From Candidatus Udaeobacter sp. (GTDB taxonomy: Bacteria > Patescibacteriota > Patescibacteriia > Magasanikbacterales > GWA2-37-8), in assembly GCA_035473115.1 (NCBI GenBank), contig DATION010000001.1, positions 461-64,460 on the forward strand: a stretch of DNA of 64,000 nt, in the 5' to 3' direction. A program made the position numbers and the translations under genes. Below the pieces are notes generated by a model. The model was not told the origin of the DNA, did no database searches, and saw only the letters and a program-made list of their open reading frames with translations. The number at the start of each line of letters is the position of its first letter. Position 1 is the stretch's first letter. This document shows positions 1 through 64,000 of the stretch, piece by piece.

Positions 1-515
1 CCAGCTACTGCCCACCAGCGTCCTACCACCAAAGCTTTACTCGCGCGTAGAGCGTTTAATCCTTTGGCTCCGTCAAGTATTACTGCATAAGAAGCAAAGG
101 TGTACCAAACAGCAAAAATTATTCCGGGAATAATCAGCAGTAGTGTGCCGCCGATTACGCTTAGGGTAATAAGAAGAGAAACAAGTATCACTGGCCAGAT
201 TAGAGCGCTGGAAGTGGAGAATGTTTCCTTCCATTTTATTTGATTGCCAACCAAGGAGTCAAGAATAGTTCTGGCTAAAGCGGTCGTTACCCAGATAGCA
301 AATACCATGCTGGCAGCAAAGACAAGCATGATAATTATATTGCTAAATAAAGCAGCTGAAGGCAGATAGACAGACAGGTAAAGACTAATTGTGCCAATAG
401 CTGACAAAATAAGTGTTGGTAAAAATAGCATTATGATAAATGGCAGAAATCCTCGCCAGTTTTTTTTGTATAAATTCCAACTATCGACGATTATTTCCGT
501 AGGACTCTTGAGCAT
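1..515 (-). CDS. Integral membrane protein, C-terminus runs off the window
   Basis: Minus-strand ORF with ATG at 513-515, read by eye (MLKSPTEIIVDSWNLYKKNWRGF...). Several hydrophobic segments. Absent from the ORF track because it has no in-window stop. Confidence 0.4.
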   Translation of the reverse strand, partial: MLKSPTEIIVDSWNLYKKNWRGFLPFIIMLFLPTLILSAIGTISLYLSVYLPSAALFSNIIIMLVFAASMVFAIWVTTALARTILDSLVGNQIKWKETFSTSSALIWPVILVSLLITLSVIGGTLLLIIPGIIFAVWYTFASYAVILDGAKGLNALRASKALVVGRWWAVA

Positions 516-558
516 ACAATTGTAAATTACAAGGTTAAATTTTAAGGTAAAGGAAGGA

Positions 559-1266
559 TTATTGTTTAATAATACTTTTAAGAAGTTCCGTACCTTCTTG
601 TTTCATTATACCAATTTCAGATTCAGCGTTCAAGTAATGAACTTCTGTGCCTCGGTCGGTAAATATTTTTTGGTACTGGGCGGAGTTAAAGTTTTCTGTC
701 GCTTTTTTGAGAAAATCTATTTTTTCAAAAATAGCGTTGTCATTCTTATCAAAACGGGAACTTATTCGTGCGGCCGCTTTTTCGGCAGGGATTTTGGCAA
801 TGATCAAATGATCTGGCCTGTTCTCCAGAGCTAGCTGGTTGCCCGGGAATTGGGCAATTTTATCATAGGTAAATTCTGAATTTTGTAAGCTTTGATAGGC
901 TAGCGAAGTGCTGACGCCGCGATCTTGGATAACAATTTTGCCGTTAGCGAGCAGGGGAATTATTATTTTGGTGTATAAAACTAATCGGTCTAGAGAGAAG
1001 GCTTCGATAATAGCGCGAGGCGGGTAGTTGGTGCCGGTTTTAACCAGTTCTTCGCGAATGACTTTGCCCACACCGGCATAAGTTGGTTCACAGCTAAAAA
1101 TAAAATCATAAGATTTTAGTTCATGAAGTTCCGGGTATTTCCCGTTGGTTTGCCAGTATTCTTTTAAATCAAAAATAGCATTGCCTTGAGCAGTAAGATA
1201 ATCTTTCCAAGCTTGAACAATAGTGCTCTTGCCGCTGCCATCAATGCCGTCGATCATGATGAACAT
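559..1266 (-). CDS. tmk: Thymidylate (dTMP) kinase
   Basis: N-terminal P-loop IDGIDGSGKST and a DRxxxSSLAYQ LID-like region typical of Tmk. Confidence 0.85.
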   Translation of the reverse strand: MFIMIDGIDGSGKSTIVQAWKDYLTAQGNAIFDLKEYWQTNGKYPELHELKSYDFIFSCEPTYAGVGKVIREELVKTGTNYPPRAIIEAFSLDRLVLYTKIIIPLLANGKIVIQDRGVSTSLAYQSLQNSEFTYDKIAQFPGNQLALENRPDHLIIAKIPAEKAAARISSRFDKNDNAIFEKIDFLKKATENFNSAQYQKIFTDRGTEVHYLNAESEIGIMKQEGTELLKSIIKQ

Positions 1267-1270
1267 AGTT

Positions 1271-1747
1271 CTAAAGTTTTTCGTATTTTACAAATGAAAA
1301 TCCGTCATGGTCTTCACGCCAAGTTTCCTGCCAGATGGTTTTGTCTATTTCCGGAAAAAAAACATCGCCGTCAGGCTCTTGGTTAATAAGGGTGATGTAC
1401 AAAACATCGGCTCGGTTTATGGTTTGTCTATAAATACTGGCTCCGCCACAGATAAAAACATCTTCGTCTTTTAGTTTATCCCAAACTTCATCTAAAGAAT
1501 AAAAAACCCGCACGCCTTCGGGGGCTTTAAAGTTTTTGTCTAAAGTAATCACTGCGGTTTGGCGTCCAGGTAATGGCTTGCCTAGATAGCCGAGAATAGA
1601 CTCAAAAGTTGCTTGGCCCATCAAGCAAGTTTTTCCTAGAGTCATTTTTTTAAAATACTGAAAATCCTCCGGGACATCCCAAGGAATTTTGTTATTTTTG
1701 CCAATGCAGTTATTTTTGGCAACGGCGGCGATTAGGGAAAAACTCAT
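1271..1747 (-). CDS. folA: Dihydrofolate reductase
   Basis: 158 aa. LIAAVAKNNCIGKNNKIPW N-terminus and a GG(A)SIY motif are typical of DHFR. Confidence 0.85.
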   Translation of the reverse strand: MSFSLIAAVAKNNCIGKNNKIPWDVPEDFQYFKKMTLGKTCLMGQATFESILGYLGKPLPGRQTAVITLDKNFKAPEGVRVFYSLDEVWDKLKDEDVFICGGASIYRQTINRADVLYITLINQEPDGDVFFPEIDKTIWQETWREDHDGFSFVKYEKL

Positions 1748-1750
1748 AAT

Positions 1751-2623
1751 TTATATTGCGATTGGGAATTCAATTTTTGGATAGCTTTGATAATTTAAAA
1801 CTACACTATCTTCGCATTTCCAGTCAAAAATTGAAGTAAAATTTTTAGTTTCAATTGTTGGTAGGGGGTAAGTATTTGGATCTCTAGTAATCTGTTCTTT
1901 GGCGCCAGCGATGTGATCGACATAAATATGAGTATCTGCCAAAAATCCTACCAGTTTGCCTTCCTGTAAGCCGGTTTCTTTGGCCAGTAAATGTAGGAGC
2001 AGAGCATAGCTAGAAATATTAAAGGGCAAACCAAGCATAGTATCTACCGAACGTTGGTTCCATAGCAGATTTAGTTTGCCGTTTATTACCGTAACTTGGT
2101 AACAGTAGTGGCAAGGAGGCAAGCCCATTTGACTCAGCATGGATGGATTCCAGGAATTAACGATCATGCGGCGGTCGTTGGGATTGGTTTTTAAAGTCTC
2201 AACTAATTTTTTTAATTGGTCTATGCCTTGGCCGGTATAGTCGCTGTCGTAATTTTTATATTCAGCATTAAAATGCCGCCATTGGAATCCATAAATTGGA
2301 CCAAGATCTCTTTCACTTTTCATTTTTTCTTTAGCCGCTTCGTCGTGTCCATAAGGCGCTTTTTTTGGATTAGCCCATTCGTCCCAAATATGATTATTAT
2401 GGTCTTGCAGCCATTGTTTGTCGGTAATACCTTTGATAAAGAATTCTAATTCTGAAGCCACGGCTTTGAAGGGCACTTTTTTGGTAGTAAGCATGGGGAA
2501 GCCTTTGCTCATATCGTGCTCAAAAATAGTGCCGGCAATAGCGATAGTATCTGTGCCGGTACGATTTTCTTTACGTTCACCGTTTTCTAAAACGTTGCGA
2601 ACAATATCCAAATACGCGCGCAT
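1751..2623 (-). CDS. thyA: Thymidylate synthase
   Basis: MRAYLDIVRNVLENGERKENRTGTDT, FPMLTTKKV, and the catalytic LPPCH motif. Confidence 0.9.
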   Translation of the reverse strand: MRAYLDIVRNVLENGERKENRTGTDTIAIAGTIFEHDMSKGFPMLTTKKVPFKAVASELEFFIKGITDKQWLQDHNNHIWDEWANPKKAPYGHDEAAKEKMKSERDLGPIYGFQWRHFNAEYKNYDSDYTGQGIDQLKKLVETLKTNPNDRRMIVNSWNPSMLSQMGLPPCHYCYQVTVINGKLNLLWNQRSVDTMLGLPFNISSYALLLHLLAKETGLQEGKLVGFLADTHIYVDHIAGAKEQITRDPNTYPLPTIETKNFTSIFDWKCEDSVVLNYQSYPKIEFPIAI

Positions 2624-2665
2624 AGGTTAAGAAAAATTTATTCTAATTATATTTGTTAATTTTTA

Positions 2666-2875
2666 TTAAGCTACATTCTCTAAATCTTCTTCCTCAAGTT
2701 CTATTTCTTCATCAGCTCCATTTGTTATTTTTTTAAAGGCAGTGTCAACTTCAGTATTAATTTTTTTTGCTTCGTCCTTTCGTTTTAGCATGGGTATGTC
2801 TTGTTCTGAATGTACCCCAGGTAAATATCCTTCTGGTTTTCTTGGTCTTGATGATTCAAACATTCCTTTTGCCAT
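2666..2875 (-). CDS. Small acidic hypothetical protein
   Basis: 69-aa ORF between thyA and dut on the same strand. No recognisable motif. Confidence 0.3.
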   Translation of the reverse strand: MAKGMFESSRPRKPEGYLPGVHSEQDIPMLKRKDEAKKINTEVDTAFKKITNGADEEIELEEEDLENVA

Positions 2876-2911
2876 AAATTTTTAAATTAATAATAAGTTA
2901 TTTAATATATT

Positions 2912-3340
2912 CTATCCCGTACTGCCAAACCCGCCGCGGCTGTCTATGTTCATTTCATCTACTTCTTGCCATTCTCCTTTATCTACCCGAACAAAAGCGG
3001 CTTGGCCAACTCGTTCGCCGCGAGCTATAGCCACTTCTTGGTCAGTAAAGTTGTAAACCTGCAGCATTATTTCATCTTTTTCACCATGGTAATCTTGGTC
3101 AATTATACCAATTCCATGTGGCACCAGCAAGCCCTTTTTTTTGGGTGTACTGGAGCGAGTTACGACTGTTAACATGTAGTCTTTTGGAGTTTCAATAATT
3201 AGATTTGTGGGAATTAGAGCAATTGTTTTTGGGGCAATAGTCATATCTGTTCGGCTATATAAATCAAAAGCAACCGCGCCGCTAGTTTGGTATTCTGGTA
3301 GGGGTAGAGAAGTGTCTAGGCGTTTTATTTTAACTTGCAT
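2912..3340 (-). CDS. dut: dUTP diphosphatase
   Basis: 142 aa with C-terminal SRGGFGSTG motif. Confidence 0.9.
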   Translation of the reverse strand: MQVKIKRLDTSLPLPEYQTSGAVAFDLYSRTDMTIAPKTIALIPTNLIIETPKDYMLTVVTRSSTPKKKGLLVPHGIGIIDQDYHGEKDEIMLQVYNFTDQEVAIARGERVGQAAFVRVDKGEWQEVDEMNIDSRGGFGSTG

Positions 3341-3893
3341 GGTATTTGTTGATTAAATCGTCGAGCTGTTTATAGAGCTGCTCAGGAGTGCCGTTGTTGT
3401 CTATATGTTCGGTGGCGTGGCCGGCAACTTCTGGAATAGACATTTCCGTAGAGCGTTTATGGTCTTCCATGAATTGCTCAAAAGTTTTAGTTTTATCATC
3501 AGATTTTTCGGAACGTTTAACTATTCTTTCGTATCTGGTGCGCGGCTGCGCAAAAATTTCTATTAAAACAAAATTTGGCAAGCGGGAAAGATATTCTATG
3601 TCAGCCATACGACGAATGCCTTCAACAACAATAAGTTTGTTTTCATCGGTCTCTGCGTCTTTAGCCATTACTTTAGCCATTGTGTCTTCGCCAAAAGTAC
3701 TGCGGATAGCCTCGGACATTTTAATCAGATTATCTCGGTTAGCTTCCAAATAAATTCTTTGCAGCAGATCAAATAGCATGGTAGAGAAACGGTATGTGCT
3801 CGCTCCGTATTTTTTTTGGTAATATTCAGCAGAAGCCCCTTTGCCGCTGGCTGGTAAGCCGACAAATCCTAGAATTATTTTAGTATTTTGCAT
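3330..3893 (-). CDS. P-loop nucleoside/nucleotide kinase family protein (possible dNMP kinase)
   Basis: Walker A GLPASGKG. Sits inside the nucleotide-metabolism cluster. The exact family is not resolvable by eye. Confidence 0.45.
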   Translation of the reverse strand: MQNTKIILGFVGLPASGKGASAEYYQKKYGASTYRFSTMLFDLLQRIYLEANRDNLIKMSEAIRSTFGEDTMAKVMAKDAETDENKLIVVEGIRRMADIEYLSRLPNFVLIEIFAQPRTRYERIVKRSEKSDDKTKTFEQFMEDHKRSTEMSIPEVAGHATEHIDNNGTPEQLYKQLDDLINKYHAS

Positions 3894-3954
3894 ATAAAGT
3901 GAGAGAAATAAAATTTATTTTAATTTCCGAGCGTATATACAAAATACCTTAGTA

Positions 3955-4458
3955 TTATTTGGCATAATCACAAATATATTGTCGGTATTTAATTTTTGCT
4001 CCATCTAACAATCGGCGAGCTGCGACCCAGATGTCAGCATCATGATACTTATCGCTTTCAAAGATAACTTCGGTGATGCCGTTTTGAATCATGGCTTTGA
4101 CGCATTCATTACAAGGAAAAAGAGTGGAGTAAATTTTGCCTTCTTTTACCGAGGCGTTGGCGTTGTAGATGGCGTTTTCTTCAGCATGGCAAACATAAGC
4201 GTATTTGGTATCTAAAAAACCACCTTCTCGTTCCCAAGGAAATTTTTCGTTATCAATTCCACGCGGAAAACCGTTGTAGCCGATGCCCACAACAACATTA
4301 TTTTGATTGGCTATAACAGCCCCTACCTGAGAAGACGGATCTTTGGAGCGTTCGGCAATGACATGGGCCATACGCATAAAACATTCGTCCCAAGATATAT
4401 AGTTATTTCTGGCTAGTTGCATATAATTTAGAGCTAGTTTATAACTCAAGTTTAACAA
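3955..4458 (-). CDS. dCMP deaminase
   Basis: Zinc-binding HAEENAI and PCNECVK motifs of the cytidine/dCMP deaminase family. Confidence 0.85.
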   Translation of the reverse strand: MLNLSYKLALNYMQLARNNYISWDECFMRMAHVIAERSKDPSSQVGAVIANQNNVVVGIGYNGFPRGIDNEKFPWEREGGFLDTKYAYVCHAEENAIYNANASVKEGKIYSTLFPCNECVKAMIQNGITEVIFESDKYHDADIWVAARRLLDGAKIKYRQYICDYAK

Positions 4459-4478
4459 AAAGTATTTTTTATTGCAAC

Positions 4479-5534
4479 TTAAAAACCGTGGCTTTTCTTG
4501 TATTTTTCCGTTTCCAAAATTATTTTTTTGGCTACCGAAAGAGTATAGGCTGGCCGGGCGCTTAGAGCAGTTTCATTGCACAACATTATGCCATCAGCTC
4601 CATCTAAAACAATATTGGTCAGATCCAAAATATCTGAGCGTAGCGGAATATAATTATAGATACTGCCTTCCAAAATTTGGGAAGAAATAATAACCTGTTT
4701 TTTATATTTTTTAACCATGGCAATAGCTTCTTTTTGGAAAATTCCCAGTCTTTCAAAAGGCATATCCAAGCCCAGTTTGCCGCGGTTCAAAAGTATCAAA
4801 TCATAAAAATCATCTTGGCAGATTTTTTCTAAATTATCCATGGCTATCCGGTTTTCGATGCGGCAGATTTTTTTTGGCTGCCAGCTAAAATCAGATAGTT
4901 TTTTAATTTTTTCATTTACAGCCGGAGATATAAAAGGTATGGCCAGATAATCTGGAGCGACCTCTTCCAGCTTAGATAAAATTTCGCTTAAGCGGTTAAG
5001 GTAGGCTTCATTTTCGGTGTTTTGGGCGATATGAATGCTCAAGCCCGACTGCAAAGTTCCTTCATTGAGAGCTCGGACCCCCACAGTTTCGTTATTTATA
5101 ATTTCCGTTACCTGCAAGGCAATTTTGCCATGGTCAATGGTAGTAATTTGATTGATATAAACTTGATTGCCTAGTTCGGCAATATGAATACAGATATTTT
5201 CTTTAGGCAGTGGTTCGTCTTCAACATCAGAAGTAATTTTTTTTGGGCAATGATCTGCAGAAGCTGATTTTAAAATTATTTCTTCGTTTTCTAGTACTTT
5301 ACGCGGAGTATCAGGTCCGGCAAGACGAACCTGGTTGGATGGCAGGTTAACTATAATTTTGGCGGAAGAATTTAATTCATCAATAATTTTTGCACTGCTG
5401 TTGATGCGGTCAATGGTGTCTTGAATTGGTCCATAGGAAAAACTATAGCGCAAAGCATCGGCGCCAGCCAAAATAATTTTTCTGATTTTTTCTTCCGAGA
5501 ATTTATCAAAACCGACGGAAGCAATAATGAACAT
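4479..5534 (-). CDS. pyk: Pyruvate kinase, short form lacking the C-terminal regulatory domain
   Basis: N-terminal barrel resembles PK. VLDGADGIMLCNETALSARP matches the PK motif ILDGTDAVMLSGESAKG. Only 351 aa. Confidence 0.65.
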   Translation of the reverse strand: MFIIASVGFDKFSEEKIRKIILAGADALRYSFSYGPIQDTIDRINSSAKIIDELNSSAKIIVNLPSNQVRLAGPDTPRKVLENEEIILKSASADHCPKKITSDVEDEPLPKENICIHIAELGNQVYINQITTIDHGKIALQVTEIINNETVGVRALNEGTLQSGLSIHIAQNTENEAYLNRLSEILSKLEEVAPDYLAIPFISPAVNEKIKKLSDFSWQPKKICRIENRIAMDNLEKICQDDFYDLILLNRGKLGLDMPFERLGIFQKEAIAMVKKYKKQVIISSQILEGSIYNYIPLRSDILDLTNIVLDGADGIMLCNETALSARPAYTLSVAKKIILETEKYKKSHGF

Positions 5535-5590
5535 ATAATTAGTTAGAAAATATTAATTTATTATTGATGTTCATGCTATATGTATAATTA

Positions 5591-5627
5591 CAAATCCCGC
5601 CTTGGCGGGCGGGATTTGGTTTTTAGG
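5591..5627 (-). terminator. Hairpin after the rplA stop
   Basis: Stem AAATCCCGCC / GGCGGGATTT flanked by A/T-rich runs on both strands. Confidence 0.45.
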
Positions 5628-6297
5628 CGGAGATTTTTATAGCCGGACCCATAGTTGAGCAAAGGGTAACATTTTTTAGGAATGTGCCTTTGGATGTGGC
5701 CGGTTTAGCTTTTTTAAGAGCTTCCAGTAAGGCGTTGATGTTTTCTTTTAGGTTAGCTTCGCCAAAACTCAGTTTGCCTACAACCTGATGAACATTGCCA
5801 CCATCATCGTTTTTAAAAGTTATTTTACCTTTTTTAAGTTCTTCAATCATCTTTTTGATGTTGGTTCCAACCGTATCTGTTTTTGGGTTAGGCATTAAAC
5901 CTTTTGGACCCAAAACTTTGGCAATTGAAGCCAGCTTAGGCATCATATCCGGAGTAGTGACAGCGATTTCAAAGGGAATCTTGCCGGTGTCTTTAATTTT
6001 TTTGATTTCTTCTTCACCATAAATAAAATCAGCGCCGGCTTCTTTGGCTTCCTTTTCTTTGTCAGCCGAAACAAAAGCCGCTATAGTTTTGGTTTTTCCG
6101 GTTCCGTGCGGTAATACCACGGTAGCGCGAACTTGCTGTTCAGTTTTTTTGGTATCAATACCAAGATTAGCGTGAATCTCTACGCTGGCGTCGAATTTTA
6201 CGCCGCTAGTTTCATTCAAAAGTTTAACCGCTTCTTCCAGAGAATAGGTTTTACTTTTGTCCACTTTTGCCTTTAAGGCAGCCATCCGTTTTGACAT
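5623..6297 (-). CDS. rplA: 50S ribosomal protein L1
   Basis: The ORF track starts at 6321. The canonical L1 N-terminus MSKRMAALKAKVD begins at 6297. Confidence 0.9.
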   Translation of the reverse strand: MSKRMAALKAKVDKSKTYSLEEAVKLLNETSGVKFDASVEIHANLGIDTKKTEQQVRATVVLPHGTGKTKTIAAFVSADKEKEAKEAGADFIYGEEEIKKIKDTGKIPFEIAVTTPDMMPKLASIAKVLGPKGLMPNPKTDTVGTNIKKMIEELKKGKITFKNDDGGNVHQVVGKLSFGEANLKENINALLEALKKAKPATSKGTFLKNVTLCSTMGPAIKISA

Positions 6298-6356
6298 ATT
6301 TTTTAAATTTAGGTGGTGCAAACCCCTAGGTTGGCTAGGGTCCCACTTATGTGGCC

Positions 6357-6385
6357 AGTATATTATAAGTAGGCTATTTTGTCAA
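6357..6385 (-). promoter_or_regulatory. Sigma-70-type promoter for rplA
   Basis: Minus strand: TTGACA, 17-nt spacer, TATACT. A small hairpin (CCCTAG...CTAGGG) follows in the leader. Confidence 0.5.
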
Positions 6386-6401
6386 TGCTAAAACCGGCCA
6401 A

Positions 6402-6472
6402 TAAAAAACCACCCGGTCTCTATAAGTACAAATTATATTTTTATACTTATAGAGACAGATCGGGCGGTTTTT
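6402..6472 (-). terminator. Long imperfect hairpin terminator after the sigma-54 activator gene
   Basis: CCACCCGGTCTCTATAAGTA ... TACTTATAGAGACAGATCGGGCGG, flanked by an A-run and a T-run. Confidence 0.5.
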
Positions 6473-6492
6473 AAGCTATGTGCTGAGGATTT

Positions 6493-7455
6493 TTAGTTAA
6501 TCGTTCGGCTAGTACTTCTAAAATCATCGGGGTTGATCTCGTTTGATACCATAATTCGAACTAGACTCGTTCTATTCATCCCCAGGGATCTGGCGGCTTT
6601 TGATACATTGCCCTTGGCCTGTATAAGAGCCTCTCTTACTTGGTTAGCCTTGATTTGTCTGGTTGCAGCTTTAAGATCATTTTTAATGAGCGCAGGCGGC
6701 GGTTCCATTAGAAGTGGCATATCAGCAACGCCAGCCTCTGTTCCTTCACAGGCAATAACCATGCGCTCTACCACGTTGCGCAATTCGCGAATATTTCCCG
6801 GCCACGAATATTGGCGAAGCTTCGTTCGCGCTTCGGAGCTGATGCTGGTGACGATTGAAGATGGGTTTTCTCTTTTTACCTGACCCAGCAGGTGGTCAGT
6901 TATAGAGTCAATATCTTCTCTGCGTTCGCGCAGTGGCGGTAAACGCACACTTACTACGTTAAGACGATAAAACAGATCTTGGCGGAAGCGCTTCAGTTGT
7001 ACTAACTCCTCAAGGTTAGCATTGGTGGCGCAAACAATTCGAACGTCAATCGGAATTTCTTTGGTTGCTCCGATCCGACGCACTAGTCTTTTTTCTGCAA
7101 CTCGCAACAGCTTAGCCTGAGCGGCTTCTGACATCTCTCCTATCTCATCCAGGAAGACTGTTCCTGCGTAAGCTTGCTCAAATACTCCAGGATGTGCCGC
7201 GAATGCACCGGTAAAGGCGCCTCGCTCATGGCCAAACAGCTCGCTTTCAATAAGATGCTGGTTGAGTGCGGAGCAGTTGATAGCCACTAGCGGACCAGTC
7301 TTGCCACGAGGGCTTCGAGTATGGATATACTCCGCTAGCAGCTCTTTGCCCGTGCCGGTTTCTCCGGTTATTACTACCGAACAATTTCCTTGCTCGGCAG
7401 CTTTGGTTGCTATTGCCATGAGATCCAACATCGCTCTAGTCTTTCCAATAATCAT
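6493..7455 (-). CDS. Sigma-54-dependent transcriptional activator, PspF-like (AAA+ plus HTH, no sensor domain)
   Basis: Walker A GETGTGKE and the GAFTGA sigma-54 contact motif. C-terminal Fis-type HTH. 320 aa, with GC visibly above its neighbours. Confidence 0.8.
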   Translation of the reverse strand: MIIGKTRAMLDLMAIATKAAEQGNCSVVITGETGTGKELLAEYIHTRSPRGKTGPLVAINCSALNQHLIESELFGHERGAFTGAFAAHPGVFEQAYAGTVFLDEIGEMSEAAQAKLLRVAEKRLVRRIGATKEIPIDVRIVCATNANLEELVQLKRFRQDLFYRLNVVSVRLPPLRERREDIDSITDHLLGQVKRENPSSIVTSISSEARTKLRQYSWPGNIRELRNVVERMVIACEGTEAGVADMPLLMEPPPALIKNDLKAATRQIKANQVREALIQAKGNVSKAARSLGMNRTSLVRIMVSNEINPDDFRSTSRTIN

Positions 7456-7542
7456 TTGGACCTCCTTTGTTGAGAACGTATTTTATTTTAACTGCAAATT
7501 TAACGGTTTGTCAATGTAAAAAAAGAAGTTTTTTGCCAGTGT

Positions 7543-8727
7543 TTAAAAAGCCGATTCTTTTTTTATGCCCGGACGAAGAACTTTAAAAGATAAGAAGAAA
7601 CAAACCAAAAGCAAAAGACCGCCAACTAGGAAAGTCACAGGAATAGAAATAGCGGTAGCAATAACTCCGCCTAGGATTGGGCCCAGTATCATGCCAATAC
7701 TTTGATATGATGTGTTTAGACCCATAATTGAACCCTGAGATTTTTCATCAGCTTCTTGAGAAAGAATAGTAGGGATAAGAGTTTGAGACAGGCTGTTGAA
7801 AAGAGCCAGGCCGATTATGGTAATTACAAAAACGATAATAGAATGGGATAAAGACATTATTATGAGTGATAAGGCAGTAAAGAATATGCCGGTGCTGAAT
7901 GATTTTTTTGTGCCTAATTTTTTGGCTACTCGTCCAACCAAAAATGTTTGCGCGATCAGTCCAATAGCTCCAAAAAGAGTAAACAGTAGCGCGTTTTGTG
8001 ACTGAGTGATATGCAAAATATTTAAAGTAAATGGCTGGAAGCCGTAAATGATTGAACAGGCAAAGGCTAAAAAGAAAAAGAAAGATATCAGAAAGGTGGC
8101 GCCGACATTGGGGTCAAATAAAGTTTTCCAGATGAGTTTAAAATCAAAAAGTTTGCCATTTTTGACTTCGCCCATGTGCTTGTTTGTTTCCGGCAAATAA
8201 AGCGCTGTAAGTATAGCGGCAATAGTGGTAATCACACCAGCAATAATAAAAGGTAAAGCTGGATGTAGAGCGATCGTAAGGGCGGCAATAGCCGGACCAA
8301 AAACAAAACCAAAATTAAAAGCCGAGCTGATCAAGCCAAAGGCTTTGGCGCGCTCTTCTGGTTTAGTTGAATCAGAAATAACGGCAAAAGCTACCGGGAT
8401 ATTGCCGGCAGTTAAACCATCCAGAGCGCGGGATAATAATAAAAATAGTGCGCTGGGCGCAAAAGCCATCATAAAAAACGATAGAGCTGTACCGATAATT
8501 GAGATCAGCAGCATTGGCCGGCGGCCATATTTATCCGATAGTCGGCCGATTATGGGAGTGGAAAAAAATTGGCAAATGGAATAAGTGGCGAACAATAAGC
8601 CATTTTGAAAATCGGATAAACCAAATTTTTTGGAATAGGAATAAAGCAGGGGAATAATAATTCCATAGCCAAGCATATTCACCAGCGCGATCAGAGCGAT
8701 GATTAATAGGTTTTTATTTTTTATCAT
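7543..8727 (-). CDS. MFS transporter (DHA1/TetA-like)
   Basis: About 12 predicted TM helices. MFS signature GRLSDKYGRRP. Confidence 0.85.
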   Translation of the reverse strand: MIKNKNLLIIALIALVNMLGYGIIIPLLYSYSKKFGLSDFQNGLLFATYSICQFFSTPIIGRLSDKYGRRPMLLISIIGTALSFFMMAFAPSALFLLLSRALDGLTAGNIPVAFAVISDSTKPEERAKAFGLISSAFNFGFVFGPAIAALTIALHPALPFIIAGVITTIAAILTALYLPETNKHMGEVKNGKLFDFKLIWKTLFDPNVGATFLISFFFFLAFACSIIYGFQPFTLNILHITQSQNALLFTLFGAIGLIAQTFLVGRVAKKLGTKKSFSTGIFFTALSLIIMSLSHSIIVFVITIIGLALFNSLSQTLIPTILSQEADEKSQGSIMGLNTSYQSIGMILGPILGGVIATAISIPVTFLVGGLLLLVCFFLSFKVLRPGIKKESAF

Positions 8728-8741
8728 ATTAGCTATCTAAT

Positions 8742-9359
8742 TTATAAAAGTATTCCAAAATTTTGTAAATCCTTTTTGAGTTGTTCGTTATCTTGAAACA
8801 AAATTGGATGATAGCCAATTTCAGCGGCTTTTTCCAAACTTTTACTAGCATCATCTATAAAAATTGTTTCTTGAGGCAATACGTTTAGCTTTTCAAATAG
8901 GTGCAGAAACGCTTCTTTATGAGGTTTTTGAAAGCCAATCTCGGAAGAAATAACAATCACGTCGGTTAGGTTATGTATTCCTTGAGCTTCGATTTCTTGT
9001 CTAAGTTTTGAAGTATTATTGCTTAAAATACCAACTTTGAATCCTTGCTGTTTTAAAACTGTAAACCAAGACAAAAGCTCGGTATTTAATTTTTTGCTGG
9101 TACTCCATTTATGGATCAGGGCTCTGACAGCACTTTCGGTTTCAGTGTTATCGCTAAAAGTTTTAACTGCTTTAATAATTATTTCTTCCCAGTTTTGATT
9201 GCCGATATTTGTTAAATGATTATGTTTAAAGTATTCGGCGCGAAAGTCGGCTAAAGGCACATTTAACAGTTCGGCAATTTTTGGCAATATTTTGCCGTAT
9301 TCGTAGAGTTCAATAACTCCGCCAAAATCAAAACAGACAGCTTTAATATCGGGTATCAT
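8742..9359 (-). CDS. HAD-superfamily hydrolase
   Basis: Motif I CFDFGGV and a motif IV-like FIDD. Confidence 0.75.
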   Translation of the reverse strand: MIPDIKAVCFDFGGVIELYEYGKILPKIAELLNVPLADFRAEYFKHNHLTNIGNQNWEEIIIKAVKTFSDNTETESAVRALIHKWSTSKKLNTELLSWFTVLKQQGFKVGILSNNTSKLRQEIEAQGIHNLTDVIVISSEIGFQKPHKEAFLHLFEKLNVLPQETIFIDDASKSLEKAAEIGYHPILFQDNEQLKKDLQNFGILL

Positions 9360-9385
9360 TAGGGAGTGTTAATTATTTATGACGA

Positions 9386-10189
9386 TTATTTTTGCGGGTA
9401 CCAGTTTAGCTGAACAACTTCTATATTTGGATCAGCGGCGTTTACTAGTTGTTTAAATTTAGCTACATCAGCCAGTTCGTTTGGATGGCCATTATTATAG
9501 CCATAATGGTATGGATAAACCTGTTTTGGTTTAAATGCTAAGACAGCATCAGCTGCTTGCTCTATACTCATAGTATATGGCAAGTTCATAGGGACAAAAG
9601 CGATATCTATATTTTTTAGGGCGCGCATTTCCGGAACATCTTCAGTATCACCGGCAATATAGACGCGAGTGCCGCTAGATTCTAAAACATAGCCATTACC
9701 ATTTCCTTTCGGATGTTTATCTAGGTCTGCCGAGCGTAAGTTATAAGCTGGAACAGCTTGGATATTAATATTTTTTTGGCTGGTAGTGTCGTTATTTTTT
9801 AGAACAATCAAGTTGTGGGTCAGAGTTTTAGGCAGTTTAGCAGCAATTACTGACGGCACTATTAAAACAGTATTAGGCTGCATTATTTTTGCTAAAGTAT
9901 CAGGACTAAAATGATCTGGGTGTTCATGAGTTATCACTATAATATCTGGTTTTGGCACATTGGCGTAGCTTTCCGGAGCTCCGACCGGATCAGCATAAAC
10001 AACGGCAGTTTTCCAATCAAGCACCACAGACGCGTGGGAGATAGGAGTTATTTTTATATTAGGATTAGTTGTTATAGGAGAGCCGGCCATAGAGTTTTGG
10101 GTTTGTTTTTGGCGAGTAAAATTTTTTAAGATTAATAATCCCGCTGCCAAGACAACGACTGTGATTAAAAGTAGTAGTTTAGTTTTCAT
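9386..10189 (-). CDS. MBL-fold metallo-hydrolase, membrane-anchored or secreted
   Basis: N-terminal TM or signal segment. HEHPDH metallo-beta-lactamase motif. Confidence 0.8.
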   Translation of the reverse strand: MKTKLLLLITVVVLAAGLLILKNFTRQKQTQNSMAGSPITTNPNIKITPISHASVVLDWKTAVVYADPVGAPESYANVPKPDIIVITHEHPDHFSPDTLAKIMQPNTVLIVPSVIAAKLPKTLTHNLIVLKNNDTTSQKNINIQAVPAYNLRSADLDKHPKGNGNGYVLESSGTRVYIAGDTEDVPEMRALKNIDIAFVPMNLPYTMSIEQAADAVLAFKPKQVYPYHYGYNNGHPNELADVAKFKQLVNAADPNIEVVQLNWYPQK

Positions 10190-10260
10190 ATTTGATTAAA
10201 ATTGTTTTATTAAAAACTTATCAAAGTATAACATACAATCTAGAGTTTATAAAGTCGGAA

Positions 10261-11352
10261 TTATTTTTGATAATATTGTTTTCTTTTTAGTAAAGAAGTG
10301 TTGCAGGCTGGCTGATTGGCCGCCTCTAAAGAAGCGCAAAATGTTTCTGTTTTTTCGATGGAGTTATAGTTTACCAGATGATATGAAACGAGTCCGTCAA
10401 TACAGGCTGATTTAACAGCTTGATTATCAATTTGCTCGCAAATACTTTCTGCTTTTTTTGGATTGTTCAGGTTGGTAGCCATAATATAGCTGCCCATACC
10501 GCTAACGCATTGATTTATATATCCCGATTCGGAAAAGTTGCAGGCAGAAAATAAATCAGTATTTGTTTTTAAGTTTTGTTTGGCTAAATAAGCGCCGGCA
10601 TAAAGATAGCAGGCAGGCTTAAAGTGTGTTTCCGTTCGGCAGATTTTTAGCGGATCATTAGGGAAAAAATAAGGTGTAGCGTACATCTGTAGTTCACTGC
10701 TTTCAAAATTTTGCATAAATACTCCTTCGGAACAGCGAGTTTGATGTTCGTTTGTATCTAGTGTCAGACAGTAGTTGGCAGAGTCGGGCACATTATTTTT
10801 GGTATAGAACATTAGTCCGTGGCCAATGCCGTGATAACAAAAACCGTCCATGCCATCGCACAAAGAATGGATAGTGTCGGTTGGGTTGGCAGAAGCATTA
10901 AGTACATTTATGGCTAATCCGTGCACATAACCCGAACCGCAGATATCGTCGTTAAATTTTATCGCCTCTTTGAAGTTTTTGTATTTTATAAAAGCTGATT
11001 CGCCGATTGTATGCGCAAGCAGATGGCAGCGGCTGGCGACATTATCATCGGCCATTAATCGGCGCAGCTGGGCGAAGGCTGCTGCTGGGTTTTGGTTTTT
11101 TACAATCTCGTCTAGTTGTTGGTCAATCATGGGGATAGTAGAGCTTGTCATCTGTCCAATCCGTATTATATTTGAAGTATCATTATGAGCCGCCATTAAA
11201 ATTCTTTGGTTGTTTGCTGGTTTAGATTGTAGCCATGATAAATTTAGAGGGAATAAATTTTTTGTATTTAAGCAAAATGAAATAATCAGGATGATTATGA
11301 CAGCAAATAAAAAAATACCGTACTTATGTTTTTTAAGTAACACCGGAACCAT
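10261..11352 (-). CDS. Cys-rich exported hypothetical protein
   Basis: N-terminal TM anchor, at least 20 Cys, and a CYHGIGHG motif. No family recognised. Confidence 0.4.
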   Translation of the reverse strand: MVPVLLKKHKYGIFLFAVIIILIISFCLNTKNLFPLNLSWLQSKPANNQRILMAAHNDTSNIIRIGQMTSSTIPMIDQQLDEIVKNQNPAAAFAQLRRLMADDNVASRCHLLAHTIGESAFIKYKNFKEAIKFNDDICGSGYVHGLAINVLNASANPTDTIHSLCDGMDGFCYHGIGHGLMFYTKNNVPDSANYCLTLDTNEHQTRCSEGVFMQNFESSELQMYATPYFFPNDPLKICRTETHFKPACYLYAGAYLAKQNLKTNTDLFSACNFSESGYINQCVSGMGSYIMATNLNNPKKAESICEQIDNQAVKSACIDGLVSYHLVNYNSIEKTETFCASLEAANQPACNTSLLKRKQYYQK

Positions 11353-11359
11353 GAAGTTA

Positions 11360-11482
11360 TTATCTTCTTTTCTTAGAAGCTTTTTTGGCCAGCATCTGTT
11401 TTTTGATTTCCAAGCGCTTTTTTGTTTTTGGAGAATGTTTGGATTTAGTTTTCTTGCGTAGGCTGTTTGGTCTTTTTGCCAT
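11360..11482 (-). CDS. Small highly basic 40-aa ORF (MAKRPNSLRKKTKSKHSPKTKKRLEIKKQMLAKKASKKRR)
   Basis: Read by eye. Below the ORF-track size cutoff. Lies 8 nt upstream of the next gene on the same strand. Confidence 0.25.
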   Translation of the reverse strand: MAKRPNSLRKKTKSKHSPKTKKRLEIKKQMLAKKASKKRR

Positions 11483-11612
11483 ATATTATAAAAATAATAA
11501 ATTAAGTTTAAGATATTTTAGCACAACTCTGGTAATATAGCCAGAGATAAACATTTTTGTTTGTTATTATGTGTGGTATAATTTAATAGGAGTAAATAAT
11601 TAACTTAATAAT

Positions 11613-12461
11613 ATGGATAAAGCTAAAGTGGAAAGAATATTCAATTCGGTCACATTGTTTTTTATCAACGCAGCTATTATTATCATAGCTGAAAGTACCG
11701 GGCAATTATTTTTCCGCATGGGGTTAATACATATTATCGCGCTCTTGTTTATCGCCCTATCAGTTATCAGAATATTTGTCCGTTATTATTCCTATGATTC
11801 TGTCTTAGAGAAATTTTTCCAAGCCAGTTTAGCCGCTTTGTTCGTTTTTACCATTGCCCATATTGTGGAGTACTTTAATATGACTATGGGTATGTCTGCT
11901 TATTATTCCGATGCAGCCTTGGTTAATACGGCTAACTTTTACTTAATCAGTTTAATAATTATTATAATTGGAGCTGACGCTTTTTTGCGCATTTACGATA
12001 ATCGTTCCCGAGCCAGAATAAATTTTTTAATCGGTTTGATTGCCGCTCTGGTTGTTTTGATTTTTGTATTTACCGCCAAGAAAGATTTGGCTTCATTGGA
12101 ACTTGATGAACCGATGCCTTATGTATATCTGGCAGCAGTATTTACTTTTGGCTTGCTAGCCTTAAGAAAGGTTCGTTTAATTGGCAAGCGAGTAGGTATC
12201 TCTACCGCCTTTGCCAAGTTGCTTTCAGCTTCTATTATTTTGCTAATGCTTTCAACAGTTCCATATATTCTTTATGATTTATTAGAAGAACATTTTGGTT
12301 TCCCTCTTTATCAAATAATGTATTTGAGCCACTTTATTTTTTACGCTTCTTTAAGTCTGTTATTTTTAGCTTTTGGCAGGGTTAAAATTATGGGCGGGGT
12401 TTATGAAGATTTAAACAAAAATTCTTCAGACAAACCTGATTCAAAAGTTTGTTTATCTTAA
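11613..12461 (+). CDS. Integral membrane protein
   Basis: 282 aa with multiple hydrophobic helices. No motif recognised. Confidence 0.5.
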   Translation: MDKAKVERIFNSVTLFFINAAIIIIAESTGQLFFRMGLIHIIALLFIALSVIRIFVRYYSYDSVLEKFFQASLAALFVFTIAHIVEYFNMTMGMSAYYSDAALVNTANFYLISLIIIIIGADAFLRIYDNRSRARINFLIGLIAALVVLIFVFTAKKDLASLELDEPMPYVYLAAVFTFGLLALRKVRLIGKRVGISTAFAKLLSASIILLMLSTVPYILYDLLEEHFGFPLYQIMYLSHFIFYASLSLLFLAFGRVKIMGGVYEDLNKNSSDKPDSKVCLS

Positions 12462-12465
12462 AATT

Positions 12466-12541
12466 AAAAGCACCGACCCCCTTCTTGCGAAAAAGGTCGG
12501 CTTGACTAGCGCATAGTCACGAGACTGCTGTCTGCAGTCTC
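12466..12541 (-). terminator. Two hairpins after the RCC1 gene
   Basis: Perfect 9-bp stem CGAGACTGC/GCAGTCTCG. Then a CCGACC/GGTCGG stem followed on the minus strand by a T-rich run. Confidence 0.45.
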
Positions 12542-12557
12542 GGTTCGGTCTCCTGTA

Positions 12558-13883
12558 CTACTGGAAGATCACCGAGATGATCTTGGCCGGATTGTTCTGG
12601 GGGAGGAACGTCCCGTTGCCCACTTGGCCGGAAGATCCGTTGCCTTCACACCAGACACTCGTTTCCCAGTTCACCGGAGACGTGCTGGTGAGAGCATCGC
12701 TCAATTCGGAGCACTGAGTGTGGCCGCCACCAGAGACTGCGACGTAGCCTCTGTTTTGAGTCGCCGGCAAGGGCGGCATGCCCGAAGCCAGCGTGGCGGA
12801 AGTCTTGTCGATCATCGTCAGGTCTCCGAGCTGACGATTGTTATTGTAACCCCAGCACCACAAGTGCGGAGGAAACTTGGGAGAAACCGGATCCTGCTTC
12901 GAAACGCAGGAGTGGTTCTGGCCCAGTTTGTCACCCACCCGCGCGAGAGACGTGCCACTGGGCAGTCCCAACACGAGCGCCGGCGAGGTCTGATCAACTC
13001 TGTTGCCATTGCCGACCTGTCCATAGAAATTGTAGCCCCAGCAGCGCAGAAGGTCATCTGAGAAGCCCAGCCCGCAGGTATGCGATCCGCCTGCGGAAAT
13101 TGAGATGAAGTTCTGCAGAACTCTGGTCGGCCGTGGCTGGGACACAAAGCCGCCGATTCCGAGCTGGCCATGGTCATTGTCTCCCCAGCAGTACGTTACC
13201 CCGGTGGCAAGATCCATGACCACGCATGCGTGCTGTGGACCTGCCGTCCAACTGTAGAAGCCGCCCTGAACGGTGGTGGTAAGATTGCCAACTCCGTTCG
13301 GGTTCACGACAGGCGTCGGCAGGTTCTTCAGGCCGCTGAAGGTGCCGATGCCAAGCTGGCCGTTGGTGTTCTCACCCCAACAACGGAGTTGGTAGGTGAT
13401 CGGGTTCACCGTGGATGTCACGATCTCGGCGCAGGTGTAGTTGCCGGCGGCGGTAACCCAGACCACATTGCTCATGACCCGGGTCGGGGTAGCCTGGTTG
13501 GTAAAGTTACCAATCCCGAGCTGCCCTTCGAGGTTCCGGCCCCAGCAGTAGAGGTCCTGGTTCCCGATGCCGCTGGGATCCTTGAGTCCGCAGGCGTGTT
13601 CGGCACCGACCGACACCCACGTCCAGACCAGGGTTGGCGTGGCTGGGATCGTCGCCAGTCCAGCAGCTACAGGCACAGAAGAAGGGCTGAACCCTCCCGT
13701 TCCGAGCTGTCCCTTGTCGTTGCTGCCCCAGCAGAGCATCTTGCCTGCCAGGCTACCCAGTCGAGTAGTCTGTTTGTACACATAGCATCCGCTCGTATCC
13801 CCCACGGATAGGCGGGATGCCTCTGCCGTGCTGGCAGAGAGCATCAGGAATAGACCGAGAATGATGTACAAGAGCCTTTGCAT
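12558..13883 (-). CDS. Secreted RCC1-repeat (beta-propeller) protein, GC-rich
   Basis: Signal peptide. Repeated CWGxNxxGQLG RCC1 motifs. GC visibly about 60% against roughly 37% flanks. Confidence 0.8.
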   Translation of the reverse strand: MQRLLYIILGLFLMLSASTAEASRLSVGDTSGCYVYKQTTRLGSLAGKMLCWGSNDKGQLGTGGFSPSSVPVAAGLATIPATPTLVWTWVSVGAEHACGLKDPSGIGNQDLYCWGRNLEGQLGIGNFTNQATPTRVMSNVVWVTAAGNYTCAEIVTSTVNPITYQLRCWGENTNGQLGIGTFSGLKNLPTPVVNPNGVGNLTTTVQGGFYSWTAGPQHACVVMDLATGVTYCWGDNDHGQLGIGGFVSQPRPTRVLQNFISISAGGSHTCGLGFSDDLLRCWGYNFYGQVGNGNRVDQTSPALVLGLPSGTSLARVGDKLGQNHSCVSKQDPVSPKFPPHLWCWGYNNNRQLGDLTMIDKTSATLASGMPPLPATQNRGYVAVSGGGHTQCSELSDALTSTSPVNWETSVWCEGNGSSGQVGNGTFLPQNNPAKIISVIFQ

Positions 13884-13946
13884 TTGTTTCCCTTTCAGTC
13901 GTAACTCTACGTGTCTGTATCAGCCATCCGAATTGATGGCGGCGCA

Positions 13947-13975
13947 ATCTTAGCAGATAGGCCAAAAAATGTCAA
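13947..13975 (-). promoter_or_regulatory. Sigma-70-type promoter for the RCC1 gene
   Basis: Minus strand: TTGACA, 17-nt spacer, TAAGAT. The same style of element recurs at the other GC-rich ORFs. Confidence 0.5.
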
Positions 13976-14037
13976 TGGGAGTATCAACGTTCTTTCAGAT
14001 TGACATTGGCCGAATTTAGGTCTATCATAATATAACT

Positions 14038-14427
14038 ATGAATAAAAACTCTTACTTTAACCTATTTTTTTGGCTAATAATCGGCCTAAGTCTAGCTTTT
14101 TATGCTAACTCAACAGCTTTAGCTGCAACTGCCAAGACTTCTGAAGCTAAACATATTGTTAAGCCTCAAGTTCAAAGTACTGCCAAAAAAACTGTTGTGA
14201 CTCAATTAAAAGACAAAACAGTTGCCTCGCCAGCCAAAAATACTTCCGTTGTTTCAACAAATAAGCCGGCAGATACTTGTATGCAAGCTATTGCTAAGGC
14301 TAATAAAGAATGCAAAGCTATTTCGCAAGGCTGCCACTCTTTTAGCGAAACTCCTCGCTGTAAATCGGCCGATCAAACTTGTGCCGATAAGCAGCAGGCT
14401 GCTATGGAGCTTTGCGGGGTTAAGTAG
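14038..14427 (+). CDS. Small secreted Cys-containing hypothetical protein
   Basis: Signal peptide, Lys/Thr-rich linker, C-terminal part with 6 Cys. Confidence 0.5.
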   Translation: MNKNSYFNLFFWLIIGLSLAFYANSTALAATAKTSEAKHIVKPQVQSTAKKTVVTQLKDKTVASPAKNTSVVSTNKPADTCMQAIAKANKECKAISQGCHSFSETPRCKSADQTCADKQQAAMELCGVK

Positions 14428-14482
14428 TCAAAGTTTAATAGTGAATAATTGGTTAGCCTGTCGTCATAAAATTAAATAATAA

Positions 14483-14518
14483 TAAAAAACAGCTCGTCTA
14501 GTAACGAGCTGTTTTTTA
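14483..14518. terminator. Bidirectional rho-independent terminator
   Basis: Perfect hairpin AACAGCTCGT ... ACGAGCTGTT with A6 and T6 flanks, between convergent genes. Confidence 0.7.
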
Positions 14519-14920
14519 TTATCTTTTGTAAGGATGCTTTTTCATGGCCTTTTTTGCTGTAGTTCCTGGTGGCGCGTTTCTGGTAAATACATCCTGGCCA
14601 ATAAGCATTGATTCCCAATTGTCGGCCGGATTAGTCGTTTGATTTAAAAGCCACATGGTAGTTAGAGTCTCCTGGCCGTTTATCATTTGTAACTGACCGC
14701 ACCAGGCAGTGGTTGATTGCAGATCCGAGGTGCTGTTGTTCCATACTACCACCATGCCGAAAGTTTGCCCGGCGGCTTGCACTGGATCAACCATGCCAGT
14801 CATTTGAAAAACACCTTGACCTCCGACCGCGCTTTGGTAGGTGCCGGTAAGCATCTGACCGCTGGCTTTAATGATTACTTTTGAACCAAGTTCGTTGTAC
14901 CACACGCCATTAATATTCAT
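14519..14920 (-). CDS. Avidin/streptavidin-family biotin-binding protein
   Basis: Alignable by eye to the streptavidin core: [51 protein letters not shown] versus [52 protein letters not shown]. Confidence 0.8.
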   Translation of the reverse strand: [133 protein letters not shown]

Positions 14921-15031
14921 AATTTTTTTAAAAATTAATTAAGTACGACAAAAACTAAATTAAATTAATATAAAATATAATTTTAGATCATAGCCCTCCT
15001 TTCTTAGTCAATTTTTGATAAATTTATAGAC

Positions 15032-15463
15032 TTATCTTTTTGGTTGCAGCATGGAAAATCGGTTGCCCTCGGTGTCCATAGCCGAAATCCAAAGCCCAAC
15101 ACCCGGTATATCTTGCGGCTCGTCGCTATGCTGGCCTGCTTCGTTCATTGTGCCAAGGATTTTCCCGCCAGCAGTTTTGACGTCAGTCATTGCTTGGTTA
15201 ATATCTTCAACGGCAATGACAACCGACGGAGCGTGTGATGAAGGGTTATCTGTTTTTTGATAAAATCCGCCGTTAATGTTACCTGGATTTTTTATCATTC
15301 CTTTGTCATCAGTTTCGGTGGTTTGCGCAACTACATAACTGCCCATGTCTAGCCCCATCATTTGGGTTTGCCAGCCAAAGACATTGGTATAAAAATCAAC
15401 CATCCGTTGCTTATCTTGGTAGCCCATTTCAAAATGGACTACTGGGCTCATTTTTTTGTGCAT
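15032..15463 (-). CDS. VOC (glyoxalase/bleomycin-resistance) family protein
   Basis: VHFEMGY...FYTNVFGW N-terminus typical of the VOC/PhnB-like fold. Confidence 0.7.
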   Translation of the reverse strand: MHKKMSPVVHFEMGYQDKQRMVDFYTNVFGWQTQMMGLDMGSYVVAQTTETDDKGMIKNPGNINGGFYQKTDNPSSHAPSVVIAVEDINQAMTDVKTAGGKILGTMNEAGQHSDEPQDIPGVGLWISAMDTEGNRFSMLQPKR

Positions 15464-15511
15464 AAATTTTATTTAAAATTAATTAAAGTTTATTTTATTA
15501 TAGCAAAAGAA

Positions 15512-15940
15512 TTAGGAATGCGCCTTCTTCATATATTGATACGATCTCTTGATAAGAGACGCAAGCACTTTTTCATCAACATCAGATAGTTTGTTGATAT
15601 ACAAACAGCCACCGATGCCAGCACTTGTTTTATATTTTCCCAGTTTGCCAAGTAACTCGTGGCTATCCTTATTGCCGTGCATGATATAAAGTGTAAGGTT
15701 TTGTTTTCGTGGAGAGAAACCAGTTAACATCCAGTCTCCTTCTTGGGCGCTTCTGTCGGATTTATAATGATACTTGCCGAAACCAACAATACTTGTTCCC
15801 CAGATGACCGCTTTTTCACCGGTAACCTGCTCAAATATTTTAAGCAGCGCAAAACCATCTGTCCGTTTTTCTTTGGGTCCAATGGAGTTGAGAAATTTTT
15901 TAACGCTTGTTTTAGTTGCTTTGGTTTTTAATTCAGCCAT
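15512..15940 (-). CDS. DUF1801 (YdhG-like) domain protein
   Basis: Overall pattern including FGKYHY is typical of DUF1801. Confidence 0.6.
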   Translation of the reverse strand: MAELKTKATKTSVKKFLNSIGPKEKRTDGFALLKIFEQVTGEKAVIWGTSIVGFGKYHYKSDRSAQEGDWMLTGFSPRKQNLTLYIMHGNKDSHELLGKLGKYKTSAGIGGCLYINKLSDVDEKVLASLIKRSYQYMKKAHS

Positions 15941-15946
15941 ATAATT

Positions 15947-16237
15947 TTAACGATGAGGGCAGCCTGCCCAACAACAGGGTCGACGCATACCTTTACGCAT
16001 CTTATCAAGACCAACTGTTATACGCCGGTCTCTGGTTTCAGCTTGCTTGGCAGATGTCACCCAACAAATCCATTCATTGCGGGCAAGCGGCGTAATATCA
16101 TCCCACACCGACAGCGCCTTGGGGTCAGAAGCAAGGGCTTTCCGAAAATCTGGTGGGAGTTTATGCTTGCTTGTTCGTAACTCTCCATGGCGAGCGGAGG
16201 CGGATGGTACACTGATAGAAATTTCTTTTTTGATCAT
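15947..16237 (-). CDS. YdeI/OmpD-associated family protein
   Basis: C-terminal WICWVTSAKQAETRDRRI matches the family pattern W(I)xxAKrxETRxrRI. Confidence 0.6.
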   Translation of the reverse strand: MIKKEISISVPSASARHGELRTSKHKLPPDFRKALASDPKALSVWDDITPLARNEWICWVTSAKQAETRDRRITVGLDKMRKGMRRPCCWAGCPHR

Positions 16238-16247
16238 ATGTTTATCA

Positions 16248-16514
16248 TTATCTTTTGTTCCGCCCGTATAAAAACCATCCTATTAAAATGATAGCTGATA
16301 TTATAGCGCCAATAATATTAGGTATGATTATAGGGGTGTTTTTTATCTCAAACCCGTACAGTATCCAGATAAATGATCCAATAGTTGTTATAAAGTAGGT
16401 AGTAGCAGAAACGTCTCCGGCGCTTTTATTTCTGAATATTTTTATTGCTTGAGGAAGAGCTCCGAAGCCTAAAAAAATACCCGAGATTGTAGCCAAAATA
16501 GAAAGTATTGTCAT
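16248..16514 (-). CDS. SemiSWEET (PQ-loop) sugar transporter
   Basis: 88 aa, three TM helices, PQ motif (GALPQAIKIF). Confidence 0.8.
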   Translation of the reverse strand: MTILSILATISGIFLGFGALPQAIKIFRNKSAGDVSATTYFITTIGSFIWILYGFEIKNTPIIIPNIIGAIISAIILIGWFLYGRNKR

Positions 16515-16630
16515 ATTTAATTTATTATATCATATACAAAAAATAAACCTATAATAGGGTTTATTTTTGTTTTTGGCTCGCATACACGGACAGCTTCCGA
16601 ACTTTTTTATCTAAGAATTTAAACCTCCTT

Positions 16631-17116
16631 CTATCTCAGGTTTAAATTTTTCAGTCGCCACATCATTGCTTCGCGGCTCACCTGATATTGTTCAGACAAT
16701 TCTATCAACCGATCTTCATAAGAACCATCTAATTTTCTAAAGTCGTTTAATAGTAGTTGTTTGGGCATAAGTAAATTCGCAGCAAAATCATCCGCTCTTT
16801 TTTCAAAAATAGTTTTATCCGGACGATTATTGTTATCCCTATAGTCAATGGAGACGGCTGTAGTACTTTCTAAAAAGAAGTGGCCGAGTTCGTGGGCGAT
16901 AGTGAAGCGGCGTCTCGCCGGAGACTCCTCAGTATTAATACCCATAAGAGCGCCACCATTTTTGCGTATTAAAATACCAGAATATTCAACGCTGGGAGCG
17001 TAGCTGATCTGAATATTCATTTTTTCTGCAATCTGTTCGACAGGTACCGGTGCCTCAGTTACCTTAAAGTGGGTAAGAATTTTCCGAACTTTCGCTTGTA
17101 TAATTTGACTGGACAT
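16631..17116 (-). CDS. ImmA/IrrE-family metallopeptidase
   Basis: HEXXH motif (HELGHF). Confidence 0.8.
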   Translation of the reverse strand: MSSQIIQAKVRKILTHFKVTEAPVPVEQIAEKMNIQISYAPSVEYSGILIRKNGGALMGINTEESPARRRFTIAHELGHFFLESTTAVSIDYRDNNNRPDKTIFEKRADDFAANLLMPKQLLLNDFRKLDGSYEDRLIELSEQYQVSREAMMWRLKNLNLR

Positions 17117-17118
17117 AA

Positions 17119-17529
17119 CTATTTATTTACTTTACCAAAAATTTTCTCCGCCCACTCTGCCGCGTTCTCATCTTTCTTTTTTATATTTTCAACGTCTATT
17201 TGGCTAAGTTCATAGCCCTTTGGAATGTCTGGAAAAAAATCTTTAACTTCACACCCCAGGATTGTGGCAAGTTTCCAGAGAGTGACAGCATTAACATGAT
17301 TTTGGCCGTTTTCAAGCTGAGTCAAAGCGACACGGCTCACACCTAATTTATGAGCCACCACTTCGGCGGTCAGAAAACCACGAGAATTTCTGCGTATTTT
17401 TTTTATCTTCGCCCCGATCTCTTCTTTGACCGTTTGTTCAATGTCTTTCTTAACGTTAATTATAGCCGATCGATCAAGATTGGACAACTTGGGGACAGGA
17501 AGTATTGCAGGGTTACTTTTTGTTTTCAT
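17119..17529 (-). CDS. XRE-family HTH transcriptional regulator
   Basis: HTH_3 region (LTAEVVAHKLGVSRVALTQLENGQ). Co-oriented with, and immediately upstream of, the ImmA peptidase. Confidence 0.8.
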   Translation of the reverse strand: MKTKSNPAILPVPKLSNLDRSAIINVKKDIEQTVKEEIGAKIKKIRRNSRGFLTAEVVAHKLGVSRVALTQLENGQNHVNAVTLWKLATILGCEVKDFFPDIPKGYELSQIDVENIKKKDENAAEWAEKIFGKVNK

Positions 17530-17530
17530 A

Positions 17531-17577
17531 GCTTACATATGTAAGCACAGATTACAGTACTGTAAAGTACAGCTTAC
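17531..17577. promoter_or_regulatory. Palindromic operator cluster upstream of the XRE gene
   Basis: Perfect 16-bp palindrome GCTTACATATGTAAGC (17531-17546). Perfect 12-bp palindrome TACAGTACTGTA (17553-17564). Another GCTTAC half-site at 17572. Confidence 0.55.
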
Positions 17578-17719
17578 ACAATTATAGTATAATCTATCAT
17601 TTGCAATTTGTCAAGATGTATGGTAGACTTAAGGTCTAGAAGGGAAATACCTTTAAAGATTTATTACTTTACGTGGCATCCTCGCCAACCGAGGGTCACG
17701 CTATACCTAAGCTAAAAAT

Positions 17720-17953
17720 ATGGCAAGGAATCAACAACACGTTGTACGACGCGATGAAGGGTGGGCGGTAAGAGGCGCTGGAAACTCCAGAGATACTGCG
17801 CATACCAAAACTCAAGGCAAAGCAATTGATATTGCACGAAACATTGCGATTAACCAAAAGGCGGAAGTGGTCATTCACGATCGGCACGGTAAAATTCGCG
17901 ATTCAGATTCTTACGGAAATGACCCAAGCAATATCAAGGATACTAAATTTTAA
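17720..17953 (+). CDS. DUF2188 family protein
   Basis: 77 aa with VVRRDEGWAVRGAGNSRDTAHTKTQGKAIDIARNIA...VVIHDRHGKIRDSDSYGNDP, the typical DUF2188 pattern. Confidence 0.65.
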   Translation: MARNQQHVVRRDEGWAVRGAGNSRDTAHTKTQGKAIDIARNIAINQKAEVVIHDRHGKIRDSDSYGNDPSNIKDTKF

Positions 17954-18067
17954 TCATTTAAACAAGCCGTCCAATGAAACGATGTAATGCGCCAGCGCTT
18001 CAATCGTGGCACTCTTTATTCTACCAGGCTTCGGTTACGAAGCCGGCTACTAAAACATTCTATCTAT

Positions 18068-18301
18068 ATGGCAAACGATAAAAAACCAATCGTGGAAATA
18101 ACGATAAATAATACACACTACAGCATTGAGCGTGGAAATTACTCTGTAGAGCAAATTAAAAATCTTGGACATGTGCCACTTGCCGACGATCTGCTTGAAA
18201 TTTTAGATAAAAAACTTAAAACTTTAAATGATAATGCTCACGTCGAGATTAAAGGCGGCGAAGTATTTGTTAGCCATCCAAAGGGTAGCGCATCCTCCTA
18301 A
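18068..18301 (+). CDS. Small ubiquitin-like (beta-grasp) protein
   Basis: 77 aa from the internal ATG at 18068 (MANDKKPIVEITINN...EIKGGEVFVSHPKGSASS). First gene of an operon with E2-like, JAB and E1 genes. Stop overlaps the next start (TAATATG). Confidence 0.5.
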   Translation: MANDKKPIVEITINNTHYSIERGNYSVEQIKNLGHVPLADDLLEILDKKLKTLNDNAHVEIKGGEVFVSHPKGSASS

Positions 18302-18302
18302 T

Positions 18303-18653
18303 ATGCGCGACCTTCCTTTGGACGAACTGGACGAGCTCAAGCTGGTTTGTGTATCGTTGAGTATAGCAGAGGAGGCTGGTCTCAGGTATATTCTTCTTCA
18401 AGGGTTGAATCTTCCAGTTGGCTGCCTCCCGGATAGAACAGATGCGTTGTTTTGCCCGATGCCACGCGACGGCTACTTGTCGAGATTATTTTTCGCAGAG
18501 AAGGTTAAGTTTCCAGGTGTTGAAAATCCCAACTGGAACGCAACTGACGTTCGGATACTTGAACGAAACTGGCACGCTATTTCATGGAAAGTACCCAGGG
18601 AGGATTTGCGCCTGGCTCAAATACTTTCAGATCATCTAAATCCACACATGTGA
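18303..18653 (+). CDS. Putative E2-like conjugating protein (divergent)
   Basis: 116 aa from the ATG overlapping the upstream stop. Conserved Cys residues (VGCLPD, FCPMP). Assigned mainly from operon position. Confidence 0.35.
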   Translation: MRDLPLDELDELKLVCVSLSIAEEAGLRYILLQGLNLPVGCLPDRTDALFCPMPRDGYLSRLFFAEKVKFPGVENPNWNATDVRILERNWHAISWKVPREDLRLAQILSDHLNPHM

Positions 18654-19147
18654 AAATCATAGTACGTATTAATGAAACACTTTATAAGCGCATGCTCGCT
18701 GATTTGAAGCGCTCACATCCAACCGCCTTTGAGCGAGTGGGTTTTGCTTTTGCAAAACAAGGCAAGGTGTCTAAAGAAGAGGTCCTTATCTTGTTTTGCG
18801 ACTACCTGTCATTACCAGATGGCTGTTATGTGGCTGATGAAAATGTAGGAGCGCAGATAAATTCAACCGGAATCAATATGGCGATGCAAAAAATTCTTGA
18901 CGAGCAGCAAGGCGCCTTCCATGTTCACCTGCATGATTGGCCGGGCAAGCCCAATTTGAGCTTAACTGATGTCGGCGGTATTTTACCTCTAATCCCAGGG
19001 TTTCAGGCTGTAGGGCCGCAACTGCCGCACGGTGTCCTTCTTCTTAGTCGAGACAGTGTAATTTGTTATGTTTGGCTTCCTGGTTCGGGCCAGCTATTGG
19101 CAGAAAAAATTACGATTGTAGGCAAACAAATGAAATTTTATGCTTGA
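18650..19147 (+). CDS. JAB/JAMM-family metalloprotease (deubiquitinase-like)
   Basis: HVHLHDWPGKPNLSLTD fits the JAMM HxH-x(7-8)-S-xx-D signature. Probable GTG start overlapping the upstream stop; start uncertain. Confidence 0.65.
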   Translation: MKIIVRINETLYKRMLADLKRSHPTAFERVGFAFAKQGKVSKEEVLILFCDYLSLPDGCYVADENVGAQINSTGINMAMQKILDEQQGAFHVHLHDWPGKPNLSLTDVGGILPLIPGFQAVGPQLPHGVLLLSRDSVICYVWLPGSGQLLAEKITIVGKQMKFYA

Positions 19148-19943
19148 TGAACAATATTCACGACAATCATTCCTGGGGGGTAGTGTTCAAAAAAGATTCC
19201 AGGCTGTCAAGGTTGCGATAATCGGTCTTGGGGGTGGCGGTTCGCATATAGCGCAACAATTAGCGCACTTGGGAATTTTGAATTATGTTTTATACGATCC
19301 GCAAACTATCGAACTATCCAACTTAAACAGGATGGTCGGAGCGCGCCGTTCTGATGTCGGTGCTTTAAAAATTTTAGTCGCACAAAGAATAATTTTAGAT
19401 ATTCAACCCAAGGCAAATGTCTATGTTGTTGCCGATCGTTGGCAAAAAATGCCTGAGCTTTTACGTGGATGTGATATTATTTTTGGATGCGTAGACACTT
19501 TTAAAGATAGGAATGAATTAGAAGCTAGCGCGAGGCGTTATCTCATTCCATACATTGATATCGGAATGGATATTTTTAAAATTGGCAATGAGCTTCCGCG
19601 AATGGTTGGGCAAGTAATTTTGTCATTACCTGGATCTCATTGTTTACGGTGTCTGGATTTTATTACCGAACAAAATTTGGGAAACGAGGCAAGTAACTAC
19701 GGGGCTGCTGGTGGTCGTCCGCAGGTCGTTTGGCCAAATGGTATCCTAGCTTCGTCGGCTGTGGGTCTTGCAGTGAGCATGATAACAGGGTGGAATGAAA
19801 CAAATAATTTTCCAATATATTTATCTTATGACGGTAACAGTATGTGCGTTACCCGACACATACGATTAGATTATGAGTTGCCAGAAAAATGTGAGCACTT
19901 TCCTCCCAGTAAGGTCGGTGAACCAGAATATAAGAATGTTTAG
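19140..19943 (+). CDS. E1-like ThiF/MoeB-family adenylyltransferase
   Basis: YSRQ...VAIIGLGGGGSHIAQQLAHLG Rossmann motif. CxxC (HCLRC). Overlaps the JAB gene stop. Confidence 0.8.
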   Translation: MLDEQYSRQSFLGGSVQKRFQAVKVAIIGLGGGGSHIAQQLAHLGILNYVLYDPQTIELSNLNRMVGARRSDVGALKILVAQRIILDIQPKANVYVVADRWQKMPELLRGCDIIFGCVDTFKDRNELEASARRYLIPYIDIGMDIFKIGNELPRMVGQVILSLPGSHCLRCLDFITEQNLGNEASNYGAAGGRPQVVWPNGILASSAVGLAVSMITGWNETNNFPIYLSYDGNSMCVTRHIRLDYELPEKCEHFPPSKVGEPEYKNV

Positions 19944-20004
19944 ATGTTTTAATCAAAAGAAAACTGACCGTAGGGGGGGTCGTTGGCTATACAGAATAAA
20001 TTTG

Positions 20005-20076
20005 CTCCGGGGGCTGGACTCGAACCAGCGAAATCCACGTTAACAGCGTGGCGTTGTACCACTCAACTACCCCGGA
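20005..20076 (-). tRNA. tRNA-Asn (anticodon GTT)
   Basis: Manual cloverleaf: acceptor TCCGGGG/CCCCGGA, D-stem GTTG/CAAC, anticodon stem CCACG/CGTGG with loop CTGTTAA, T-arm GCTGG-TTCGAGT-CCAGC. CCA not encoded. Confidence 0.85.
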
Positions 20077-20089
20077 ATAAAATGCAAAA

Positions 20090-20115
20090 GCCCACTTTCG
20101 TGGGCATAGTTTTTA
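20090..20115 (+). terminator. Hairpin with T-run next to the tRNA
   Basis: GCCCAC-TTTC-GTGGGC followed by ATAGTTTTTA. Confidence 0.4.
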
Positions 20116-20293
20116 TATTAAAACTACACCTGTCTCAGCAGTTATTATTATTCACCAAATTATTGTTAATTATTTTCATATAGTTTATCTTAAATCTTTT
20201 GAGTTTTTCTGTCAATTTATTCTCAGTATTTTATCTATTAAAATTTGCAATTAACGTCTTTTATGATAGTTTATAGAGAAAGCGAGGCATCCG

Positions 20294-20770
20294 ATGGCGA
20301 ATCAAAAAGTTGTCGAGATCTGCATTTCTCCTGTAAAGGGAGAACCCATGCAAAGTGTAGAGCAAGTTTTGGCTGTGGCCGGACGCGGCCTTAAAGGAGA
20401 TCGTTACTTCGCAGGTGAAGGCAGCTATAGTCAAGGAAAGGTAGGAAAGCGTCAGGTGACCCTGATGAATGCGAGGTTTTTCAGGACTACAGACAAGGCT
20501 GCCAATTTTACCTTTGCTGATAGTCGGCGGAATATTTTTACTGATGGAGTAGAGTTGATGTGGTTGATTGGGCGTGAGTTTTATATTGGTGCGGCTGGTT
20601 TTAGAGGGATAAAGTATTGCGATCCTTGCAAGCGCCCTAGCCATTTGGCAGGTCTGAATGATAATTTTGCGGATGTTTTTCATGATGTAGGAGGCTTGGT
20701 AGCCGAGGTTGTGGTTACAGGATTGATTCGAGTTAATGATTCAATCATTACTCCGCCAAAAGGCTATTGA
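20294..20770 (+). CDS. MOSC-domain protein
   Basis: 158 aa with GDRYF...RQVTLM, typical of MOSC/YiiM. Confidence 0.65.
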   Translation: MANQKVVEICISPVKGEPMQSVEQVLAVAGRGLKGDRYFAGEGSYSQGKVGKRQVTLMNARFFRTTDKAANFTFADSRRNIFTDGVELMWLIGREFYIGAAGFRGIKYCDPCKRPSHLAGLNDNFADVFHDVGGLVAEVVVTGLIRVNDSIITPPKGY

Positions 20771-20789
20771 AATACAAGAAGGAGAGCTA

Positions 20790-20930
20790 ATGTGGAACAT
20801 TGTTCTAGCTGTTTTTGCAGGGCTAGGCGTGATCGGAGCCTTTTATTCTATCCTAGGGCTGATCCGCCGTGAGCGCGCAATGCGTAACTTGCATCGCCAG
20901 GTCGCAGAAGCTGGCCGTAAGAAAACGTAG
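20790..20930 (+). CDS. Small single-TM protein
   Basis: 46 aa from the internal ATG (MWNIVLAVFAGLGVIGAFYSILGLIRRER...). A hairpin with T-run follows at 20955-20988. Confidence 0.3.
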   Translation: MWNIVLAVFAGLGVIGAFYSILGLIRRERAMRNLHRQVAEAGRKKT

Positions 20931-21059
20931 CCTGTTTGTTCTTTATTCGGCGAGGTAAGCAGACGATGCTGCCTCTTTGTTTTTTTAAATTCAAACTTGT
21001 CATTATCATATTTTATTGCTAATCTATTAGAATAGTTCGATATTTATATTTGAGGATGT

Positions 21060-22298
21060 ATGCAATATTCAAATCTTTTCGGTAAAACTACTAAAAATGT
21101 TCAGGCAGATGCCGATAGCGCCAATGCCAAACTGCTTACTCAGGGCGGATTTGTGGATCAAGAAATGGCTGGTGTTTATACCTGGCTGCCTTTGGGTTTA
21201 AATGTTTTGCGCAAAGTAGAGCAGATTGTGCGTGAAGAAATGAATGCGCTGGGAGCTTTAGAAGTATTTATGCCAAGTTTGCAACCAAAAGAGTACTGGG
21301 AAAAAACCAAACGTTGGGAAAACGTAGATATTCTTTTTAAAATAAAATCACAAACTGAAAAAGATTATGCTTTGGGCTGTTCTCACGAAGAAGTGGTGAC
21401 TCCGCTCGTACAAAAATTTATTCATTCCTATAAAGAATTGCCGCTGGCTGTTTATCAGATAAACACTAAATTTAGAGATGAGCTGCGGGCAAAATCCGGC
21501 GTGTTGCGCGGACGAGAATTTCGGATGAAGGACATGTATAGCTTTCATACCACTCAGGAAGATTTAAATAATTTTTATCAGCGCACTTTGCAGGCTTATG
21601 TAAAAGTTTTTTCTCGCTGTGGTATAGAAGTCAAAGTTGTTCAGGCCAGCGGCGGCATATTTACTTCCAATATTAGTCATGAATTTCAAGCCATTACTCC
21701 GGCCGGCGAAGACGTATTGTTGGCTTGTGAAAAATGTTCCTTTGGTCAAAATATAGAAGTGGCCACTGTTAAAGAAGGCGACGCCTGTCCACAGTGCGGC
21801 GGAAAAATTATTAAAACCAAAGGCATTGAAGTCGGTAATATTTTTGATTTGGGAACTAAGTATAGTGACTCTTTTAAATTTGAAGTAAATAATGCGGAAG
21901 GAAAAACTCAAAGATTAATTATGGGTTGCTATGGAATCGGCACATCTCGTTTGGTCGGAGCAGTTGTGGAAACATTCCATGATGAAAAAGGAATTATCTG
22001 GCCAAAATCCGTAGCTCCATATCAAGTTCATTTGGTTTCTTTGGGAGCAGATGAGAACGTGCAGGTGGAAGCGGAAAAATTATATAACCAATTGTTAGAA
22101 AAAGGCATAGAAGTTTTGTGGGATGATCGAGACGCTTCAGCCGGAGCCAAATTAGCGGATGCGGATTTAATTGGTGTTCCAACCCGGCTGGTTATTTCCA
22201 AAAAAACTTTGGCCGATGACAGTGTTGAATTAAAAGAGAGAAATAAAAATGAAGCAGAGATGATAAAGATAAGCGAGTTGATGGAAAAGTTAAAATAA
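21060..22298 (+). CDS. proS: Proline--tRNA ligase (short form, no INS editing domain)
   Basis: Class II aaRS motifs and an anticodon-binding domain. 412 aa. Confidence 0.9.
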   Translation: MQYSNLFGKTTKNVQADADSANAKLLTQGGFVDQEMAGVYTWLPLGLNVLRKVEQIVREEMNALGALEVFMPSLQPKEYWEKTKRWENVDILFKIKSQTEKDYALGCSHEEVVTPLVQKFIHSYKELPLAVYQINTKFRDELRAKSGVLRGREFRMKDMYSFHTTQEDLNNFYQRTLQAYVKVFSRCGIEVKVVQASGGIFTSNISHEFQAITPAGEDVLLACEKCSFGQNIEVATVKEGDACPQCGGKIIKTKGIEVGNIFDLGTKYSDSFKFEVNNAEGKTQRLIMGCYGIGTSRLVGAVVETFHDEKGIIWPKSVAPYQVHLVSLGADENVQVEAEKLYNQLLEKGIEVLWDDRDASAGAKLADADLIGVPTRLVISKKTLADDSVELKERNKNEAEMIKISELMEKLK

Positions 22299-22320
22299 AA
22301 TTTTAAATAAAAATTAAAAC

Positions 22321-22355
22321 AAAAAACAGCCTTTGATTAAAACGCTGTTTTTTGT
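22321..22355. repeat. 35-bp perfect direct repeat, copy 1 (also the bidirectional terminator of proS and of the gene at 22462-23244)
   Basis: AAAAAACAGCCTTTGATTAAAACGCTGTTTTTTGT, identical to 23482-23516. Hairpin AACAGC/GCTGTT with A/T flanks. Confidence 0.8.
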
Positions 22356-22461
22356 TTTTGTCCCGACCCATGCTTCACAGCTTTGGTCAGGACGAGTTGA
22401 GTATCCGCTTCACTTCAGGAGAACGATTTCGTTCTCAGTGAAGTAGAAGTCGGATCTTCTG

Positions 22462-23244
22462 TCAGTAGGCGACTCGCCACCTATTCCAGTGGCGGTGCTT
22501 CTTGTACTGATCACCATCATGACCACGGCGCATTTTGCGAACGCCGTGGTATTTAGATTCGATAGCGATCATCTCATCTTTGGTCATACGGTAGTAGCGG
22601 TCAGCGAAGTCGCCGTACCGCTCCTCGATCTTGTCCATCTCCACCTGCCTGATCCAGGCCTCTTCCAGCTGATCACCCTGTAGCTCGGTGATCATGCCGT
22701 ACTCGATCAGCCCAGCGGTGGCACTGATCAGTACTGCATCGATCAGAGGCATGAATCCATGACGGAGAGCGTACAGCGCCTGCAGCGCCGAATCGAGGTA
22801 CTTCTTCTTGAAATCCTCGATCTGCATCTGGCGCAGTGTCTCCTTCCTGAACTCTTCCTCTGCTTGGCGCTCTCGCTCAGCCCGCTGCTTGCGATCTTCC
22901 ACCTCAGCCTTGAGTGTGGAGATCAGCAGCGGCATTTGGTTCACCCACCGCTCGAGCCCGTCCACTTGCGTGGGGATGGGTCGGGCGGCGAGCGCGCGAA
23001 CCTGATCTCGGAACTCGCTGTCTGCGTCCGTTCCGTGCGGACAGTGCGAAGCCAGGTTGAGAACCTGCTCCTTGAACTGTTCCGCCGATCGGACGAGTTC
23101 ACGGCGACGCAGTTCGCCGCTTCGCTCCAGTTCCTGGAGCTGTTGAGCGGCTTCAGCTGCAGCCCGTGCCTGTTGGGCGCGGAGGTGGGTGGTCGTGTAT
23201 GACGACGACCGGCTGCTGACGATGACTTCGACCTTGCGTGGCAT
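22462..23244 (-). CDS. GC-rich hypothetical protein, predicted coiled-coil
   Basis: 260 aa, GC visibly about 60%. AGGAG SD (ACAGGAGACATCAG) before the ATG. Consensus promoter upstream. Confidence 0.5.
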   Translation of the reverse strand: MPRKVEVIVSSRSSSYTTTHLRAQQARAAAEAAQQLQELERSGELRRRELVRSAEQFKEQVLNLASHCPHGTDADSEFRDQVRALAARPIPTQVDGLERWVNQMPLLISTLKAEVEDRKQRAERERQAEEEFRKETLRQMQIEDFKKKYLDSALQALYALRHGFMPLIDAVLISATAGLIEYGMITELQGDQLEEAWIRQVEMDKIEERYGDFADRYYRMTKDEMIAIESKYHGVRKMRRGHDGDQYKKHRHWNRWRVAY

Positions 23245-23444
23245 CTGATGTCTCCTGTTGAAGTTGCGGTTGCCCGCACTTCTTCAGGTTGAACACCATT
23301 TGCCATGACGTTGACGTGCGGGGGAAATTGTCTTTTGTACTTCCCCTTTATAACTTCCAGATCATGTTGGTTTTCTCCTTCTCGGGTGGTTTTCCCGCAA
23401 AAAATAGTTATGGATAATTAGCTTTTGCAGAAAAACAACTGTAA

Positions 23445-23473
23445 ATCTTAGCAGGAATATAGTTTTTTGTCAA
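23445..23473 (-). promoter_or_regulatory. Sigma-70-type promoter for the gene at 22462-23244
   Basis: Minus strand: TTGACA, 17-nt spacer, TAAGAT. Lies immediately downstream of repeat copy 2. Confidence 0.5.
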
Positions 23474-23481
23474 GATGGAAC

Positions 23482-23516
23482 AAAAAACAGCCTTTGATTA
23501 AAACGCTGTTTTTTGT
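23482..23516. repeat. 35-bp perfect direct repeat, copy 2 (terminator of the gene at 23566-24258)
   Basis: Identical 35-mer to 22321-22355. The flanks differ. Confidence 0.8.
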
Positions 23517-23565
23517 GTTGGCCACGACTCCCTCCGTGAGTCATGGCGGATGTTGTACAACTACT

Positions 23566-24258
23566 TCAGCCGCCCTTTTTTCCTCGGCCCCCGCGCGCTG
23601 CCGCGCGGTGAACTTTGGCTCTCGCTGCCTTGTAGGCAGCGTGGGCCTTGGCCCCCGCGCTTGTGCCCGTGCTGGACTGCTTCGGCTGGTTCTCCTCGAG
23701 CCACTTCTCGTCCTGACAGCCATCGGCCATGCAGAACTTGAAGGAGACGGGGATCACTGCCTGGCAGCCCTGGCCAGAGCATCGGTGTCCGCAGTCCGAA
23801 CAGTAGTTCGGACCTTCGACTGGGAGTTCCGCGCCGCATCCATTCCCTTTGCAGAGTTTGGTAGTTGGCGCGAAGCTCTTGCATCCTTGGCAGAGCGGGT
23901 ACCATGTCGGGATCTGCCGACCACATCCACCCTTGCATGGGTGAATGCAGTCGTCACAGAGACCGAATCGTTTCCCGACCCGCACCTGGTTGGTGCATTG
24001 AGTGCCAGTTTCCGGATGTTCCCGGTTGCGGCACTGCTGGGTCTGGACAACGACTCGATCGGCCTTGGGTGGCGGTGCAGACTTCATGATGGTTGGTTCG
24101 GGCGTTGTTGCATCGCCCTCCTCCATCACAGCCGTGTGGATGGTCGCCTGTGGCGAGGCCGCTGGCGCCTCGCAGTTGGCGACTGCCTGGACAGGCTGGG
24201 TCTGCATGAGCACAGCAGAGAGAACTTCTTCCAGAACGTTGACGAGATCAGTGAGCAT
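23566..24258 (-). CDS. GC-rich Cys-rich hypothetical protein (multiple CxxC pairs)
   Basis: Start placed at MLTDL (24258), which has an AGGAGA SD 6 nt upstream. The ORF track extends it to 24303. CDDC, CQGC, CSDC and related pairs suggest zinc-ribbon-like modules. Confidence 0.45.
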   Translation of the reverse strand: MLTDLVNVLEEVLSAVLMQTQPVQAVANCEAPAASPQATIHTAVMEEGDATTPEPTIMKSAPPPKADRVVVQTQQCRNREHPETGTQCTNQVRVGKRFGLCDDCIHPCKGGCGRQIPTWYPLCQGCKSFAPTTKLCKGNGCGAELPVEGPNYCSDCGHRCSGQGCQAVIPVSFKFCMADGCQDEKWLEENQPKQSSTGTSAGAKAHAAYKAARAKVHRAAARGGRGKKGG

Positions 24259-24516
24259 GAGAATCTCCTCGTGGGATGTAGTGAACGGGAATGAACCGCA
24301 CACTACTTCCCTGAGAGATCATCTCGTGATCACTAGGTTGATGTGCGGTAGATATTCACAAGCATAAAGCTTCAACGAAAATTTGGTTGTCGTTCCATGA
24401 TCCCCTCCGTAGGTAATTGTACAATGAACGCGGAAACGGCCGTCCGAAGGACAGTTATTCCGACGGAAAGAATTTTTTCCTTTCCCTAGGAACAACTTTC
24501 ATATGAGTAATAAAAG

Positions 24517-24545
24517 AGCATACTATAAAAAAGTATTTTTGTCAA
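24517..24545 (-). promoter_or_regulatory. Sigma-70-type promoter for the gene at 23566-24258
   Basis: Minus strand: TTGACA, 17-nt spacer, TATGCT. Followed by a roughly 280-nt 5' UTR. Confidence 0.45.
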
Positions 24546-24561
24546 GTATGGGCTGGAGAAT

Positions 24562-24589
24562 AAAAAACTGCCATTTCAGGCAGTTTTTT
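24562..24589. terminator. Bidirectional hairpin terminator
   Basis: AAAAAACTGCC-ATTTC-AGGCAGTTTTTT. Confidence 0.6.
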
Positions 24590-24610
24590 AATTTTTATTT
24601 TGATTTATAT

Positions 24611-25027
24611 TTAAAGATTTTCATCCTTTCGGCGCAGTATTCTCCAGTGAAATATAAATAAAGGGATGGCAACTACAATCAGGGAAATATCACGAACTAC
24701 GCTCATCTGTTTTTGCGCCAAGCGGCTGGCTTCTTGCTGCTTAGCATTGATCTCATTTTGTTTTTCGCATTGCTCTTTAGGCATTGTGGTAATGGTATTG
24801 TCCGGGCCAGGTCTAACAGCTACGGTGGTAGTTGTTAGATCTGCGCAGACCATAGGAATCGAGTAGTATATATTTTTGTCTGCCTGAGTAAACACCCAAG
24901 TTTTTAAAGCGATATTTATAATATCGGAAGTAGAAAATACCAGGATCATTAAGGCTACAAAAGATACCAAATAAAAGTATAAATTTTTTATAGTTTTTCC
25001 GGTTGATGCTGTAGGTTGATTATCCAT
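24611..25027 (-). CDS. Small membrane protein (2 TM)
   Basis: 138 aa. Hydrophobic helices near both termini. Confidence 0.45.
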   Translation of the reverse strand: MDNQPTASTGKTIKNLYFYLVSFVALMILVFSTSDIINIALKTWVFTQADKNIYYSIPMVCADLTTTTVAVRPGPDNTITTMPKEQCEKQNEINAKQQEASRLAQKQMSVVRDISLIVVAIPLFIFHWRILRRKDENL

Positions 25028-25201
25028 ATTTATATTTTTGACAGGAATAGTTTAGACTGCTTTTGGTTTATTTGTTCCATTTTTAATTTCATCAAGCGCG
25101 GCTTTAAGGTTTTTAATTTCATTTTTCATTTCCTTTAGAAATACCAAGTTTACAATTGTCAGGGCCAAAATTGCGATTGTCATATTTTTTATAATTTTTT
25201 T

Positions 25202-26176
25202 TTAAATTAAACCAATTTTTGTTTTTACTTCTTCCGTTTTTTTCCGAGCGATTATTTCGGCTTTCTTGGCGCCATCGGCCAAAATAGCTTGGACTTTAGT
25301 GTCATCCAAAGCATTAAATTTTGTTTGGAAATTAGCCGTAAATTCCATAATTACTGCGGATAGACCTTTTTTAAAATCCGCGTAACCTTTGCCATTATAT
25401 TCTTTCTCTATATTTTTTATAGTTTGGCCGGAGAGAAGGGAATAGATGGTAAGCAAATTGGTTAATGCTGGTCGGTCGGCGCCAGACTCAATGGTTGAGC
25501 CGGAATCGGTCACGGCACGGCTGATTTTTTTGGCAATAACTTCCGGAGAATCAAGTAGGGCAATAAAATTATTTGGGCTGGTGGCACTTTTGCTCATTTT
25601 TTTACTTGCGTCATCCAGGCCCATGATGCGCGCCCCTTCTTTTTTGATTAATGGTTCTGGTTCAATAAAAGTTTTGCCATAAAGAGAATTAAAACGAGCC
25701 GCCAAATCACGAGTTAGTTCGACATGTTGTTTTTGATCTTCACCGACTGGCACAACTTGCGTGTCATAAAGCAAAATATCTGCGGCCATTAGGGCAGGGT
25801 AAGCAAATAATCCTAGATTAATATTTTCTTTATGTTGTTTGGCCTTATCTTTAAACTGAGTCATTCGTTCCAATTCAGACATTTTCGCAATCGTATTCAA
25901 AACCCAAGCCAATTCAGTATGTTGTGGCACATGCGACTGCACAAAAATAGTTGATTTGTTTGGATCAAGCCCCAAAGCTAAATAAGTTTTGGCGGTATTT
26001 AAAATATTTTGGCGGAGCTGTTTGGGATCTTGTTTGATGGTAATGGCATGCAGGTCAACCACGCAATAAAAAGAATCATAGGAGTTTTGCAGTTCAACCC
26101 AATTTTTAATGGCGCCCAAGTAGTTGCCCAGATGTATATTATTGGTTGGTTGGATGCCGGAGAAAATTCGTTGCAT
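25202..26176 (-). CDS. trpS: Tryptophan--tRNA ligase
   Basis: Class I aaRS with a KMSKS motif (KMSKSATSP) and an HIGH-like region. Confidence 0.9.
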   Translation of the reverse strand: MQRIFSGIQPTNNIHLGNYLGAIKNWVELQNSYDSFYCVVDLHAITIKQDPKQLRQNILNTAKTYLALGLDPNKSTIFVQSHVPQHTELAWVLNTIAKMSELERMTQFKDKAKQHKENINLGLFAYPALMAADILLYDTQVVPVGEDQKQHVELTRDLAARFNSLYGKTFIEPEPLIKKEGARIMGLDDASKKMSKSATSPNNFIALLDSPEVIAKKISRAVTDSGSTIESGADRPALTNLLTIYSLLSGQTIKNIEKEYNGKGYADFKKGLSAVIMEFTANFQTKFNALDDTKVQAILADGAKKAEIIARKKTEEVKTKIGLI

Positions 26177-26236
26177 AGAGTTTCATTTTCAGAGAGTGTT
26201 TATTATAGGGATAGTTTACAGAATTTAACTTAGATT

Positions 26237-26615
26237 GTAAACAATATTTAAAAAATTGAACCCCGCGATGCCGGAGCATGCGGGGGCGGGCGGGAGAGGG
26301 TGGCCAAGTTAGTTGTACCTATGCCGCCTTCTTCGGTGATTGTGCTGGAAGTTACGAGGTTTGTTCCTGCCGCGTTGTGCGCGTTGTGAAATTTTCCAGC
26401 GTTTGGTTCCCGGGTAGAACACTTCAGACCGGGGAATGAAACCGTGTCCGGTTATCATGGTTCTATGTGGAGCTCGTTGCCCCATCATAATCCACCAGCA
26501 GGCGAAAGCCGGAATAAAATTAATGAACATTTACTCTCCTTTGCAGAGAAGTTGTTGTGTTTTTTACTCTCCGTTTGATGACACAATTTTAACAGGTTTT
26601 TGTAAGCAGTCAAGC
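26237..26615 (-). other. GC-elevated noncoding region between tgt and trpS (candidate structured RNA or leader). A GC-rich terminator ends about 60 nt upstream of the trpS start.
   Basis: GC visibly about 50-55% against mid-30s flanks. Minus-strand hairpin CCCCGC...GCGGGG followed by TTCAATTTTTT at about 26238-26275. The embedded 73-aa ORF (26309-26530) has an Arg-rich tail typical of a spurious reading frame. Confidence 0.3.
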
Positions 26616-27779
<1,164 letters not shown>

Positions 27780-27841
27780 CTATCTTAGACGATTTTGTCT
27801 AAACAATCAAGCTGTGGTACTATCTTTCACATACTATTAAT

Positions 27842-29866
27842 ATGATAAATTTTTCTGCGGAATTAAACCCGGAACAGCTAGAAGTTGTTTTGCACGGTGA
27901 TGGACCGTGTTTAGTTTTGGCTGGCGCGGGCAGCGGCAAGACCAGAGTCATTACCTACCGAGTGGCTTATCTTTTAGAAAAAGGAGTTAGCCCAGAAAAT
28001 GTTTTGCTGGTTACTTTTACCAATAAAGCGGCTGATGAAATGATTCGCCGTATGCAGCAGCTTACAGGTGTAGAAGAAAAATTGCCTTGGGCGGGAACTT
28101 TTCACCACATTGCCTACAGAATTTTGCGGCAATATGCTCCGCTATTGGGTCATAAAAATAATTTTTCCGTATTGGATAGCGATGACAGTGAAGCGTTAGT
28201 CAAGTTATGTGCCAAACCATTTAAATCAGAAGACAAAAGAAAATTTCCTTCCGCTTCTATTTTACAAAATATTATTAGTTACAGCCGTAACTCTCAGTCG
28301 AGTATAAATGATGTTTTGGAATCAAAATATCCGCAGTGGCTAATTATTGAAGATCAGATAAAAAGTATTGCTCATGAGTATGGCTTAAAAAAGAAAGAAG
28401 CTAATGCCATGGACTTTGATGATCTGCTGGTTAATTTTTTATTATTGCTCAATAGTCAATCAGTTTTGCAAAAATATGCCGAGCAGTTCAAATATATTTT
28501 GGTGGATGAATATCAAGATACGAATAAAATTCAGGCTTCCATAATAAAAAAATTAGCCTCGGTTCATAATAATATTTTGGTGGTAGGCGATGATGCGCAA
28601 AGTATTTATTCTTTTCGCGCGGCCGATGTGCAAAATATTCTTGAGTTCGAAAAAGATTATCCGAACGCCAAAATTTTTAAATTGGAAACCAATTATCGTT
28701 CCAGCCAGGAAATTTTGGATGTGGCCAATGAAGTCATCTCTTTTAATTTGAAGCAGTATAAAAAAGAATTAAAAACTTTGTCTAAAAGCGGATTGAAACC
28801 AAGCTTGCATCCGCAGATGGATGCGGCCGGAGAAGCTGAGTTTGTGACCAGTAAAATTTTGGAATTAATAGATGGCGGTACGCCGGAAAACGAAATTGCC
28901 GTTTTGTTTCGCGCCGCTTATCATTCGCAGATGCTCGAAATGGAATTAGTCAAAGCTGGAATTAGTTATGATTATCGAGGGGGCTTAAGATTTTTTGAAC
29001 GTGCCCATGTCAAAGACGTTTTGGCTTATATGCGCATCTTAAATAATTTTGCTGATACTGCCGCTTGGATGCGGGTCTTGATGCATGAAGAAGGCATTGG
29101 TCCGGCCGCGGCTGGCAAAATTGTTGAAGCGCTAAAGAGCGCCACCAATGTGGAAGATGTGAAAACTATTGGCCAAAAAGTTTTGGGAGAAAAAGCCAAG
29201 AATGGTTGGTATAGTTTTGTGCGGATTTGGGAAGCGATGCTGGGAAATAGCAAAACCGATGCAGCTGCTTTAATTGACGCAATTATAAATTCTCCGTACA
29301 AAGATTATTTGGAGTCAGAATTTTTGGATAGCAAAGATAGACTGGAAGACTTGGTGCAGCTGCAAGTTTTTGCCAAAAAATATAATGAACTGGAACAATT
29401 TTTGGCCGAAGCGACTCTGCAAGAATCTTTTAATATCAAAAATAATCAAAGCAAAAATCATCATGGCCCGAAAGTTGTTCTTTCAACTATTCATCAAGCC
29501 AAAGGTTTGGAATGGTCGGCCGTATTTATTATTAATTTATCCAGTGGCGCTTTTCCTAGCGATCGATCTTTTCGCGAACCCAATGGTTTGGAAGAAGAGC
29601 GCCGTTTGTTTTATGTGGCCATCACCCGCGCCAAAAAATATTTACATTTGACTTATCCCATGGCTGGCGGCGGATTTGGCGACTCTATGTCCGGCCCAAG
29701 TTTGTTTTTGGGAGAAATTAGTTCGGATTTAATTGAAGACCATTCTTTATTATCGGGCAATGGCTTGGTTTTAAATGATGAAGAAGCGGGAGTGACTTAT
29801 GAATCGGAAGACAAGCCTTTACAGATTAAACCAGGCAGTTTTTTGCGCAGTTTGGATGATTTATAG
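27842..29866 (+). CDS. UvrD/PcrA-family ATP-dependent DNA helicase
   Basis: Walker A GAGSGKTRV. Motifs II (VDEYQD) and VI. Confidence 0.85.
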   Translation: MINFSAELNPEQLEVVLHGDGPCLVLAGAGSGKTRVITYRVAYLLEKGVSPENVLLVTFTNKAADEMIRRMQQLTGVEEKLPWAGTFHHIAYRILRQYAPLLGHKNNFSVLDSDDSEALVKLCAKPFKSEDKRKFPSASILQNIISYSRNSQSSINDVLESKYPQWLIIEDQIKSIAHEYGLKKKEANAMDFDDLLVNFLLLLNSQSVLQKYAEQFKYILVDEYQDTNKIQASIIKKLASVHNNILVVGDDAQSIYSFRAADVQNILEFEKDYPNAKIFKLETNYRSSQEILDVANEVISFNLKQYKKELKTLSKSGLKPSLHPQMDAAGEAEFVTSKILELIDGGTPENEIAVLFRAAYHSQMLEMELVKAGISYDYRGGLRFFERAHVKDVLAYMRILNNFADTAAWMRVLMHEEGIGPAAAGKIVEALKSATNVEDVKTIGQKVLGEKAKNGWYSFVRIWEAMLGNSKTDAAALIDAIINSPYKDYLESEFLDSKDRLEDLVQLQVFAKKYNELEQFLAEATLQESFNIKNNQSKNHHGPKVVLSTIHQAKGLEWSAVFIINLSSGAFPSDRSFREPNGLEEERRLFYVAITRAKKYLHLTYPMAGGGFGDSMSGPSLFLGEISSDLIEDHSLLSGNGLVLNDEEAGVTYESEDKPLQIKPGSFLRSLDDL

Positions 29867-29930
29867 GTTGACTTTTGAGTGATTTTTTGGTATAATATAT
29901 AGGTAAGATTTTTATTTTTTAAATTAAAAT

Positions 29931-30587
29931 ATGCCAGATGAAAGAGGTGGAAGATATTTTGGCGGTAAAAGAATAGATGAAAAATTAGGAACTACCGTCG
30001 GTGGAGAAATTGAGCCTACAGAAGTGGTAAATGCGGAACCTTTTGCTCAAGCAAGCTCTATTGATGAGATGATAGCCATTTTAAGACAATTGCCTGAAAC
30101 GACATTTATAGACAATTATAACAAACCTGCTGGAGAATCTTATAGAAAAGTTCTAGAGGTTATAAAAGAAGGAATAGGTAGAGGGATTGTCTTACCAAAG
30201 GAAGTATTCCGTTTGGTTTCTGGTAAATTTGGCTTGCGAGAGTCTGTTGTTAGGGTAATGTCTCCTAGCTTTATACAGGACAATACATTTGCTGATGTTA
30301 TGCCAAAATTGCGCAGAGCTGAAGAGCAAAATCAAGAGCTCGTGGCTTTCCGTGATATTACCGGTAAACCTCTATCTTTACTAAAAAATACCAGTGGTGA
30401 TGCTATAGATATAGCAAACTATATTAAAACTTTAGAGAATATTATAGGAAGTTTCGGTAATCAGTATCCTCCTGATCGCGACTCTCTTCATGCTGTGGCA
30501 GAGAAATTTACTAGCTCACAGGGGTTTAGAGGAGCGGTAAAAAGAAGCATAGAGAATGCTTTAGCGGCGTATCAAAGAAATCCTTGA
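29931..30587 (+). CDS. Hypothetical protein
   Basis: 218-aa ORF. No motif recognised. Confidence 0.4.
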   Translation: MPDERGGRYFGGKRIDEKLGTTVGGEIEPTEVVNAEPFAQASSIDEMIAILRQLPETTFIDNYNKPAGESYRKVLEVIKEGIGRGIVLPKEVFRLVSGKFGLRESVVRVMSPSFIQDNTFADVMPKLRRAEEQNQELVAFRDITGKPLSLLKNTSGDAIDIANYIKTLENIIGSFGNQYPPDRDSLHAVAEKFTSSQGFRGAVKRSIENALAAYQRNP

Positions 30588-30612
30588 CATTTTTTTGATT
30601 TTAATTTATACT
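30584..30612 (+). promoter_or_regulatory. Sigma-70-type promoter for the str operon
   Basis: TTGACA, 17-nt spacer, TATACT, about 220 nt upstream of rpsL. Leader hairpins follow. Confidence 0.5.
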
Positions 30613-30833
30613 CATACCTAGAACGCAAATAACACTCGTGGCTGAGCAACTTCCGTTCAGTTTTTTTGTTACTGGCTCGAAATTTATAGCTTAAGCTAAT
30701 AAATTTCATTAGCAGTAACAATCCGCCGAGTTTGCTGATACCCAGAGCCGAATGGTTGTGCGGTGGAGCGAGAGGGGGATATCTAACATTAAATTTAAGA
30801 CTTATTAATTTAACTCAAAGAAATTAGCAGACT

Positions 30834-31262
30834 ATGCCTACAATAAATCAGCTTATCCGCAAAGGTAGACACAGCAAGGTACGCAAAAGCAAAGTACCTG
30901 CTTTGCAGTTTACCATCGACAACTTGCACAGACGCAAAACTATTTTTGCCAAAGGAACTTCTTTTAAGAGAGGTGTTTGTACCAAGGTATATACCACTAC
31001 TCCAAAAAAACCAAACTCTGCTTTGCGTAAAGTAGCCAAGGTTCGTCTTTCCAACGGTATGGAAGTTATCGCTTATATTCCTGGAGAAGGACACAATTTA
31101 CAGGAACACTCCATCGTATTATTACGCGGCGGCCGTGTAAAAGATTTACCAGGTGTGCGTTATCATATCGTACGCGGTGTTTATGATGCTCAGGGTGTGG
31201 AAGGCAGAAAAAAGGGTCGCAGTTTGTATGGCGCCAAGAGACCAAAGGCAGCTAAGAAATAG
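30834..31262 (+). CDS. rpsL: 30S ribosomal protein S12
   Basis: [13 protein letters not shown]-terminus and overall S12 sequence. Confidence 0.95.
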
Positions 31263-31295
31263 TAATTCCTAAATCATTTATCATCATAAAATAAT

Positions 31296-31772
31296 ATGCG
31301 CGGTGGAAAAAAAGATTACTTAAGAGTGATAGCTCCGGACCCAAAATACGGCAGTGTATCTCTGGCTAAATTTATCAATCATATAATGAAAGGCGGAAAG
31401 AAAACAGTTGCGCAAACAATTGTTTATTCTGCTTTTGACAAAATTGCGGCAGCCAAAAAAGATCCGATGAAAACTTTTGAGGATGCCATCAAAACTGTGC
31501 AGCCTCAAGTAGAAGTTCGTTCTCGCCGAGTTGGCGGAGCCAACTACCAGGTGCCGATGCCGGTTAGCGCCAGCCGCCAAAATGCTCTAACTTTCCGTTG
31601 GATTGTAGATGCAGCTCGCAGCAAAAAAGGCCAGGCTATGGCCGATAAATTAGCTGCAGTTTTAATGGACAGCGCCCAAGGCGTTGGTGATGCAATTAAA
31701 AAACGCGATGATGTTCACAGAATGGCTGAAGCCAACAAGGCCTTTGCTCATTTTGCGAGATTTGCTAAGTAA
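31296..31772 (+). CDS. rpsG: 30S ribosomal protein S7
   Basis: S7 family. Conserved operon position after rpsL. Confidence 0.9.
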   Translation: MRGGKKDYLRVIAPDPKYGSVSLAKFINHIMKGGKKTVAQTIVYSAFDKIAAAKKDPMKTFEDAIKTVQPQVEVRSRRVGGANYQVPMPVSASRQNALTFRWIVDAARSKKGQAMADKLAAVLMDSAQGVGDAIKKRDDVHRMAEANKAFAHFARFAK

Positions 31773-31784
31773 AAATTAAATTTT

Positions 31785-33860
31785 ATGCCACGTGAATTTG
31801 CTTTGGATAAATCGAGAAATATCGGCATCATGGCTCACATTGATGCAGGTAAAACTACTACTACTGAGCGTGTTTTGTTTTATACAGGTAAAAAACATAA
31901 GATCGGTGAAGTGCATGAAGGTGCTGCCGAAATGGACTGGATGGAACAAGAAAAAGAACGCGGTATTACTATTACTTCCGCGGCTACTACCTGTTTTTGG
32001 AAAGGTTTTCGTATCAATATCATTGATACTCCGGGCCACGTAGATTTTACCGTAGAAGTAGAGCGTTCTCTGCGCGTTTTAGACGGCGCGGTTGCTTTAT
32101 TTGATAGTTCTCAGGGTGTGGAACCACAATCAGAAACTGTTTGGCACCAAGCGGATAAATATAATGTTTCCCGCATTGCTTTTGTAAATAAAATGGATAA
32201 ACTTGGAGCTGACTTCTTTATGAGTTTAGCTTCCATTAATGAAAGATTATCCAAAGATGCTGTGGCTGTACAGTTGCCGATTGGCGCAGATAGCACATTT
32301 TCTGGATTAATTGATTTAATCGAAGAAAAGGCTTTTAAATTTGAAGGCCAGCACGGAGAAAATATCGTTGAAATTCCTATTCCGGAAGACATGAAAGAAA
32401 TGGTAAAAGAATACAGAGGAAAAATGATTGAAAAAGTTTCCGAAGCTTCCGATGAATTAATGGACAAGTATCTTAACGGTCAATCTTTGACAGTTGAAGA
32501 AATTAAAAAAGCGATCAGAGTTTTGGTTTTGCAAAGTAAAATGTACCCAGTTCTTTGCGGATCTGCTTTGTCCAATATCGGTGTGCAGTTCATGCTTGAT
32601 GCTGTAACTGCTTATCTGCCTTCTCCTTTGGATATGCCACCGGTCAAAGGTGTTAATCCGGATTCCGAAGCTGAAGAAACTCGTCAGGCCGATGATAATC
32701 AGCCATTCTCCGCTTTAGCTTTTAAAATTGCTACTGATCCGTTTGTTGGTAAATTAATTTTCTTCCGTGTTTATTCCGGCCATGTTTCCGCTGGTAGTTA
32801 TGTTTACAACAGCACCAATGGCACCAAAGAACGCTTGGGCAGAATCGTGCGTATGCATGCTAACCACCGTGAAGATGTAACTGATGTTTATGCCGGAGAA
32901 ATCGCGGCAGCCATTGGTTTAAAATCGACTTTTACCGGTGATACTCTTTGCTCTGAAGATAATCCAGTAATTTTGGAAAAAATTGTTTTCCCAGAGCCGG
33001 TTATCTCTATTGCTATTGAACCAAAAACAAAAGCTGACCAAGAAAGAATTGGTATGGCTCTGCAAAAAATGACTGAAGAAGATCCAACCTTCCGCGTACG
33101 CACCGATGAAGAAACATTGCAGACTATTATTTCCGGCATGGGTGAATTGCACTTAGATATTATCGTTGATCGCATGCGTCGTGAATTTAAAGTTGAAGCT
33201 AATGTTGGTAAACCTCAAGTTGCTTATAAAGAAACAATTAAAACTTCGGCTGAAGCTGAAGGTAAATATGTTAAGCAGTCTGGTGGTAAGGGTCAGTATG
33301 GTCATTGTTGGATTAAAGTTGAGCCGATGGAACAAGGAGCTGGCTACGAATTTATTGATGAAGTAAAAGGCGGTTCTATTCCAAAAGAATTTATTCCAGC
33401 TATTGAAAAAGGTGTTAAAGCATCTTTGACCCGCGGTATTCAAGCAGGGTTCCCGGTAGTAGATGTCAAAGTTACTGTTTATGATGGTTCTTACCATGAA
33501 GTTGATTCTTCCGAACAAGCCTTTAAGATGGCCGGTTCAATGGCTTTCCAAGCAGCTTGTAAGAGAGCCAATCCAATGATTATGGAACCGATAATGAAAG
33601 TAGAAACTGTCACTCCGGAAAGTTTCATGGGTGATGTGATTGGTGACTTGAATTCCAAACGCGGACAGATTCAAGAAATGTTTGATCGCGGAACAATGAA
33701 AGTTGTGAAAGCAATTGTACCGTTGGCCAACATGTTCGGTTATGCCACCACCTTGCGCAGTATCAGTCAGGGCCGCGCCAGCTATAGTATGGAATTTGGT
33801 CATTACTCCGAAGTTCCAAGTAATGTGGCTGCAACTATTATTGCCGGTAGTCAAAAATAA
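31785..33860 (+). CDS. fusA: Elongation factor G
   Basis: GTPase G1 AHIDAGKTT and DTPGHVDF. 691 aa. Confidence 0.95.
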
Positions 33861-33889
33861 TTTTAAGGGTATTTAAGCCCAAATAAACT

Positions 33890-33920
33890 AAAAATCCAGT
33901 CTAATTAGACTGGATTTTTA
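33890..33920 (+). terminator. Rho-independent terminator after fusA
   Basis: AAAAATCCAGTCT-AATT-AGACTGGATTTTT. Confidence 0.7.
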
Positions 33921-34007
33921 GTTTAAGTAAAATTTACCTAAAACTAAGTGCATCGTTTTATTTTTTATGGTATAATAAAAACCAATAAAGAAAGCCACTT
34001 TATTTTT

Positions 34008-37000
34008 ATGAAGAGGGGACAAATTTTTAGTTTATACCCAGTTCTCTTCAAGAGAAAATTAAAGAGATTATTTTTGTTGTTTAAAGAAAAATATAATCCG
34101 CATTTAATAATTATAAAAAAGAAATTTCATGTTACGGTGGCGGTAATTTTACTGACAGTAATTTTGGTAAATTTATTTCAATTTTGGTCAGTGCCGATAG
34201 TTCAGGGTGCTACCTATACTTTTGTGCAAAGAGATTGGAGCGGAGGAGTTAGTAATTCTGTAATTGTTCATCCTGATAATCAAACCGGTTGGAATAGTTT
34301 TTCTACCAGCACAAATACCTTTACATCAGGAACCACCACAGTCTCTATCGCCAGCAGCACATACAGTTCTACTGACGACGGCACTTTTTCATCCACTGGC
34401 AGCGCAACTGGCGGCGGTTTTAGCAACGGTGCAACTTCCACTACTTCTATATCAGGCAGCGGCAGCTCTGCCTCCATTAAATTATCCGGTAGCACTACAG
34501 CGGTAAATCGTGTTACTGCCACAACTACAATGACTGGTGCTTTTTATCACGGAGGTGGTCAGATGGTTGGTGCTGCTGGATCTGATTATTTATATATTAT
34601 TGAAGGAGGTAATCGAGCTGCCCCACTGCGTCGTTTGACTATCTCAACTGCTGCTACTTCCAGTTTGGCCACTTATACCTATGCGTATTTTGGCGCTCAA
34701 TTGCTTTGGAATGGCAGTGATGATTATATTTATTTAGCTGAAGGGCAAAATGATAAATTTGATCGTTATTCAATATCAGGTAATTCATGGACTTCAATGG
34801 CTAATTTTCCGGCATCTTTACCAACTGATGTTTCAGAAACTGCTGCTTTACGTTACAACACAGAAGATTACATTTATTTTTTTAGAGGCAGCAGATTTGC
34901 TGATTTTTACCGTTACTCAATCAGCGGCAACAGTTGGTCTTCACTAACCTCATTACCAATAGTAGCTGGTTATGGTATTCAGGCAACAAGAGATGCAAAC
35001 AGCGATAGTATATATGTTTTACCTGCCAATGGTACTAATTTTTATCGCTATTCTATCGCTGGAGATTCGTGGACATCTATGGCAGCTGTTCCTTTATCTT
35101 TTGGTACTACTACAAATGCCGGTATTTTGCATGATGAAGGCAGTGATTATATTTATCTTTTAGTCGGAGATCATCTGTATAGGTATTCAATTAGTGGTAA
35201 CTCCTGGACAACTATGGCTGACGCTTCGTCGGTAAATCCTGATTTTGGTACAACATTATTGCATACTGCCGGCGAAGACACAATTTATGTGACTGGCCAA
35301 TGGGATTGTTGTGCTTCTGTGAGGGTATGGGCATATTCTATTAGCGGCGACAGCTGGACACAGTATGCTATAGTTTCAAACCATAGTGGTGGTTATGGTT
35401 CGCCAAATAAAACAGCTTTTCGTCGTACTTCTGATGAGTCTTTTTATTTTATTACGGCTGCTGGTGGAGATAGTGAAGTGTTCAAATATACAATTAGTCA
35501 AACGATATATAATTCTTCTGGCAACTTTACATCTGCCAGCCTGGATTTAGGGGTTGCCAAAATGAATTCTTTGTCTTGGACCAGCACAACTCCGTCCGGA
35601 GTTGGGAGTAATTCAATCCAATTCCAACTAGCTGCCAATAATGATAACAGTACTTGGAATTATGTTGGTCCGGATGGCACAAATTCTACATTTTTTACTA
35701 GTAACGGCACAACTTCTTTTCCTTCATCTCTGCTAAACAAAAGATATTGGCGGTATAAAGCATTTTTAACTACTGCTGATACCACTGTTTCGCCATCGTT
35801 AGACAGCGTTACTTTTTCTTATTCCTCTTACGCAACCTCTAGCTCTTTAATTTCCTCTATATACGATACGGTTGATCCAACAAATGTTTTGGCCAGCATT
35901 GGTTGGAGCCCATTTTTGCCAACTAGCACTACTATTAAATTTCAACTGCGCACCGGATCTAGCACCTCCAGTATAAACTCGGCCACCTGGGTTGGTCCGG
36001 ATGGTACAGCCTCCACTTTTTTTACTAATAGTTCCGGAGAGACTACCACTTCCACTATGCGTGATGGATCCGGTGATAGATATTTCCAGTACAAGGCTTT
36101 CTTACAAACCACAAATCCTGCATTTACGCCGGTCCTTTCCAGCGTTACTAGCACCTATGTAGTTAATGCTAATCCGGAAATTCAAAATGTTTCCGCCAGT
36201 GAAAATGGTAGTGGTGTAGTAACTATTACTTATCAAGCCAGAGATCCTGATACTAGCACAGGTACTGTTAATCCGGGCTTTGTCAGCTCCACGTTTGAAT
36301 ACTTAGACGCCAACGGCGCTTATCAAACTATACCTGCCAATCAGCTTTCAGCCGGAGCAAATAGTAATTTGGCTGTTCAAGGAGTTAACTGGACTACCTC
36401 TACTGTTAGTTGGACATTGCCGTCCGGGCTTAATATTGCCGCTAGTCGGATAAGAGTAACGGTAAATGATAATGAAGCGGCGAATAACACCGCTGCCTCT
36501 TCTTCGCCTACCTTTCAGATAGATAGCGTTGCTCCATCGGCAACATCAGTAATTGTGGATGGTTCCCAAACACCAGCTCTGCTTACTTTTAATGTCAGTG
36601 ATAGTTCTACTTTATTCATGAAAGTTTCGGAAAATAGTACCTTATCAGATGTTTCTACCTGGTCAGCTTTTACAGCCACTACCACATTTACACTGAGTTC
36701 TAATCCAGATACAGTTTATGCTCAGTTTAAAGATGTTTATGGTAATACCTCAACTATTGTTCATGCCACGACACCGCAAACCCCAAATAGTTTTATCGTT
36801 CAGGATAATTCCAATGTTTTAAATGGCGCTACTGATTATCGTCTTTTTGTAGCTTGGAGAGTAGTGGCTACTCCTAGTCCGGGCTTTGGCAGCTATAAAG
36901 TTTATCGATCTGAGGATCAATCCACCTGGACTTTAATTTCAACCATTAGTTCTATCAGTGATAATTTCGTTACTGACAATACCACTGTTTCAAATACTCT

Positions 37001-40000
37001 TTACTATTATAAAGTAAAAACTGTTGATGCGGATGGCAACACTTCAGTTTTTTCTTCCATTGTAAATGGGCGCGCTAATGGCGCCCAAGATGCTGGTGAA
37101 GGTGGAGGCGGGTCAGGTGTAGGCAGCGATCCGGTTATTACTTCGGTCGCCACTTCTTCACCTACTCCATCTTCTATCACCATTACTTGGGATACGGATG
37201 CTTTATCTAATTCTGTTGTTGGTTTTTCTACTACCCCAGGAAATTTTACCGATAATACCGTGACGGTTAATTCCATGGTAAATAATTCTTCCGGAGTAGG
37301 AAATCACAATGTGGTTTTGGGAGGACTTGTTCCAAATACTACTTATTATTTTAATGTAAAATCTGTTTCCGCCAGCAACGCTTCTTCAACCGATAGTAAT
37401 GGCGGTAATGGTTATATTTTTACCACTCCTTCCGGCCCGACTATTACCGGGGTTTCGGCCGTAGAAGTTAATAATACTTTTGCCAGAGTAGTTTGGAGTA
37501 CTTCAGAAAATTCTAACAGTTCAGTAATTTATTCCACTTCCACAAGCTTAACCAACTCTGTAACCACCAGTTCTGTTCAAATGGGCACTGCCCATGATAT
37601 GACTTTAACTGGTTTAACAGCCGGTACGAGATATTATTTTTACGTTCAATCGGTCAACGGATCCGGAGTAACTTCCACAGATAAAAATTTAGTAGGTGGC
37701 ATACTTCAATATTTTAATTTGGCGACTACTCTAGACAGCACCGGTCCGACAATTTCTTCCATTGCCACCACTACCAGCGATAACTCGGCTAACATTACTT
37801 GGAACACAAACGAAAGCGCCGATTCGCAAATTATTTATGGTCTTACGACTAGTTATGGCTCCACTACTACTTTAGATAGTACTTTTACTACTCAACATTT
37901 AATGACTCTCTCGGGACTTAGTTCTTCAACAGCTTATCATTTCAAAATATTATCCAGAGATAAAAATAATAATTTAACAGCTTCAGCTGATCAATTAATA
38001 ATTACTTCCGCTACTCCCGATACTACCGCGCCAATTATTACTAGTGTTGCCACCTCTAGCGTATCTCTGACCGGCGCCACTGTTACTTGGACAACAGACG
38101 AGTTAGCTTCCTCAATTGTTGAATACGGTATTACCACTTCTTCATATAGCAGTCTGGCTGGTTCAAATTCCGATTCAGTCACTTCGCATTCTGTTTCTTT
38201 AGCTAGTCTGAGCGGCAATACTGCTTATTATTTTAGAGTTAGATCAGCTGATTCGGCCGGCAATTCGGCCATGAGTGATAATAGCGGCCAGGGCTGGCAA
38301 TTTGTTACCGTAGCCGATACCACTGGTCCGGTAATTTCGGATGTAAATCTTTTGGTCAATGATACTTCGGTAGCAATTTCTTGGACAACCAATGAGCCGG
38401 CTAGTTCAGAAGTTGATTATGATACAACTTCCAGTACATTCGGTTTTTCTAGCTCCACTGCTTCACTCGTTACCAACCATACAATTACTATTACCGGTTT
38501 AACAACTAATGTTACTTATTTCTTCCGCCTAAAATCCACGGATAGTGCTGGTAATACTACTATAGATAATAATGGCGGTGCTGCTTATAGCTTTACTACT
38601 CAACAGACTCCGGGCTTGGTTAGAGTAGGTGGCGGCGGTGGCGGAGCGCCAAGAGATACCGATCCTCCGGAAATTAGCAATCTTAGCATAACCGATATTG
38701 CTCCTAGCTCAGCTAGTGTTATTTGGCAAACCAGTGAAGATGGTAATTCTTTGGTACGGTTTGGATCAAGTATTAAATATGGAACTTTAACCGGTAATGA
38801 TTCAGAACTGCTTACTTCCAAACATAATGTCAGTCTGTTTGATTTAAAACCAGGACAAACCTATCATCTAAGAGCCGTAACTTATGATGCTGCCGGTAAT
38901 CGCGCCGAATCAATCGATAAAACTTTTTCAACTTTGAATTCAGACGGTTCGGAAGTTACCCCAAGCACTAGCACCGAAAAGACACCGGAAGAAGAGGTGA
39001 CTCCGGAAACCCAATTTATATCCGATTCTTTGCAGAAGGCTTCAAGTCAATCTTTGCAAAAGTTCCTAGCTGATATAGCTTCTAATCCATTCTTGAAAAA
39101 TATTCCTGAAGATAAGTTTATTCAAGCTATTTTCGAAATGACCAGTAAAGTAGTTGAAGCTCCGACCATCGTTGGAGTTAAACCGACAGTAGAAGTAAAA
39201 GGAACCTCCGCTCTTATTAGGTGGTCGACAGATAAAAAATCTTCCTCTGAGTTAAACTATGCCAGAGATGTTGATTATAAGCCTGCTTCTAATAACGCTT
39301 ACACTAACGCAGCTGTTAATCCGGATGAATTTAGTGTTAACCATTCTGTACAATTAACTGGTCTTGATCCGGGAGTCTTATATCACTTTAAAGTAAGTTC
39401 AAAAGGCTTAATTGGTCCGGCAGCTGTCAGCGGTGACTATACTTTCTTAACCACCGGTGATCTGCCGATAATTTCCAATATTAAAGTGGCCAGACCAACT
39501 GAATCGCAGTCTTCTATCATAGTTGATTGGAGAACCAATATTCCGACTGCCGGTACCGTAGAATATAAGAATGTTAAATCCGGACAATCCTTGACCCAAG
39601 GAGACGAAACATTGCTCGTTAATCATGAAGTTGCTCTCAAAGGTTTGGAGGGCGGCGTAAATTATACTTTAGTTATCAAAGCTAGAGATGAATTCAAAAA
39701 CGAAGTTGCCAGTTTGCCGATAACATTCTCCACTCTTTTAGATAAGATAAGTCCGGTAATAACTAAACTTTCTTCCGAATCAACTTTATACCCGGGTAAA
39801 GATTCTAAAGTTCAAACTATTATTTCTTGGGAGACAGATGAGCCGGCTACTTCTCAAGTGTTCTATCAGGAAGGTTTGGCTGGTGATAATGTAATTTCGT
39901 TGCCGCTAGACACCTCGCTTAATACTCGCCACGTGGTGGTAATAACCAAATTTAAACCTGGCACAGTTTATAAATATTGGGTAGAATCAAAGGATCTGGC

Positions 40001-40124
40001 AGGCAATAATGGAAAGTCAGAAATATTTTCTATTCTTACGCCGCAGCAAAAAGAAACGATTGTTGATATTATTATTAATAATTTCCAATCAGTGTTTGGC
40101 TGGACAAAGAATATAGGTTTGTAG
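34008..40124 (+). CDS. Giant (about 2,038 aa) cell-surface protein: N-terminal TM anchor, Kelch-like beta-propeller repeats, then an array of fibronectin-III-like domains
   Basis: Start at the ATG downstream of an extended -10 (TGGTATAAT, about 33963-33971). Repeated YRYSISGNSWT blades. Many FN3-like units (VTWTTDE...S.VEYG..., ARVVWSTSENS...). Gly runs. Ser/Thr-rich. Confidence 0.7.
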   Translation: MKRGQIFSLYPVLFKRKLKRLFLLFKEKYNPHLIIIKKKFHVTVAVILLTVILVNLFQFWSVPIVQGATYTFVQRDWSGGVSNSVIVHPDNQTGWNSFSTSTNTFTSGTTTVSIASSTYSSTDDGTFSSTGSATGGGFSNGATSTTSISGSGSSASIKLSGSTTAVNRVTATTTMTGAFYHGGGQMVGAAGSDYLYIIEGGNRAAPLRRLTISTAATSSLATYTYAYFGAQLLWNGSDDYIYLAEGQNDKFDRYSISGNSWTSMANFPASLPTDVSETAALRYNTEDYIYFFRGSRFADFYRYSISGNSWSSLTSLPIVAGYGIQATRDANSDSIYVLPANGTNFYRYSIAGDSWTSMAAVPLSFGTTTNAGILHDEGSDYIYLLVGDHLYRYSISGNSWTTMADASSVNPDFGTTLLHTAGEDTIYVTGQWDCCASVRVWAYSISGDSWTQYAIVSNHSGGYGSPNKTAFRRTSDESFYFITAAGGDSEVFKYTISQTIYNSSGNFTSASLDLGVAKMNSLSWTSTTPSGVGSNSIQFQLAANNDNSTWNYVGPDGTNSTFFTSNGTTSFPSSLLNKRYWRYKAFLTTADTTVSPSLDSVTFSYSSYATSSSLISSIYDTVDPTNVLASIGWSPFLPTSTTIKFQLRTGSSTSSINSATWVGPDGTASTFFTNSSGETTTSTMRDGSGDRYFQYKAFLQTTNPAFTPVLSSVTSTYVVNANPEIQNVSASENGSGVVTITYQARDPDTSTGTVNPGFVSSTFEYLDANGAYQTIPANQLSAGANSNLAVQGVNWTTSTVSWTLPSGLNIAASRIRVTVNDNEAANNTAASSSPTFQIDSVAPSATSVIVDGSQTPALLTFNVSDSSTLFMKVSENSTLSDVSTWSAFTATTTFTLSSNPDTVYAQFKDVYGNTSTIVHATTPQTPNSFIVQDNSNVLNGATDYRLFVAWRVVATPSPGFGSYKVYRSEDQSTWTLISTISSISDNFVTDNTTVSNTLYYYKVKTVDADGNTSVFSSIVNGRANGAQDAGEGGGGSGVGSDPVITSVATSSPTPSSITITWDTDALSNSVVGFSTTPGNFTDNTVTVNSMVNNSSGVGNHNVVLGGLVPNTTYYFNVKSVSASNASSTDSNGGNGYIFTTPSGPTITGVSAVEVNNTFARVVWSTSENSNSSVIYSTSTSLTNSVTTSSVQMGTAHDMTLTGLTAGTRYYFYVQSVNGSGVTSTDKNLVGGILQYFNLATTLDSTGPTISSIATTTSDNSANITWNTNESADSQIIYGLTTSYGSTTTLDSTFTTQHLMTLSGLSSSTAYHFKILSRDKNNNLTASADQLIITSATPDTTAPIITSVATSSVSLTGATVTWTTDELASSIVEYGITTSSYSSLAGSNSDSVTSHSVSLASLSGNTAYYFRVRSADSAGNSAMSDNSGQGWQFVTVADTTGPVISDVNLLVNDTSVAISWTTNEPASSEVDYDTTSSTFGFSSSTASLVTNHTITITGLTTNVTYFFRLKSTDSAGNTTIDNNGGAAYSFTTQQTPGLVRVGGGGGGAPRDTDPPEISNLSITDIAPSSASVIWQTSEDGNSLVRFGSSIKYGTLTGNDSELLTSKHNVSLFDLKPGQTYHLRAVTYDAAGNRAESIDKTFSTLNSDGSEVTPSTSTEKTPEEEVTPETQFISDSLQKASSQSLQKFLADIASNPFLKNIPEDKFIQAIFEMTSKVVEAPTIVGVKPTVEVKGTSALIRWSTDKKSSSELNYARDVDYKPASNNAYTNAAVNPDEFSVNHSVQLTGLDPGVLYHFKVSSKGLIGPAAVSGDYTFLTTGDLPIISNIKVARPTESQSSIIVDWRTNIPTAGTVEYKNVKSGQSLTQGDETLLVNHEVALKGLEGGVNYTLVIKARDEFKNEVASLPITFSTLLDKISPVITKLSSESTLYPGKDSKVQTIISWETDEPATSQVFYQEGLAGDNVISLPLDTSLNTRHVVVITKFKPGTVYKYWVESKDLAGNNGKSEIFSILTPQQKETIVDIIINNFQSVFGWTKNIGL

Positions 40125-40158
40125 ATATGAAAATTTTTGGCTATATAAATTTTTTAGC

Positions 40159-41496
40159 ATGGATCCGATTATTAAAACAGAAAACATTAAAGTTATTTAT
40201 AATAGAGGGCAGGATAATGAATATATCGCTCTTAATGATATAAGTATTGAGGTGTTTCCCCAGGAGTATACAATTTTTTTTGGACCTTCCGGCTGCGGGA
40301 AATCGACTTTGCTTTATACAATTCTTGGACTGCAAAGACTAAGCGAAGGAAAATTGTATATCCAGGGCCGGGATAGCGCCTCTTTTACAGAGGAAGAAAA
40401 GAGCAAGATGAGTTCACAGTTTTTTGGGATAGTTTTCCAAAATTTTAACTTGATATATTCTTTAAATGTTATTGATAATATCGCTCTGCCCCAGGTGTTT
40501 ATTGAAGCTAATCAGGAAGAAAGGCTGGCCAAAGCTCAAAGCCTGCTCACTCGTTTTGGCATAGCAACCAGAGCCAAGAATTTACCGGCATCTCTTTCGG
40601 GTGGTCAGCAGCAAAGAGTAGCCATTTGTCGATCTTTGATTAATGACCCTTTGATCCTTTTGGCTGATGAACCGGTTGGAAATTTGGATAGTGAATCTGC
40701 TAGAATAGTAATGCAATCGCTTTATGATATTAATAAGAAAGATAAAAAAACGGTAATTCTGGTTACTCACGATCCGAGCTATCTGCCATATGCCGACCGA
40801 GTCTATTATTTTAAAGATGCTAAGTTTGAAAAAGTTGTGCAAAATAGAAATCCTAAAAAAATGGTCAATGGCGGTATTGAAATTAAACCTAAGGGCAAAG
40901 AAGATGAAAACGGTGAATCTGATCTTTTGGGTGAATTAGAAAAATTAGCGCGAGTGCATCATTTTATGACCGTGCCTCAGTTAAAGGCTTGGAGCATAAC
41001 CAATTATCTGATCGATGATTTTACTATTAATCAGGTAGAAAGACTGGAACAATTTATGGAAGAAATGTTGGCTGGAAAATTAAGTCAGCATGCATTTTTT
41101 GAAAATCTAAATACCCCGTATAATGAAGGAGGCGTAGGTTTGTACAAAGGCACTGCTATCAGGTTCGTTAAAGAAACGGCCGCTATCTTAAAACAAGTCA
41201 ATGAATTTTTGGCAGAGGTAAAAAAGCATAATAATTCGGATAATAATATAAAAATATTGAGCATGTTAAGCAGATTCTTATTACAAGAACACCGGGGCAA
41301 TCTGAAAGCGGAAGAGATCGAAAGATTTGAAGCCGGCATCAGAGATCGTTTAAATGGCAGTATGAACTCTGTCCAGTTTAGTAAATTATTACATAAGCAT
41401 TTTGCAGATGGCGGCGTGGGGTTAAGCGTAACAACGGCCGAACATTTATCGGAGAGGCTGCAGATTATCCTGACCCAAGCTTATGAAGTACATTGA
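40159..41496 (+). CDS. ABC transporter ATP-binding protein (MacB/LolD-like) with a C-terminal extension of about 215 aa
   Basis: Walker A GPSGCGKST, signature LSGGQQQRV, Walker B LLADEP. Residues after about 230 have no recognised domain. Confidence 0.8.
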   Translation: MDPIIKTENIKVIYNRGQDNEYIALNDISIEVFPQEYTIFFGPSGCGKSTLLYTILGLQRLSEGKLYIQGRDSASFTEEEKSKMSSQFFGIVFQNFNLIYSLNVIDNIALPQVFIEANQEERLAKAQSLLTRFGIATRAKNLPASLSGGQQQRVAICRSLINDPLILLADEPVGNLDSESARIVMQSLYDINKKDKKTVILVTHDPSYLPYADRVYYFKDAKFEKVVQNRNPKKMVNGGIEIKPKGKEDENGESDLLGELEKLARVHHFMTVPQLKAWSITNYLIDDFTINQVERLEQFMEEMLAGKLSQHAFFENLNTPYNEGGVGLYKGTAIRFVKETAAILKQVNEFLAEVKKHNNSDNNIKILSMLSRFLLQEHRGNLKAEEIERFEAGIRDRLNGSMNSVQFSKLLHKHFADGGVGLSVTTAEHLSERLQIILTQAYEVH

Positions 41497-42682
41497 TCTG
41501 TTTTCTTTATCAACCAGAATGTTTCGCACTAATCCGTCACGTACCTGGCTGACAGTTTTAGGTATCAGTGTTGGAATTTCAGCAGTTTTATTTCTGGTCT
41601 CTTTTGGCTATGGGTTGCAGAATATTATTTTGCAAAAAATAGTTTTTAACCAGGCTTTGCTTAGTGTAGTGGTTACTCCCAGCAGTGACTTGATTGTTTT
41701 AGACGACCAGGCTTTGGCTGATATTGGTAAAATAAAAAATGTTGTTGATGTGGCCGGTTTGGCAAAATTTACAGGGCAGGTATCTCTGGACGGAATAAAT
41801 GGCACAGTCGATATGAGAGCGGTTAGCGCTTCTTTTTTGGCCTATGCCGGCACAATGGTAAAGTATGGAAATTTATACGAGGAAAAGGATCAAAATCAGA
41901 TTTTGATTTCTGACGCTGTTTTAAAATTATTTGGTATTACCGATGCCAGCACGGTGCTGGGAAAAAAAGTTAGTTTAAAAATTTTTGCCAATAAAAGCGG
42001 CGCCGATCAGTCGCAATTAGAAATTGTTGATATACCGGGCAGTTATACCATCAAAGGTGTTATAGAAGACAGCCAAGAGAGTTATATTTTTTTACCGCTT
42101 AAAGAAGTGACTCAGTATGTAAAAGTGGATCGTTATGAACAGGCACGGGTAAAAGTAAATAATAGTACTGATCTGGCGGGAGTCAAAGAAGAAGCTATAG
42201 CCAAAGGCTACCAAACCCAATCGCTATCGGAAACAATTGATCAAGCCAATAAAATCTTTCATGTGATCCAGATAGTCTTGGGTTTGTTTGGGGCCGTGGC
42301 TTTGATAGTTTCTTCTATCGGCATGTTTAATACGATGACTGTAACTTTGCTTGAACGTACCAATGAAATTGGTATTATGCGCGCTTTGGGAGCCAGCAAA
42401 TCAAATTTACGCAATTTATTTTTGGCTGAATCGGTAATCATTGGTTTTTTGGGCGGGTTGGTCGGCACGGCCTTGGGTATTATCGCCGGTCAAATTTTTA
42501 ATTTAATTATCAATGGTTTGGCTGCTAAGTTTGGCGGAGCCAAAATATCTTTATTTGTTTATCCAATTTCTTTTTTGTTAATAATTGTTTTCCTTTCATT
42601 ATTTATTGGTTTTTTGTCAGGAATATTTCCGGCGCGCCGGGCTGCAGGTATGGATCCGTTGGAAGCTTTGCGCTATAAGTAA
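41483..42682 (+). CDS. ABC transporter permease, FtsX/MacB family
   Basis: N-terminal TM, large periplasmic domain, C-terminal FtsX 3-TM bundle. Confidence 0.8.
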   Translation: MKYIDLFSLSTRMFRTNPSRTWLTVLGISVGISAVLFLVSFGYGLQNIILQKIVFNQALLSVVVTPSSDLIVLDDQALADIGKIKNVVDVAGLAKFTGQVSLDGINGTVDMRAVSASFLAYAGTMVKYGNLYEEKDQNQILISDAVLKLFGITDASTVLGKKVSLKIFANKSGADQSQLEIVDIPGSYTIKGVIEDSQESYIFLPLKEVTQYVKVDRYEQARVKVNNSTDLAGVKEEAIAKGYQTQSLSETIDQANKIFHVIQIVLGLFGAVALIVSSIGMFNTMTVTLLERTNEIGIMRALGASKSNLRNLFLAESVIIGFLGGLVGTALGIIAGQIFNLIINGLAAKFGGAKISLFVYPISFLLIIVFLSLFIGFLSGIFPARRAAGMDPLEALRYK

Positions 42683-42690
42683 AACACCCC

Positions 42691-42797
42691 TTGACAATAA
42701 AACTAGCTGTGCTATACTTAAACCAAGTTAGGAAGCGGTAAGCAATTATTCGCTTTCAGCAATACAGGACTCCTTCGGGAGTCTTTTTGCTTTTTTA
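42691..42797 (+). ncRNA. Candidate short transcript: consensus promoter, about 70 nt, then a UUCG-loop terminator
   Basis: TTGACA, 16-nt spacer, TATACT (42691-42718). Hairpin AGGACTCC-TTCG-GGAGTCT (42766-42784) followed by TTTTTGCTTTTTT. No ORF. Confidence 0.35.
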
Positions 42798-42813
42798 AGC
42801 TTAGATTAAGGGG

Positions 42814-42841
42814 TTGACTTTAAATTTTCCAGTGGTAAGAT
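42814..42841 (+). promoter_or_regulatory. Sigma-70-type promoter for the gene at 42866
   Basis: TTGACT, 16-nt spacer, TAAGAT. Confidence 0.45.
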
Positions 42842-42865
42842 ATATAAAATAATGTTTCTTAAAAT

Positions 42866-43321
42866 ATGCAAAATTCTCAACTTAATAGAATTATTAAATT
42901 GATCAAAAGAACCGGAGAGAAAACTGTGATTATGGACAATGAGTCTGACGCTGTTATGATGTTGATGGATTTAGGTGTTTACGAAAAAATGTTGGATCGC
43001 TCTCAGGGCGTAGAAAAATTGACTGAAGAAGAACTACTAGAAAAAATCAATCGTGATGTGGCTATTTGGCGAGCTTCTAATAACGACAAAAACGAGATTG
43101 ATTTAGAGGATGAAATAGTAGAGAAGCCTCAAAGCGTCAAACCGCTTACCTCAAGCGAAACATTCGTAGAAAAAAATAAATCCGAAAATCAAACAGCACC
43201 TCAGGATAATACAATTACCATTAATAAATACCCAAATATTAATGCGGAACAGGAGCACTCAGCTGCTGATATTATCGCCGAAGAAGAGGAAGAGAAGTTC
43301 TATCTAGAACCAGTAGAATAA
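42866..43321 (+). CDS. Acidic hypothetical protein; N-terminus weakly resembles Phd/YefM antitoxins
   Basis: GEKTVIMDNESDAVMMLMDLGVYEKML resembles the Phd/YefM N-terminal pattern. Long Glu-rich tail. Low confidence. Confidence 0.3.
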   Translation: MQNSQLNRIIKLIKRTGEKTVIMDNESDAVMMLMDLGVYEKMLDRSQGVEKLTEEELLEKINRDVAIWRASNNDKNEIDLEDEIVEKPQSVKPLTSSETFVEKNKSENQTAPQDNTITINKYPNINAEQEHSAADIIAEEEEEKFYLEPVE

Positions 43322-43394
43322 GGAGTTTTTCCCGAAGAGGTCCCGTTGGGATTGGTTGTCCACAGTTTTTCCCAGCTAGTTTAGGGTAGGGGGC

Positions 43395-43422
43395 TTGCAT
43401 TTTTTTTTGTTTCTGATATAAT
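43395..43422 (+). promoter_or_regulatory. Sigma-70-type promoter for tuf
   Basis: TTGCAT, 16-nt spacer, TATAAT. Confidence 0.5.
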
Positions 43423-43520
43423 GGTAAAACTTAAATTTGTATATTTATATATAACAAAAAACGGCTGGAACAAAATCTACCACCGACCACTCGGTGTAGT
43501 GCCGTGTAAGGATTAAATTT

Positions 43521-44708
43521 ATGGCTGAGTTTATACGAAACAAGCCACACTTGAACATTGGTACTATCGGTCACGTTGACCATGGTAAAACAACCTTGAC
43601 TGCTGCTATTTTGGCAGTTTTACGCTCTCGCGGAGGCGCTGCTTCCAATAAGGGTGTTGATGATTTAGATAAATCTCCAGAATCTAAAGCTCGCGGTATC
43701 ACTATCTCCACCGCTCACGTAGAATACGAAACTGACGCTAGACACTACGCTCACGTAGACTGTCCTGGTCATGCCGATTATGTTAAAAACATGATTACTG
43801 GTGCTGCTCAAATGGATGGCGCCATCTTAGTTGTTTCTGCAGCTGACGGCCCAATGCCTCAGACCAGAGAACACATCTTGTTAGCTCGCCAGGTTGGTGT
43901 GCCTTACATTGTTGTATTCTTAAACAAAGTTGACCAAGTTTCTGATCCAGAGTTAGTAGATTTAGTTGAAGACGAAGTTCGTGATCTATTAAAGAAATAT
44001 GGCTTCCCTGGAGATACTACCACTATAATCCGTGGTTCCGCTTTGCAAGCTTTACAAAATCCTACCGATGAAGCTGCTGCCAAACCAGTTATGGATTTAA
44101 TGGCTGCTTGTGACGCAATTCCTCAGCCTACTCGTGATATTGATAAACCTTTCTTAATGCCTATCGAAGACGTATTCTCTATTGAAGGCCGCGGTACAGT
44201 AGTTACCGGTCGTTTAGAGAGAGGTATTATCCGCATCAATGATGAAGCGGAAATCGTAGGTATGGCTGAAACTACATCAAAAACCGTTGTTACTGGTGTA
44301 GAAATGTTTAATAAACAATTAAAAGAAGGCCAAGCTGGTGATAACGTTGGTTTATTGCTCCGCGGTACCAAGAAAGAAGATGTAGAACGCGGTATGGTTA
44401 TTGCTAAACCTGGCAGTATTACTCCTCACACTGAATTTGATGCTCAAGTTTATATCTTAACTAAAGAAGAAGGCGGCAGACATAAACCTTTCTTCAAAGG
44501 TTATAAACCTCAATTCTATATCCGCACTACAGATGTAACCGGAGAAGTAGAATTAGCAGCCGGTACCGAAATGGTTATGCCTGGCGACACAGTTTCTTTC
44601 AAAGTTAAATTGATTACTCCGGTTGCGATGGAAGAAAAAATGAACTTTGCTATCCGCGAAGGTGGCAAAACTGTAGGTTCAGGAGTAGTAACTTCAATCA
44701 CAAAATAA
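43521..44708 (+). CDS. tuf: Elongation factor Tu
   Basis: [25 protein letters not shown] motifs. 395 aa. Confidence 0.95.
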
Positions 44709-44716
44709 TCTTAAAA

Positions 44717-44757
44717 GATCTCTCACCGCCTCGTAACGCGGGGCGGTGAATAGATCT
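44717..44757 (+). terminator. Long inverted repeat after tuf (terminator or attenuator)
   Basis: AGATCTCTCACCGCC ... GGCGGTGAATAGATCT. No strong T-run follows. Confidence 0.35.
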
Positions 44758-44785
44758 AATAATATAATAGTTCTTTATATAATGT

Positions 44786-45160
44786 ATGACTGCAACTCAG
44801 ACACAAAAGAAAACTGAACGCGCTCCGCACAAAGTCGTAGCTGCTGCCGTAGAAGTTATTAGCCGAATCAGAATCAAGATTCGAGCTTATGATAACAAAA
44901 TTATAGATTTGGCTACCAAATATATAATTGAAACTGCCGAAAGACATGGCGCGCAGGTAGTTGGCCCAATTCCTTTGCCAACTGAAAAGACAAAATTTAC
45001 CGTTAATCGATCTACTTTTGTGCACAAAGACGCTCGCGAACAATACGAAATGCGCGTTCATAAAAGATTGATAGATATCGTTAATGCTAACCCAAAAACA
45101 GTAGATGCGTTAATGAGTCTACAGTTGCCAGCCGGTGTAGATATCGAAATTAAAATGTAA
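44786..45160 (+). CDS. rpsJ: 30S ribosomal protein S10 with an N-terminal extension of about 25 aa
   Basis: Core [20 protein letters not shown]... matches S10. Confidence 0.85.
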
Positions 45161-45183
45161 ATTCTTGTCCCCATTGTGGGGGC

Positions 45184-45212
45184 TTGACAGGAAGCTGTAA
45201 GTATAGTATTAT
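45184..45212 (+). promoter_or_regulatory. Sigma-70-type promoter at the head of a 380-nt structured leader before rplC
   Basis: TTGACA, 17-nt spacer, TATTAT. The leader contains CTGCTTCT...AGAAGCAG and ACCGCC-GCGA-GGCGGT hairpins. Confidence 0.4.
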
Positions 45213-45538
45213 TTGCTTAGAAAAATTCGTTGATTTTGATCCAGTAAATAAGATCCAAGTTTGCCTAGCATAGCGAAGCAAAATATGGAAAACATTTATC
45301 AGATCTTAAGAAACATTAGGAGAAAAAGTTATTAAAAATTTATTAAAATAAAAGCCAAACTAAGTTAATCTGCCTCTGCTTCTTTGAAGCTATGGCGAGA
45401 CGAAGAAGGCTAGAAACAAAAGCAGGTTTTTCACCGCCGCGAGGCGGTATCACGCTGCGGCGTAGAAGCAGTAGTGAAAAACAGGTTGTTGTTTCTAGTT
45501 TTTTAAATCAAAAAATCCACAGCTTGTTATCTTTAATT

Positions 45539-46246
45539 ATGAAATTCATTTTAGGTAAAAAAATCGGCATGACTCAAGTGTTCTTGCCAAACGGAGTGGT
45601 AGTGCCAGTAACCAAAGTTCAGGCTGGACCTTGCCAAATTGTTGAAGTTAAAGAAAACGTTAATAAGAACGGACTAAAAGCCGTTCAGATTGGTTTTGAT
45701 GAAACAAAAGAGGCTCGTTTAGCTCGTCCTCAAGTTGGTCATCTCAAAGATTTGGATAAAGTTAGAAACTTAAAAGATTTTAAGATCGAAACTAAAGCCG
45801 AAGTTAAACGCGGCGATACTATTACTGTAGAAACATTTGTTACCGGAGATAAGGTTGTGGTAGTTGGCGAGTCCAAAGGTAAAGGTTTTGCCGGTGTAGT
45901 TAAACGCCACCACTTCCGCGGTGGTCCTGCTTCTCATGGTCATAAAGATAACTTACGCATGCCTGGTACTATTGGTGCCGGCGGTGTACAAAGAGTTTTT
46001 AAAGGCCAAAAAATGGGCGGACGCATGGGTGGTGAAAGAATTACCGTAAAGAATTTAGAAATTATCGAAGTTCACCCAGAAGTAAATGAAATTTATATTA
46101 AAGGCGCAGTACCGGGCGGACGTAATGCTTTATTGTTGATCAGCGGCGAGGGAGAATTGAAATTACAAACAAATAAAGCAGCTGAAACAGCCATAGCTCC
46201 AGAAGCAGCTCCTGAATTAGTAGTGGCTGAACAAGTAGCCCAATAA
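45539..46246 (+). CDS. rplC: 50S ribosomal protein L3
   Basis: True start at MKFILGKKIGMTQVF. The ORF track's upstream extension translates the leader. Confidence 0.9.
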   Translation: MKFILGKKIGMTQVFLPNGVVVPVTKVQAGPCQIVEVKENVNKNGLKAVQIGFDETKEARLARPQVGHLKDLDKVRNLKDFKIETKAEVKRGDTITVETFVTGDKVVVVGESKGKGFAGVVKRHHFRGGPASHGHKDNLRMPGTIGAGGVQRVFKGQKMGGRMGGERITVKNLEIIEVHPEVNEIYIKGAVPGGRNALLLISGEGELKLQTNKAAETAIAPEAAPELVVAEQVAQ

Positions 46247-46256
46247 TTTTAAAACT

Positions 46257-46886
46257 ATGAAAGTTAAAGTTTACAATCTAGAAGGAAAAGAAACTGGCGA
46301 GATGAATCTTTCCGAAAGTATTTTTGGAGTTAAAGTAAAACCGGAAGTTGTTCACGGAGTTTTTACCGCGCAAAATAATAACCAAAGAGAACCTTGGGCT
46401 GATACCAAAAGCAAAGGCGAAGTAAGAGGCGGCGGCAAGAAACCTTGGGCTCAAAAAGGCACAGGCCGAGCTCGCCATGGTTCTATTCGCTCACCAATTT
46501 GGAAGGGCGGCGGCGTAACTTTTGGTCCATTATCAATCAGAAATTACAAAACAAAAATCAACAAGAAAACCAAACGCTTGGCTCTGAAAATGTGCTTAAG
46601 TGATAGATTGGCCAGTAAAGCCTTGTTGGTAATTGAAGATTTTAATTTTGCCGAACCAAAAACAAAATTGTTTGTTAATTTTATCAAAGCATTGCCGGTT
46701 AAAGCCAAATCATTCTTGCTGCTTACCCCTGGTAAAAACGAAACAGTTTTACGCATGACTAAAAATTTAAAGTCAGTAAAAACTGTTAGAGCCGAAGATA
46801 TTAGTGTAATGGATTTATTGTCAAAATCAACTGTTTTAATCAGCAAAGCCGGCGTAGAAACTGTTGAAAAAGTTTTTAATAAATAA
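46257..46886 (+). CDS. rplD: 50S ribosomal protein L4
   Basis: L4 family sequence and operon position. Confidence 0.9.
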   Translation: MKVKVYNLEGKETGEMNLSESIFGVKVKPEVVHGVFTAQNNNQREPWADTKSKGEVRGGGKKPWAQKGTGRARHGSIRSPIWKGGGVTFGPLSIRNYKTKINKKTKRLALKMCLSDRLASKALLVIEDFNFAEPKTKLFVNFIKALPVKAKSFLLLTPGKNETVLRMTKNLKSVKTVRAEDISVMDLLSKSTVLISKAGVETVEKVFNK

Positions 46887-46887
46887 T

Positions 46888-47391
46888 ATGGGATTGCTAA
46901 ATAATTTTTTGGGAAAAAAACAGACAAAAGAACAGTTAAACAAGATTGGTGAAAAACAATCCACTGCTGTTGTGGCTGCTAAAGAAAAAAAAGTAAAAGC
47001 AAAAAAAGAAACCGCTAAAGAAGTTAAGGCGCATGACCATAACCACGATCATAAGCATGATCATTCTGAAACTGAATCTAAACCAAAAGCTAAATTATCT
47101 GTTCATAGTGTAGCTTTCAAGGTTTTGGTAAAACCGCTTGTTACCGAAAAAAGCGCGGTAGCGGAAAGTAAAAATAAATATAGTTTTGTGGTAGCTAAAT
47201 CCGCTAACAAAGATCAGATCAAAAAAGCTATTGAAGAAGTTTACGGTGTTAAGCCATCCAATGTAAATGTAGCCAATATTGAAGGACGCCGGGTCCGTTT
47301 TGGCCGCAGCATGGGACGACGCAGTGATTATAAAAAAGCTATCATTACTTTGCCTCAAGGCAAAACAATTGATATCCATACAGGAGTTTAA
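46888..47391 (+). CDS. rplW: 50S ribosomal protein L23 with a Lys/His-rich N-terminal extension of about 70 aa
   Basis: C-terminal 95 aa match L23 (LVKPLVTEKS...). The extension contains HDHNHDHKHDH. The ORF-track start at 46864 overlaps L4; the ATG at 46888 is preferred. Confidence 0.8.
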   Translation: MGLLNNFLGKKQTKEQLNKIGEKQSTAVVAAKEKKVKAKKETAKEVKAHDHNHDHKHDHSETESKPKAKLSVHSVAFKVLVKPLVTEKSAVAESKNKYSFVVAKSANKDQIKKAIEEVYGVKPSNVNVANIEGRRVRFGRSMGRRSDYKKAIITLPQGKTIDIHTGV

Positions 47392-47399
47392 TCAAATTT

Positions 47400-48245
47400 A
47401 TGCCTATTAAGATTTACAAACCAACCAGCGACGGACGACGCCACTCAAGTGTGGATGCTTTTGCCGATATTACTAAAACAAAACCAGAGAAGTCTTTGAT
47501 TGTTTTCTTAACTCCAAATTCCGGAAGAAACAATCAGGGTGTTCTAACCGTTAGACATCAAGGCGGGGGCGTAAAAAAGTTTTATCGCTTAGTTGATTTT
47601 AAATTAGATAAATTTGATGTTGAAGCAACTGTTTTAGCTATTGAATATGATCCTAATCGCGGTCCGCGCATTGCTTTGGTACAATATACTGATGGTGTAA
47701 AATCTTATGTTCTGGCTCCGGAAGGATTAAAAGTAGGTGATAAGATTTTATCTTCAAAAAAAGCTATCGAAGCTAAAACAGGTAATCGCATGCCATTAGA
47801 ATTTATTCCAGTTGGTATGTTTGTCCATAACTTGGAATTAACTCCGGGTAAAGGCGGACAGTTGGTTCGTGGTGCCGGTATGGCTGCTCAGTTGGTAGGT
47901 ATGGAAGAAGGTTATGCTTTGGTAAAATTGCCATCTGGTGAAATTAGAAAAATCTTAAAAGAATGCACTGCTACTATCGGTACAATGGGAAATGCTGATT
48001 ACAGACTGATCCGCTGGGGAAAAGCTGGCAGAAACCGCATGCGCGGTATTCGTCCAAGAGTAAACGGCAAGAACATGAACCCGGTAGATCACCCACATGG
48101 TGGTGGTGAAGGTCACAACCCGATTGGTCAAAAACGTGGTCCGCAAACTATTTATGGTAAGCCGGCTAGAGGAGTTAAGACTCGCAAGCCAAGCAAGTGG
48201 AGTGATAAGTTTGTGGTTAAATCACGCCGAGTTAAATCAGAATAA
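47400..48245 (+). CDS. rplB: 50S ribosomal protein L2
   Basis: L2 family sequence; conserved position after rplW. Confidence 0.95.
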   Translation: MPIKIYKPTSDGRRHSSVDAFADITKTKPEKSLIVFLTPNSGRNNQGVLTVRHQGGGVKKFYRLVDFKLDKFDVEATVLAIEYDPNRGPRIALVQYTDGVKSYVLAPEGLKVGDKILSSKKAIEAKTGNRMPLEFIPVGMFVHNLELTPGKGGQLVRGAGMAAQLVGMEEGYALVKLPSGEIRKILKECTATIGTMGNADYRLIRWGKAGRNRMRGIRPRVNGKNMNPVDHPHGGGEGHNPIGQKRGPQTIYGKPARGVKTRKPSKWSDKFVVKSRRVKSE

Positions 48246-48261
48246 TTAGAAATTTACCAAT

Positions 48262-48612
48262 ATGTCCAGAAGTTTAAAAAAAGGCCCTTATGTTGATCCG
48301 AGAGTATTGAACAAAGTTAAGAATATGAAGGCCGGAGGAAAAAGACAACCGATAAAAACTTGGTCTAGAGCCTGTGTTATTTCTCCGGAAATGGTGGCTC
48401 AAACTTTTTTGGTACATAACGGTAAAGATTTTATTTCCGTTCTGGTTGATGAAAATATGGTTGGCCATCGTTTAGGAGAATTTTCTCCTACCAAGAAGTT
48501 TATCCGCCACGGTGGTAAGATGGCTAAAGAACAAGAGGCAGGCGCCGCTGCCGGCCCAGCAGCCGATGCTGGCAAAGGAGCTGCTGCAGGTAAGGATGAA
48601 AAAAAGAAATAG
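48262..48612 (+). CDS. rpsS: 30S ribosomal protein S19 with an Ala/Gly/Lys-rich C-terminal tail of about 25 aa
   Basis: [12 protein letters not shown]...HNGK S19 core. Confidence 0.9.
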
Positions 48613-48631
48613 AGAATTATAACAATAATAT

Positions 48632-49051
48632 ATGCAAGAAGTAACAGCCAAATTAAGATTTCTGAGAATCGGTCCGCGCAAGGTCCGGCTTATTGCTGAT
48701 ATGGTTCGAGGTAAAAAAGTAACCAAAGCCTTGGATATTTTATCGGTAATGCCAAAAAGAGCAGCGCGACCAGTTTTAAAGCTTTTAAATTCTGCTGTTG
48801 CTAATGCTAGACATAATCATTCTTTAGCTGTAGAAGATCTAAAAGTAGCTCAAATTTATGTTGATGGCGGTCCAGTATTAAAGCGTTGGATGCCAAAAGC
48901 GCACGGCCGAGCTACCCCGATTAGAGAAAGAACCAGTCATATCAATTTAGTTTTGGGAACTATGGGTGAGAAAGCTAAAAAAGAAGAACCGGTTGAAACA
49001 ATAAAAACAGTTACTGCTAAACCTAAGAAATCTAAAAAGACAGATAAATAA
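48632..49051 (+). CDS. rplV: 50S ribosomal protein L22
   Basis: L22 family; conserved position after rpsS. Confidence 0.9.
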   Translation: MQEVTAKLRFLRIGPRKVRLIADMVRGKKVTKALDILSVMPKRAARPVLKLLNSAVANARHNHSLAVEDLKVAQIYVDGGPVLKRWMPKAHGRATPIRERTSHINLVLGTMGEKAKKEEPVETIKTVTAKPKKSKKTDK

Positions 49052-49060
49052 TATACTATT

Positions 49061-49810
49061 ATGGGTCATAAAGTTCATCCGAAAATTCACCGCATTCCAA
49101 CCATTTATTCTTGGGACTCAAAATGGTTTGCTAAAAGAAAATCAATGCCTTTATTTTTAGAGCAAGAAGTTGGCATTAGAGATTTTTTAGTAAAAAAATT
49201 AAAGGAATCTTTGATTGATGGCATTAGCGTTGAAAGAACTCCTAAAGATTTGACCGTGTATATTTTATCCGCCAAACCGGGCACTATTATCGGCCGCGGC
49301 GGACAAGGTTTAGAAGATTTACGAAAACATATTGAAAGAAAAATTTTACAACAAAGTTTAAAAGTTAAGATAAATATTTTAGAAGTCCGCAATCCGGCTT
49401 TATCAGCTCAGATCGTGGCAAATAACGCCGCTAATGATATTGAAAAGCGTTTTCCTTTCCGCCGCGTGATGAAACAGTTAATTGAAAGAGTAATGAGTGC
49501 CGGCGCTCAGGGAGTTAAGGTTTGCATGAGCGGCCGTTTGAATGGTGTAGAAATTGCCAGAACTGAAAAATTAAGTGCTGGAAAAATGTCGCTAATTACT
49601 TTACGCAGCGATGTAGATTATGCGATTGCGGAAGCTCATACTTTGTACGGAAAAATCGGCATAAAAGTTTGGATCTATAAAGGAGAAGCTTTTAGCCGCC
49701 GTGATAAATTTGCGCAAAAAGAAGAAGATTCAAAAACAGCTGGAGCTGCTAAAGAGCCGGTAAAACACGAAAGAGCAGTCCGCAAAGCGGTGGCTGTAAA
49801 AGCAAAGTAA
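49061..49810 (+). CDS. rpsC: 30S ribosomal protein S3
   Basis: MGHKVHPKIHRI N-terminus, KH domain. Confidence 0.95.
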   Translation: MGHKVHPKIHRIPTIYSWDSKWFAKRKSMPLFLEQEVGIRDFLVKKLKESLIDGISVERTPKDLTVYILSAKPGTIIGRGGQGLEDLRKHIERKILQQSLKVKINILEVRNPALSAQIVANNAANDIEKRFPFRRVMKQLIERVMSAGAQGVKVCMSGRLNGVEIARTEKLSAGKMSLITLRSDVDYAIAEAHTLYGKIGIKVWIYKGEAFSRRDKFAQKEEDSKTAGAAKEPVKHERAVRKAVAVKAK

Positions 49811-49819
49811 AATAATTTT

Positions 49820-50233
49820 ATGTTGTTACCAAAAAAAGTATTACATAGAAAATGGCATAAGGGCCGACGCAGACAGTTGGGTGTAGCTACTCGTTCTAAT
49901 TTTGTCGCTTTTGGCGATTACGGAATTAAAAGCCAAGAGCACGGATGGATCAGCAGCCGCCAAATTGAAGCTGCTCGCCGAGTACTCACTCGTTATGTAA
50001 AAAAGGGTGGAAAGATTTGGATCCGCGTGTTTCCAGATAAGCCAATTACTAAAAAAGGCAATGAAACCCCGATGGGTGGAGGAAAAGGTTCTCCAGATCA
50101 TTATGTAACAGTAGTTAAGCCGGGTACAGTAATGTTTGAAATGGGTGGTCTACCGGAAGAAACTGCCAAAGAAGCCATCAGATTAGCCGCTTTCAAGATC
50201 GGAGTTCGTACTAAATTTGTTACTAAACACTAG
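49820..50233 (+). CDS. rplP: 50S ribosomal protein L16
   Basis: [16 protein letters not shown]. Confidence 0.95.
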
Positions 50234-50234
50234 T

Positions 50235-50459
50235 ATGCAATGGGAAGATTTAAAAAATAAAAGTGTCGCCGAGCTAAAAGAATTGTTGTCTGAAAACAGA
50301 CAGGAATTGCAGAATTTGTATTTTCAAGCTCATGGCCGACAGTTAAAGCAAGTGCATAAGATTGGCTCAATTAAAAAAGTGATTGCGCAAGTTTCTATGC
50401 TTTTACAGCAAGCTCAAAAGAGTTTGGTTAGCAAACAAGAAGTAAAGCCACGTAAATAA
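50235..50459 (+). CDS. rpmC: 50S ribosomal protein L29
   Basis: Start at the internal ATG (MQWEDLKNKSVAELKELL). Confidence 0.85.
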   Translation: MQWEDLKNKSVAELKELLSENRQELQNLYFQAHGRQLKQVHKIGSIKKVIAQVSMLLQQAQKSLVSKQEVKPRK

Positions 50460-50542
50460 TTTTAATATATGAGAAGCATATATTCTCATTCACTCGGAAA
50501 TAGTTAAATAAATTTAACAATTTCACTCAATTCATTTCGAAT

Positions 50543-50803
50543 ATGGAAACAAAACAACCTAGTTTGAATAAAAGAAAATTTGAAGGAGAAGTAGTCTCCG
50601 TCGCCATGAGCAAAACCGTGGTTGTTCGAGTTGAAACTCTTAAAATGAATTCAAAGTACGGCAAGAGCTATAAAGTAAGCAGCCGCTACCCTGTACATGA
50701 TGAAAAAGGTGAAGCCAAATTAGGAGATAAGGTTGTATTTGTAGAATCCCGCCCAATTTCAAAAACAAAAAAATGGAGATTAGTAGAGGTTATTAAAAAG
50801 TAA
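50543..50803 (+). CDS. rpsQ: 30S ribosomal protein S17
   Basis: S17 OB-fold sequence. Confidence 0.9.
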   Translation: METKQPSLNKRKFEGEVVSVAMSKTVVVRVETLKMNSKYGKSYKVSSRYPVHDEKGEAKLGDKVVFVESRPISKTKKWRLVEVIKK

Positions 50804-50812
50804 TTACAGAAT

Positions 50813-51184
50813 ATGATTCAACATCGCTCAATGTTACAAGTCGCAGATAATACTGGTGCAAAGAAATTACAATGCATCCGTGTTTTGGGTGGCTACAAGA
50901 AGAGATATGCCCGTCTTGGCGATATTGTTACTTGTTCTGTAAAAGAAGCTGCGCCTCACGGTTTGGTAAAGAAAGGTGAAGTTGTTCATGTGGTTCTGGT
51001 AAGAATACATAAGGAAACCCGCAGACCAGACGGCACTTATATTCGTTTTGATGACAATGCCGGTGTAATTATTGATAGAAAATCAAAAGAACCAAAAGGT
51101 ACCCGTATTTTGGGCCCGGTATCCAGAGAATTACGCACTATGGGATTTCAAAAAATTATTTCTTTAGCGCCGGAAGTGCTGTAA
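50813..51184 (+). CDS. rplN: 50S ribosomal protein L14
   Basis: [17 protein letters not shown]. Confidence 0.95.
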
Positions 51185-51196
51185 ATTGTAAATATT

Positions 51197-51505
51197 ATGA
51201 AAATCAAATTAAAAGATAAAGTAAAGGTAACTAGTGGAAAATATGCTGGCAAGGTTGGTCCAATTGTTCAGGTTTTTCCAAAAGAAGAGAAAGTAGTTGT
51301 TGAAGGTGTTAATATCATGAAGAAAAATTTAAAATCTGGCAAGAAAGGCGAAAAAGGCCAGTTGATAGAATTAGCCGCTCCGATGCACGTAAGCAAAGTA
51401 GCTTTGATTTGTCCAAAATGCAATTTAGAAACCAGAGTTGGTTATAAAATAGAAGGAAAAGACAAAAAGAGAATTTGCCGAAAATGTAAAGAAATAATTG
51501 ATTAG
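51197..51505 (+). CDS. rplX: 50S ribosomal protein L24 (with CPKC...CRKC zinc-ribbon tail)
   Basis: KOW motif. C-terminal CxxC pair. Confidence 0.9.
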   Translation: MKIKLKDKVKVTSGKYAGKVGPIVQVFPKEEKVVVEGVNIMKKNLKSGKKGEKGQLIELAAPMHVSKVALICPKCNLETRVGYKIEGKDKKRICRKCKEIID

Positions 51506-51515
51506 CAATCATTGT

Positions 51516-52058
51516 ATGAAAGTAAACTTATACGAAAAATATAAAAAAGAAATAGTTCCTGCTTTGCAAAAAGAGTTGGGCTATAAAAACATAATGCAAG
51601 TGCCAAAGATCAAGAAGGTTGTTATTAATGCCGGTATCGGCCGTTTTGTGAAAGAGCCTCGTTATATTGATAACGTAGAAAACACTTTAAGCAAAATTAC
51701 CGGTCAAAAGCCAATGCGCACAAAATCCAAGAAATCAATTTCCAATTTTAAAATTCGTGAAGGCATGGAAATTGGTGTCGCTGTCACTTTGCGCGGCGCC
51801 AGAATGTATCAGTTCTTAGAAAAACTTGTTTCTATTACCTTGCCTCGCGTTCGCGATTTTAGAGGTTTATCCGAAAAAAGTTTTGATAAAAACGGCAATT
51901 ACACAATCGGTTTTAAAGAAAATTTAGCTTTCCCGGAAATTAAAGCGGAAGAGCTGGAAAAAATTCATGGTTTACAAATTATTATAAATACCAGTGTAAA
52001 TAATAAAGCGGAAGGAAAAGCTTTGCTAACTCATATGGGCTTTCCCTTTGTTAAATAA
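51516..52058 (+). CDS. rplE: 50S ribosomal protein L5
   Basis: Start at the internal ATG (MKVNLYEKYKKEIVP). Confidence 0.9.
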   Translation: MKVNLYEKYKKEIVPALQKELGYKNIMQVPKIKKVVINAGIGRFVKEPRYIDNVENTLSKITGQKPMRTKSKKSISNFKIREGMEIGVAVTLRGARMYQFLEKLVSITLPRVRDFRGLSEKSFDKNGNYTIGFKENLAFPEIKAEELEKIHGLQIIINTSVNNKAEGKALLTHMGFPFVK

Positions 52059-52061
52059 TTT

Positions 52062-52247
52062 ATGGCTACCCAATCACAAATCGCAAAATCAAACAGAAAA
52101 CCAAAGTTTACCACTAGAATCGTTAGACGCTGCTGGAAATGCGGCCGTAACAGAGGCTATATGGGCGAGTTTGGATTGTGCAGAATTTGTTTCCGCGAAC
52201 TAGCTAATCAGGGCAAGATTCCAGGAATCAGAAAAGCTAGCTGGTAA
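52062..52247 (+). CDS. rpsZ: 30S ribosomal protein S14 type Z (zinc-binding)
   Basis: 61 aa, CWKC...CRIC. Confidence 0.9.
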   Translation: MATQSQIAKSNRKPKFTTRIVRRCWKCGRNRGYMGEFGLCRICFRELANQGKIPGIRKASW

Positions 52248-52330
52248 TTTAAAATTTTATTTAATAAGTTAATAACTAATAAGACTACACCTGCCTGCCG
52301 GTAGGCAGGAGCTAATAAGCTAATATCTCT

Positions 52331-52720
52331 ATGATGACGGATCCAATCGCTGACATGTTAACTAGAATACGCAATGCCTCCTTGATATATAAGAAAGAGG
52401 TGTCTCTTCCTTATTCTAAGATAAAGCTGGGTATTGCCAATATTTTGGTTAAGCACGGATATTTGGAAAAAGCGGAAGAAAAGAAAGATATTCATCCTTA
52501 TATTTTGTTGACCTTAAAATTCAACAGCGGCATGCCGGCTATAACCGAAATTAAGAGAATTAGTAAACCTGGTCATAGAAAATATATCAAGAAGGATGAT
52601 ATTGATGCTGTTTTGAGTGGATTTGGCGTAGCGATTTTATCAACTCCTAAAGGATTGCTTACTAATGATGAAGCCAGAAAGCAGCAAGTAGGAGGAGAGT
52701 TAATTTGCGAGGTATATTAA
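52331..52720 (+). CDS. rpsH: 30S ribosomal protein S8
   Basis: MMTDPIADMLTRIRNA. Preceded by a CCTGCC...GGCAGG hairpin in an 83-nt spacer. Confidence 0.9.
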   Translation: MMTDPIADMLTRIRNASLIYKKEVSLPYSKIKLGIANILVKHGYLEKAEEKKDIHPYILLTLKFNSGMPAITEIKRISKPGHRKYIKKDDIDAVLSGFGVAILSTPKGLLTNDEARKQQVGGELICEVY

Positions 52721-52748
52721 TCTTTGATGAAGTGATAAAATAAACTAT

Positions 52749-53300
52749 ATGTCCAGAATAGGTAAAAAAAATATAACTATCCCAGCCGGTGTTACCGCTG
52801 GAGTAGAAAAAAACGAAGTTTATGTTAAGGGTCCAAAGGGCGAATTAAGATTGGCTTTGCATCCTAGAGTTACGGTTGCTTTTGAACAAAATGTAATTAC
52901 TGTTTCTGTAATCAGCGAAAACAACAAGCAGGATCGTTCTCTATGGGGAACTTTTTCCAGCTTGATTGCCAGTATGGTAAAGGGTGTTACCGAAGGATTT
53001 AAAAAACAATTGGAAATAAACGGAGTTGGTTATAAAGCCGGCATGAAAGGAACTAACCTTATTTTGGAAGTTGGTTTTTCTCACCCGGTAGAAGTTAAAC
53101 CAGTAGCCGGAGTAAAATTTGCGGTAGAAAAAAATGTCATTACAGTTGAAGGAGCCGACAAACAGCTGGTTGGTGAGATGGCCGCTCAGATTAGAAAAGT
53201 GAAAAAACCAGAACCTTATAAAGGCAAAGGTATTAAATATATAACCGAAGTTGTGCGTCGCAAAGCTGGTAAGACAGCTGCTAAGGGCGCTGCGGCTTAA
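52749..53300 (+). CDS. rplF: 50S ribosomal protein L6
   Basis: L6 family; conserved position after rpsH. Confidence 0.9.
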   Translation: MSRIGKKNITIPAGVTAGVEKNEVYVKGPKGELRLALHPRVTVAFEQNVITVSVISENNKQDRSLWGTFSSLIASMVKGVTEGFKKQLEINGVGYKAGMKGTNLILEVGFSHPVEVKPVAGVKFAVEKNVITVEGADKQLVGEMAAQIRKVKKPEPYKGKGIKYITEVVRRKAGKTAAKGAAA

Positions 53301-53314
53301 AATTATCCACTTAT

Positions 53315-53689
53315 ATGAAAAGATTGTTTAATAAAAACAAAAGCACCTTGCGTCAAATTAGACATATTCGGGTTCGCAAAACTTTGATTGGCACAGCCGC
53401 TGAACCAAGACTGTCTGTTTTTCGCAGTTTAAAAGGCATGACTGTTCAGTTGATTGATGATAACACTGGCAAGACTTTGTGCGCCGCCAATGCTCAGGAA
53501 ATAAAAGAAAAGAAATCAGCTGATAAAACTCATAAAGTAGCGGTCAGTTATTTGTTGGGTAAATTATTGGCTGAAAAAGCAAAAACTAAAGGAATTAGTC
53601 AGGTAAAGTTTGATCGCGGCGGTTATAAATATCATGGACGCGTAAAAGCTTTGGCTGATGGCGCTCGTGAAGGCGGTTTAGTTTTTTAA
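53315..53689 (+). CDS. rplR: 50S ribosomal protein L18
   Basis: L18 family; conserved position after rplF. Confidence 0.9.
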   Translation: MKRLFNKNKSTLRQIRHIRVRKTLIGTAAEPRLSVFRSLKGMTVQLIDDNTGKTLCAANAQEIKEKKSADKTHKVAVSYLLGKLLAEKAKTKGISQVKFDRGGYKYHGRVKALADGAREGGLVF

Positions 53690-53712
53690 ACTAATATTAA
53701 GCAATTTGTAGT

Positions 53713-54198
53713 ATGAGTAAACCAATGGGAAGAAGAAATGATAAGCCGAAAGAAAAACCTGAATTTGATCAGTATGTTTTAGATTTGGCTCGTGTTACCA
53801 GAGTAACTAAGGGCGGAAAGCATATGAGTTTCCGCGCTTGTATTATTTTAGGTGATCGTCGCGGCCGAGTTGGCTTTGGTTTAGCCAAAGGAAAAGATGT
53901 GCAGATCGGTGTAGAAAAAGCTGTTCATCAAGCCAAAAAGCATATGATCACAGTACCGATTGTGAATGGAACTATTCCTCATGCTATTATTTACAAATTT
54001 AAAGCAGCTACTGTATTTTTGAAGCCAGCGCCGCAAGGATCCGGTATTATTGCCGGCGGAGCTGTTCGCGCTATGTTGGAATTAGCCGGCATACCAAATG
54101 TCTCTTCTAAAATTTTAGGTAAAACAAAAAATAAAGTTACTATTGTTAAAGCCGCTTTCAACGCTTTGCAATTATTTAAAAAAGGATCAGAAAAATAG
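53713..54198 (+). CDS. rpsE: 30S ribosomal protein S5
   Basis: S5 family; conserved position after rplR. Confidence 0.9.
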   Translation: MSKPMGRRNDKPKEKPEFDQYVLDLARVTRVTKGGKHMSFRACIILGDRRGRVGFGLAKGKDVQIGVEKAVHQAKKHMITVPIVNGTIPHAIIYKFKAATVFLKPAPQGSGIIAGGAVRAMLELAGIPNVSSKILGKTKNKVTIVKAAFNALQLFKKGSEK

Positions 54199-54233
54199 AT
54201 TGTTTATAGCGTACCGTTTAATTAAAAATTCTT

Positions 54234-54674
54234 ATGACTCTACACGTACACACAATTAAACCGGCCAAAGGCTCAAAAAAACCAAAGAAAATTTTGGGCA
54301 GAGGCAACGCGTCTGGACACGGTACTACCGCCACTAGAGGTGGAAAGGGTCAAACCGCCAGATCCGGAGGCAGCCAGGGAACTCGCCGCCGCGGTTTTAA
54401 ATTCCAATTGCAATCAACTCCAAAATTACGCGGCTTTACCAGCTTAGAGAACAAGCCGGCCGAAGTATACTTAACCGACTTAGAACAGTCTTTTCAAGCC
54501 GGTGAAGTTGTCAATTTAGCTTCCTTAAAAGAAAAGAAATTGATCAGCGCCAGAGCCAAAGCAGCCAAAATTTTGTCAACCGGAGAAATAACTAAAAAAT
54601 TGGTTATTGAAGGAGTTGCTAGTTCTGCTAGCGCTGCCGACAAAATTAAAGCTGTAGGCGGAGAAATAAAATAG
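54234..54674 (+). CDS. rplO: 50S ribosomal protein L15 (follows S5 directly; no L30 gene)
   Basis: Gly/Arg-rich L15 N-terminus. Only 35 nt separate it from rpsE. Confidence 0.9.
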   Translation: MTLHVHTIKPAKGSKKPKKILGRGNASGHGTTATRGGKGQTARSGGSQGTRRRGFKFQLQSTPKLRGFTSLENKPAEVYLTDLEQSFQAGEVVNLASLKEKKLISARAKAAKILSTGEITKKLVIEGVASSASAADKIKAVGGEIK

Positions 54675-54703
54675 CTTTCTTAATTAGCTGTTAATCCTTT
54701 ACT

Positions 54704-55978
54704 ATGTTGGAAAAATTGCAGCAAGTTTGGGGGATAAAAGAGATTAGAAATAAAATTTTGTATGTACTGGGAATGCTGGTAATTTTTAGATTAACCGCTC
54801 ATATTCCTATTCCTGGAATTAACTTAAATAATTTACGACAATTTTTGGCTGGTAATCAGATATTCGGTTTGTTAGATGTTTTTTCCGGCGGCACAATGAA
54901 GAATTTTTCCATCGTCATGTTAGGTGTCGGTCCATATATTACTTCTTCCATTATATTTCAATTGTTAGCCATGATTGTACCAAAATTAGAGGAGCTCTCT
55001 AAAGAAGGCGAGTCAGGACAGCAAAAAATAAATACTTACACCAGATTGCTTACCGTACCATTGGCATTTTTACAGTCTTACGGCACTATAAAATTATTAA
55101 ATAGATCATCTTTGCCAATTATTACCGATTTGTCAGCATTCCGCTTAATCGCGATCATGATGACTATCACTGCCGGCACAATGTTTTTAATGTGGATCGG
55201 TGAGCTTATTTCTGAACAGAAAGTCGGCAACGGTGTTTCCCTTTTGATCTTTGCCGGTATTGCTGCCAGTTTGCCAGGTGGTTTGCGCAATCTTTTGTTG
55301 AATTATAATTCAGCTGATTTCTTTACCTTTGTTTTATTTGCCGGCGTGGCTATTTTAACAATAGTGGGAGTTGTATTTATCAATGAAGGCCAGAGAAATA
55401 TTCCGGTAAATTACGCCAAACAAGTCAGAGGCAATCACATCCAAGGCGGTGGCAGTACTCATTTGCCATTACGCGTAAATATGTCCGGTGTTATACCTAT
55501 CATCTTCGCCATTTCTTTGATTTTATTTCCATCACTGATCGCTCAATTTTTTACTCAAGCTAGAACTCCTTGGTTGGCAAATTTGGCGGTTCATGTTATT
55601 AGTTTGTTCCAGAATCAGTTATTCTATGGAATACTGTACTTCTTGTTAGTGTTTGGCTTTACTTATTTTTATACCGCCGTCATCTTCCATCCGCAAAAAA
55701 TGGCCGAGAATTTACAGAAACAGGGCGGTTTTATTCCTGGTATTCGTCCGGGTACAGAAACCGAAAAGTATCTTGGTCAAACCATGAATAGAATTAATCT
55801 TACTGGCGCATTATTTTTGGGGGTTATCGCTATCTTGCCATTACTGGTTCAATATTTTATGGGTACCAAAAGTTTGGCTATTGGTGGTACCAGCTTACTA
55901 ATCGTAGTATCGGTTGCCATAGAAACAGCTAAACAGATAGATGCTCAGATAACAATGCATGCTTACGATACGGTCTAG
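54704..55978 (+). CDS. secY: Preprotein translocase SecY
   Basis: Ten TM helices, SecY family sequence. Confidence 0.95.
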   Translation: MLEKLQQVWGIKEIRNKILYVLGMLVIFRLTAHIPIPGINLNNLRQFLAGNQIFGLLDVFSGGTMKNFSIVMLGVGPYITSSIIFQLLAMIVPKLEELSKEGESGQQKINTYTRLLTVPLAFLQSYGTIKLLNRSSLPIITDLSAFRLIAIMMTITAGTMFLMWIGELISEQKVGNGVSLLIFAGIAASLPGGLRNLLLNYNSADFFTFVLFAGVAILTIVGVVFINEGQRNIPVNYAKQVRGNHIQGGGSTHLPLRVNMSGVIPIIFAISLILFPSLIAQFFTQARTPWLANLAVHVISLFQNQLFYGILYFLLVFGFTYFYTAVIFHPQKMAENLQKQGGFIPGIRPGTETEKYLGQTMNRINLTGALFLGVIAILPLLVQYFMGTKSLAIGGTSLLIVVSVAIETAKQIDAQITMHAYDTV

Positions 55979-56106
55979 TGTAGATTTTCATTTCTCTCGC
56001 TTTATGATGCAAAATAAAAAAATTACAACTTGGTCTGGCTTTACTTCTTCTGCCTTTTCGTTCCGATCGAGAGGGTAGGCTTTGAAATTCTTCAAGTCTT
56101 CGAAAT

Positions 56107-56131
56107 CTGCCCTGCTCGGGCGGATTTTTTG
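56107..56131 (+). terminator. Terminator after secY
   Basis: CTGCCC-TGCTC-GGGCGG followed by ATTTTTTG. Confidence 0.55.
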
Positions 56132-56156
56132 TTACCAACAACCAAAGAGGTGTGTC

Positions 56157-56933
56157 ATGCCAGATATGCTATCTCTCACTGATTATAGATGGACTAGCAG
56201 AGATTTTAGTTGGGTATTTGAGTTTTTGCCTGGGTCTCCAGTAATTATGACTGTACCGCACGATCGGGGTTTTTCTCATTTTGATTTGCTTGGTTTTCTA
56301 GAACCTAGAAAAGATGGTGTTAAAGGTAGAGATAAGCATGTTTGGCCAATAGCAAAAGATATAATGTCAAAATTTGGTATTAATGCTGTGCGAGGACTTT
56401 TTCCACGTCATTTTATAGATTATAATCGTTCCCCACAAGGTATTAATTATTACCCACTTTCGCAAAAGAAAGCGCAAACTGCTTTTGATGACGAGTCATT
56501 ACAGCCGATTTATGATGTTTATCATGAAGCAGTGGCTGATCTTATTATGAAATCTATATTAAAGTATGGAAAAGAAAGATGCTTGCTAATTGATCTGCAT
56601 GGGTTTACTACTCAGCCTCCATATGGAGATTATGATCTTATTTTTGGAACTGGCAATCGAGTTACCATTAATAATTCAAGTATCGATCAGCTGCTAGCTG
56701 ATTTCTTTTCAGCTCGAGGTTATAAGGTTTTTTTGCCTTTGCCAGCCTCTATGGGGCCTCTAGAGGATTGGTATAGTGCAGACTTTACAACTCGGCATTA
56801 TGCGCAAAGATTTGGTATTGATGCTATCCAAATTGAGGTAGCTAAAAGATTTAGAACAGAAGAGGGGGTAGATGCCGGTCGAAGATTATCAGTTGATTTT
56901 GCTGAGTTTTTTAGGTCTAATTTTAATCTATAA
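56157..56933 (+). CDS. Putative N-formylglutamate amidohydrolase-like zinc hydrolase
   Basis: Start at MPDMLSL; the ORF-track start overlaps the terminator. CLLIDLHG resembles the metal-binding motif of the FGase/AstE-AspA-like fold. Low confidence. Confidence 0.35.
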   Translation: MPDMLSLTDYRWTSRDFSWVFEFLPGSPVIMTVPHDRGFSHFDLLGFLEPRKDGVKGRDKHVWPIAKDIMSKFGINAVRGLFPRHFIDYNRSPQGINYYPLSQKKAQTAFDDESLQPIYDVYHEAVADLIMKSILKYGKERCLLIDLHGFTTQPPYGDYDLIFGTGNRVTINNSSIDQLLADFFSARGYKVFLPLPASMGPLEDWYSADFTTRHYAQRFGIDAIQIEVAKRFRTEEGVDAGRRLSVDFAEFFRSNFNL

Positions 56934-57170
56934 ATTGTTCTTTTATTTAATTAGGTCCAATGTTAGTAATCCATTGGACCTTCTAGTTGATTTTTAGGTA
57001 GTAACATCAAAAGCATGAGGGGGATTGAAAAAAGTTTGGTAAAATGTTAGTATAGCAAGCGCTATTATTTGTTTTTATATAGATTTATTATATGGGCTAA
57101 AAAGCCCATATAAACTTATTCGTTCGAAAATATCTTGGCAAGCCAGATATTTCCCTCACTCATTTCGTTT

Positions 57171-57833
57171 ATGAAAAAGATAATTATCATGATTGGTCCG
57201 CCCGGTTCTGGCAAGGGAACTCAGGCTAAAAAGATTGCTGCTAAGTATGGCTATCAGCATATTTCTACCGGTGATTTATTGCGCGCTTTGACCAAAAAAA
57301 CCGATCTCAGTGCCTTGGAAAAAGAAGCTGCCGACAAGATGAAATCAGGAGAACTTGTATCTGATAGTTTGATTTATAAATTAGCTTTCAGCGAGATTGA
57401 AAAAAGTTTAGCTAAAGGAATGGGAGTAGTGCTGGATGGAGCAATCCGCAATTTAGAGCAGGCGCAAAATTTTCAAAATTTTTTTAAAGAAAAAGATTTG
57501 AGTGAAGAAGTTTTAGCTTTAGAAATTAGTTTAAGTGATGAAGATTCTTTTAATAGACTAACTAAGCGTCGCATTTGTACAGCTTGCGGAGAAATAGTTC
57601 CTTGGCTGCCTAGTACAGAAAGTTTAACAGCTTGTCCAAAATGCGGAGGAAAATTAGAGACCAGACATGATGATGATCCAAAAGTTATCAAAGAAAGAAT
57701 TAAAAAACAAGGCAACGATGCTCTGAGTCCGATAATAAATTTTTATCAGGATTTAGGCGTATTAAAAAAAGTTGATGGCAACCAAACGATTGAAGATGTA
57801 GAAAAGGGTATTACGGATATTTTACAATTTTAA
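57171..57833 (+). CDS. adk: Adenylate kinase (with zinc-ribbon lid)
   Basis: GPPGSGKGTQA. LID has CTACGE...CPKCGG. Start at the internal ATG. Confidence 0.9.
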   Translation: MKKIIIMIGPPGSGKGTQAKKIAAKYGYQHISTGDLLRALTKKTDLSALEKEAADKMKSGELVSDSLIYKLAFSEIEKSLAKGMGVVLDGAIRNLEQAQNFQNFFKEKDLSEEVLALEISLSDEDSFNRLTKRRICTACGEIVPWLPSTESLTACPKCGGKLETRHDDDPKVIKERIKKQGNDALSPIINFYQDLGVLKKVDGNQTIEDVEKGITDILQF

Positions 57834-57837
57834 ATTT

Positions 57838-58644
57838 ATGTTAATAAAAACCCCTCAGGAAATAAAATTAATAAAAGAAGGCGGCCAAATTATGGGCCGT
57901 ATTTTGGATGATTTGGCAAAAATGGTCCGACCGGGGATGTCTACTTGGGAAGTAGATCAAGCGGCTGAAAAAATGATTATTGAAGCTGGCGGTCGGCCAG
58001 CGTTTAAGGGTTATAAAAGCAGACCATCAGATGTTCCTTTTCCAAGCACAATTTGCGCCTCAGTGAATGAAGAGTTGGTGCATGGTATTGCCAAAAAAGA
58101 TAAAATTTTAAAAAATGGCGATATTTTTACAATTGATATTGGTATGGAGTGGCCGTACAAAGGTAAAAAAGAAGCCGAAGGTTATTATACTGATACTGCC
58201 CTGACAATTCCAATTGGCAAAGTTGCGCCCAAAACAATGGAACTTTTACAGGTTACGCATGACTCTTTAGAAGCCGGAATTAAAGCTATTAAACCGGGCA
58301 ATACTATTGCTGATATAGGCAAGGCGATTGAAGATTATATTAAATCTCATGGTAAATATGGTATTGTGAGAGATTTGGTTGGTCATGGTGTTGGCCACGC
58401 GGTTCATGAAGAGCCAAGGATACCAAATTTTTATGATCGAAGTTTGGACTATATTGTTATTAAACCGGGAATGGTTTTGGCTATTGAACCAATGGTTTCT
58501 TTGGGCGGCTGGAGAGTAGTAACCGCTAATGATGGCTGGACAATTTCTATGGCTGATAACTCTTTGTCAGCTCACTTTGAGCATACAATTGTGGTAACAA
58601 AAAGCGGCAATGTGGTGGTTACCAGAAGACCGAGCGAATTATAA
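57838..58644 (+). CDS. map: Methionine aminopeptidase type I
   Basis: 268 aa. Pita-bread fold with conserved metal-ligand residues. Confidence 0.9.
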   Translation: MLIKTPQEIKLIKEGGQIMGRILDDLAKMVRPGMSTWEVDQAAEKMIIEAGGRPAFKGYKSRPSDVPFPSTICASVNEELVHGIAKKDKILKNGDIFTIDIGMEWPYKGKKEAEGYYTDTALTIPIGKVAPKTMELLQVTHDSLEAGIKAIKPGNTIADIGKAIEDYIKSHGKYGIVRDLVGHGVGHAVHEEPRIPNFYDRSLDYIVIKPGMVLAIEPMVSLGGWRVVTANDGWTISMADNSLSAHFEHTIVVTKSGNVVVTRRPSEL

Positions 58645-58661
58645 AGTTTATAAAGAGCGGT

Positions 58662-59042
58662 ATGAATATTTTGGCCATAGATTATGGCAGTAAAAATATT
58701 GGTTTGGCGCGTACTTCGACCAGTGTCGACGTGGTACTACCTTTTGGTAGGCTTGAAAATAAAAACGCAGATTTTGTTAAACAAAAATTAATTGAGACGA
58801 TAACTAAAGAAAAAATAGATAAACTGGTGGTTGGTTTGCCATTTGGTTTAGATGGGACTGAAAATAAAAATACGGAACGGATAAGAGATTTTATTGATGA
58901 TCTGAAAAAACAAATTGATATTCCAATTGAGTTTGTGACTGAAGTTTTTTCTTCTCAAGCCGGAGATAGAATGGGTGCGGGTGTAAGCCGAGACGAAAAA
59001 GCTGCCATGATAATTTTGCAAAATTATTTGGTTAAAAGATGA
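58662..59042 (+). CDS. ruvX: Holliday-junction resolvase-like YqgF/RuvX
   Basis: ILAIDYGSKNIGLA N-terminus. Confidence 0.8.
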   Translation: MNILAIDYGSKNIGLARTSTSVDVVLPFGRLENKNADFVKQKLIETITKEKIDKLVVGLPFGLDGTENKNTERIRDFIDDLKKQIDIPIEFVTEVFSSQAGDRMGAGVSRDEKAAMIILQNYLVKR

Positions 59043-59045
59043 AAT

Positions 59046-59654
59046 ATGCTAGCTGTTGTTTTGGCCAGAAAAAATTGGCGCGAATTTGATCAGATGATTT
59101 CGCTATATACTCAGCAGCAAGGGAAGATTGAAGTTTTGGCCAAAGGAATCAAAAAAATTATCAGTAAAAATTCTTCTAATTTAGAAATTTTATCTTTAGT
59201 TGAAGCGGAGTTTGCTCAAGGCAAAGAAATAGACTATTTGACCAAAGTTCAGCCTGTAAAAATTTTTAAAAATATTTATTCTTATGCCGATAAAATGTTT
59301 ATCGCTAGTTTTGTGGTAAAAATTATTGATACTAATACTTTGCCCCAAGAAAAAGACGAAAATATTTTTAATTTACTATTAAGTTTTTTAGAGTTTTTAA
59401 ATTCAGCGGCAGCAGTTAATCCTTTAAATTTGGCGATCGGATTTATTTTTAAATTTTGGCAATGTTTGGGTTTTGGTACTGAGCAAGCAGATAAAGATAT
59501 TTGGCTGCGAGGGAATTGGCTGGAAATAAACGAGCTTCCACAAACAAAAAATGAACAGTTGAAAACATATGAGTTTGCCAAAAATTTTGCTGTAGCTAAT
59601 GGCGGCAAGATTTTAACTGATTGGTCGATTGTGAATAAAATATTTGACTTCTAA
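59046..59654 (+). CDS. recO: DNA repair protein RecO (probable)
   Basis: RecO-like N-terminal OB-fold pattern. 202 aa. Confidence 0.55.
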   Translation: MLAVVLARKNWREFDQMISLYTQQQGKIEVLAKGIKKIISKNSSNLEILSLVEAEFAQGKEIDYLTKVQPVKIFKNIYSYADKMFIASFVVKIIDTNTLPQEKDENIFNLLLSFLEFLNSAAAVNPLNLAIGFIFKFWQCLGFGTEQADKDIWLRGNWLEINELPQTKNEQLKTYEFAKNFAVANGGKILTDWSIVNKIFDF

Positions 59655-59718
59655 TTATAACAGTGTTATCATTTTGAGAATTTGGGGCAAAAACAACTTG
59701 CTTTAGGATGGCAAAAAG

Positions 59719-60012
59719 ATGAACGCTCAAACTTTTCAAAAAGCTGTCGCAGCCTACATTCGTTACCGGCCATATACTGAACCTGAATGTGACAGATTTG
59801 ATCTTGAGAGAGTGCTTCAGTTATGTGCAATTCTTGCTGGTCCAGAAACCAAGGAGCAAAAGATCATCAAGATCAAAAGTTGGGCAGCAGACCCAGTTCA
59901 ACCTTGGTATGAGACCAAGCAAGGTGAAAAAAAGATCGCTCACCAAGCTGAGCGTGAGCAAGTTCTTCGTTATATAGAAGAACAGCTCCAGGAGGTAAAG
60001 TATGCGTCTTAG
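59719..60012 (+). CDS. Hypothetical protein
   Basis: 97 aa. Followed by a CCTTGC...GCAAGG hairpin with T-run. Confidence 0.4.
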   Translation: MNAQTFQKAVAAYIRYRPYTEPECDRFDLERVLQLCAILAGPETKEQKIIKIKSWAADPVQPWYETKQGEKKIAHQAEREQVLRYIEEQLQEVKYAS

Positions 60013-60158
60013 CAGATTTTTGTCACCCCCGCCCAAGCGGAAGATAGGCAAAAATTGCCGGCGCGACCCTTGCTCCAGAAATGGCGCAAGGTTTTCTTTT
60101 TCACTTGCTATTTTTAGGCAAAATGATAAGATAAAATGGTTATAAGCTAATCATTATT

Positions 60159-61451
60159 ATGCAAGTTTTTATTAAAAATTTGATGGATTTGGTGGGTCAG
60201 GAGGTAGAAATTAAAGGCTGGTTATATAATAAACGATCTTCCGGGCCGATCTCTTTTTTGGAGTTGCGTGATGGCACGGGCTGGATACAGGCAGTAGCGG
60301 TAAAATCTGGTTTAAGTGAAGAAGTATGGGCTTTGGTAGACAAAGCTAGTCAGGAGTCTTCAGTGGTAGTTGTGGGAACTGTCAGCAAGCATCCAAAAAA
60401 AGAAAATGTTTATGAATTACAGGTAAAAGATTTTAAGATTATTCAATTAGCCCAAGAATACCCAATTGCTCACAAAGAGCACGGGCCAGATTTTTTGATG
60501 GATAATCGCCATTTATGGCTGCGCAGCAAAAGGCAGTGGGCAATTTTGCGCGTCCGTGACGCCATCATCACCGCCATAGGCGAATACTTGCATCAGCAAA
60601 ATTTTATTAAAGTTGATTCGCCAGTGTTTACTCCTAATGCTTGTGAAGGTACTTCTACGCTTTTTCCGGTTCCATATTTTGATATCGGCACTGCTTACTT
60701 GTCTCAATCCGGTCAACTATATATAGAAGCAGCTATTGCTTCGGTTGGCCGATGTTATGATTTTGGTCCGGTATTTAGAGCGGAAAAGAGTAAAACCAAA
60801 CGCCACTTAACAGAATTTTGGATGATGGATGCCGAAGCGGCTTTTGTAGAGCATGCAGAAAATTTAAAAATTCAAGAAGGATTAGTACGGCATATTATTC
60901 GTTACTGTTTAAAAAATTGTTTGGAAGAATTACAAATTTTAGAACGCAATCTTGAGCCTTTGCAAAAAGCTGATCAGCCGTTTACTCATTATACTTATGA
61001 TCAGGCGATTGCTAAATTGCATGAAGTTGGTTCGGATATTAAGTATGGCGAAGATTTGGGCAATGATGACGAAGGTTTGCTTACCAAAGACTCGGCTGTA
61101 CCGGTATTTATTACCAAGTGGCCAAAAACAATCAAGCCTTTTTATATGAAGCGTGATCCGGAAAATACCGAGCTCGTCTTAAATGATGATTTGATTGCTA
61201 CCGAAGGCGCTGGTGAGCTGATTGGCGGTAGTCAGCGTGAAGATGATTTTGATTTATTGTTATCTAGAATAAAAGCTGAAGGTCTGGACGAGTCTGATTA
61301 TGATTGGTATCTGGATTTACGCAAATATGGCAGTGTGCCGCATTCTGGTTTTGGTATTGGTCTAGAGCGCACGGTGCGTTGGATTACGGGCGTAGAACAT
61401 ATTCGAGAATGTATTCCTTTTCCTCGGACTATTGGTAGGTTGAGACCATAA
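60159..61451 (+). CDS. asnS: Asparagine--tRNA ligase
   Basis: Class IIb. GGSQRE and VPHSGFGIGLER...IPFPR closely match AsnRS motif 3. Confidence 0.8.
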   Translation: MQVFIKNLMDLVGQEVEIKGWLYNKRSSGPISFLELRDGTGWIQAVAVKSGLSEEVWALVDKASQESSVVVVGTVSKHPKKENVYELQVKDFKIIQLAQEYPIAHKEHGPDFLMDNRHLWLRSKRQWAILRVRDAIITAIGEYLHQQNFIKVDSPVFTPNACEGTSTLFPVPYFDIGTAYLSQSGQLYIEAAIASVGRCYDFGPVFRAEKSKTKRHLTEFWMMDAEAAFVEHAENLKIQEGLVRHIIRYCLKNCLEELQILERNLEPLQKADQPFTHYTYDQAIAKLHEVGSDIKYGEDLGNDDEGLLTKDSAVPVFITKWPKTIKPFYMKRDPENTELVLNDDLIATEGAGELIGGSQREDDFDLLLSRIKAEGLDESDYDWYLDLRKYGSVPHSGFGIGLERTVRWITGVEHIRECIPFPRTIGRLRP

Positions 61452-61483
61452 AAGAGGTCAAAGAAAATCAAGTTAAACAAAAA

Positions 61484-61557
61484 AACCGCTAATCTTAGCG
61501 GTTTTTTTGTTTTATAACAATAGGAGTATTGACTAAAAGTTAAAAGTAGTATATATT
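61484..61557 (+). promoter_or_regulatory. Cassette 1 terminator-promoter unit
   Basis: Hairpin ACCGCTAA-TCT-TAGCGGT with A6/T7 flanks (also the asnS terminator). Then TTGACT (61529), 17-nt spacer, TATATT (61552). Confidence 0.6.
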
Positions 61558-61602
61558 TGTGGCGCATGGCAACACGCCATGAATGCTAACAAGGAGATAT
61601 AG

Positions 61603-62124
61603 ATGAAGACCCTTCTGTTGACACTGGCATTCCTCCTCCCGATGGTAGCCCCTGGCTGTGCCATAGAGCCCGAAGGAGGCAGTGCCCCACCCGATGCGAG
61701 TGCGGCTCCGGCTCCGACTGCTGACAAGCCGACGGCCAGTACTCGTACGTCAGATCCCGATGAGGGGTTTCGCCAGGACTGCGACTGGTTTCCAGATCAG
61801 CAGGTCTGCGGGGAAGATGGCGGAGGCGGTGGTGGTGGAGGTGGCGGCGGAGGCGGTGGTTCGTCATGCTGGATGAGCTGCTCACCTTACACGTGTTGGC
61901 TCTACCTGGATGGTGCCCTTCATTGGACGTTCCAGTGTACTACTGGTTCGGGAAACAGCACCTGCTCAAGTTCGGGGTGCGGTTCATGTCCGGCTCAGGG
62001 CGTGACCCCAGGATGCATCACCGGTTGTGGCAATGGTGGGGGGGACGACTACGCTCTGGCATTGTGCCGAGCTACTTGCTGGATCAATTCAACCTCTACA
62101 TGCTCAGGTGGCTACACGTCATAG
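61603..62124 (+). CDS. GC-rich secreted Cys-rich protein with a poly-Gly tract (paralog of 63218-63724)
   Basis: Signal peptide ending APGC. Pro/Ala-rich linker. G16 run. C-terminal domain with about 14 Cys. AGGAG SD. Confidence 0.6.
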   Translation: MKTLLLTLAFLLPMVAPGCAIEPEGGSAPPDASAAPAPTADKPTASTRTSDPDEGFRQDCDWFPDQQVCGEDGGGGGGGGGGGGGGSSCWMSCSPYTCWLYLDGALHWTFQCTTGSGNSTCSSSGCGSCPAQGVTPGCITGCGNGGGDDYALALCRATCWINSTSTCSGGYTS

Positions 62125-62189
62125 TAACTTAGTGTATTAGTAGAACCGCACCGCGCAAGTGGTGACGCTTCTCCGATACTAGATGGCCC

Positions 62190-62235
62190 GGACCCGGTGC
62201 AGCACGAAGTGCAGCCCGGGTCCTTTGTTTTATTG
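62190..62235 (+). terminator. GC-rich terminator of cassette 1
   Basis: GGACCCGG...CCGGGTCC followed by TTTGTTTTATT. Confidence 0.55.
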
Positions 62236-62286
62236 ATCAATTTTAAAATAATTTCTAAGATTTTTATAAAAAATTAAATTTAATGT

Positions 62287-62367
62287 ATAGAAAAATCGCT
62301 AATTTTAGCGATTTTTTTGTATTTTTTACAAAAGGGTATTGACAAAAAAATTAAAATAGTGTATATT
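62287..62367 (+). promoter_or_regulatory. Cassette 2 terminator-promoter unit
   Basis: Hairpin ATCGCTAA-TTT-TAGCGAT with A/T flanks. Then TTGACA (62339), 17-nt spacer, TATATT (62362): a perfect consensus -35. Confidence 0.6.
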
Positions 62368-62437
62368 TCTTTTCGCCTGGCAATTAGTTGTCGGGTACGC
62401 GGCGATCATGCCGTGGTTACAGGAGGTTCTAGTAAGA

Positions 62438-62623
62438 ATGAAGAAGGCAATCAAGACGTCGCTCACGTTGAACAGCGAGACCGTTCGGCAGCTCGGCACC
62501 ACCGAGCTGAAGGGGGTCGTCGGCGGTTACCAAACCGCCACCCGTGGCAACACGGACTGTGCCTCCGAAGCGACGGGGTGCTACACGACCGAATGGTCGT
62601 GTCCGGGCTGGAGCTGCTGGTAG
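62438..62623 (+). CDS. Double-glycine-leader peptide precursor (bacteriocin- or RiPP-like), 61 aa
   Basis: AGGAGG SD 10 nt upstream. Leader MKKAIKTSLTLNSETVRQLGTTELKGVVGG fits the LxxxELxxVxGG motif. The 31-aa core is Thr/Ser-rich with 4 Cys (...EWSCPGWSCW). Confidence 0.55.
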   Translation: MKKAIKTSLTLNSETVRQLGTTELKGVVGGYQTATRGNTDCASEATGCYTTEWSCPGWSCW

Positions 62624-62948
62624 CAGCCACACCCCTTGATTCCATCACCGAATGGAAACCACCAACAATGGGAGGGCATAATATGCGAACATCGAACCAG
62701 TGACCTTTGGCTATCGTCGCACGAGATCCGTTCGTTTCGAGAAGTTTGGCGACTGTTGGTCGCCTGGTTACATGGTTACGAAAATCGCTGACCTTCCGCA
62801 AGGATCAGTCAGCACCGCTGCCCATCACTGATGGGCAAACACACGAACGGAGCTCCGCAAGAGCTCCGAAACAGTGAGGACAACTGAGTGTGTCCGGAGA
62901 AGCTCGGCCGCGCAAGCAGCAGTACTTCTCCGACACCACACGACCCCG

Positions 62949-62983
62949 ACCCGGTGCACGAGCACCGGGTTCTCTGTTTTTAT
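62949..62983 (+). terminator. GC-rich terminator of cassette 2
   Basis: CCCGGTGC-ACGA-GCACCGGG followed by TTCTCTGTTTTTATT. Confidence 0.55.
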
Positions 62984-63081
62984 TAAGGAGTTGTTAAGAT
63001 TAAATCGGCCTTTTATTTTATTTATTATTTTCAATAATTTTTGATATTTTAGTAAAAAATTAAATTTGACTTGGAGAAAAA

Positions 63082-63159
63082 ACTGCTAGCTCTAGTGGTT
63101 TTTTTGGTTTTATAAAAATGGAGAGGGGTATTGACCGAAAGTCAAAAGTAGTGTATATT
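63082..63159 (+). promoter_or_regulatory. Cassette 3 terminator-promoter unit
   Basis: Hairpin ACTGCTAG-CTC-TAGTGGT with A6/T7 flanks. Then TTGACC (63131), 17-nt spacer, TATATT (63154). Confidence 0.55.
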
Positions 63160-63217
63160 TGCTCCGCCCAACAATTTTGTTTGGGTACAGTAACCTCCCC
63201 CCGTATAGGAGATACAA

Positions 63218-63724
63218 GTGCAGAATAGTGTCAAGAAGAAGTTTGAGATCATGAAGACGGCAGCGTTCGTTCTGGCTCTGGCCTCAGGCTCCGCCTGTGC
63301 CATTCCCGACGGACCCAACACCTCAGATGCGGGTACCGATCCCACTGGGAGTTCCACGGTGTCGTTGCAAGAGCAGCAGGACTGCAATGCCGACCCATCA
63401 TCATGTTGGGGAGGTGGCGGTGACCCCAGTGGTGGAGGAGGTGGTGGCGGCGGAGGAGGTGCGGTGTGCGTTGCAGATACATGTTACCCCAAACTGTGTT
63501 CGTACGATCAGGATACGCACGGAAATTGGGGGTATTGGTGCATTAAGCACCCAGCTGCCGACGCGGGCTGCTATTCGAGTGGGTGCAACAAGTGCGCGCC
63601 TGCAGCTGCGGGTGCGAACAAGCCCTGTTTTGATCACTGCTACACCCTTCCTACTCAATACCAATGGGCGGTGTGCGCGGCAGGTTGCGGAAACTCAACT
63701 CCCAGCGTCTGTGTCAGCATTTGA
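63218..63724 (+). CDS. GC-rich secreted Cys-rich protein with a poly-Gly tract (paralog of 61603-62124)
   Basis: GTG start 5 nt after an AGGAGA SD. Signal peptide ...LALASGSAC. G-rich run. C-terminal domain with about 14 Cys. Confidence 0.55.
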   Translation: MQNSVKKKFEIMKTAAFVLALASGSACAIPDGPNTSDAGTDPTGSSTVSLQEQQDCNADPSSCWGGGGDPSGGGGGGGGGGAVCVADTCYPKLCSYDQDTHGNWGYWCIKHPAADAGCYSSGCNKCAPAAAGANKPCFDHCYTLPTQYQWAVCAAGCGNSTPSVCVSI

Positions 63725-63911
63725 GACGCTGGCCCCTTTCGATCCTATGGCATGACATAGTCAGCTAGGCTCGTCCTAGCTGGCGCCCACACTGGATGGG
63801 CAAATCACACGCGTTCTTCGGAGCGCGCGAACAAGTGAGAACAACTGAACGGTCGTTCGGAGGAGTGCCACGCGCAAGCGATTGGCGTTGCTCCGACACC
63901 AGATGACCCCG

Positions 63912-63950
63912 ACCCGGCGCAGCACCAAGAGTGTAGCGCCGGGTCTCTGT
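63912..63950 (+). terminator. GC-rich terminator of cassette 3
   Basis: ACCCGGCGC...GCGCCGGGT followed by CTCTGTATTTAT. Confidence 0.5.
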
Positions 63951-64000
63951 ATTTATAGGCATATTCAATTGACAAAGACTTATCGTTCAACTATACTGCT

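What the first reader, a model, noticed from the sequence alone, without database searches (positions are those of the whole stretch)
62438..62623. Double-glycine-leader peptide gene (bacteriocin- or lanthipeptide-like precursor) with no cognate export or modification genes in the window
The precursor reads MKKAIKTSLTLNSETVRQLGTTELKGVVGG | YQTATRGNTDCASEATGCYTTEWSCPGWSCW. The leader fits the double-glycine motif LxxxELxxVxGG, a family normally cleaved by peptidase-containing ABC transporters (PCATs).

The 31-aa core has 9 Ser/Thr and 4 Cys. That composition suits either a lanthipeptide core or a disulfide-bonded class II bacteriocin.

The gene has a perfect consensus promoter and an AGGAGG SD. 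No PCAT, LanB/C/M or immunity gene is nearby, so this is an orphan precursor. The only ABC system in the window is MacB/FtsX-type. About 230 nt of GC-rich sequence follow the stop before the conserved 3' block; they may be the remnant of a longer ancestral ORF.
Basis: partly seen in the sequence, partly recalled or inferred. Interest (0 to 1): 0.7.

Follow-up and report, generated by a model that had tools for sequence, protein, structure and literature searches.

The report
Phage-type double-glycine peptide gene, captured
The small gene is real: it belongs to an undescribed family of cysteine-rich peptides with a double-glycine leader, otherwise found as lone genes in uncultivated phage genomes, and here it sits as foreign GC-rich DNA in a strong expression cassette of an AT-rich, CPR-like bacterium.

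Summary
The ORF at 62438-62623 exists as described: a 30-aa leader with L(-12)xxxE(-8)L(-7)xxV(-4)xGG and a 31-aa core with 9 Ser/Thr and 4 Cys. It is not a chance ORF or a fragment. A full HMMER scan and a profile search found about 35 stand-alone homologues of 56-84 aa. All share [AI]T[DRN]G[ND][TN][GD]CxSEA[TG]GC after the Gly-Gly, plus two more Cys. A profile built without the focal peptide scores it at 76 bits.

No family member carries a specific function name (JGI calls some 'hypothetical protein'). All ten genomic contexts read are phage-like, and four loci lie in IMG/VR. None has a PCAT, Lan enzyme, rSAM enzyme or conserved neighbour within 5-10 kb. Orphan status is therefore a family trait.

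In the window the gene is foreign: GC3 is 0.86 against about 0.32 in housekeeping genes. It is the middle of three tandem cassettes, each with a native-type promoter, 5' hairpin, SD, ORF and structured 3' block with terminator. The two flanking ORFs encode secreted Cys-rich proteins.

The 'remnant of a longer ORF' idea is not supported. Whether the peptide is disulfide-bonded or lanthionine-bridged, and who cleaves it, remains open.

The parts
62285..62322 (+). AT-rich terminator-like hairpin between cassette 1 and cassette 2
   Evidence: The terminator scan reports it. It is conserved in all three cassettes (alignment A2).
62339..62367 (+). Sigma-70-type promoter, TTGACA - 17 nt - TATATT
   Evidence: It matches 11 of 12 positions. 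A 33-nt pattern around it occurs exactly 3 times in the window against 0 expected. The same TTGACA-N17-TAnnnT type precedes housekeeping operons: 11 sites against 0.7 expected.
62375..62415 (+). Two 5'-UTR hairpins; the first lies at the 5' end of the predicted transcript
   Evidence: RNA fold gives -23.8 kcal/mol, z = -2.6. All three cassettes keep a 5'-proximal hairpin although the sequences differ.
62421..62426 (+). Shine-Dalgarno AGGAGG, 11 nt before the ATG
   Evidence: Read from the sequence. The AGGAG is invariant in alignment A2.
62438..62527 (+). Leader part of the ORF (residues 1-30), ending in Gly-Gly
   Evidence: NF038153 lant_leader_L1a scores 21.1 bits against a cutoff of 22. The leader shows the LxLxxx5L...GG pattern reported for Bacteroidetes class I LanAs (PMC7268733). 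The L(-12)/E(-8)/L(-7) consensus is also present.
62528..62623 (+). Core part of the ORF (residues 31-61) plus the stop; carries the family motif ATRGNTDCASEATGC and WSCPGWSC
   Evidence: The invariant family columns T35, G37, C41, S43, E44, A45, G47, C48 and C60 are all present. The leave-one-out profile scores 76 bits. GC3 is 0.855.
62624..62780 (+). Cassette-specific 3' spacer, 50% GC, predicted to be highly base-paired; no evidence that it codes
   Evidence: The c1/c3 proteins and the phage loci show no similarity to it. It forms part of a 362-nt 3' UTR fold with z = -6.7.
62781..62947 (+). Conserved structured 3' block: a series of hairpins, several closed by GCAA-type loops
   Evidence: nhmmer finds it only at the three cassette ends. 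A 27-nt core pattern occurs 3 times against 0 expected. The hairpins are kept between cassettes 2 and 3, with 8 pairs changed on both sides. There is no Rfam match.
62948..62981 (+). Intrinsic terminator (GC-rich stem followed by a T run)
   Evidence: Reported by the terminator scan.
61475..62234 (+). Sister cassette 1: same scaffold; ORF 61603-62124 encodes a secreted poly-Gly, Cys-rich protein of 173 aa
   Evidence: The protein has no homologue in the word-indexed search.
63077..63957 (+). Sister cassette 3: same scaffold; ORF 63218-63724 is a distant paralogue of the cassette 1 protein (31% identity)

Best explanation
The ORF is an intact, horizontally acquired member of an undescribed family of 56-84-aa peptides. 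Each has a double-glycine leader and a four-cysteine core that begins with the near-invariant motif ATxGxxxCxSEA(T/G)GC. Elsewhere the family occurs as a solitary accessory gene in uncultivated phage genomes.

In this AT-rich, CPR-like genome the foreign ORF sits in the middle of three tandem expression cassettes. Each cassette has a host-type strong promoter, a 5' hairpin, an SD, an ORF, and a multi-hairpin 3' UTR with a terminator. The other two cassettes encode secreted Cys-rich proteins.

Proposed mechanism:
1. The gene is transcribed strongly as a stabilised monocistronic mRNA.
2. The 61-aa precursor is recognised through L(-12)/E(-8)/L(-7)/V(-4)/GG by a C39-type double-glycine peptidase or PCAT encoded elsewhere.
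3. It is cleaved after Gly30 and exported.
4. The roughly 31-aa product is locked by its four Cys (C41-C48 and C55-C60 as two loops) and acts outside the cell as an antagonistic or signalling peptide.

Shown here: the ORF, family membership, foreign composition, cassette anatomy, and the absence of partner genes both in the window and in the phage contexts. Inferred: transcription, cleavage, export, disulfide pattern and activity.
For: Family:
- 8 small-peptide hits in the exhaustive search and 36 in the profile search.
- Invariant columns are kept in 32 sequences.
- The leave-one-out score is 76 bits.

Double-glycine site:
- The position before the core is GG, GA, AG or AA in nearly all members (one has GV). 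It is followed by a linker of variable length.
- The focal leader fits the ComA consensus and the Bacteroidetes class I LanA leader pattern.
- NF038153 scores just below its cutoff.

Phage origin of the family. All contexts are dense arrays of small unannotated ORFs with phage hallmarks:
- phrog_2319
- D5 primase
- Gp80
- DnaB and PDDEXK
- YqaJ, RecT and CHAP
- terminase and ERF
- four IMG/VR loci

Orphan rule: the recorded Pfam hits and my PHROG scan of a few neighbours show no C39, Lan or rSAM gene within 5-10 kb. Divergent loci share no consistently conserved neighbour.

Foreign origin: GC is 0.63 and GC3 0.855, against GC3 of 0.28-0.37 in seven housekeeping genes.

Cassette:
- define the scaffold.
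- The promoter type is native to the genome.
- The sister cassettes encode proteins with N-terminal signal peptides and many Cys. That fits an extracytoplasmic destination for the whole array.
Against: - No PCAT or C39 peptidase is present in the 64-kb window. The rest of the genome could not be examined because the genome is not in the collections.
- In phages the gene lies among early and recombination genes: after RecT in L019 and after ERF in L020. That position would also suit an intracellular role.
- The SD-to-ATG distance of 11 nt is longer than optimal.
- No leader HMM reaches its curated cutoff, and only 4 of 32 members touch NF038153 at E <= 0.01.
- AlphaFold gives no confident fold for the core: pLDDT is below 50.
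- There are no expression data.
Confidence: 0.5

Rival explanations
1. It is a class I lanthipeptide-type precursor. LanB/LanC enzymes encoded elsewhere, in this genome or for the phage copies in the host, would dehydrate the invariant Thr35 and Ser43 and link them to Cys41 and Cys48 as thioether rings. Further rings would form at the C-terminus before cleavage at the double glycine.
For: - NF038153 (class I lanthipeptide leader L1a) is the best family hit, at 21.1 bits against a cutoff of 22.
- The distant relatives P0037-P0039 carry PF28317 Lant_leader_dom. NCBI names P0037 a class I lanthipeptide.
- The leader pattern LxLxxx5L...GG is the one reported for Bacteroidetes class I LanAs (PMC7268733).
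- Thr35 and Ser43 are invariant and lie 6 and 5 residues before invariant Cys.
Against: - No LanB or LanC is present in the window or within 5-10 kb in ten phage contexts.
- Pfam PF28317 does not hit the focal peptide even at E <= 1.
- The Ser/Thr next to the two C-terminal Cys are not conserved: MGC...MAC in P0003, ERC...RHC in P0005.
- The Thr of 'ATGC' is Gly in several members.
- A core motif more conserved than the leader is unusual for lanthipeptide precursors (my own knowledge).
Confidence: 0.2
2. It is an intracellular phage-type accessory protein, for example a small Cys4 metal-binding regulator or an anti-defence or host-takeover factor. The N-terminal 'leader' would be an interaction helix and would not be cleaved or exported.
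For: - Every homologue context is a phage genome. The gene sits among early, replication or recombination genes.
- It never has a transporter beside it.
- There are four conserved Cys in C-x6-C ... C-x2-6-C spacing.
- AlphaFold models only the leader with moderate confidence.
Against: - The small-residue pair at the predicted cleavage site and the -4/-7/-12 hydrophobic pattern are kept across the family. A linker of variable length follows, which is typical of cleaved leaders.
- In this genome the gene shares its cassette scaffold with two signal-peptide proteins.
- No similarity to any solved Zn-binding domain was found; the best PDB E-value is 2.
Confidence: 0.15
3. It is a recently picked-up piece of foreign phage DNA that happens to sit behind a duplicated promoter. 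It has no function in this organism and is on its way to decay.
For: - Codon usage is unameliorated, with GC3 of 0.855.
- The SD-to-ATG spacing is sub-optimal.
- The 157-nt spacer has no discernible role.
- No partner genes are present.
- The scaffold was not found in any other genome or metagenome.
Against: - The ORF is intact and retains every invariant family residue.
- It is embedded precisely between a conserved promoter/5'-UTR/SD and a conserved 3' block and terminator.
- At least five other GC-rich genes in the window are likewise intact and carry host-type promoters.
Confidence: 0.1
4. It is a chance ORF, or a degraded fragment of a larger Cys-rich protein gene.
For: The sister cassettes encode larger Cys-rich proteins, and untranslated sequence follows the stop.
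Against: - The family profile scores 76 bits.
- The homologues are full-length stand-alone peptides of 56-84 aa with the same ends.
- The c1/c3 proteins show no similarity to any frame of cassette 2.
Confidence: 0.02

Closest known systems
Double-glycine-leader peptides exported by peptidase-containing ABC transporters (class II bacteriocins, ComC-type pheromones; substrates of ComA/LahT-type C39 domains)
   Same: - The leader is about 30 aa and ends in Gly-Gly.
- It has Leu(-12), Glu(-8), Leu(-7) and a hydrophobic residue at -4.
- It is followed by a small Cys-containing core.
   Different: - No PCAT lies beside the gene here or beside any of the ten homologues examined.
- The core starts with a 15-residue motif that is more conserved than the leader.
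- The family is carried by phages.
Class I lanthipeptide precursors with the Bacteroidetes-type LxLxKx5L...GG leader (NF038153 lant_leader_L1a, PF28317; pinensin group)
   Same: - It has the leader pattern and the GG end.
- Ser/Thr and Cys are present in the core.
- NF038153 is the best family hit.
   Different: - The score is below the cutoff, and PF28317 gives no hit.
- No LanB/LanC/C39 cluster is present.
- The Lys of the motif is Ser here and is variable across the family.
Bacteroidetocin-like disulfide-bonded peptide toxins with double-glycine leaders in Gram-negative bacteria (PMC6671954; only the title and abstract were seen)
   Same: It is a small peptide with a Gly-Gly leader. Cys residues could form disulfides, and it could have an antagonistic role.
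   Different: No sequence relationship was tested or seen. The conserved motif differs. The gene is carried by phages rather than encoded in a bacterial chromosome.
Phage morons (stand-alone accessory genes in phage genomes with their own regulatory signals)
   Same: - In phages the gene is a single, movable unit with no conserved neighbours.
- In L005 a hairpin and T-run follow it directly.
   Different: The copy in the window is in a cellular genome. It uses that genome's promoter type and shares a structured 3' UTR with two unrelated genes.
Integron gene cassettes
   Same: It forms part of a tandem array of short single-ORF units. The ORFs are unrelated or only distantly related, and each unit ends in a conserved, imperfectly palindromic 3' element.
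   Different: - Every unit has its own promoter and terminator.
- No integrase is present in the window.
- By eye, the 3' block shows no attC-like R''/R' core sites; this was not searched formally.
- The element was found nowhere else.

Membership tests
Double-glycine-leader (PCAT-substrate) peptides | The N-terminal leader ends in GG, GA or GS and is followed by the mature peptide | tested here: met
   Residues 29-30 are GG. The aligned position is GG, GA, AG or AA in nearly all of the 32 family members; one has GV.
Double-glycine-leader (PCAT-substrate) peptides | Recognition residues Leu(-12), Glu(-8), Leu(-7) and a hydrophobic residue at -4 | tested here: met
   L19, E23, L24 and V27 are present in the focal peptide. 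The consensus is taken from PMC6363468. Across the family, L(-12) and L/I(-7) are at least 90% conserved, while E(-8) is variable.
Double-glycine-leader (PCAT-substrate) peptides | A cognate C39-peptidase ABC transporter in the same locus or genome | tested here: not met
   None is present in the 64-kb window. None lies within 5-10 kb in ten homologue contexts. The rest of the genome cannot be tested with these tools.
Double-glycine-leader (PCAT-substrate) peptides | Cleavage after the Gly-Gly and export shown experimentally | not testable with these tools
   This needs biochemistry or mass spectrometry.
Class I lanthipeptide precursors, L1a leader type (NF038153 / PF28317) | The leader HMM scores above its curated cutoff | tested here: not met
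   NF038153 scores 21.1 bits against a cutoff of 22. Pfam gives no hit at E <= 1. Only 4 of 32 family members reach E <= 0.01.
Class I lanthipeptide precursors, L1a leader type (NF038153 / PF28317) | LanB dehydratase and LanC cyclase in the gene cluster | tested here: not met
   They are absent from the window and from all homologue contexts read.
Class I lanthipeptide precursors, L1a leader type (NF038153 / PF28317) | The core has Ser/Thr and Cys positioned to form thioether rings | tested here: inconclusive
   Invariant T35/C41 and S43/C48 could form rings. The other Ser/Thr are not conserved.
TIGR04149 GG-leader rSAM-modified RiPP precursors | The HMM scores above its cutoff and a radical-SAM maturase is adjacent | tested here: not met
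   The score is 17.6 bits against a cutoff of 25. No rSAM gene is present in the window or in the homologue contexts.
The newly delineated 'CxSEATGC' phage peptide family (this work) | A stand-alone peptide of 56-84 aa with leader, GG and [AI]T[DRN]G[ND][TN][GD]CxSEA[TG]GC, plus two further Cys | tested here: met
   All ten invariant columns are present. The leave-one-out profile scores 76 bits.
Integron gene cassette | A promoterless ORF followed by an attC site, with an integrase and attI nearby | tested here: not met
   The cassette has its own promoter and terminator. No integrase is among the ORFs scanned. The attC check was by eye only.

The most novel reading that the evidence does not exclude
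Phages of diverse, mostly GC-rich bacteria may carry a family of LanA-like orphan precursor peptides. These would rely on, or interfere with, their hosts' double-glycine peptidase or RiPP machinery, acting as phage-encoded toxins, signals or decoys.

An AT-rich CPR-type symbiont has captured one of them into a modular gene-capture and expression array. Foreign ORFs are slotted between a fixed promoter/5'-UTR/SD and a fixed structured 3' UTR. The symbiont would use this array to deploy borrowed secreted Cys-rich peptides on its partner or its competitors.

The cassette scaffold would then be a new kind of gene-capture or expression module, distinct from integrons.
Probability: 0.15. Interest if true: 0.8.

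Novelty: new variant of a known kind. Interest (0 to 1): 0.55.

Why it matters
Double-glycine-leader peptides are normally read as products of a local gene cluster. This family breaks that rule in three ways:
- It is always solitary.
- It is spread by phages.
- Its 'core' is better conserved than its leader.

If the peptides are matured in trans, phages would be moving ready-made substrates for host export or RiPP machinery between bacteria. That route for spreading toxins or signals has, to my knowledge, hardly been studied.

The window also holds several intact GC-rich foreign genes in a reduced AT-rich genome, each behind a native promoter. Three of them share a structured mRNA scaffold. 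This offers a concrete case for studying how CPR-like bacteria domesticate foreign DNA.

For RiPP and bacteriocin mining, the motif gives a new precursor family to search with.

Tried and rejected
Searches that found nothing:
- Exact-sequence look-ups of the peptide and of the neighbouring AsnRS returned no record. The source genome is not in the collection.
- The word-indexed homologue search found nothing for the peptide or for the cassette 1 protein. Only the exhaustive HMMER scan found the family.
- Three of its 11 hits (P0001, P0009, P0011) are long repeat proteins with additive spurious scores. I discarded them.
- The 3'-block DNA pattern gave only chance hits in GC-rich soil and Kocuria sequences in genome contigs and metagenome contigs. 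None resembles the block outside the pattern.
- Rfam gave nothing for the 5' or 3' elements at the gathering threshold or at the E-value threshold.
- Viral-contig scans for the other GC-island proteins (p245, p260, c3) found no real relatives. tblastn of all island proteins against the phage loci matched only the peptide.
- Cultured-phage (INPHARED) and plasmid (PLSDB) tblastn searches with the focal peptide or a family member (P0024, P0013) gave no match.
- A literature search for the motif and for phage-borne double-glycine or RiPP precursors found nothing relevant.
- A PDB profile search found nothing.

Analyses that were uninformative or negative:
- AlphaFold with the 32-sequence alignment gave a mean pLDDT of 60, with the core below 50, so no fold search was attempted.
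- A search for a conserved partner gene next to the phage copies found none.

Ideas considered and dropped:
- The ThiF-family gene at 19140-19943 as a possible RiPP enzyme. It is a generic E1-like adenylyltransferase far below every equivalog cutoff, lies 43 kb away, and has native composition.
- The MacB/FtsX ABC pair at 40159-42682 as the exporter. It has no C39 domain.
- The integron cassette model, rejected for the reasons given under Membership tests.

Full report
**1. The observation**

ATG is at 62438 and TAG ends at 62623, giving 61 codons that translate to the quoted sequence.

The leader places Leu at -12, Glu at -8, Leu at -7, Val at -4 and Gly-Gly at -2/-1. This is the recognition consensus of ComA-type double-glycine peptidases as summarised in PMC6363468. 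The 31-residue core has 9 Ser/Thr and 4 Cys.

Three details need correction:
- The promoter is TTGACA-17-TATATT, 11 of 12 matches, not a perfect consensus.
- AGGAGG (62421-62426) lies 11 nt before the ATG, 6 nt further than in the sister cassettes.
- The untranslated stretch after the stop is 157 nt up to the block shared with cassette 3, or 244 nt up to the block shared by all three cassettes. It is only 50% GC.

**2. The gene belongs to a real family**

Pfam and PHROGs give nothing for the peptide. The word-indexed search found nothing either.

An exhaustive phmmer scan of 1.84 billion representatives returned eight small peptides with E between 3e-7 and 9e-4. It also returned three long repeat proteins, which I discard as additive artefacts.

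A profile of these peptides retrieved 36 proteins of 56-84 aa. None carries a specific function name; JGI calls some 'hypothetical protein'.

In a 32-sequence alignment the invariant columns are L9, T35, G37, C41, S43, E44, A45, G47, C48 and C60. L19, L24 and C55 are at least 90% conserved. The family signature has these parts:
- a leader of the type K-L-x-L-x-x-E-T-(I/L)-R-x-L-x4-L-x2-(A/V)-x-G-G;
- a linker of 0-10 residues;
- the motif [AI]T[DRN]G[ND][TN][GD]CxSEA[TG]GC;
- a variable tail with two more Cys, either WSCxxxSC or HTGWTACGTC.

A profile built without the focal peptide scores it at 76 bits over its full length. It is the only hit among 1354 six-frame ORFs of the window.

The homologues are stand-alone peptides with the same ends. 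This refutes the 'fragment of a larger protein' scenario. The c1 and c3 proteins also find nothing in any frame of cassette 2.

**3. Where the family lives**

I read nine metagenomic contigs carrying homologues, plus one group of four IMG/VR viral loci. All are phage-like: dense, mostly co-oriented small ORFs without Pfam hits, GC between 44% and 70%. The hallmarks by contig are:

| Locus | Size | Phage hallmarks |
|---|---|---|
| L005 | 10 kb | none scored; dense small ORFs |
| L006/L007 | 127/87 kb | strong hit to the phage-only family phrog_2319 |
| L008 | 98 kb | weak tail-fibre-chaperone hit |
| L009 | 96 kb | Gp80, SNF2 helicase, methyltransferase |
| L014 | 78 kb | TnpB |
| L015 | 68 kb | D5 primase |
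| L018 | 44 kb | DnaB, PDDEXK |
| L019 | 29 kb | YqaJ, RecT, CHAP, a 1609-aa protein |
| L020 | 44 kb | large terminase, ERF, DnaB, MazG |
| L010-L013 | up to 65 kb | classified as viral contigs by IMG/VR |

In no case is a C39/PCAT, LanB/C/M or rSAM gene recorded within the 5-10 kb read on each side. Divergent loci share no consistently conserved neighbour. The gene therefore behaves as a solitary accessory gene. It often lies in the early or recombination module, after RecT in L019 and after ERF in L020.

Cultured-phage and plasmid collections hold no member. I found no literature on the motif.

The distant relatives P0037-P0039 carry PF28317, and NCBI names P0037 a 'class I lanthipeptide' from Kofleriaceae. 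P0037 sits in a cellular context, also without Lan enzymes nearby.

**4. The setting in the window**

The window is a cellular genome of about 38% GC. It carries ribosomal-protein operons, SecY, EF-G, several aminoacyl-tRNA synthetases and other housekeeping genes. The S5 gene is followed directly by L15 with no L30 gene between them, and a DUF5671 protein is present. These traits fit a CPR/Patescibacteria-type organism. That assignment is an inference, not a demonstration.

The focal ORF has GC of 0.63 and GC3 of 0.855. Seven housekeeping genes have GC3 of 0.28-0.37. The ORF is therefore foreign and little ameliorated.

It is the middle of three tandem units: 61475-62234, 62285-62981 and 63077-63957. 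The three share:
- an AT-rich terminator hairpin;
- a promoter (a 33-nt pattern with 3 matches against 0 expected);
- a 5'-proximal hairpin kept in structure but not in sequence;
- AGGAG;
- a GC-rich 3' block of several hairpins, some closed by GCAA or UUCG loops, ending in an intrinsic terminator.

Folding z-scores are -6.7 for the 3' UTR of cassette 2 and -4.5 for that of cassette 3. Eight pairs change on both sides between cassettes 2 and 3. With only three copies, this is suggestive rather than proof of a selected structure.

The scaffold occurs nowhere else in the window or in the phage loci. Pattern scans of genome and metagenome collections found only chance hits. Rfam has no match.

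The TTGACA-N17-TAnnnT promoter type is native to the genome. There are 11 sites against 0.7 expected, in front of housekeeping operons as well as the GC-rich genes.

Cassettes 1 and 3 encode distantly related proteins (31% identity) with signal peptides, a poly-Gly stretch and a Cys-rich domain. Neither has a detectable homologue.

**5. How it most likely works**

*Shown:*
- The gene is an intact family member.
- It sits behind a strong native promoter and SD.
- It lies in an mRNA bracketed by 5' and 3' hairpins and a terminator.
- Its two sister cassettes encode exported Cys-rich proteins.

*Inferred:*
- The mRNA is abundant and stable.
- The precursor is cleaved after Gly30 by a C39-type peptidase or PCAT encoded elsewhere, and is exported.
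- The four conserved Cys form two loops, C41-x6-C48 and C55-x4-C60. The second pair is spaced CxxC to Cx6C in other members.

*Why I favour cleavage:*
- The site keeps small residues across the family.
- The -4, -7 and -12 positions are kept.
- A linker of variable length separates the site from the conserved motif.

*What weakens it:* no peptidase has been found, and in phages the gene lies among early genes.

*The lanthipeptide rival.* The leader resembles the LxLxKx5L...GG leader of Bacteroidetes class I LanAs (PMC7268733). NF038153 scores 21.1 bits against a cutoff of 22. Thr35 and Ser43 are invariant. However, no Lan enzyme accompanies any member, and the other Ser/Thr are dispensable.

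*Other rivals.* An uncleaved intracellular role, and a non-functional passenger, remain possible.

**6. Comparison with known systems**

The peptide works like a double-glycine-leader peptide. It meets the sequence criteria of that kind but fails the criterion of a cognate transporter in the locus.

It fails the curated cutoffs of NF038153, PF28317 and TIGR04149, so it should not be filed as a lanthipeptide or an rSAM-RiPP precursor.

The cassette array resembles an integron only superficially. Each unit has its own promoter and terminator, and no integrase is present.

**7. Verdict**

The new information is fourfold:
- The peptide defines an undescribed family.
- That family is borne by phages.
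- Its members are always solitary.
- The copy here is foreign DNA installed in a three-slot expression scaffold of an AT-rich genome.

I rate it a new variant of a known kind, of moderate to good interest. Function and maturation are unproven.

Noticed in passing
window 12480-13960, 22370-23300, 23520-24300, 61580-63960: Six intact GC-rich genes (59-63% GC; GC3 0.57-0.86) are embedded singly or in tandem in a 38% GC housekeeping background. They are an RCC1-repeat secreted protein (12558-13883, minus strand), a 260-aa coiled-coil protein (22462-23244, minus strand), a 245-aa Cys-rich protein (23566-24303, minus strand) and the three cassette ORFs. The three outside the array have a perfect TTGACA -35 box with a 17-nt spacer; the cassette promoters are TTGACT, TTGACA and TTGACC. 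Most have an AT-rich terminator hairpin nearby. This looks like repeated domestication of foreign genes.
   Followed up: partly
window 62781-62981, 63726-63957, 62120-62234: A conserved multi-hairpin 3' block ends all three cassettes. It has GCAA/UUCG-type loops, a CGCGCAAG hairpin and a CTCCGAYAC...GACCCGG motif that runs into the terminator. It is strongly structured (z = -6.7 and -4.5), has no Rfam match, and was not found in any other sequence searched.
   Followed up: partly
window 22318-22367 and 23479-23528: A 50-nt direct repeat (92% identical) contains a terminator hairpin. One copy lies on each side of the GC-rich 260-aa gene, and the second copy separates it from the next GC-rich gene. 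This points to a second, different repeated scaffold around foreign genes.
   Followed up: no
window 13672-13762 (minus strand): ARAGORN calls a 91-nt tRNA-Ser(GCT) inside the RCC1-repeat ORF. Rfam does not confirm it at the gathering threshold, so it is probably a false positive in GC-rich repeat sequence.
   Followed up: partly
window 54198-54234: The ribosomal protein S5 gene is followed after 35 nt by L15, with no L30 gene between them. Together with a DUF5671 protein (24611-25027), this fits a CPR/Patescibacteria-type genome.
   Followed up: partly
window 33948-40124: A 2058-aa protein carries many purple-acid-phosphatase-N and fibronectin-III repeats. The MacB/FtsX-type ABC pair (40159-42682) follows it directly. 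The ATPase has an extra C-terminal region of about 220 aa with no family match.
   Followed up: no
window 63969-63997: Another near-consensus promoter (TTGACA-17-TATACT) starts right after cassette 3, at the very end of the window. The array, or a further gene, may continue beyond base 64000.
   Followed up: no
window 14519-14920 (minus strand): An avidin-family protein (Pfam E = 6e-28) is encoded close to the RCC1 island. That is an uncommon gene for a small AT-rich genome.
   Followed up: no
L019 5482-7433; L020 8780-10222: In two unrelated phage contigs the peptide gene lies one small ORF downstream of a single-strand-annealing recombinase: RecT in L019 and ERF in L020.
   Followed up: no
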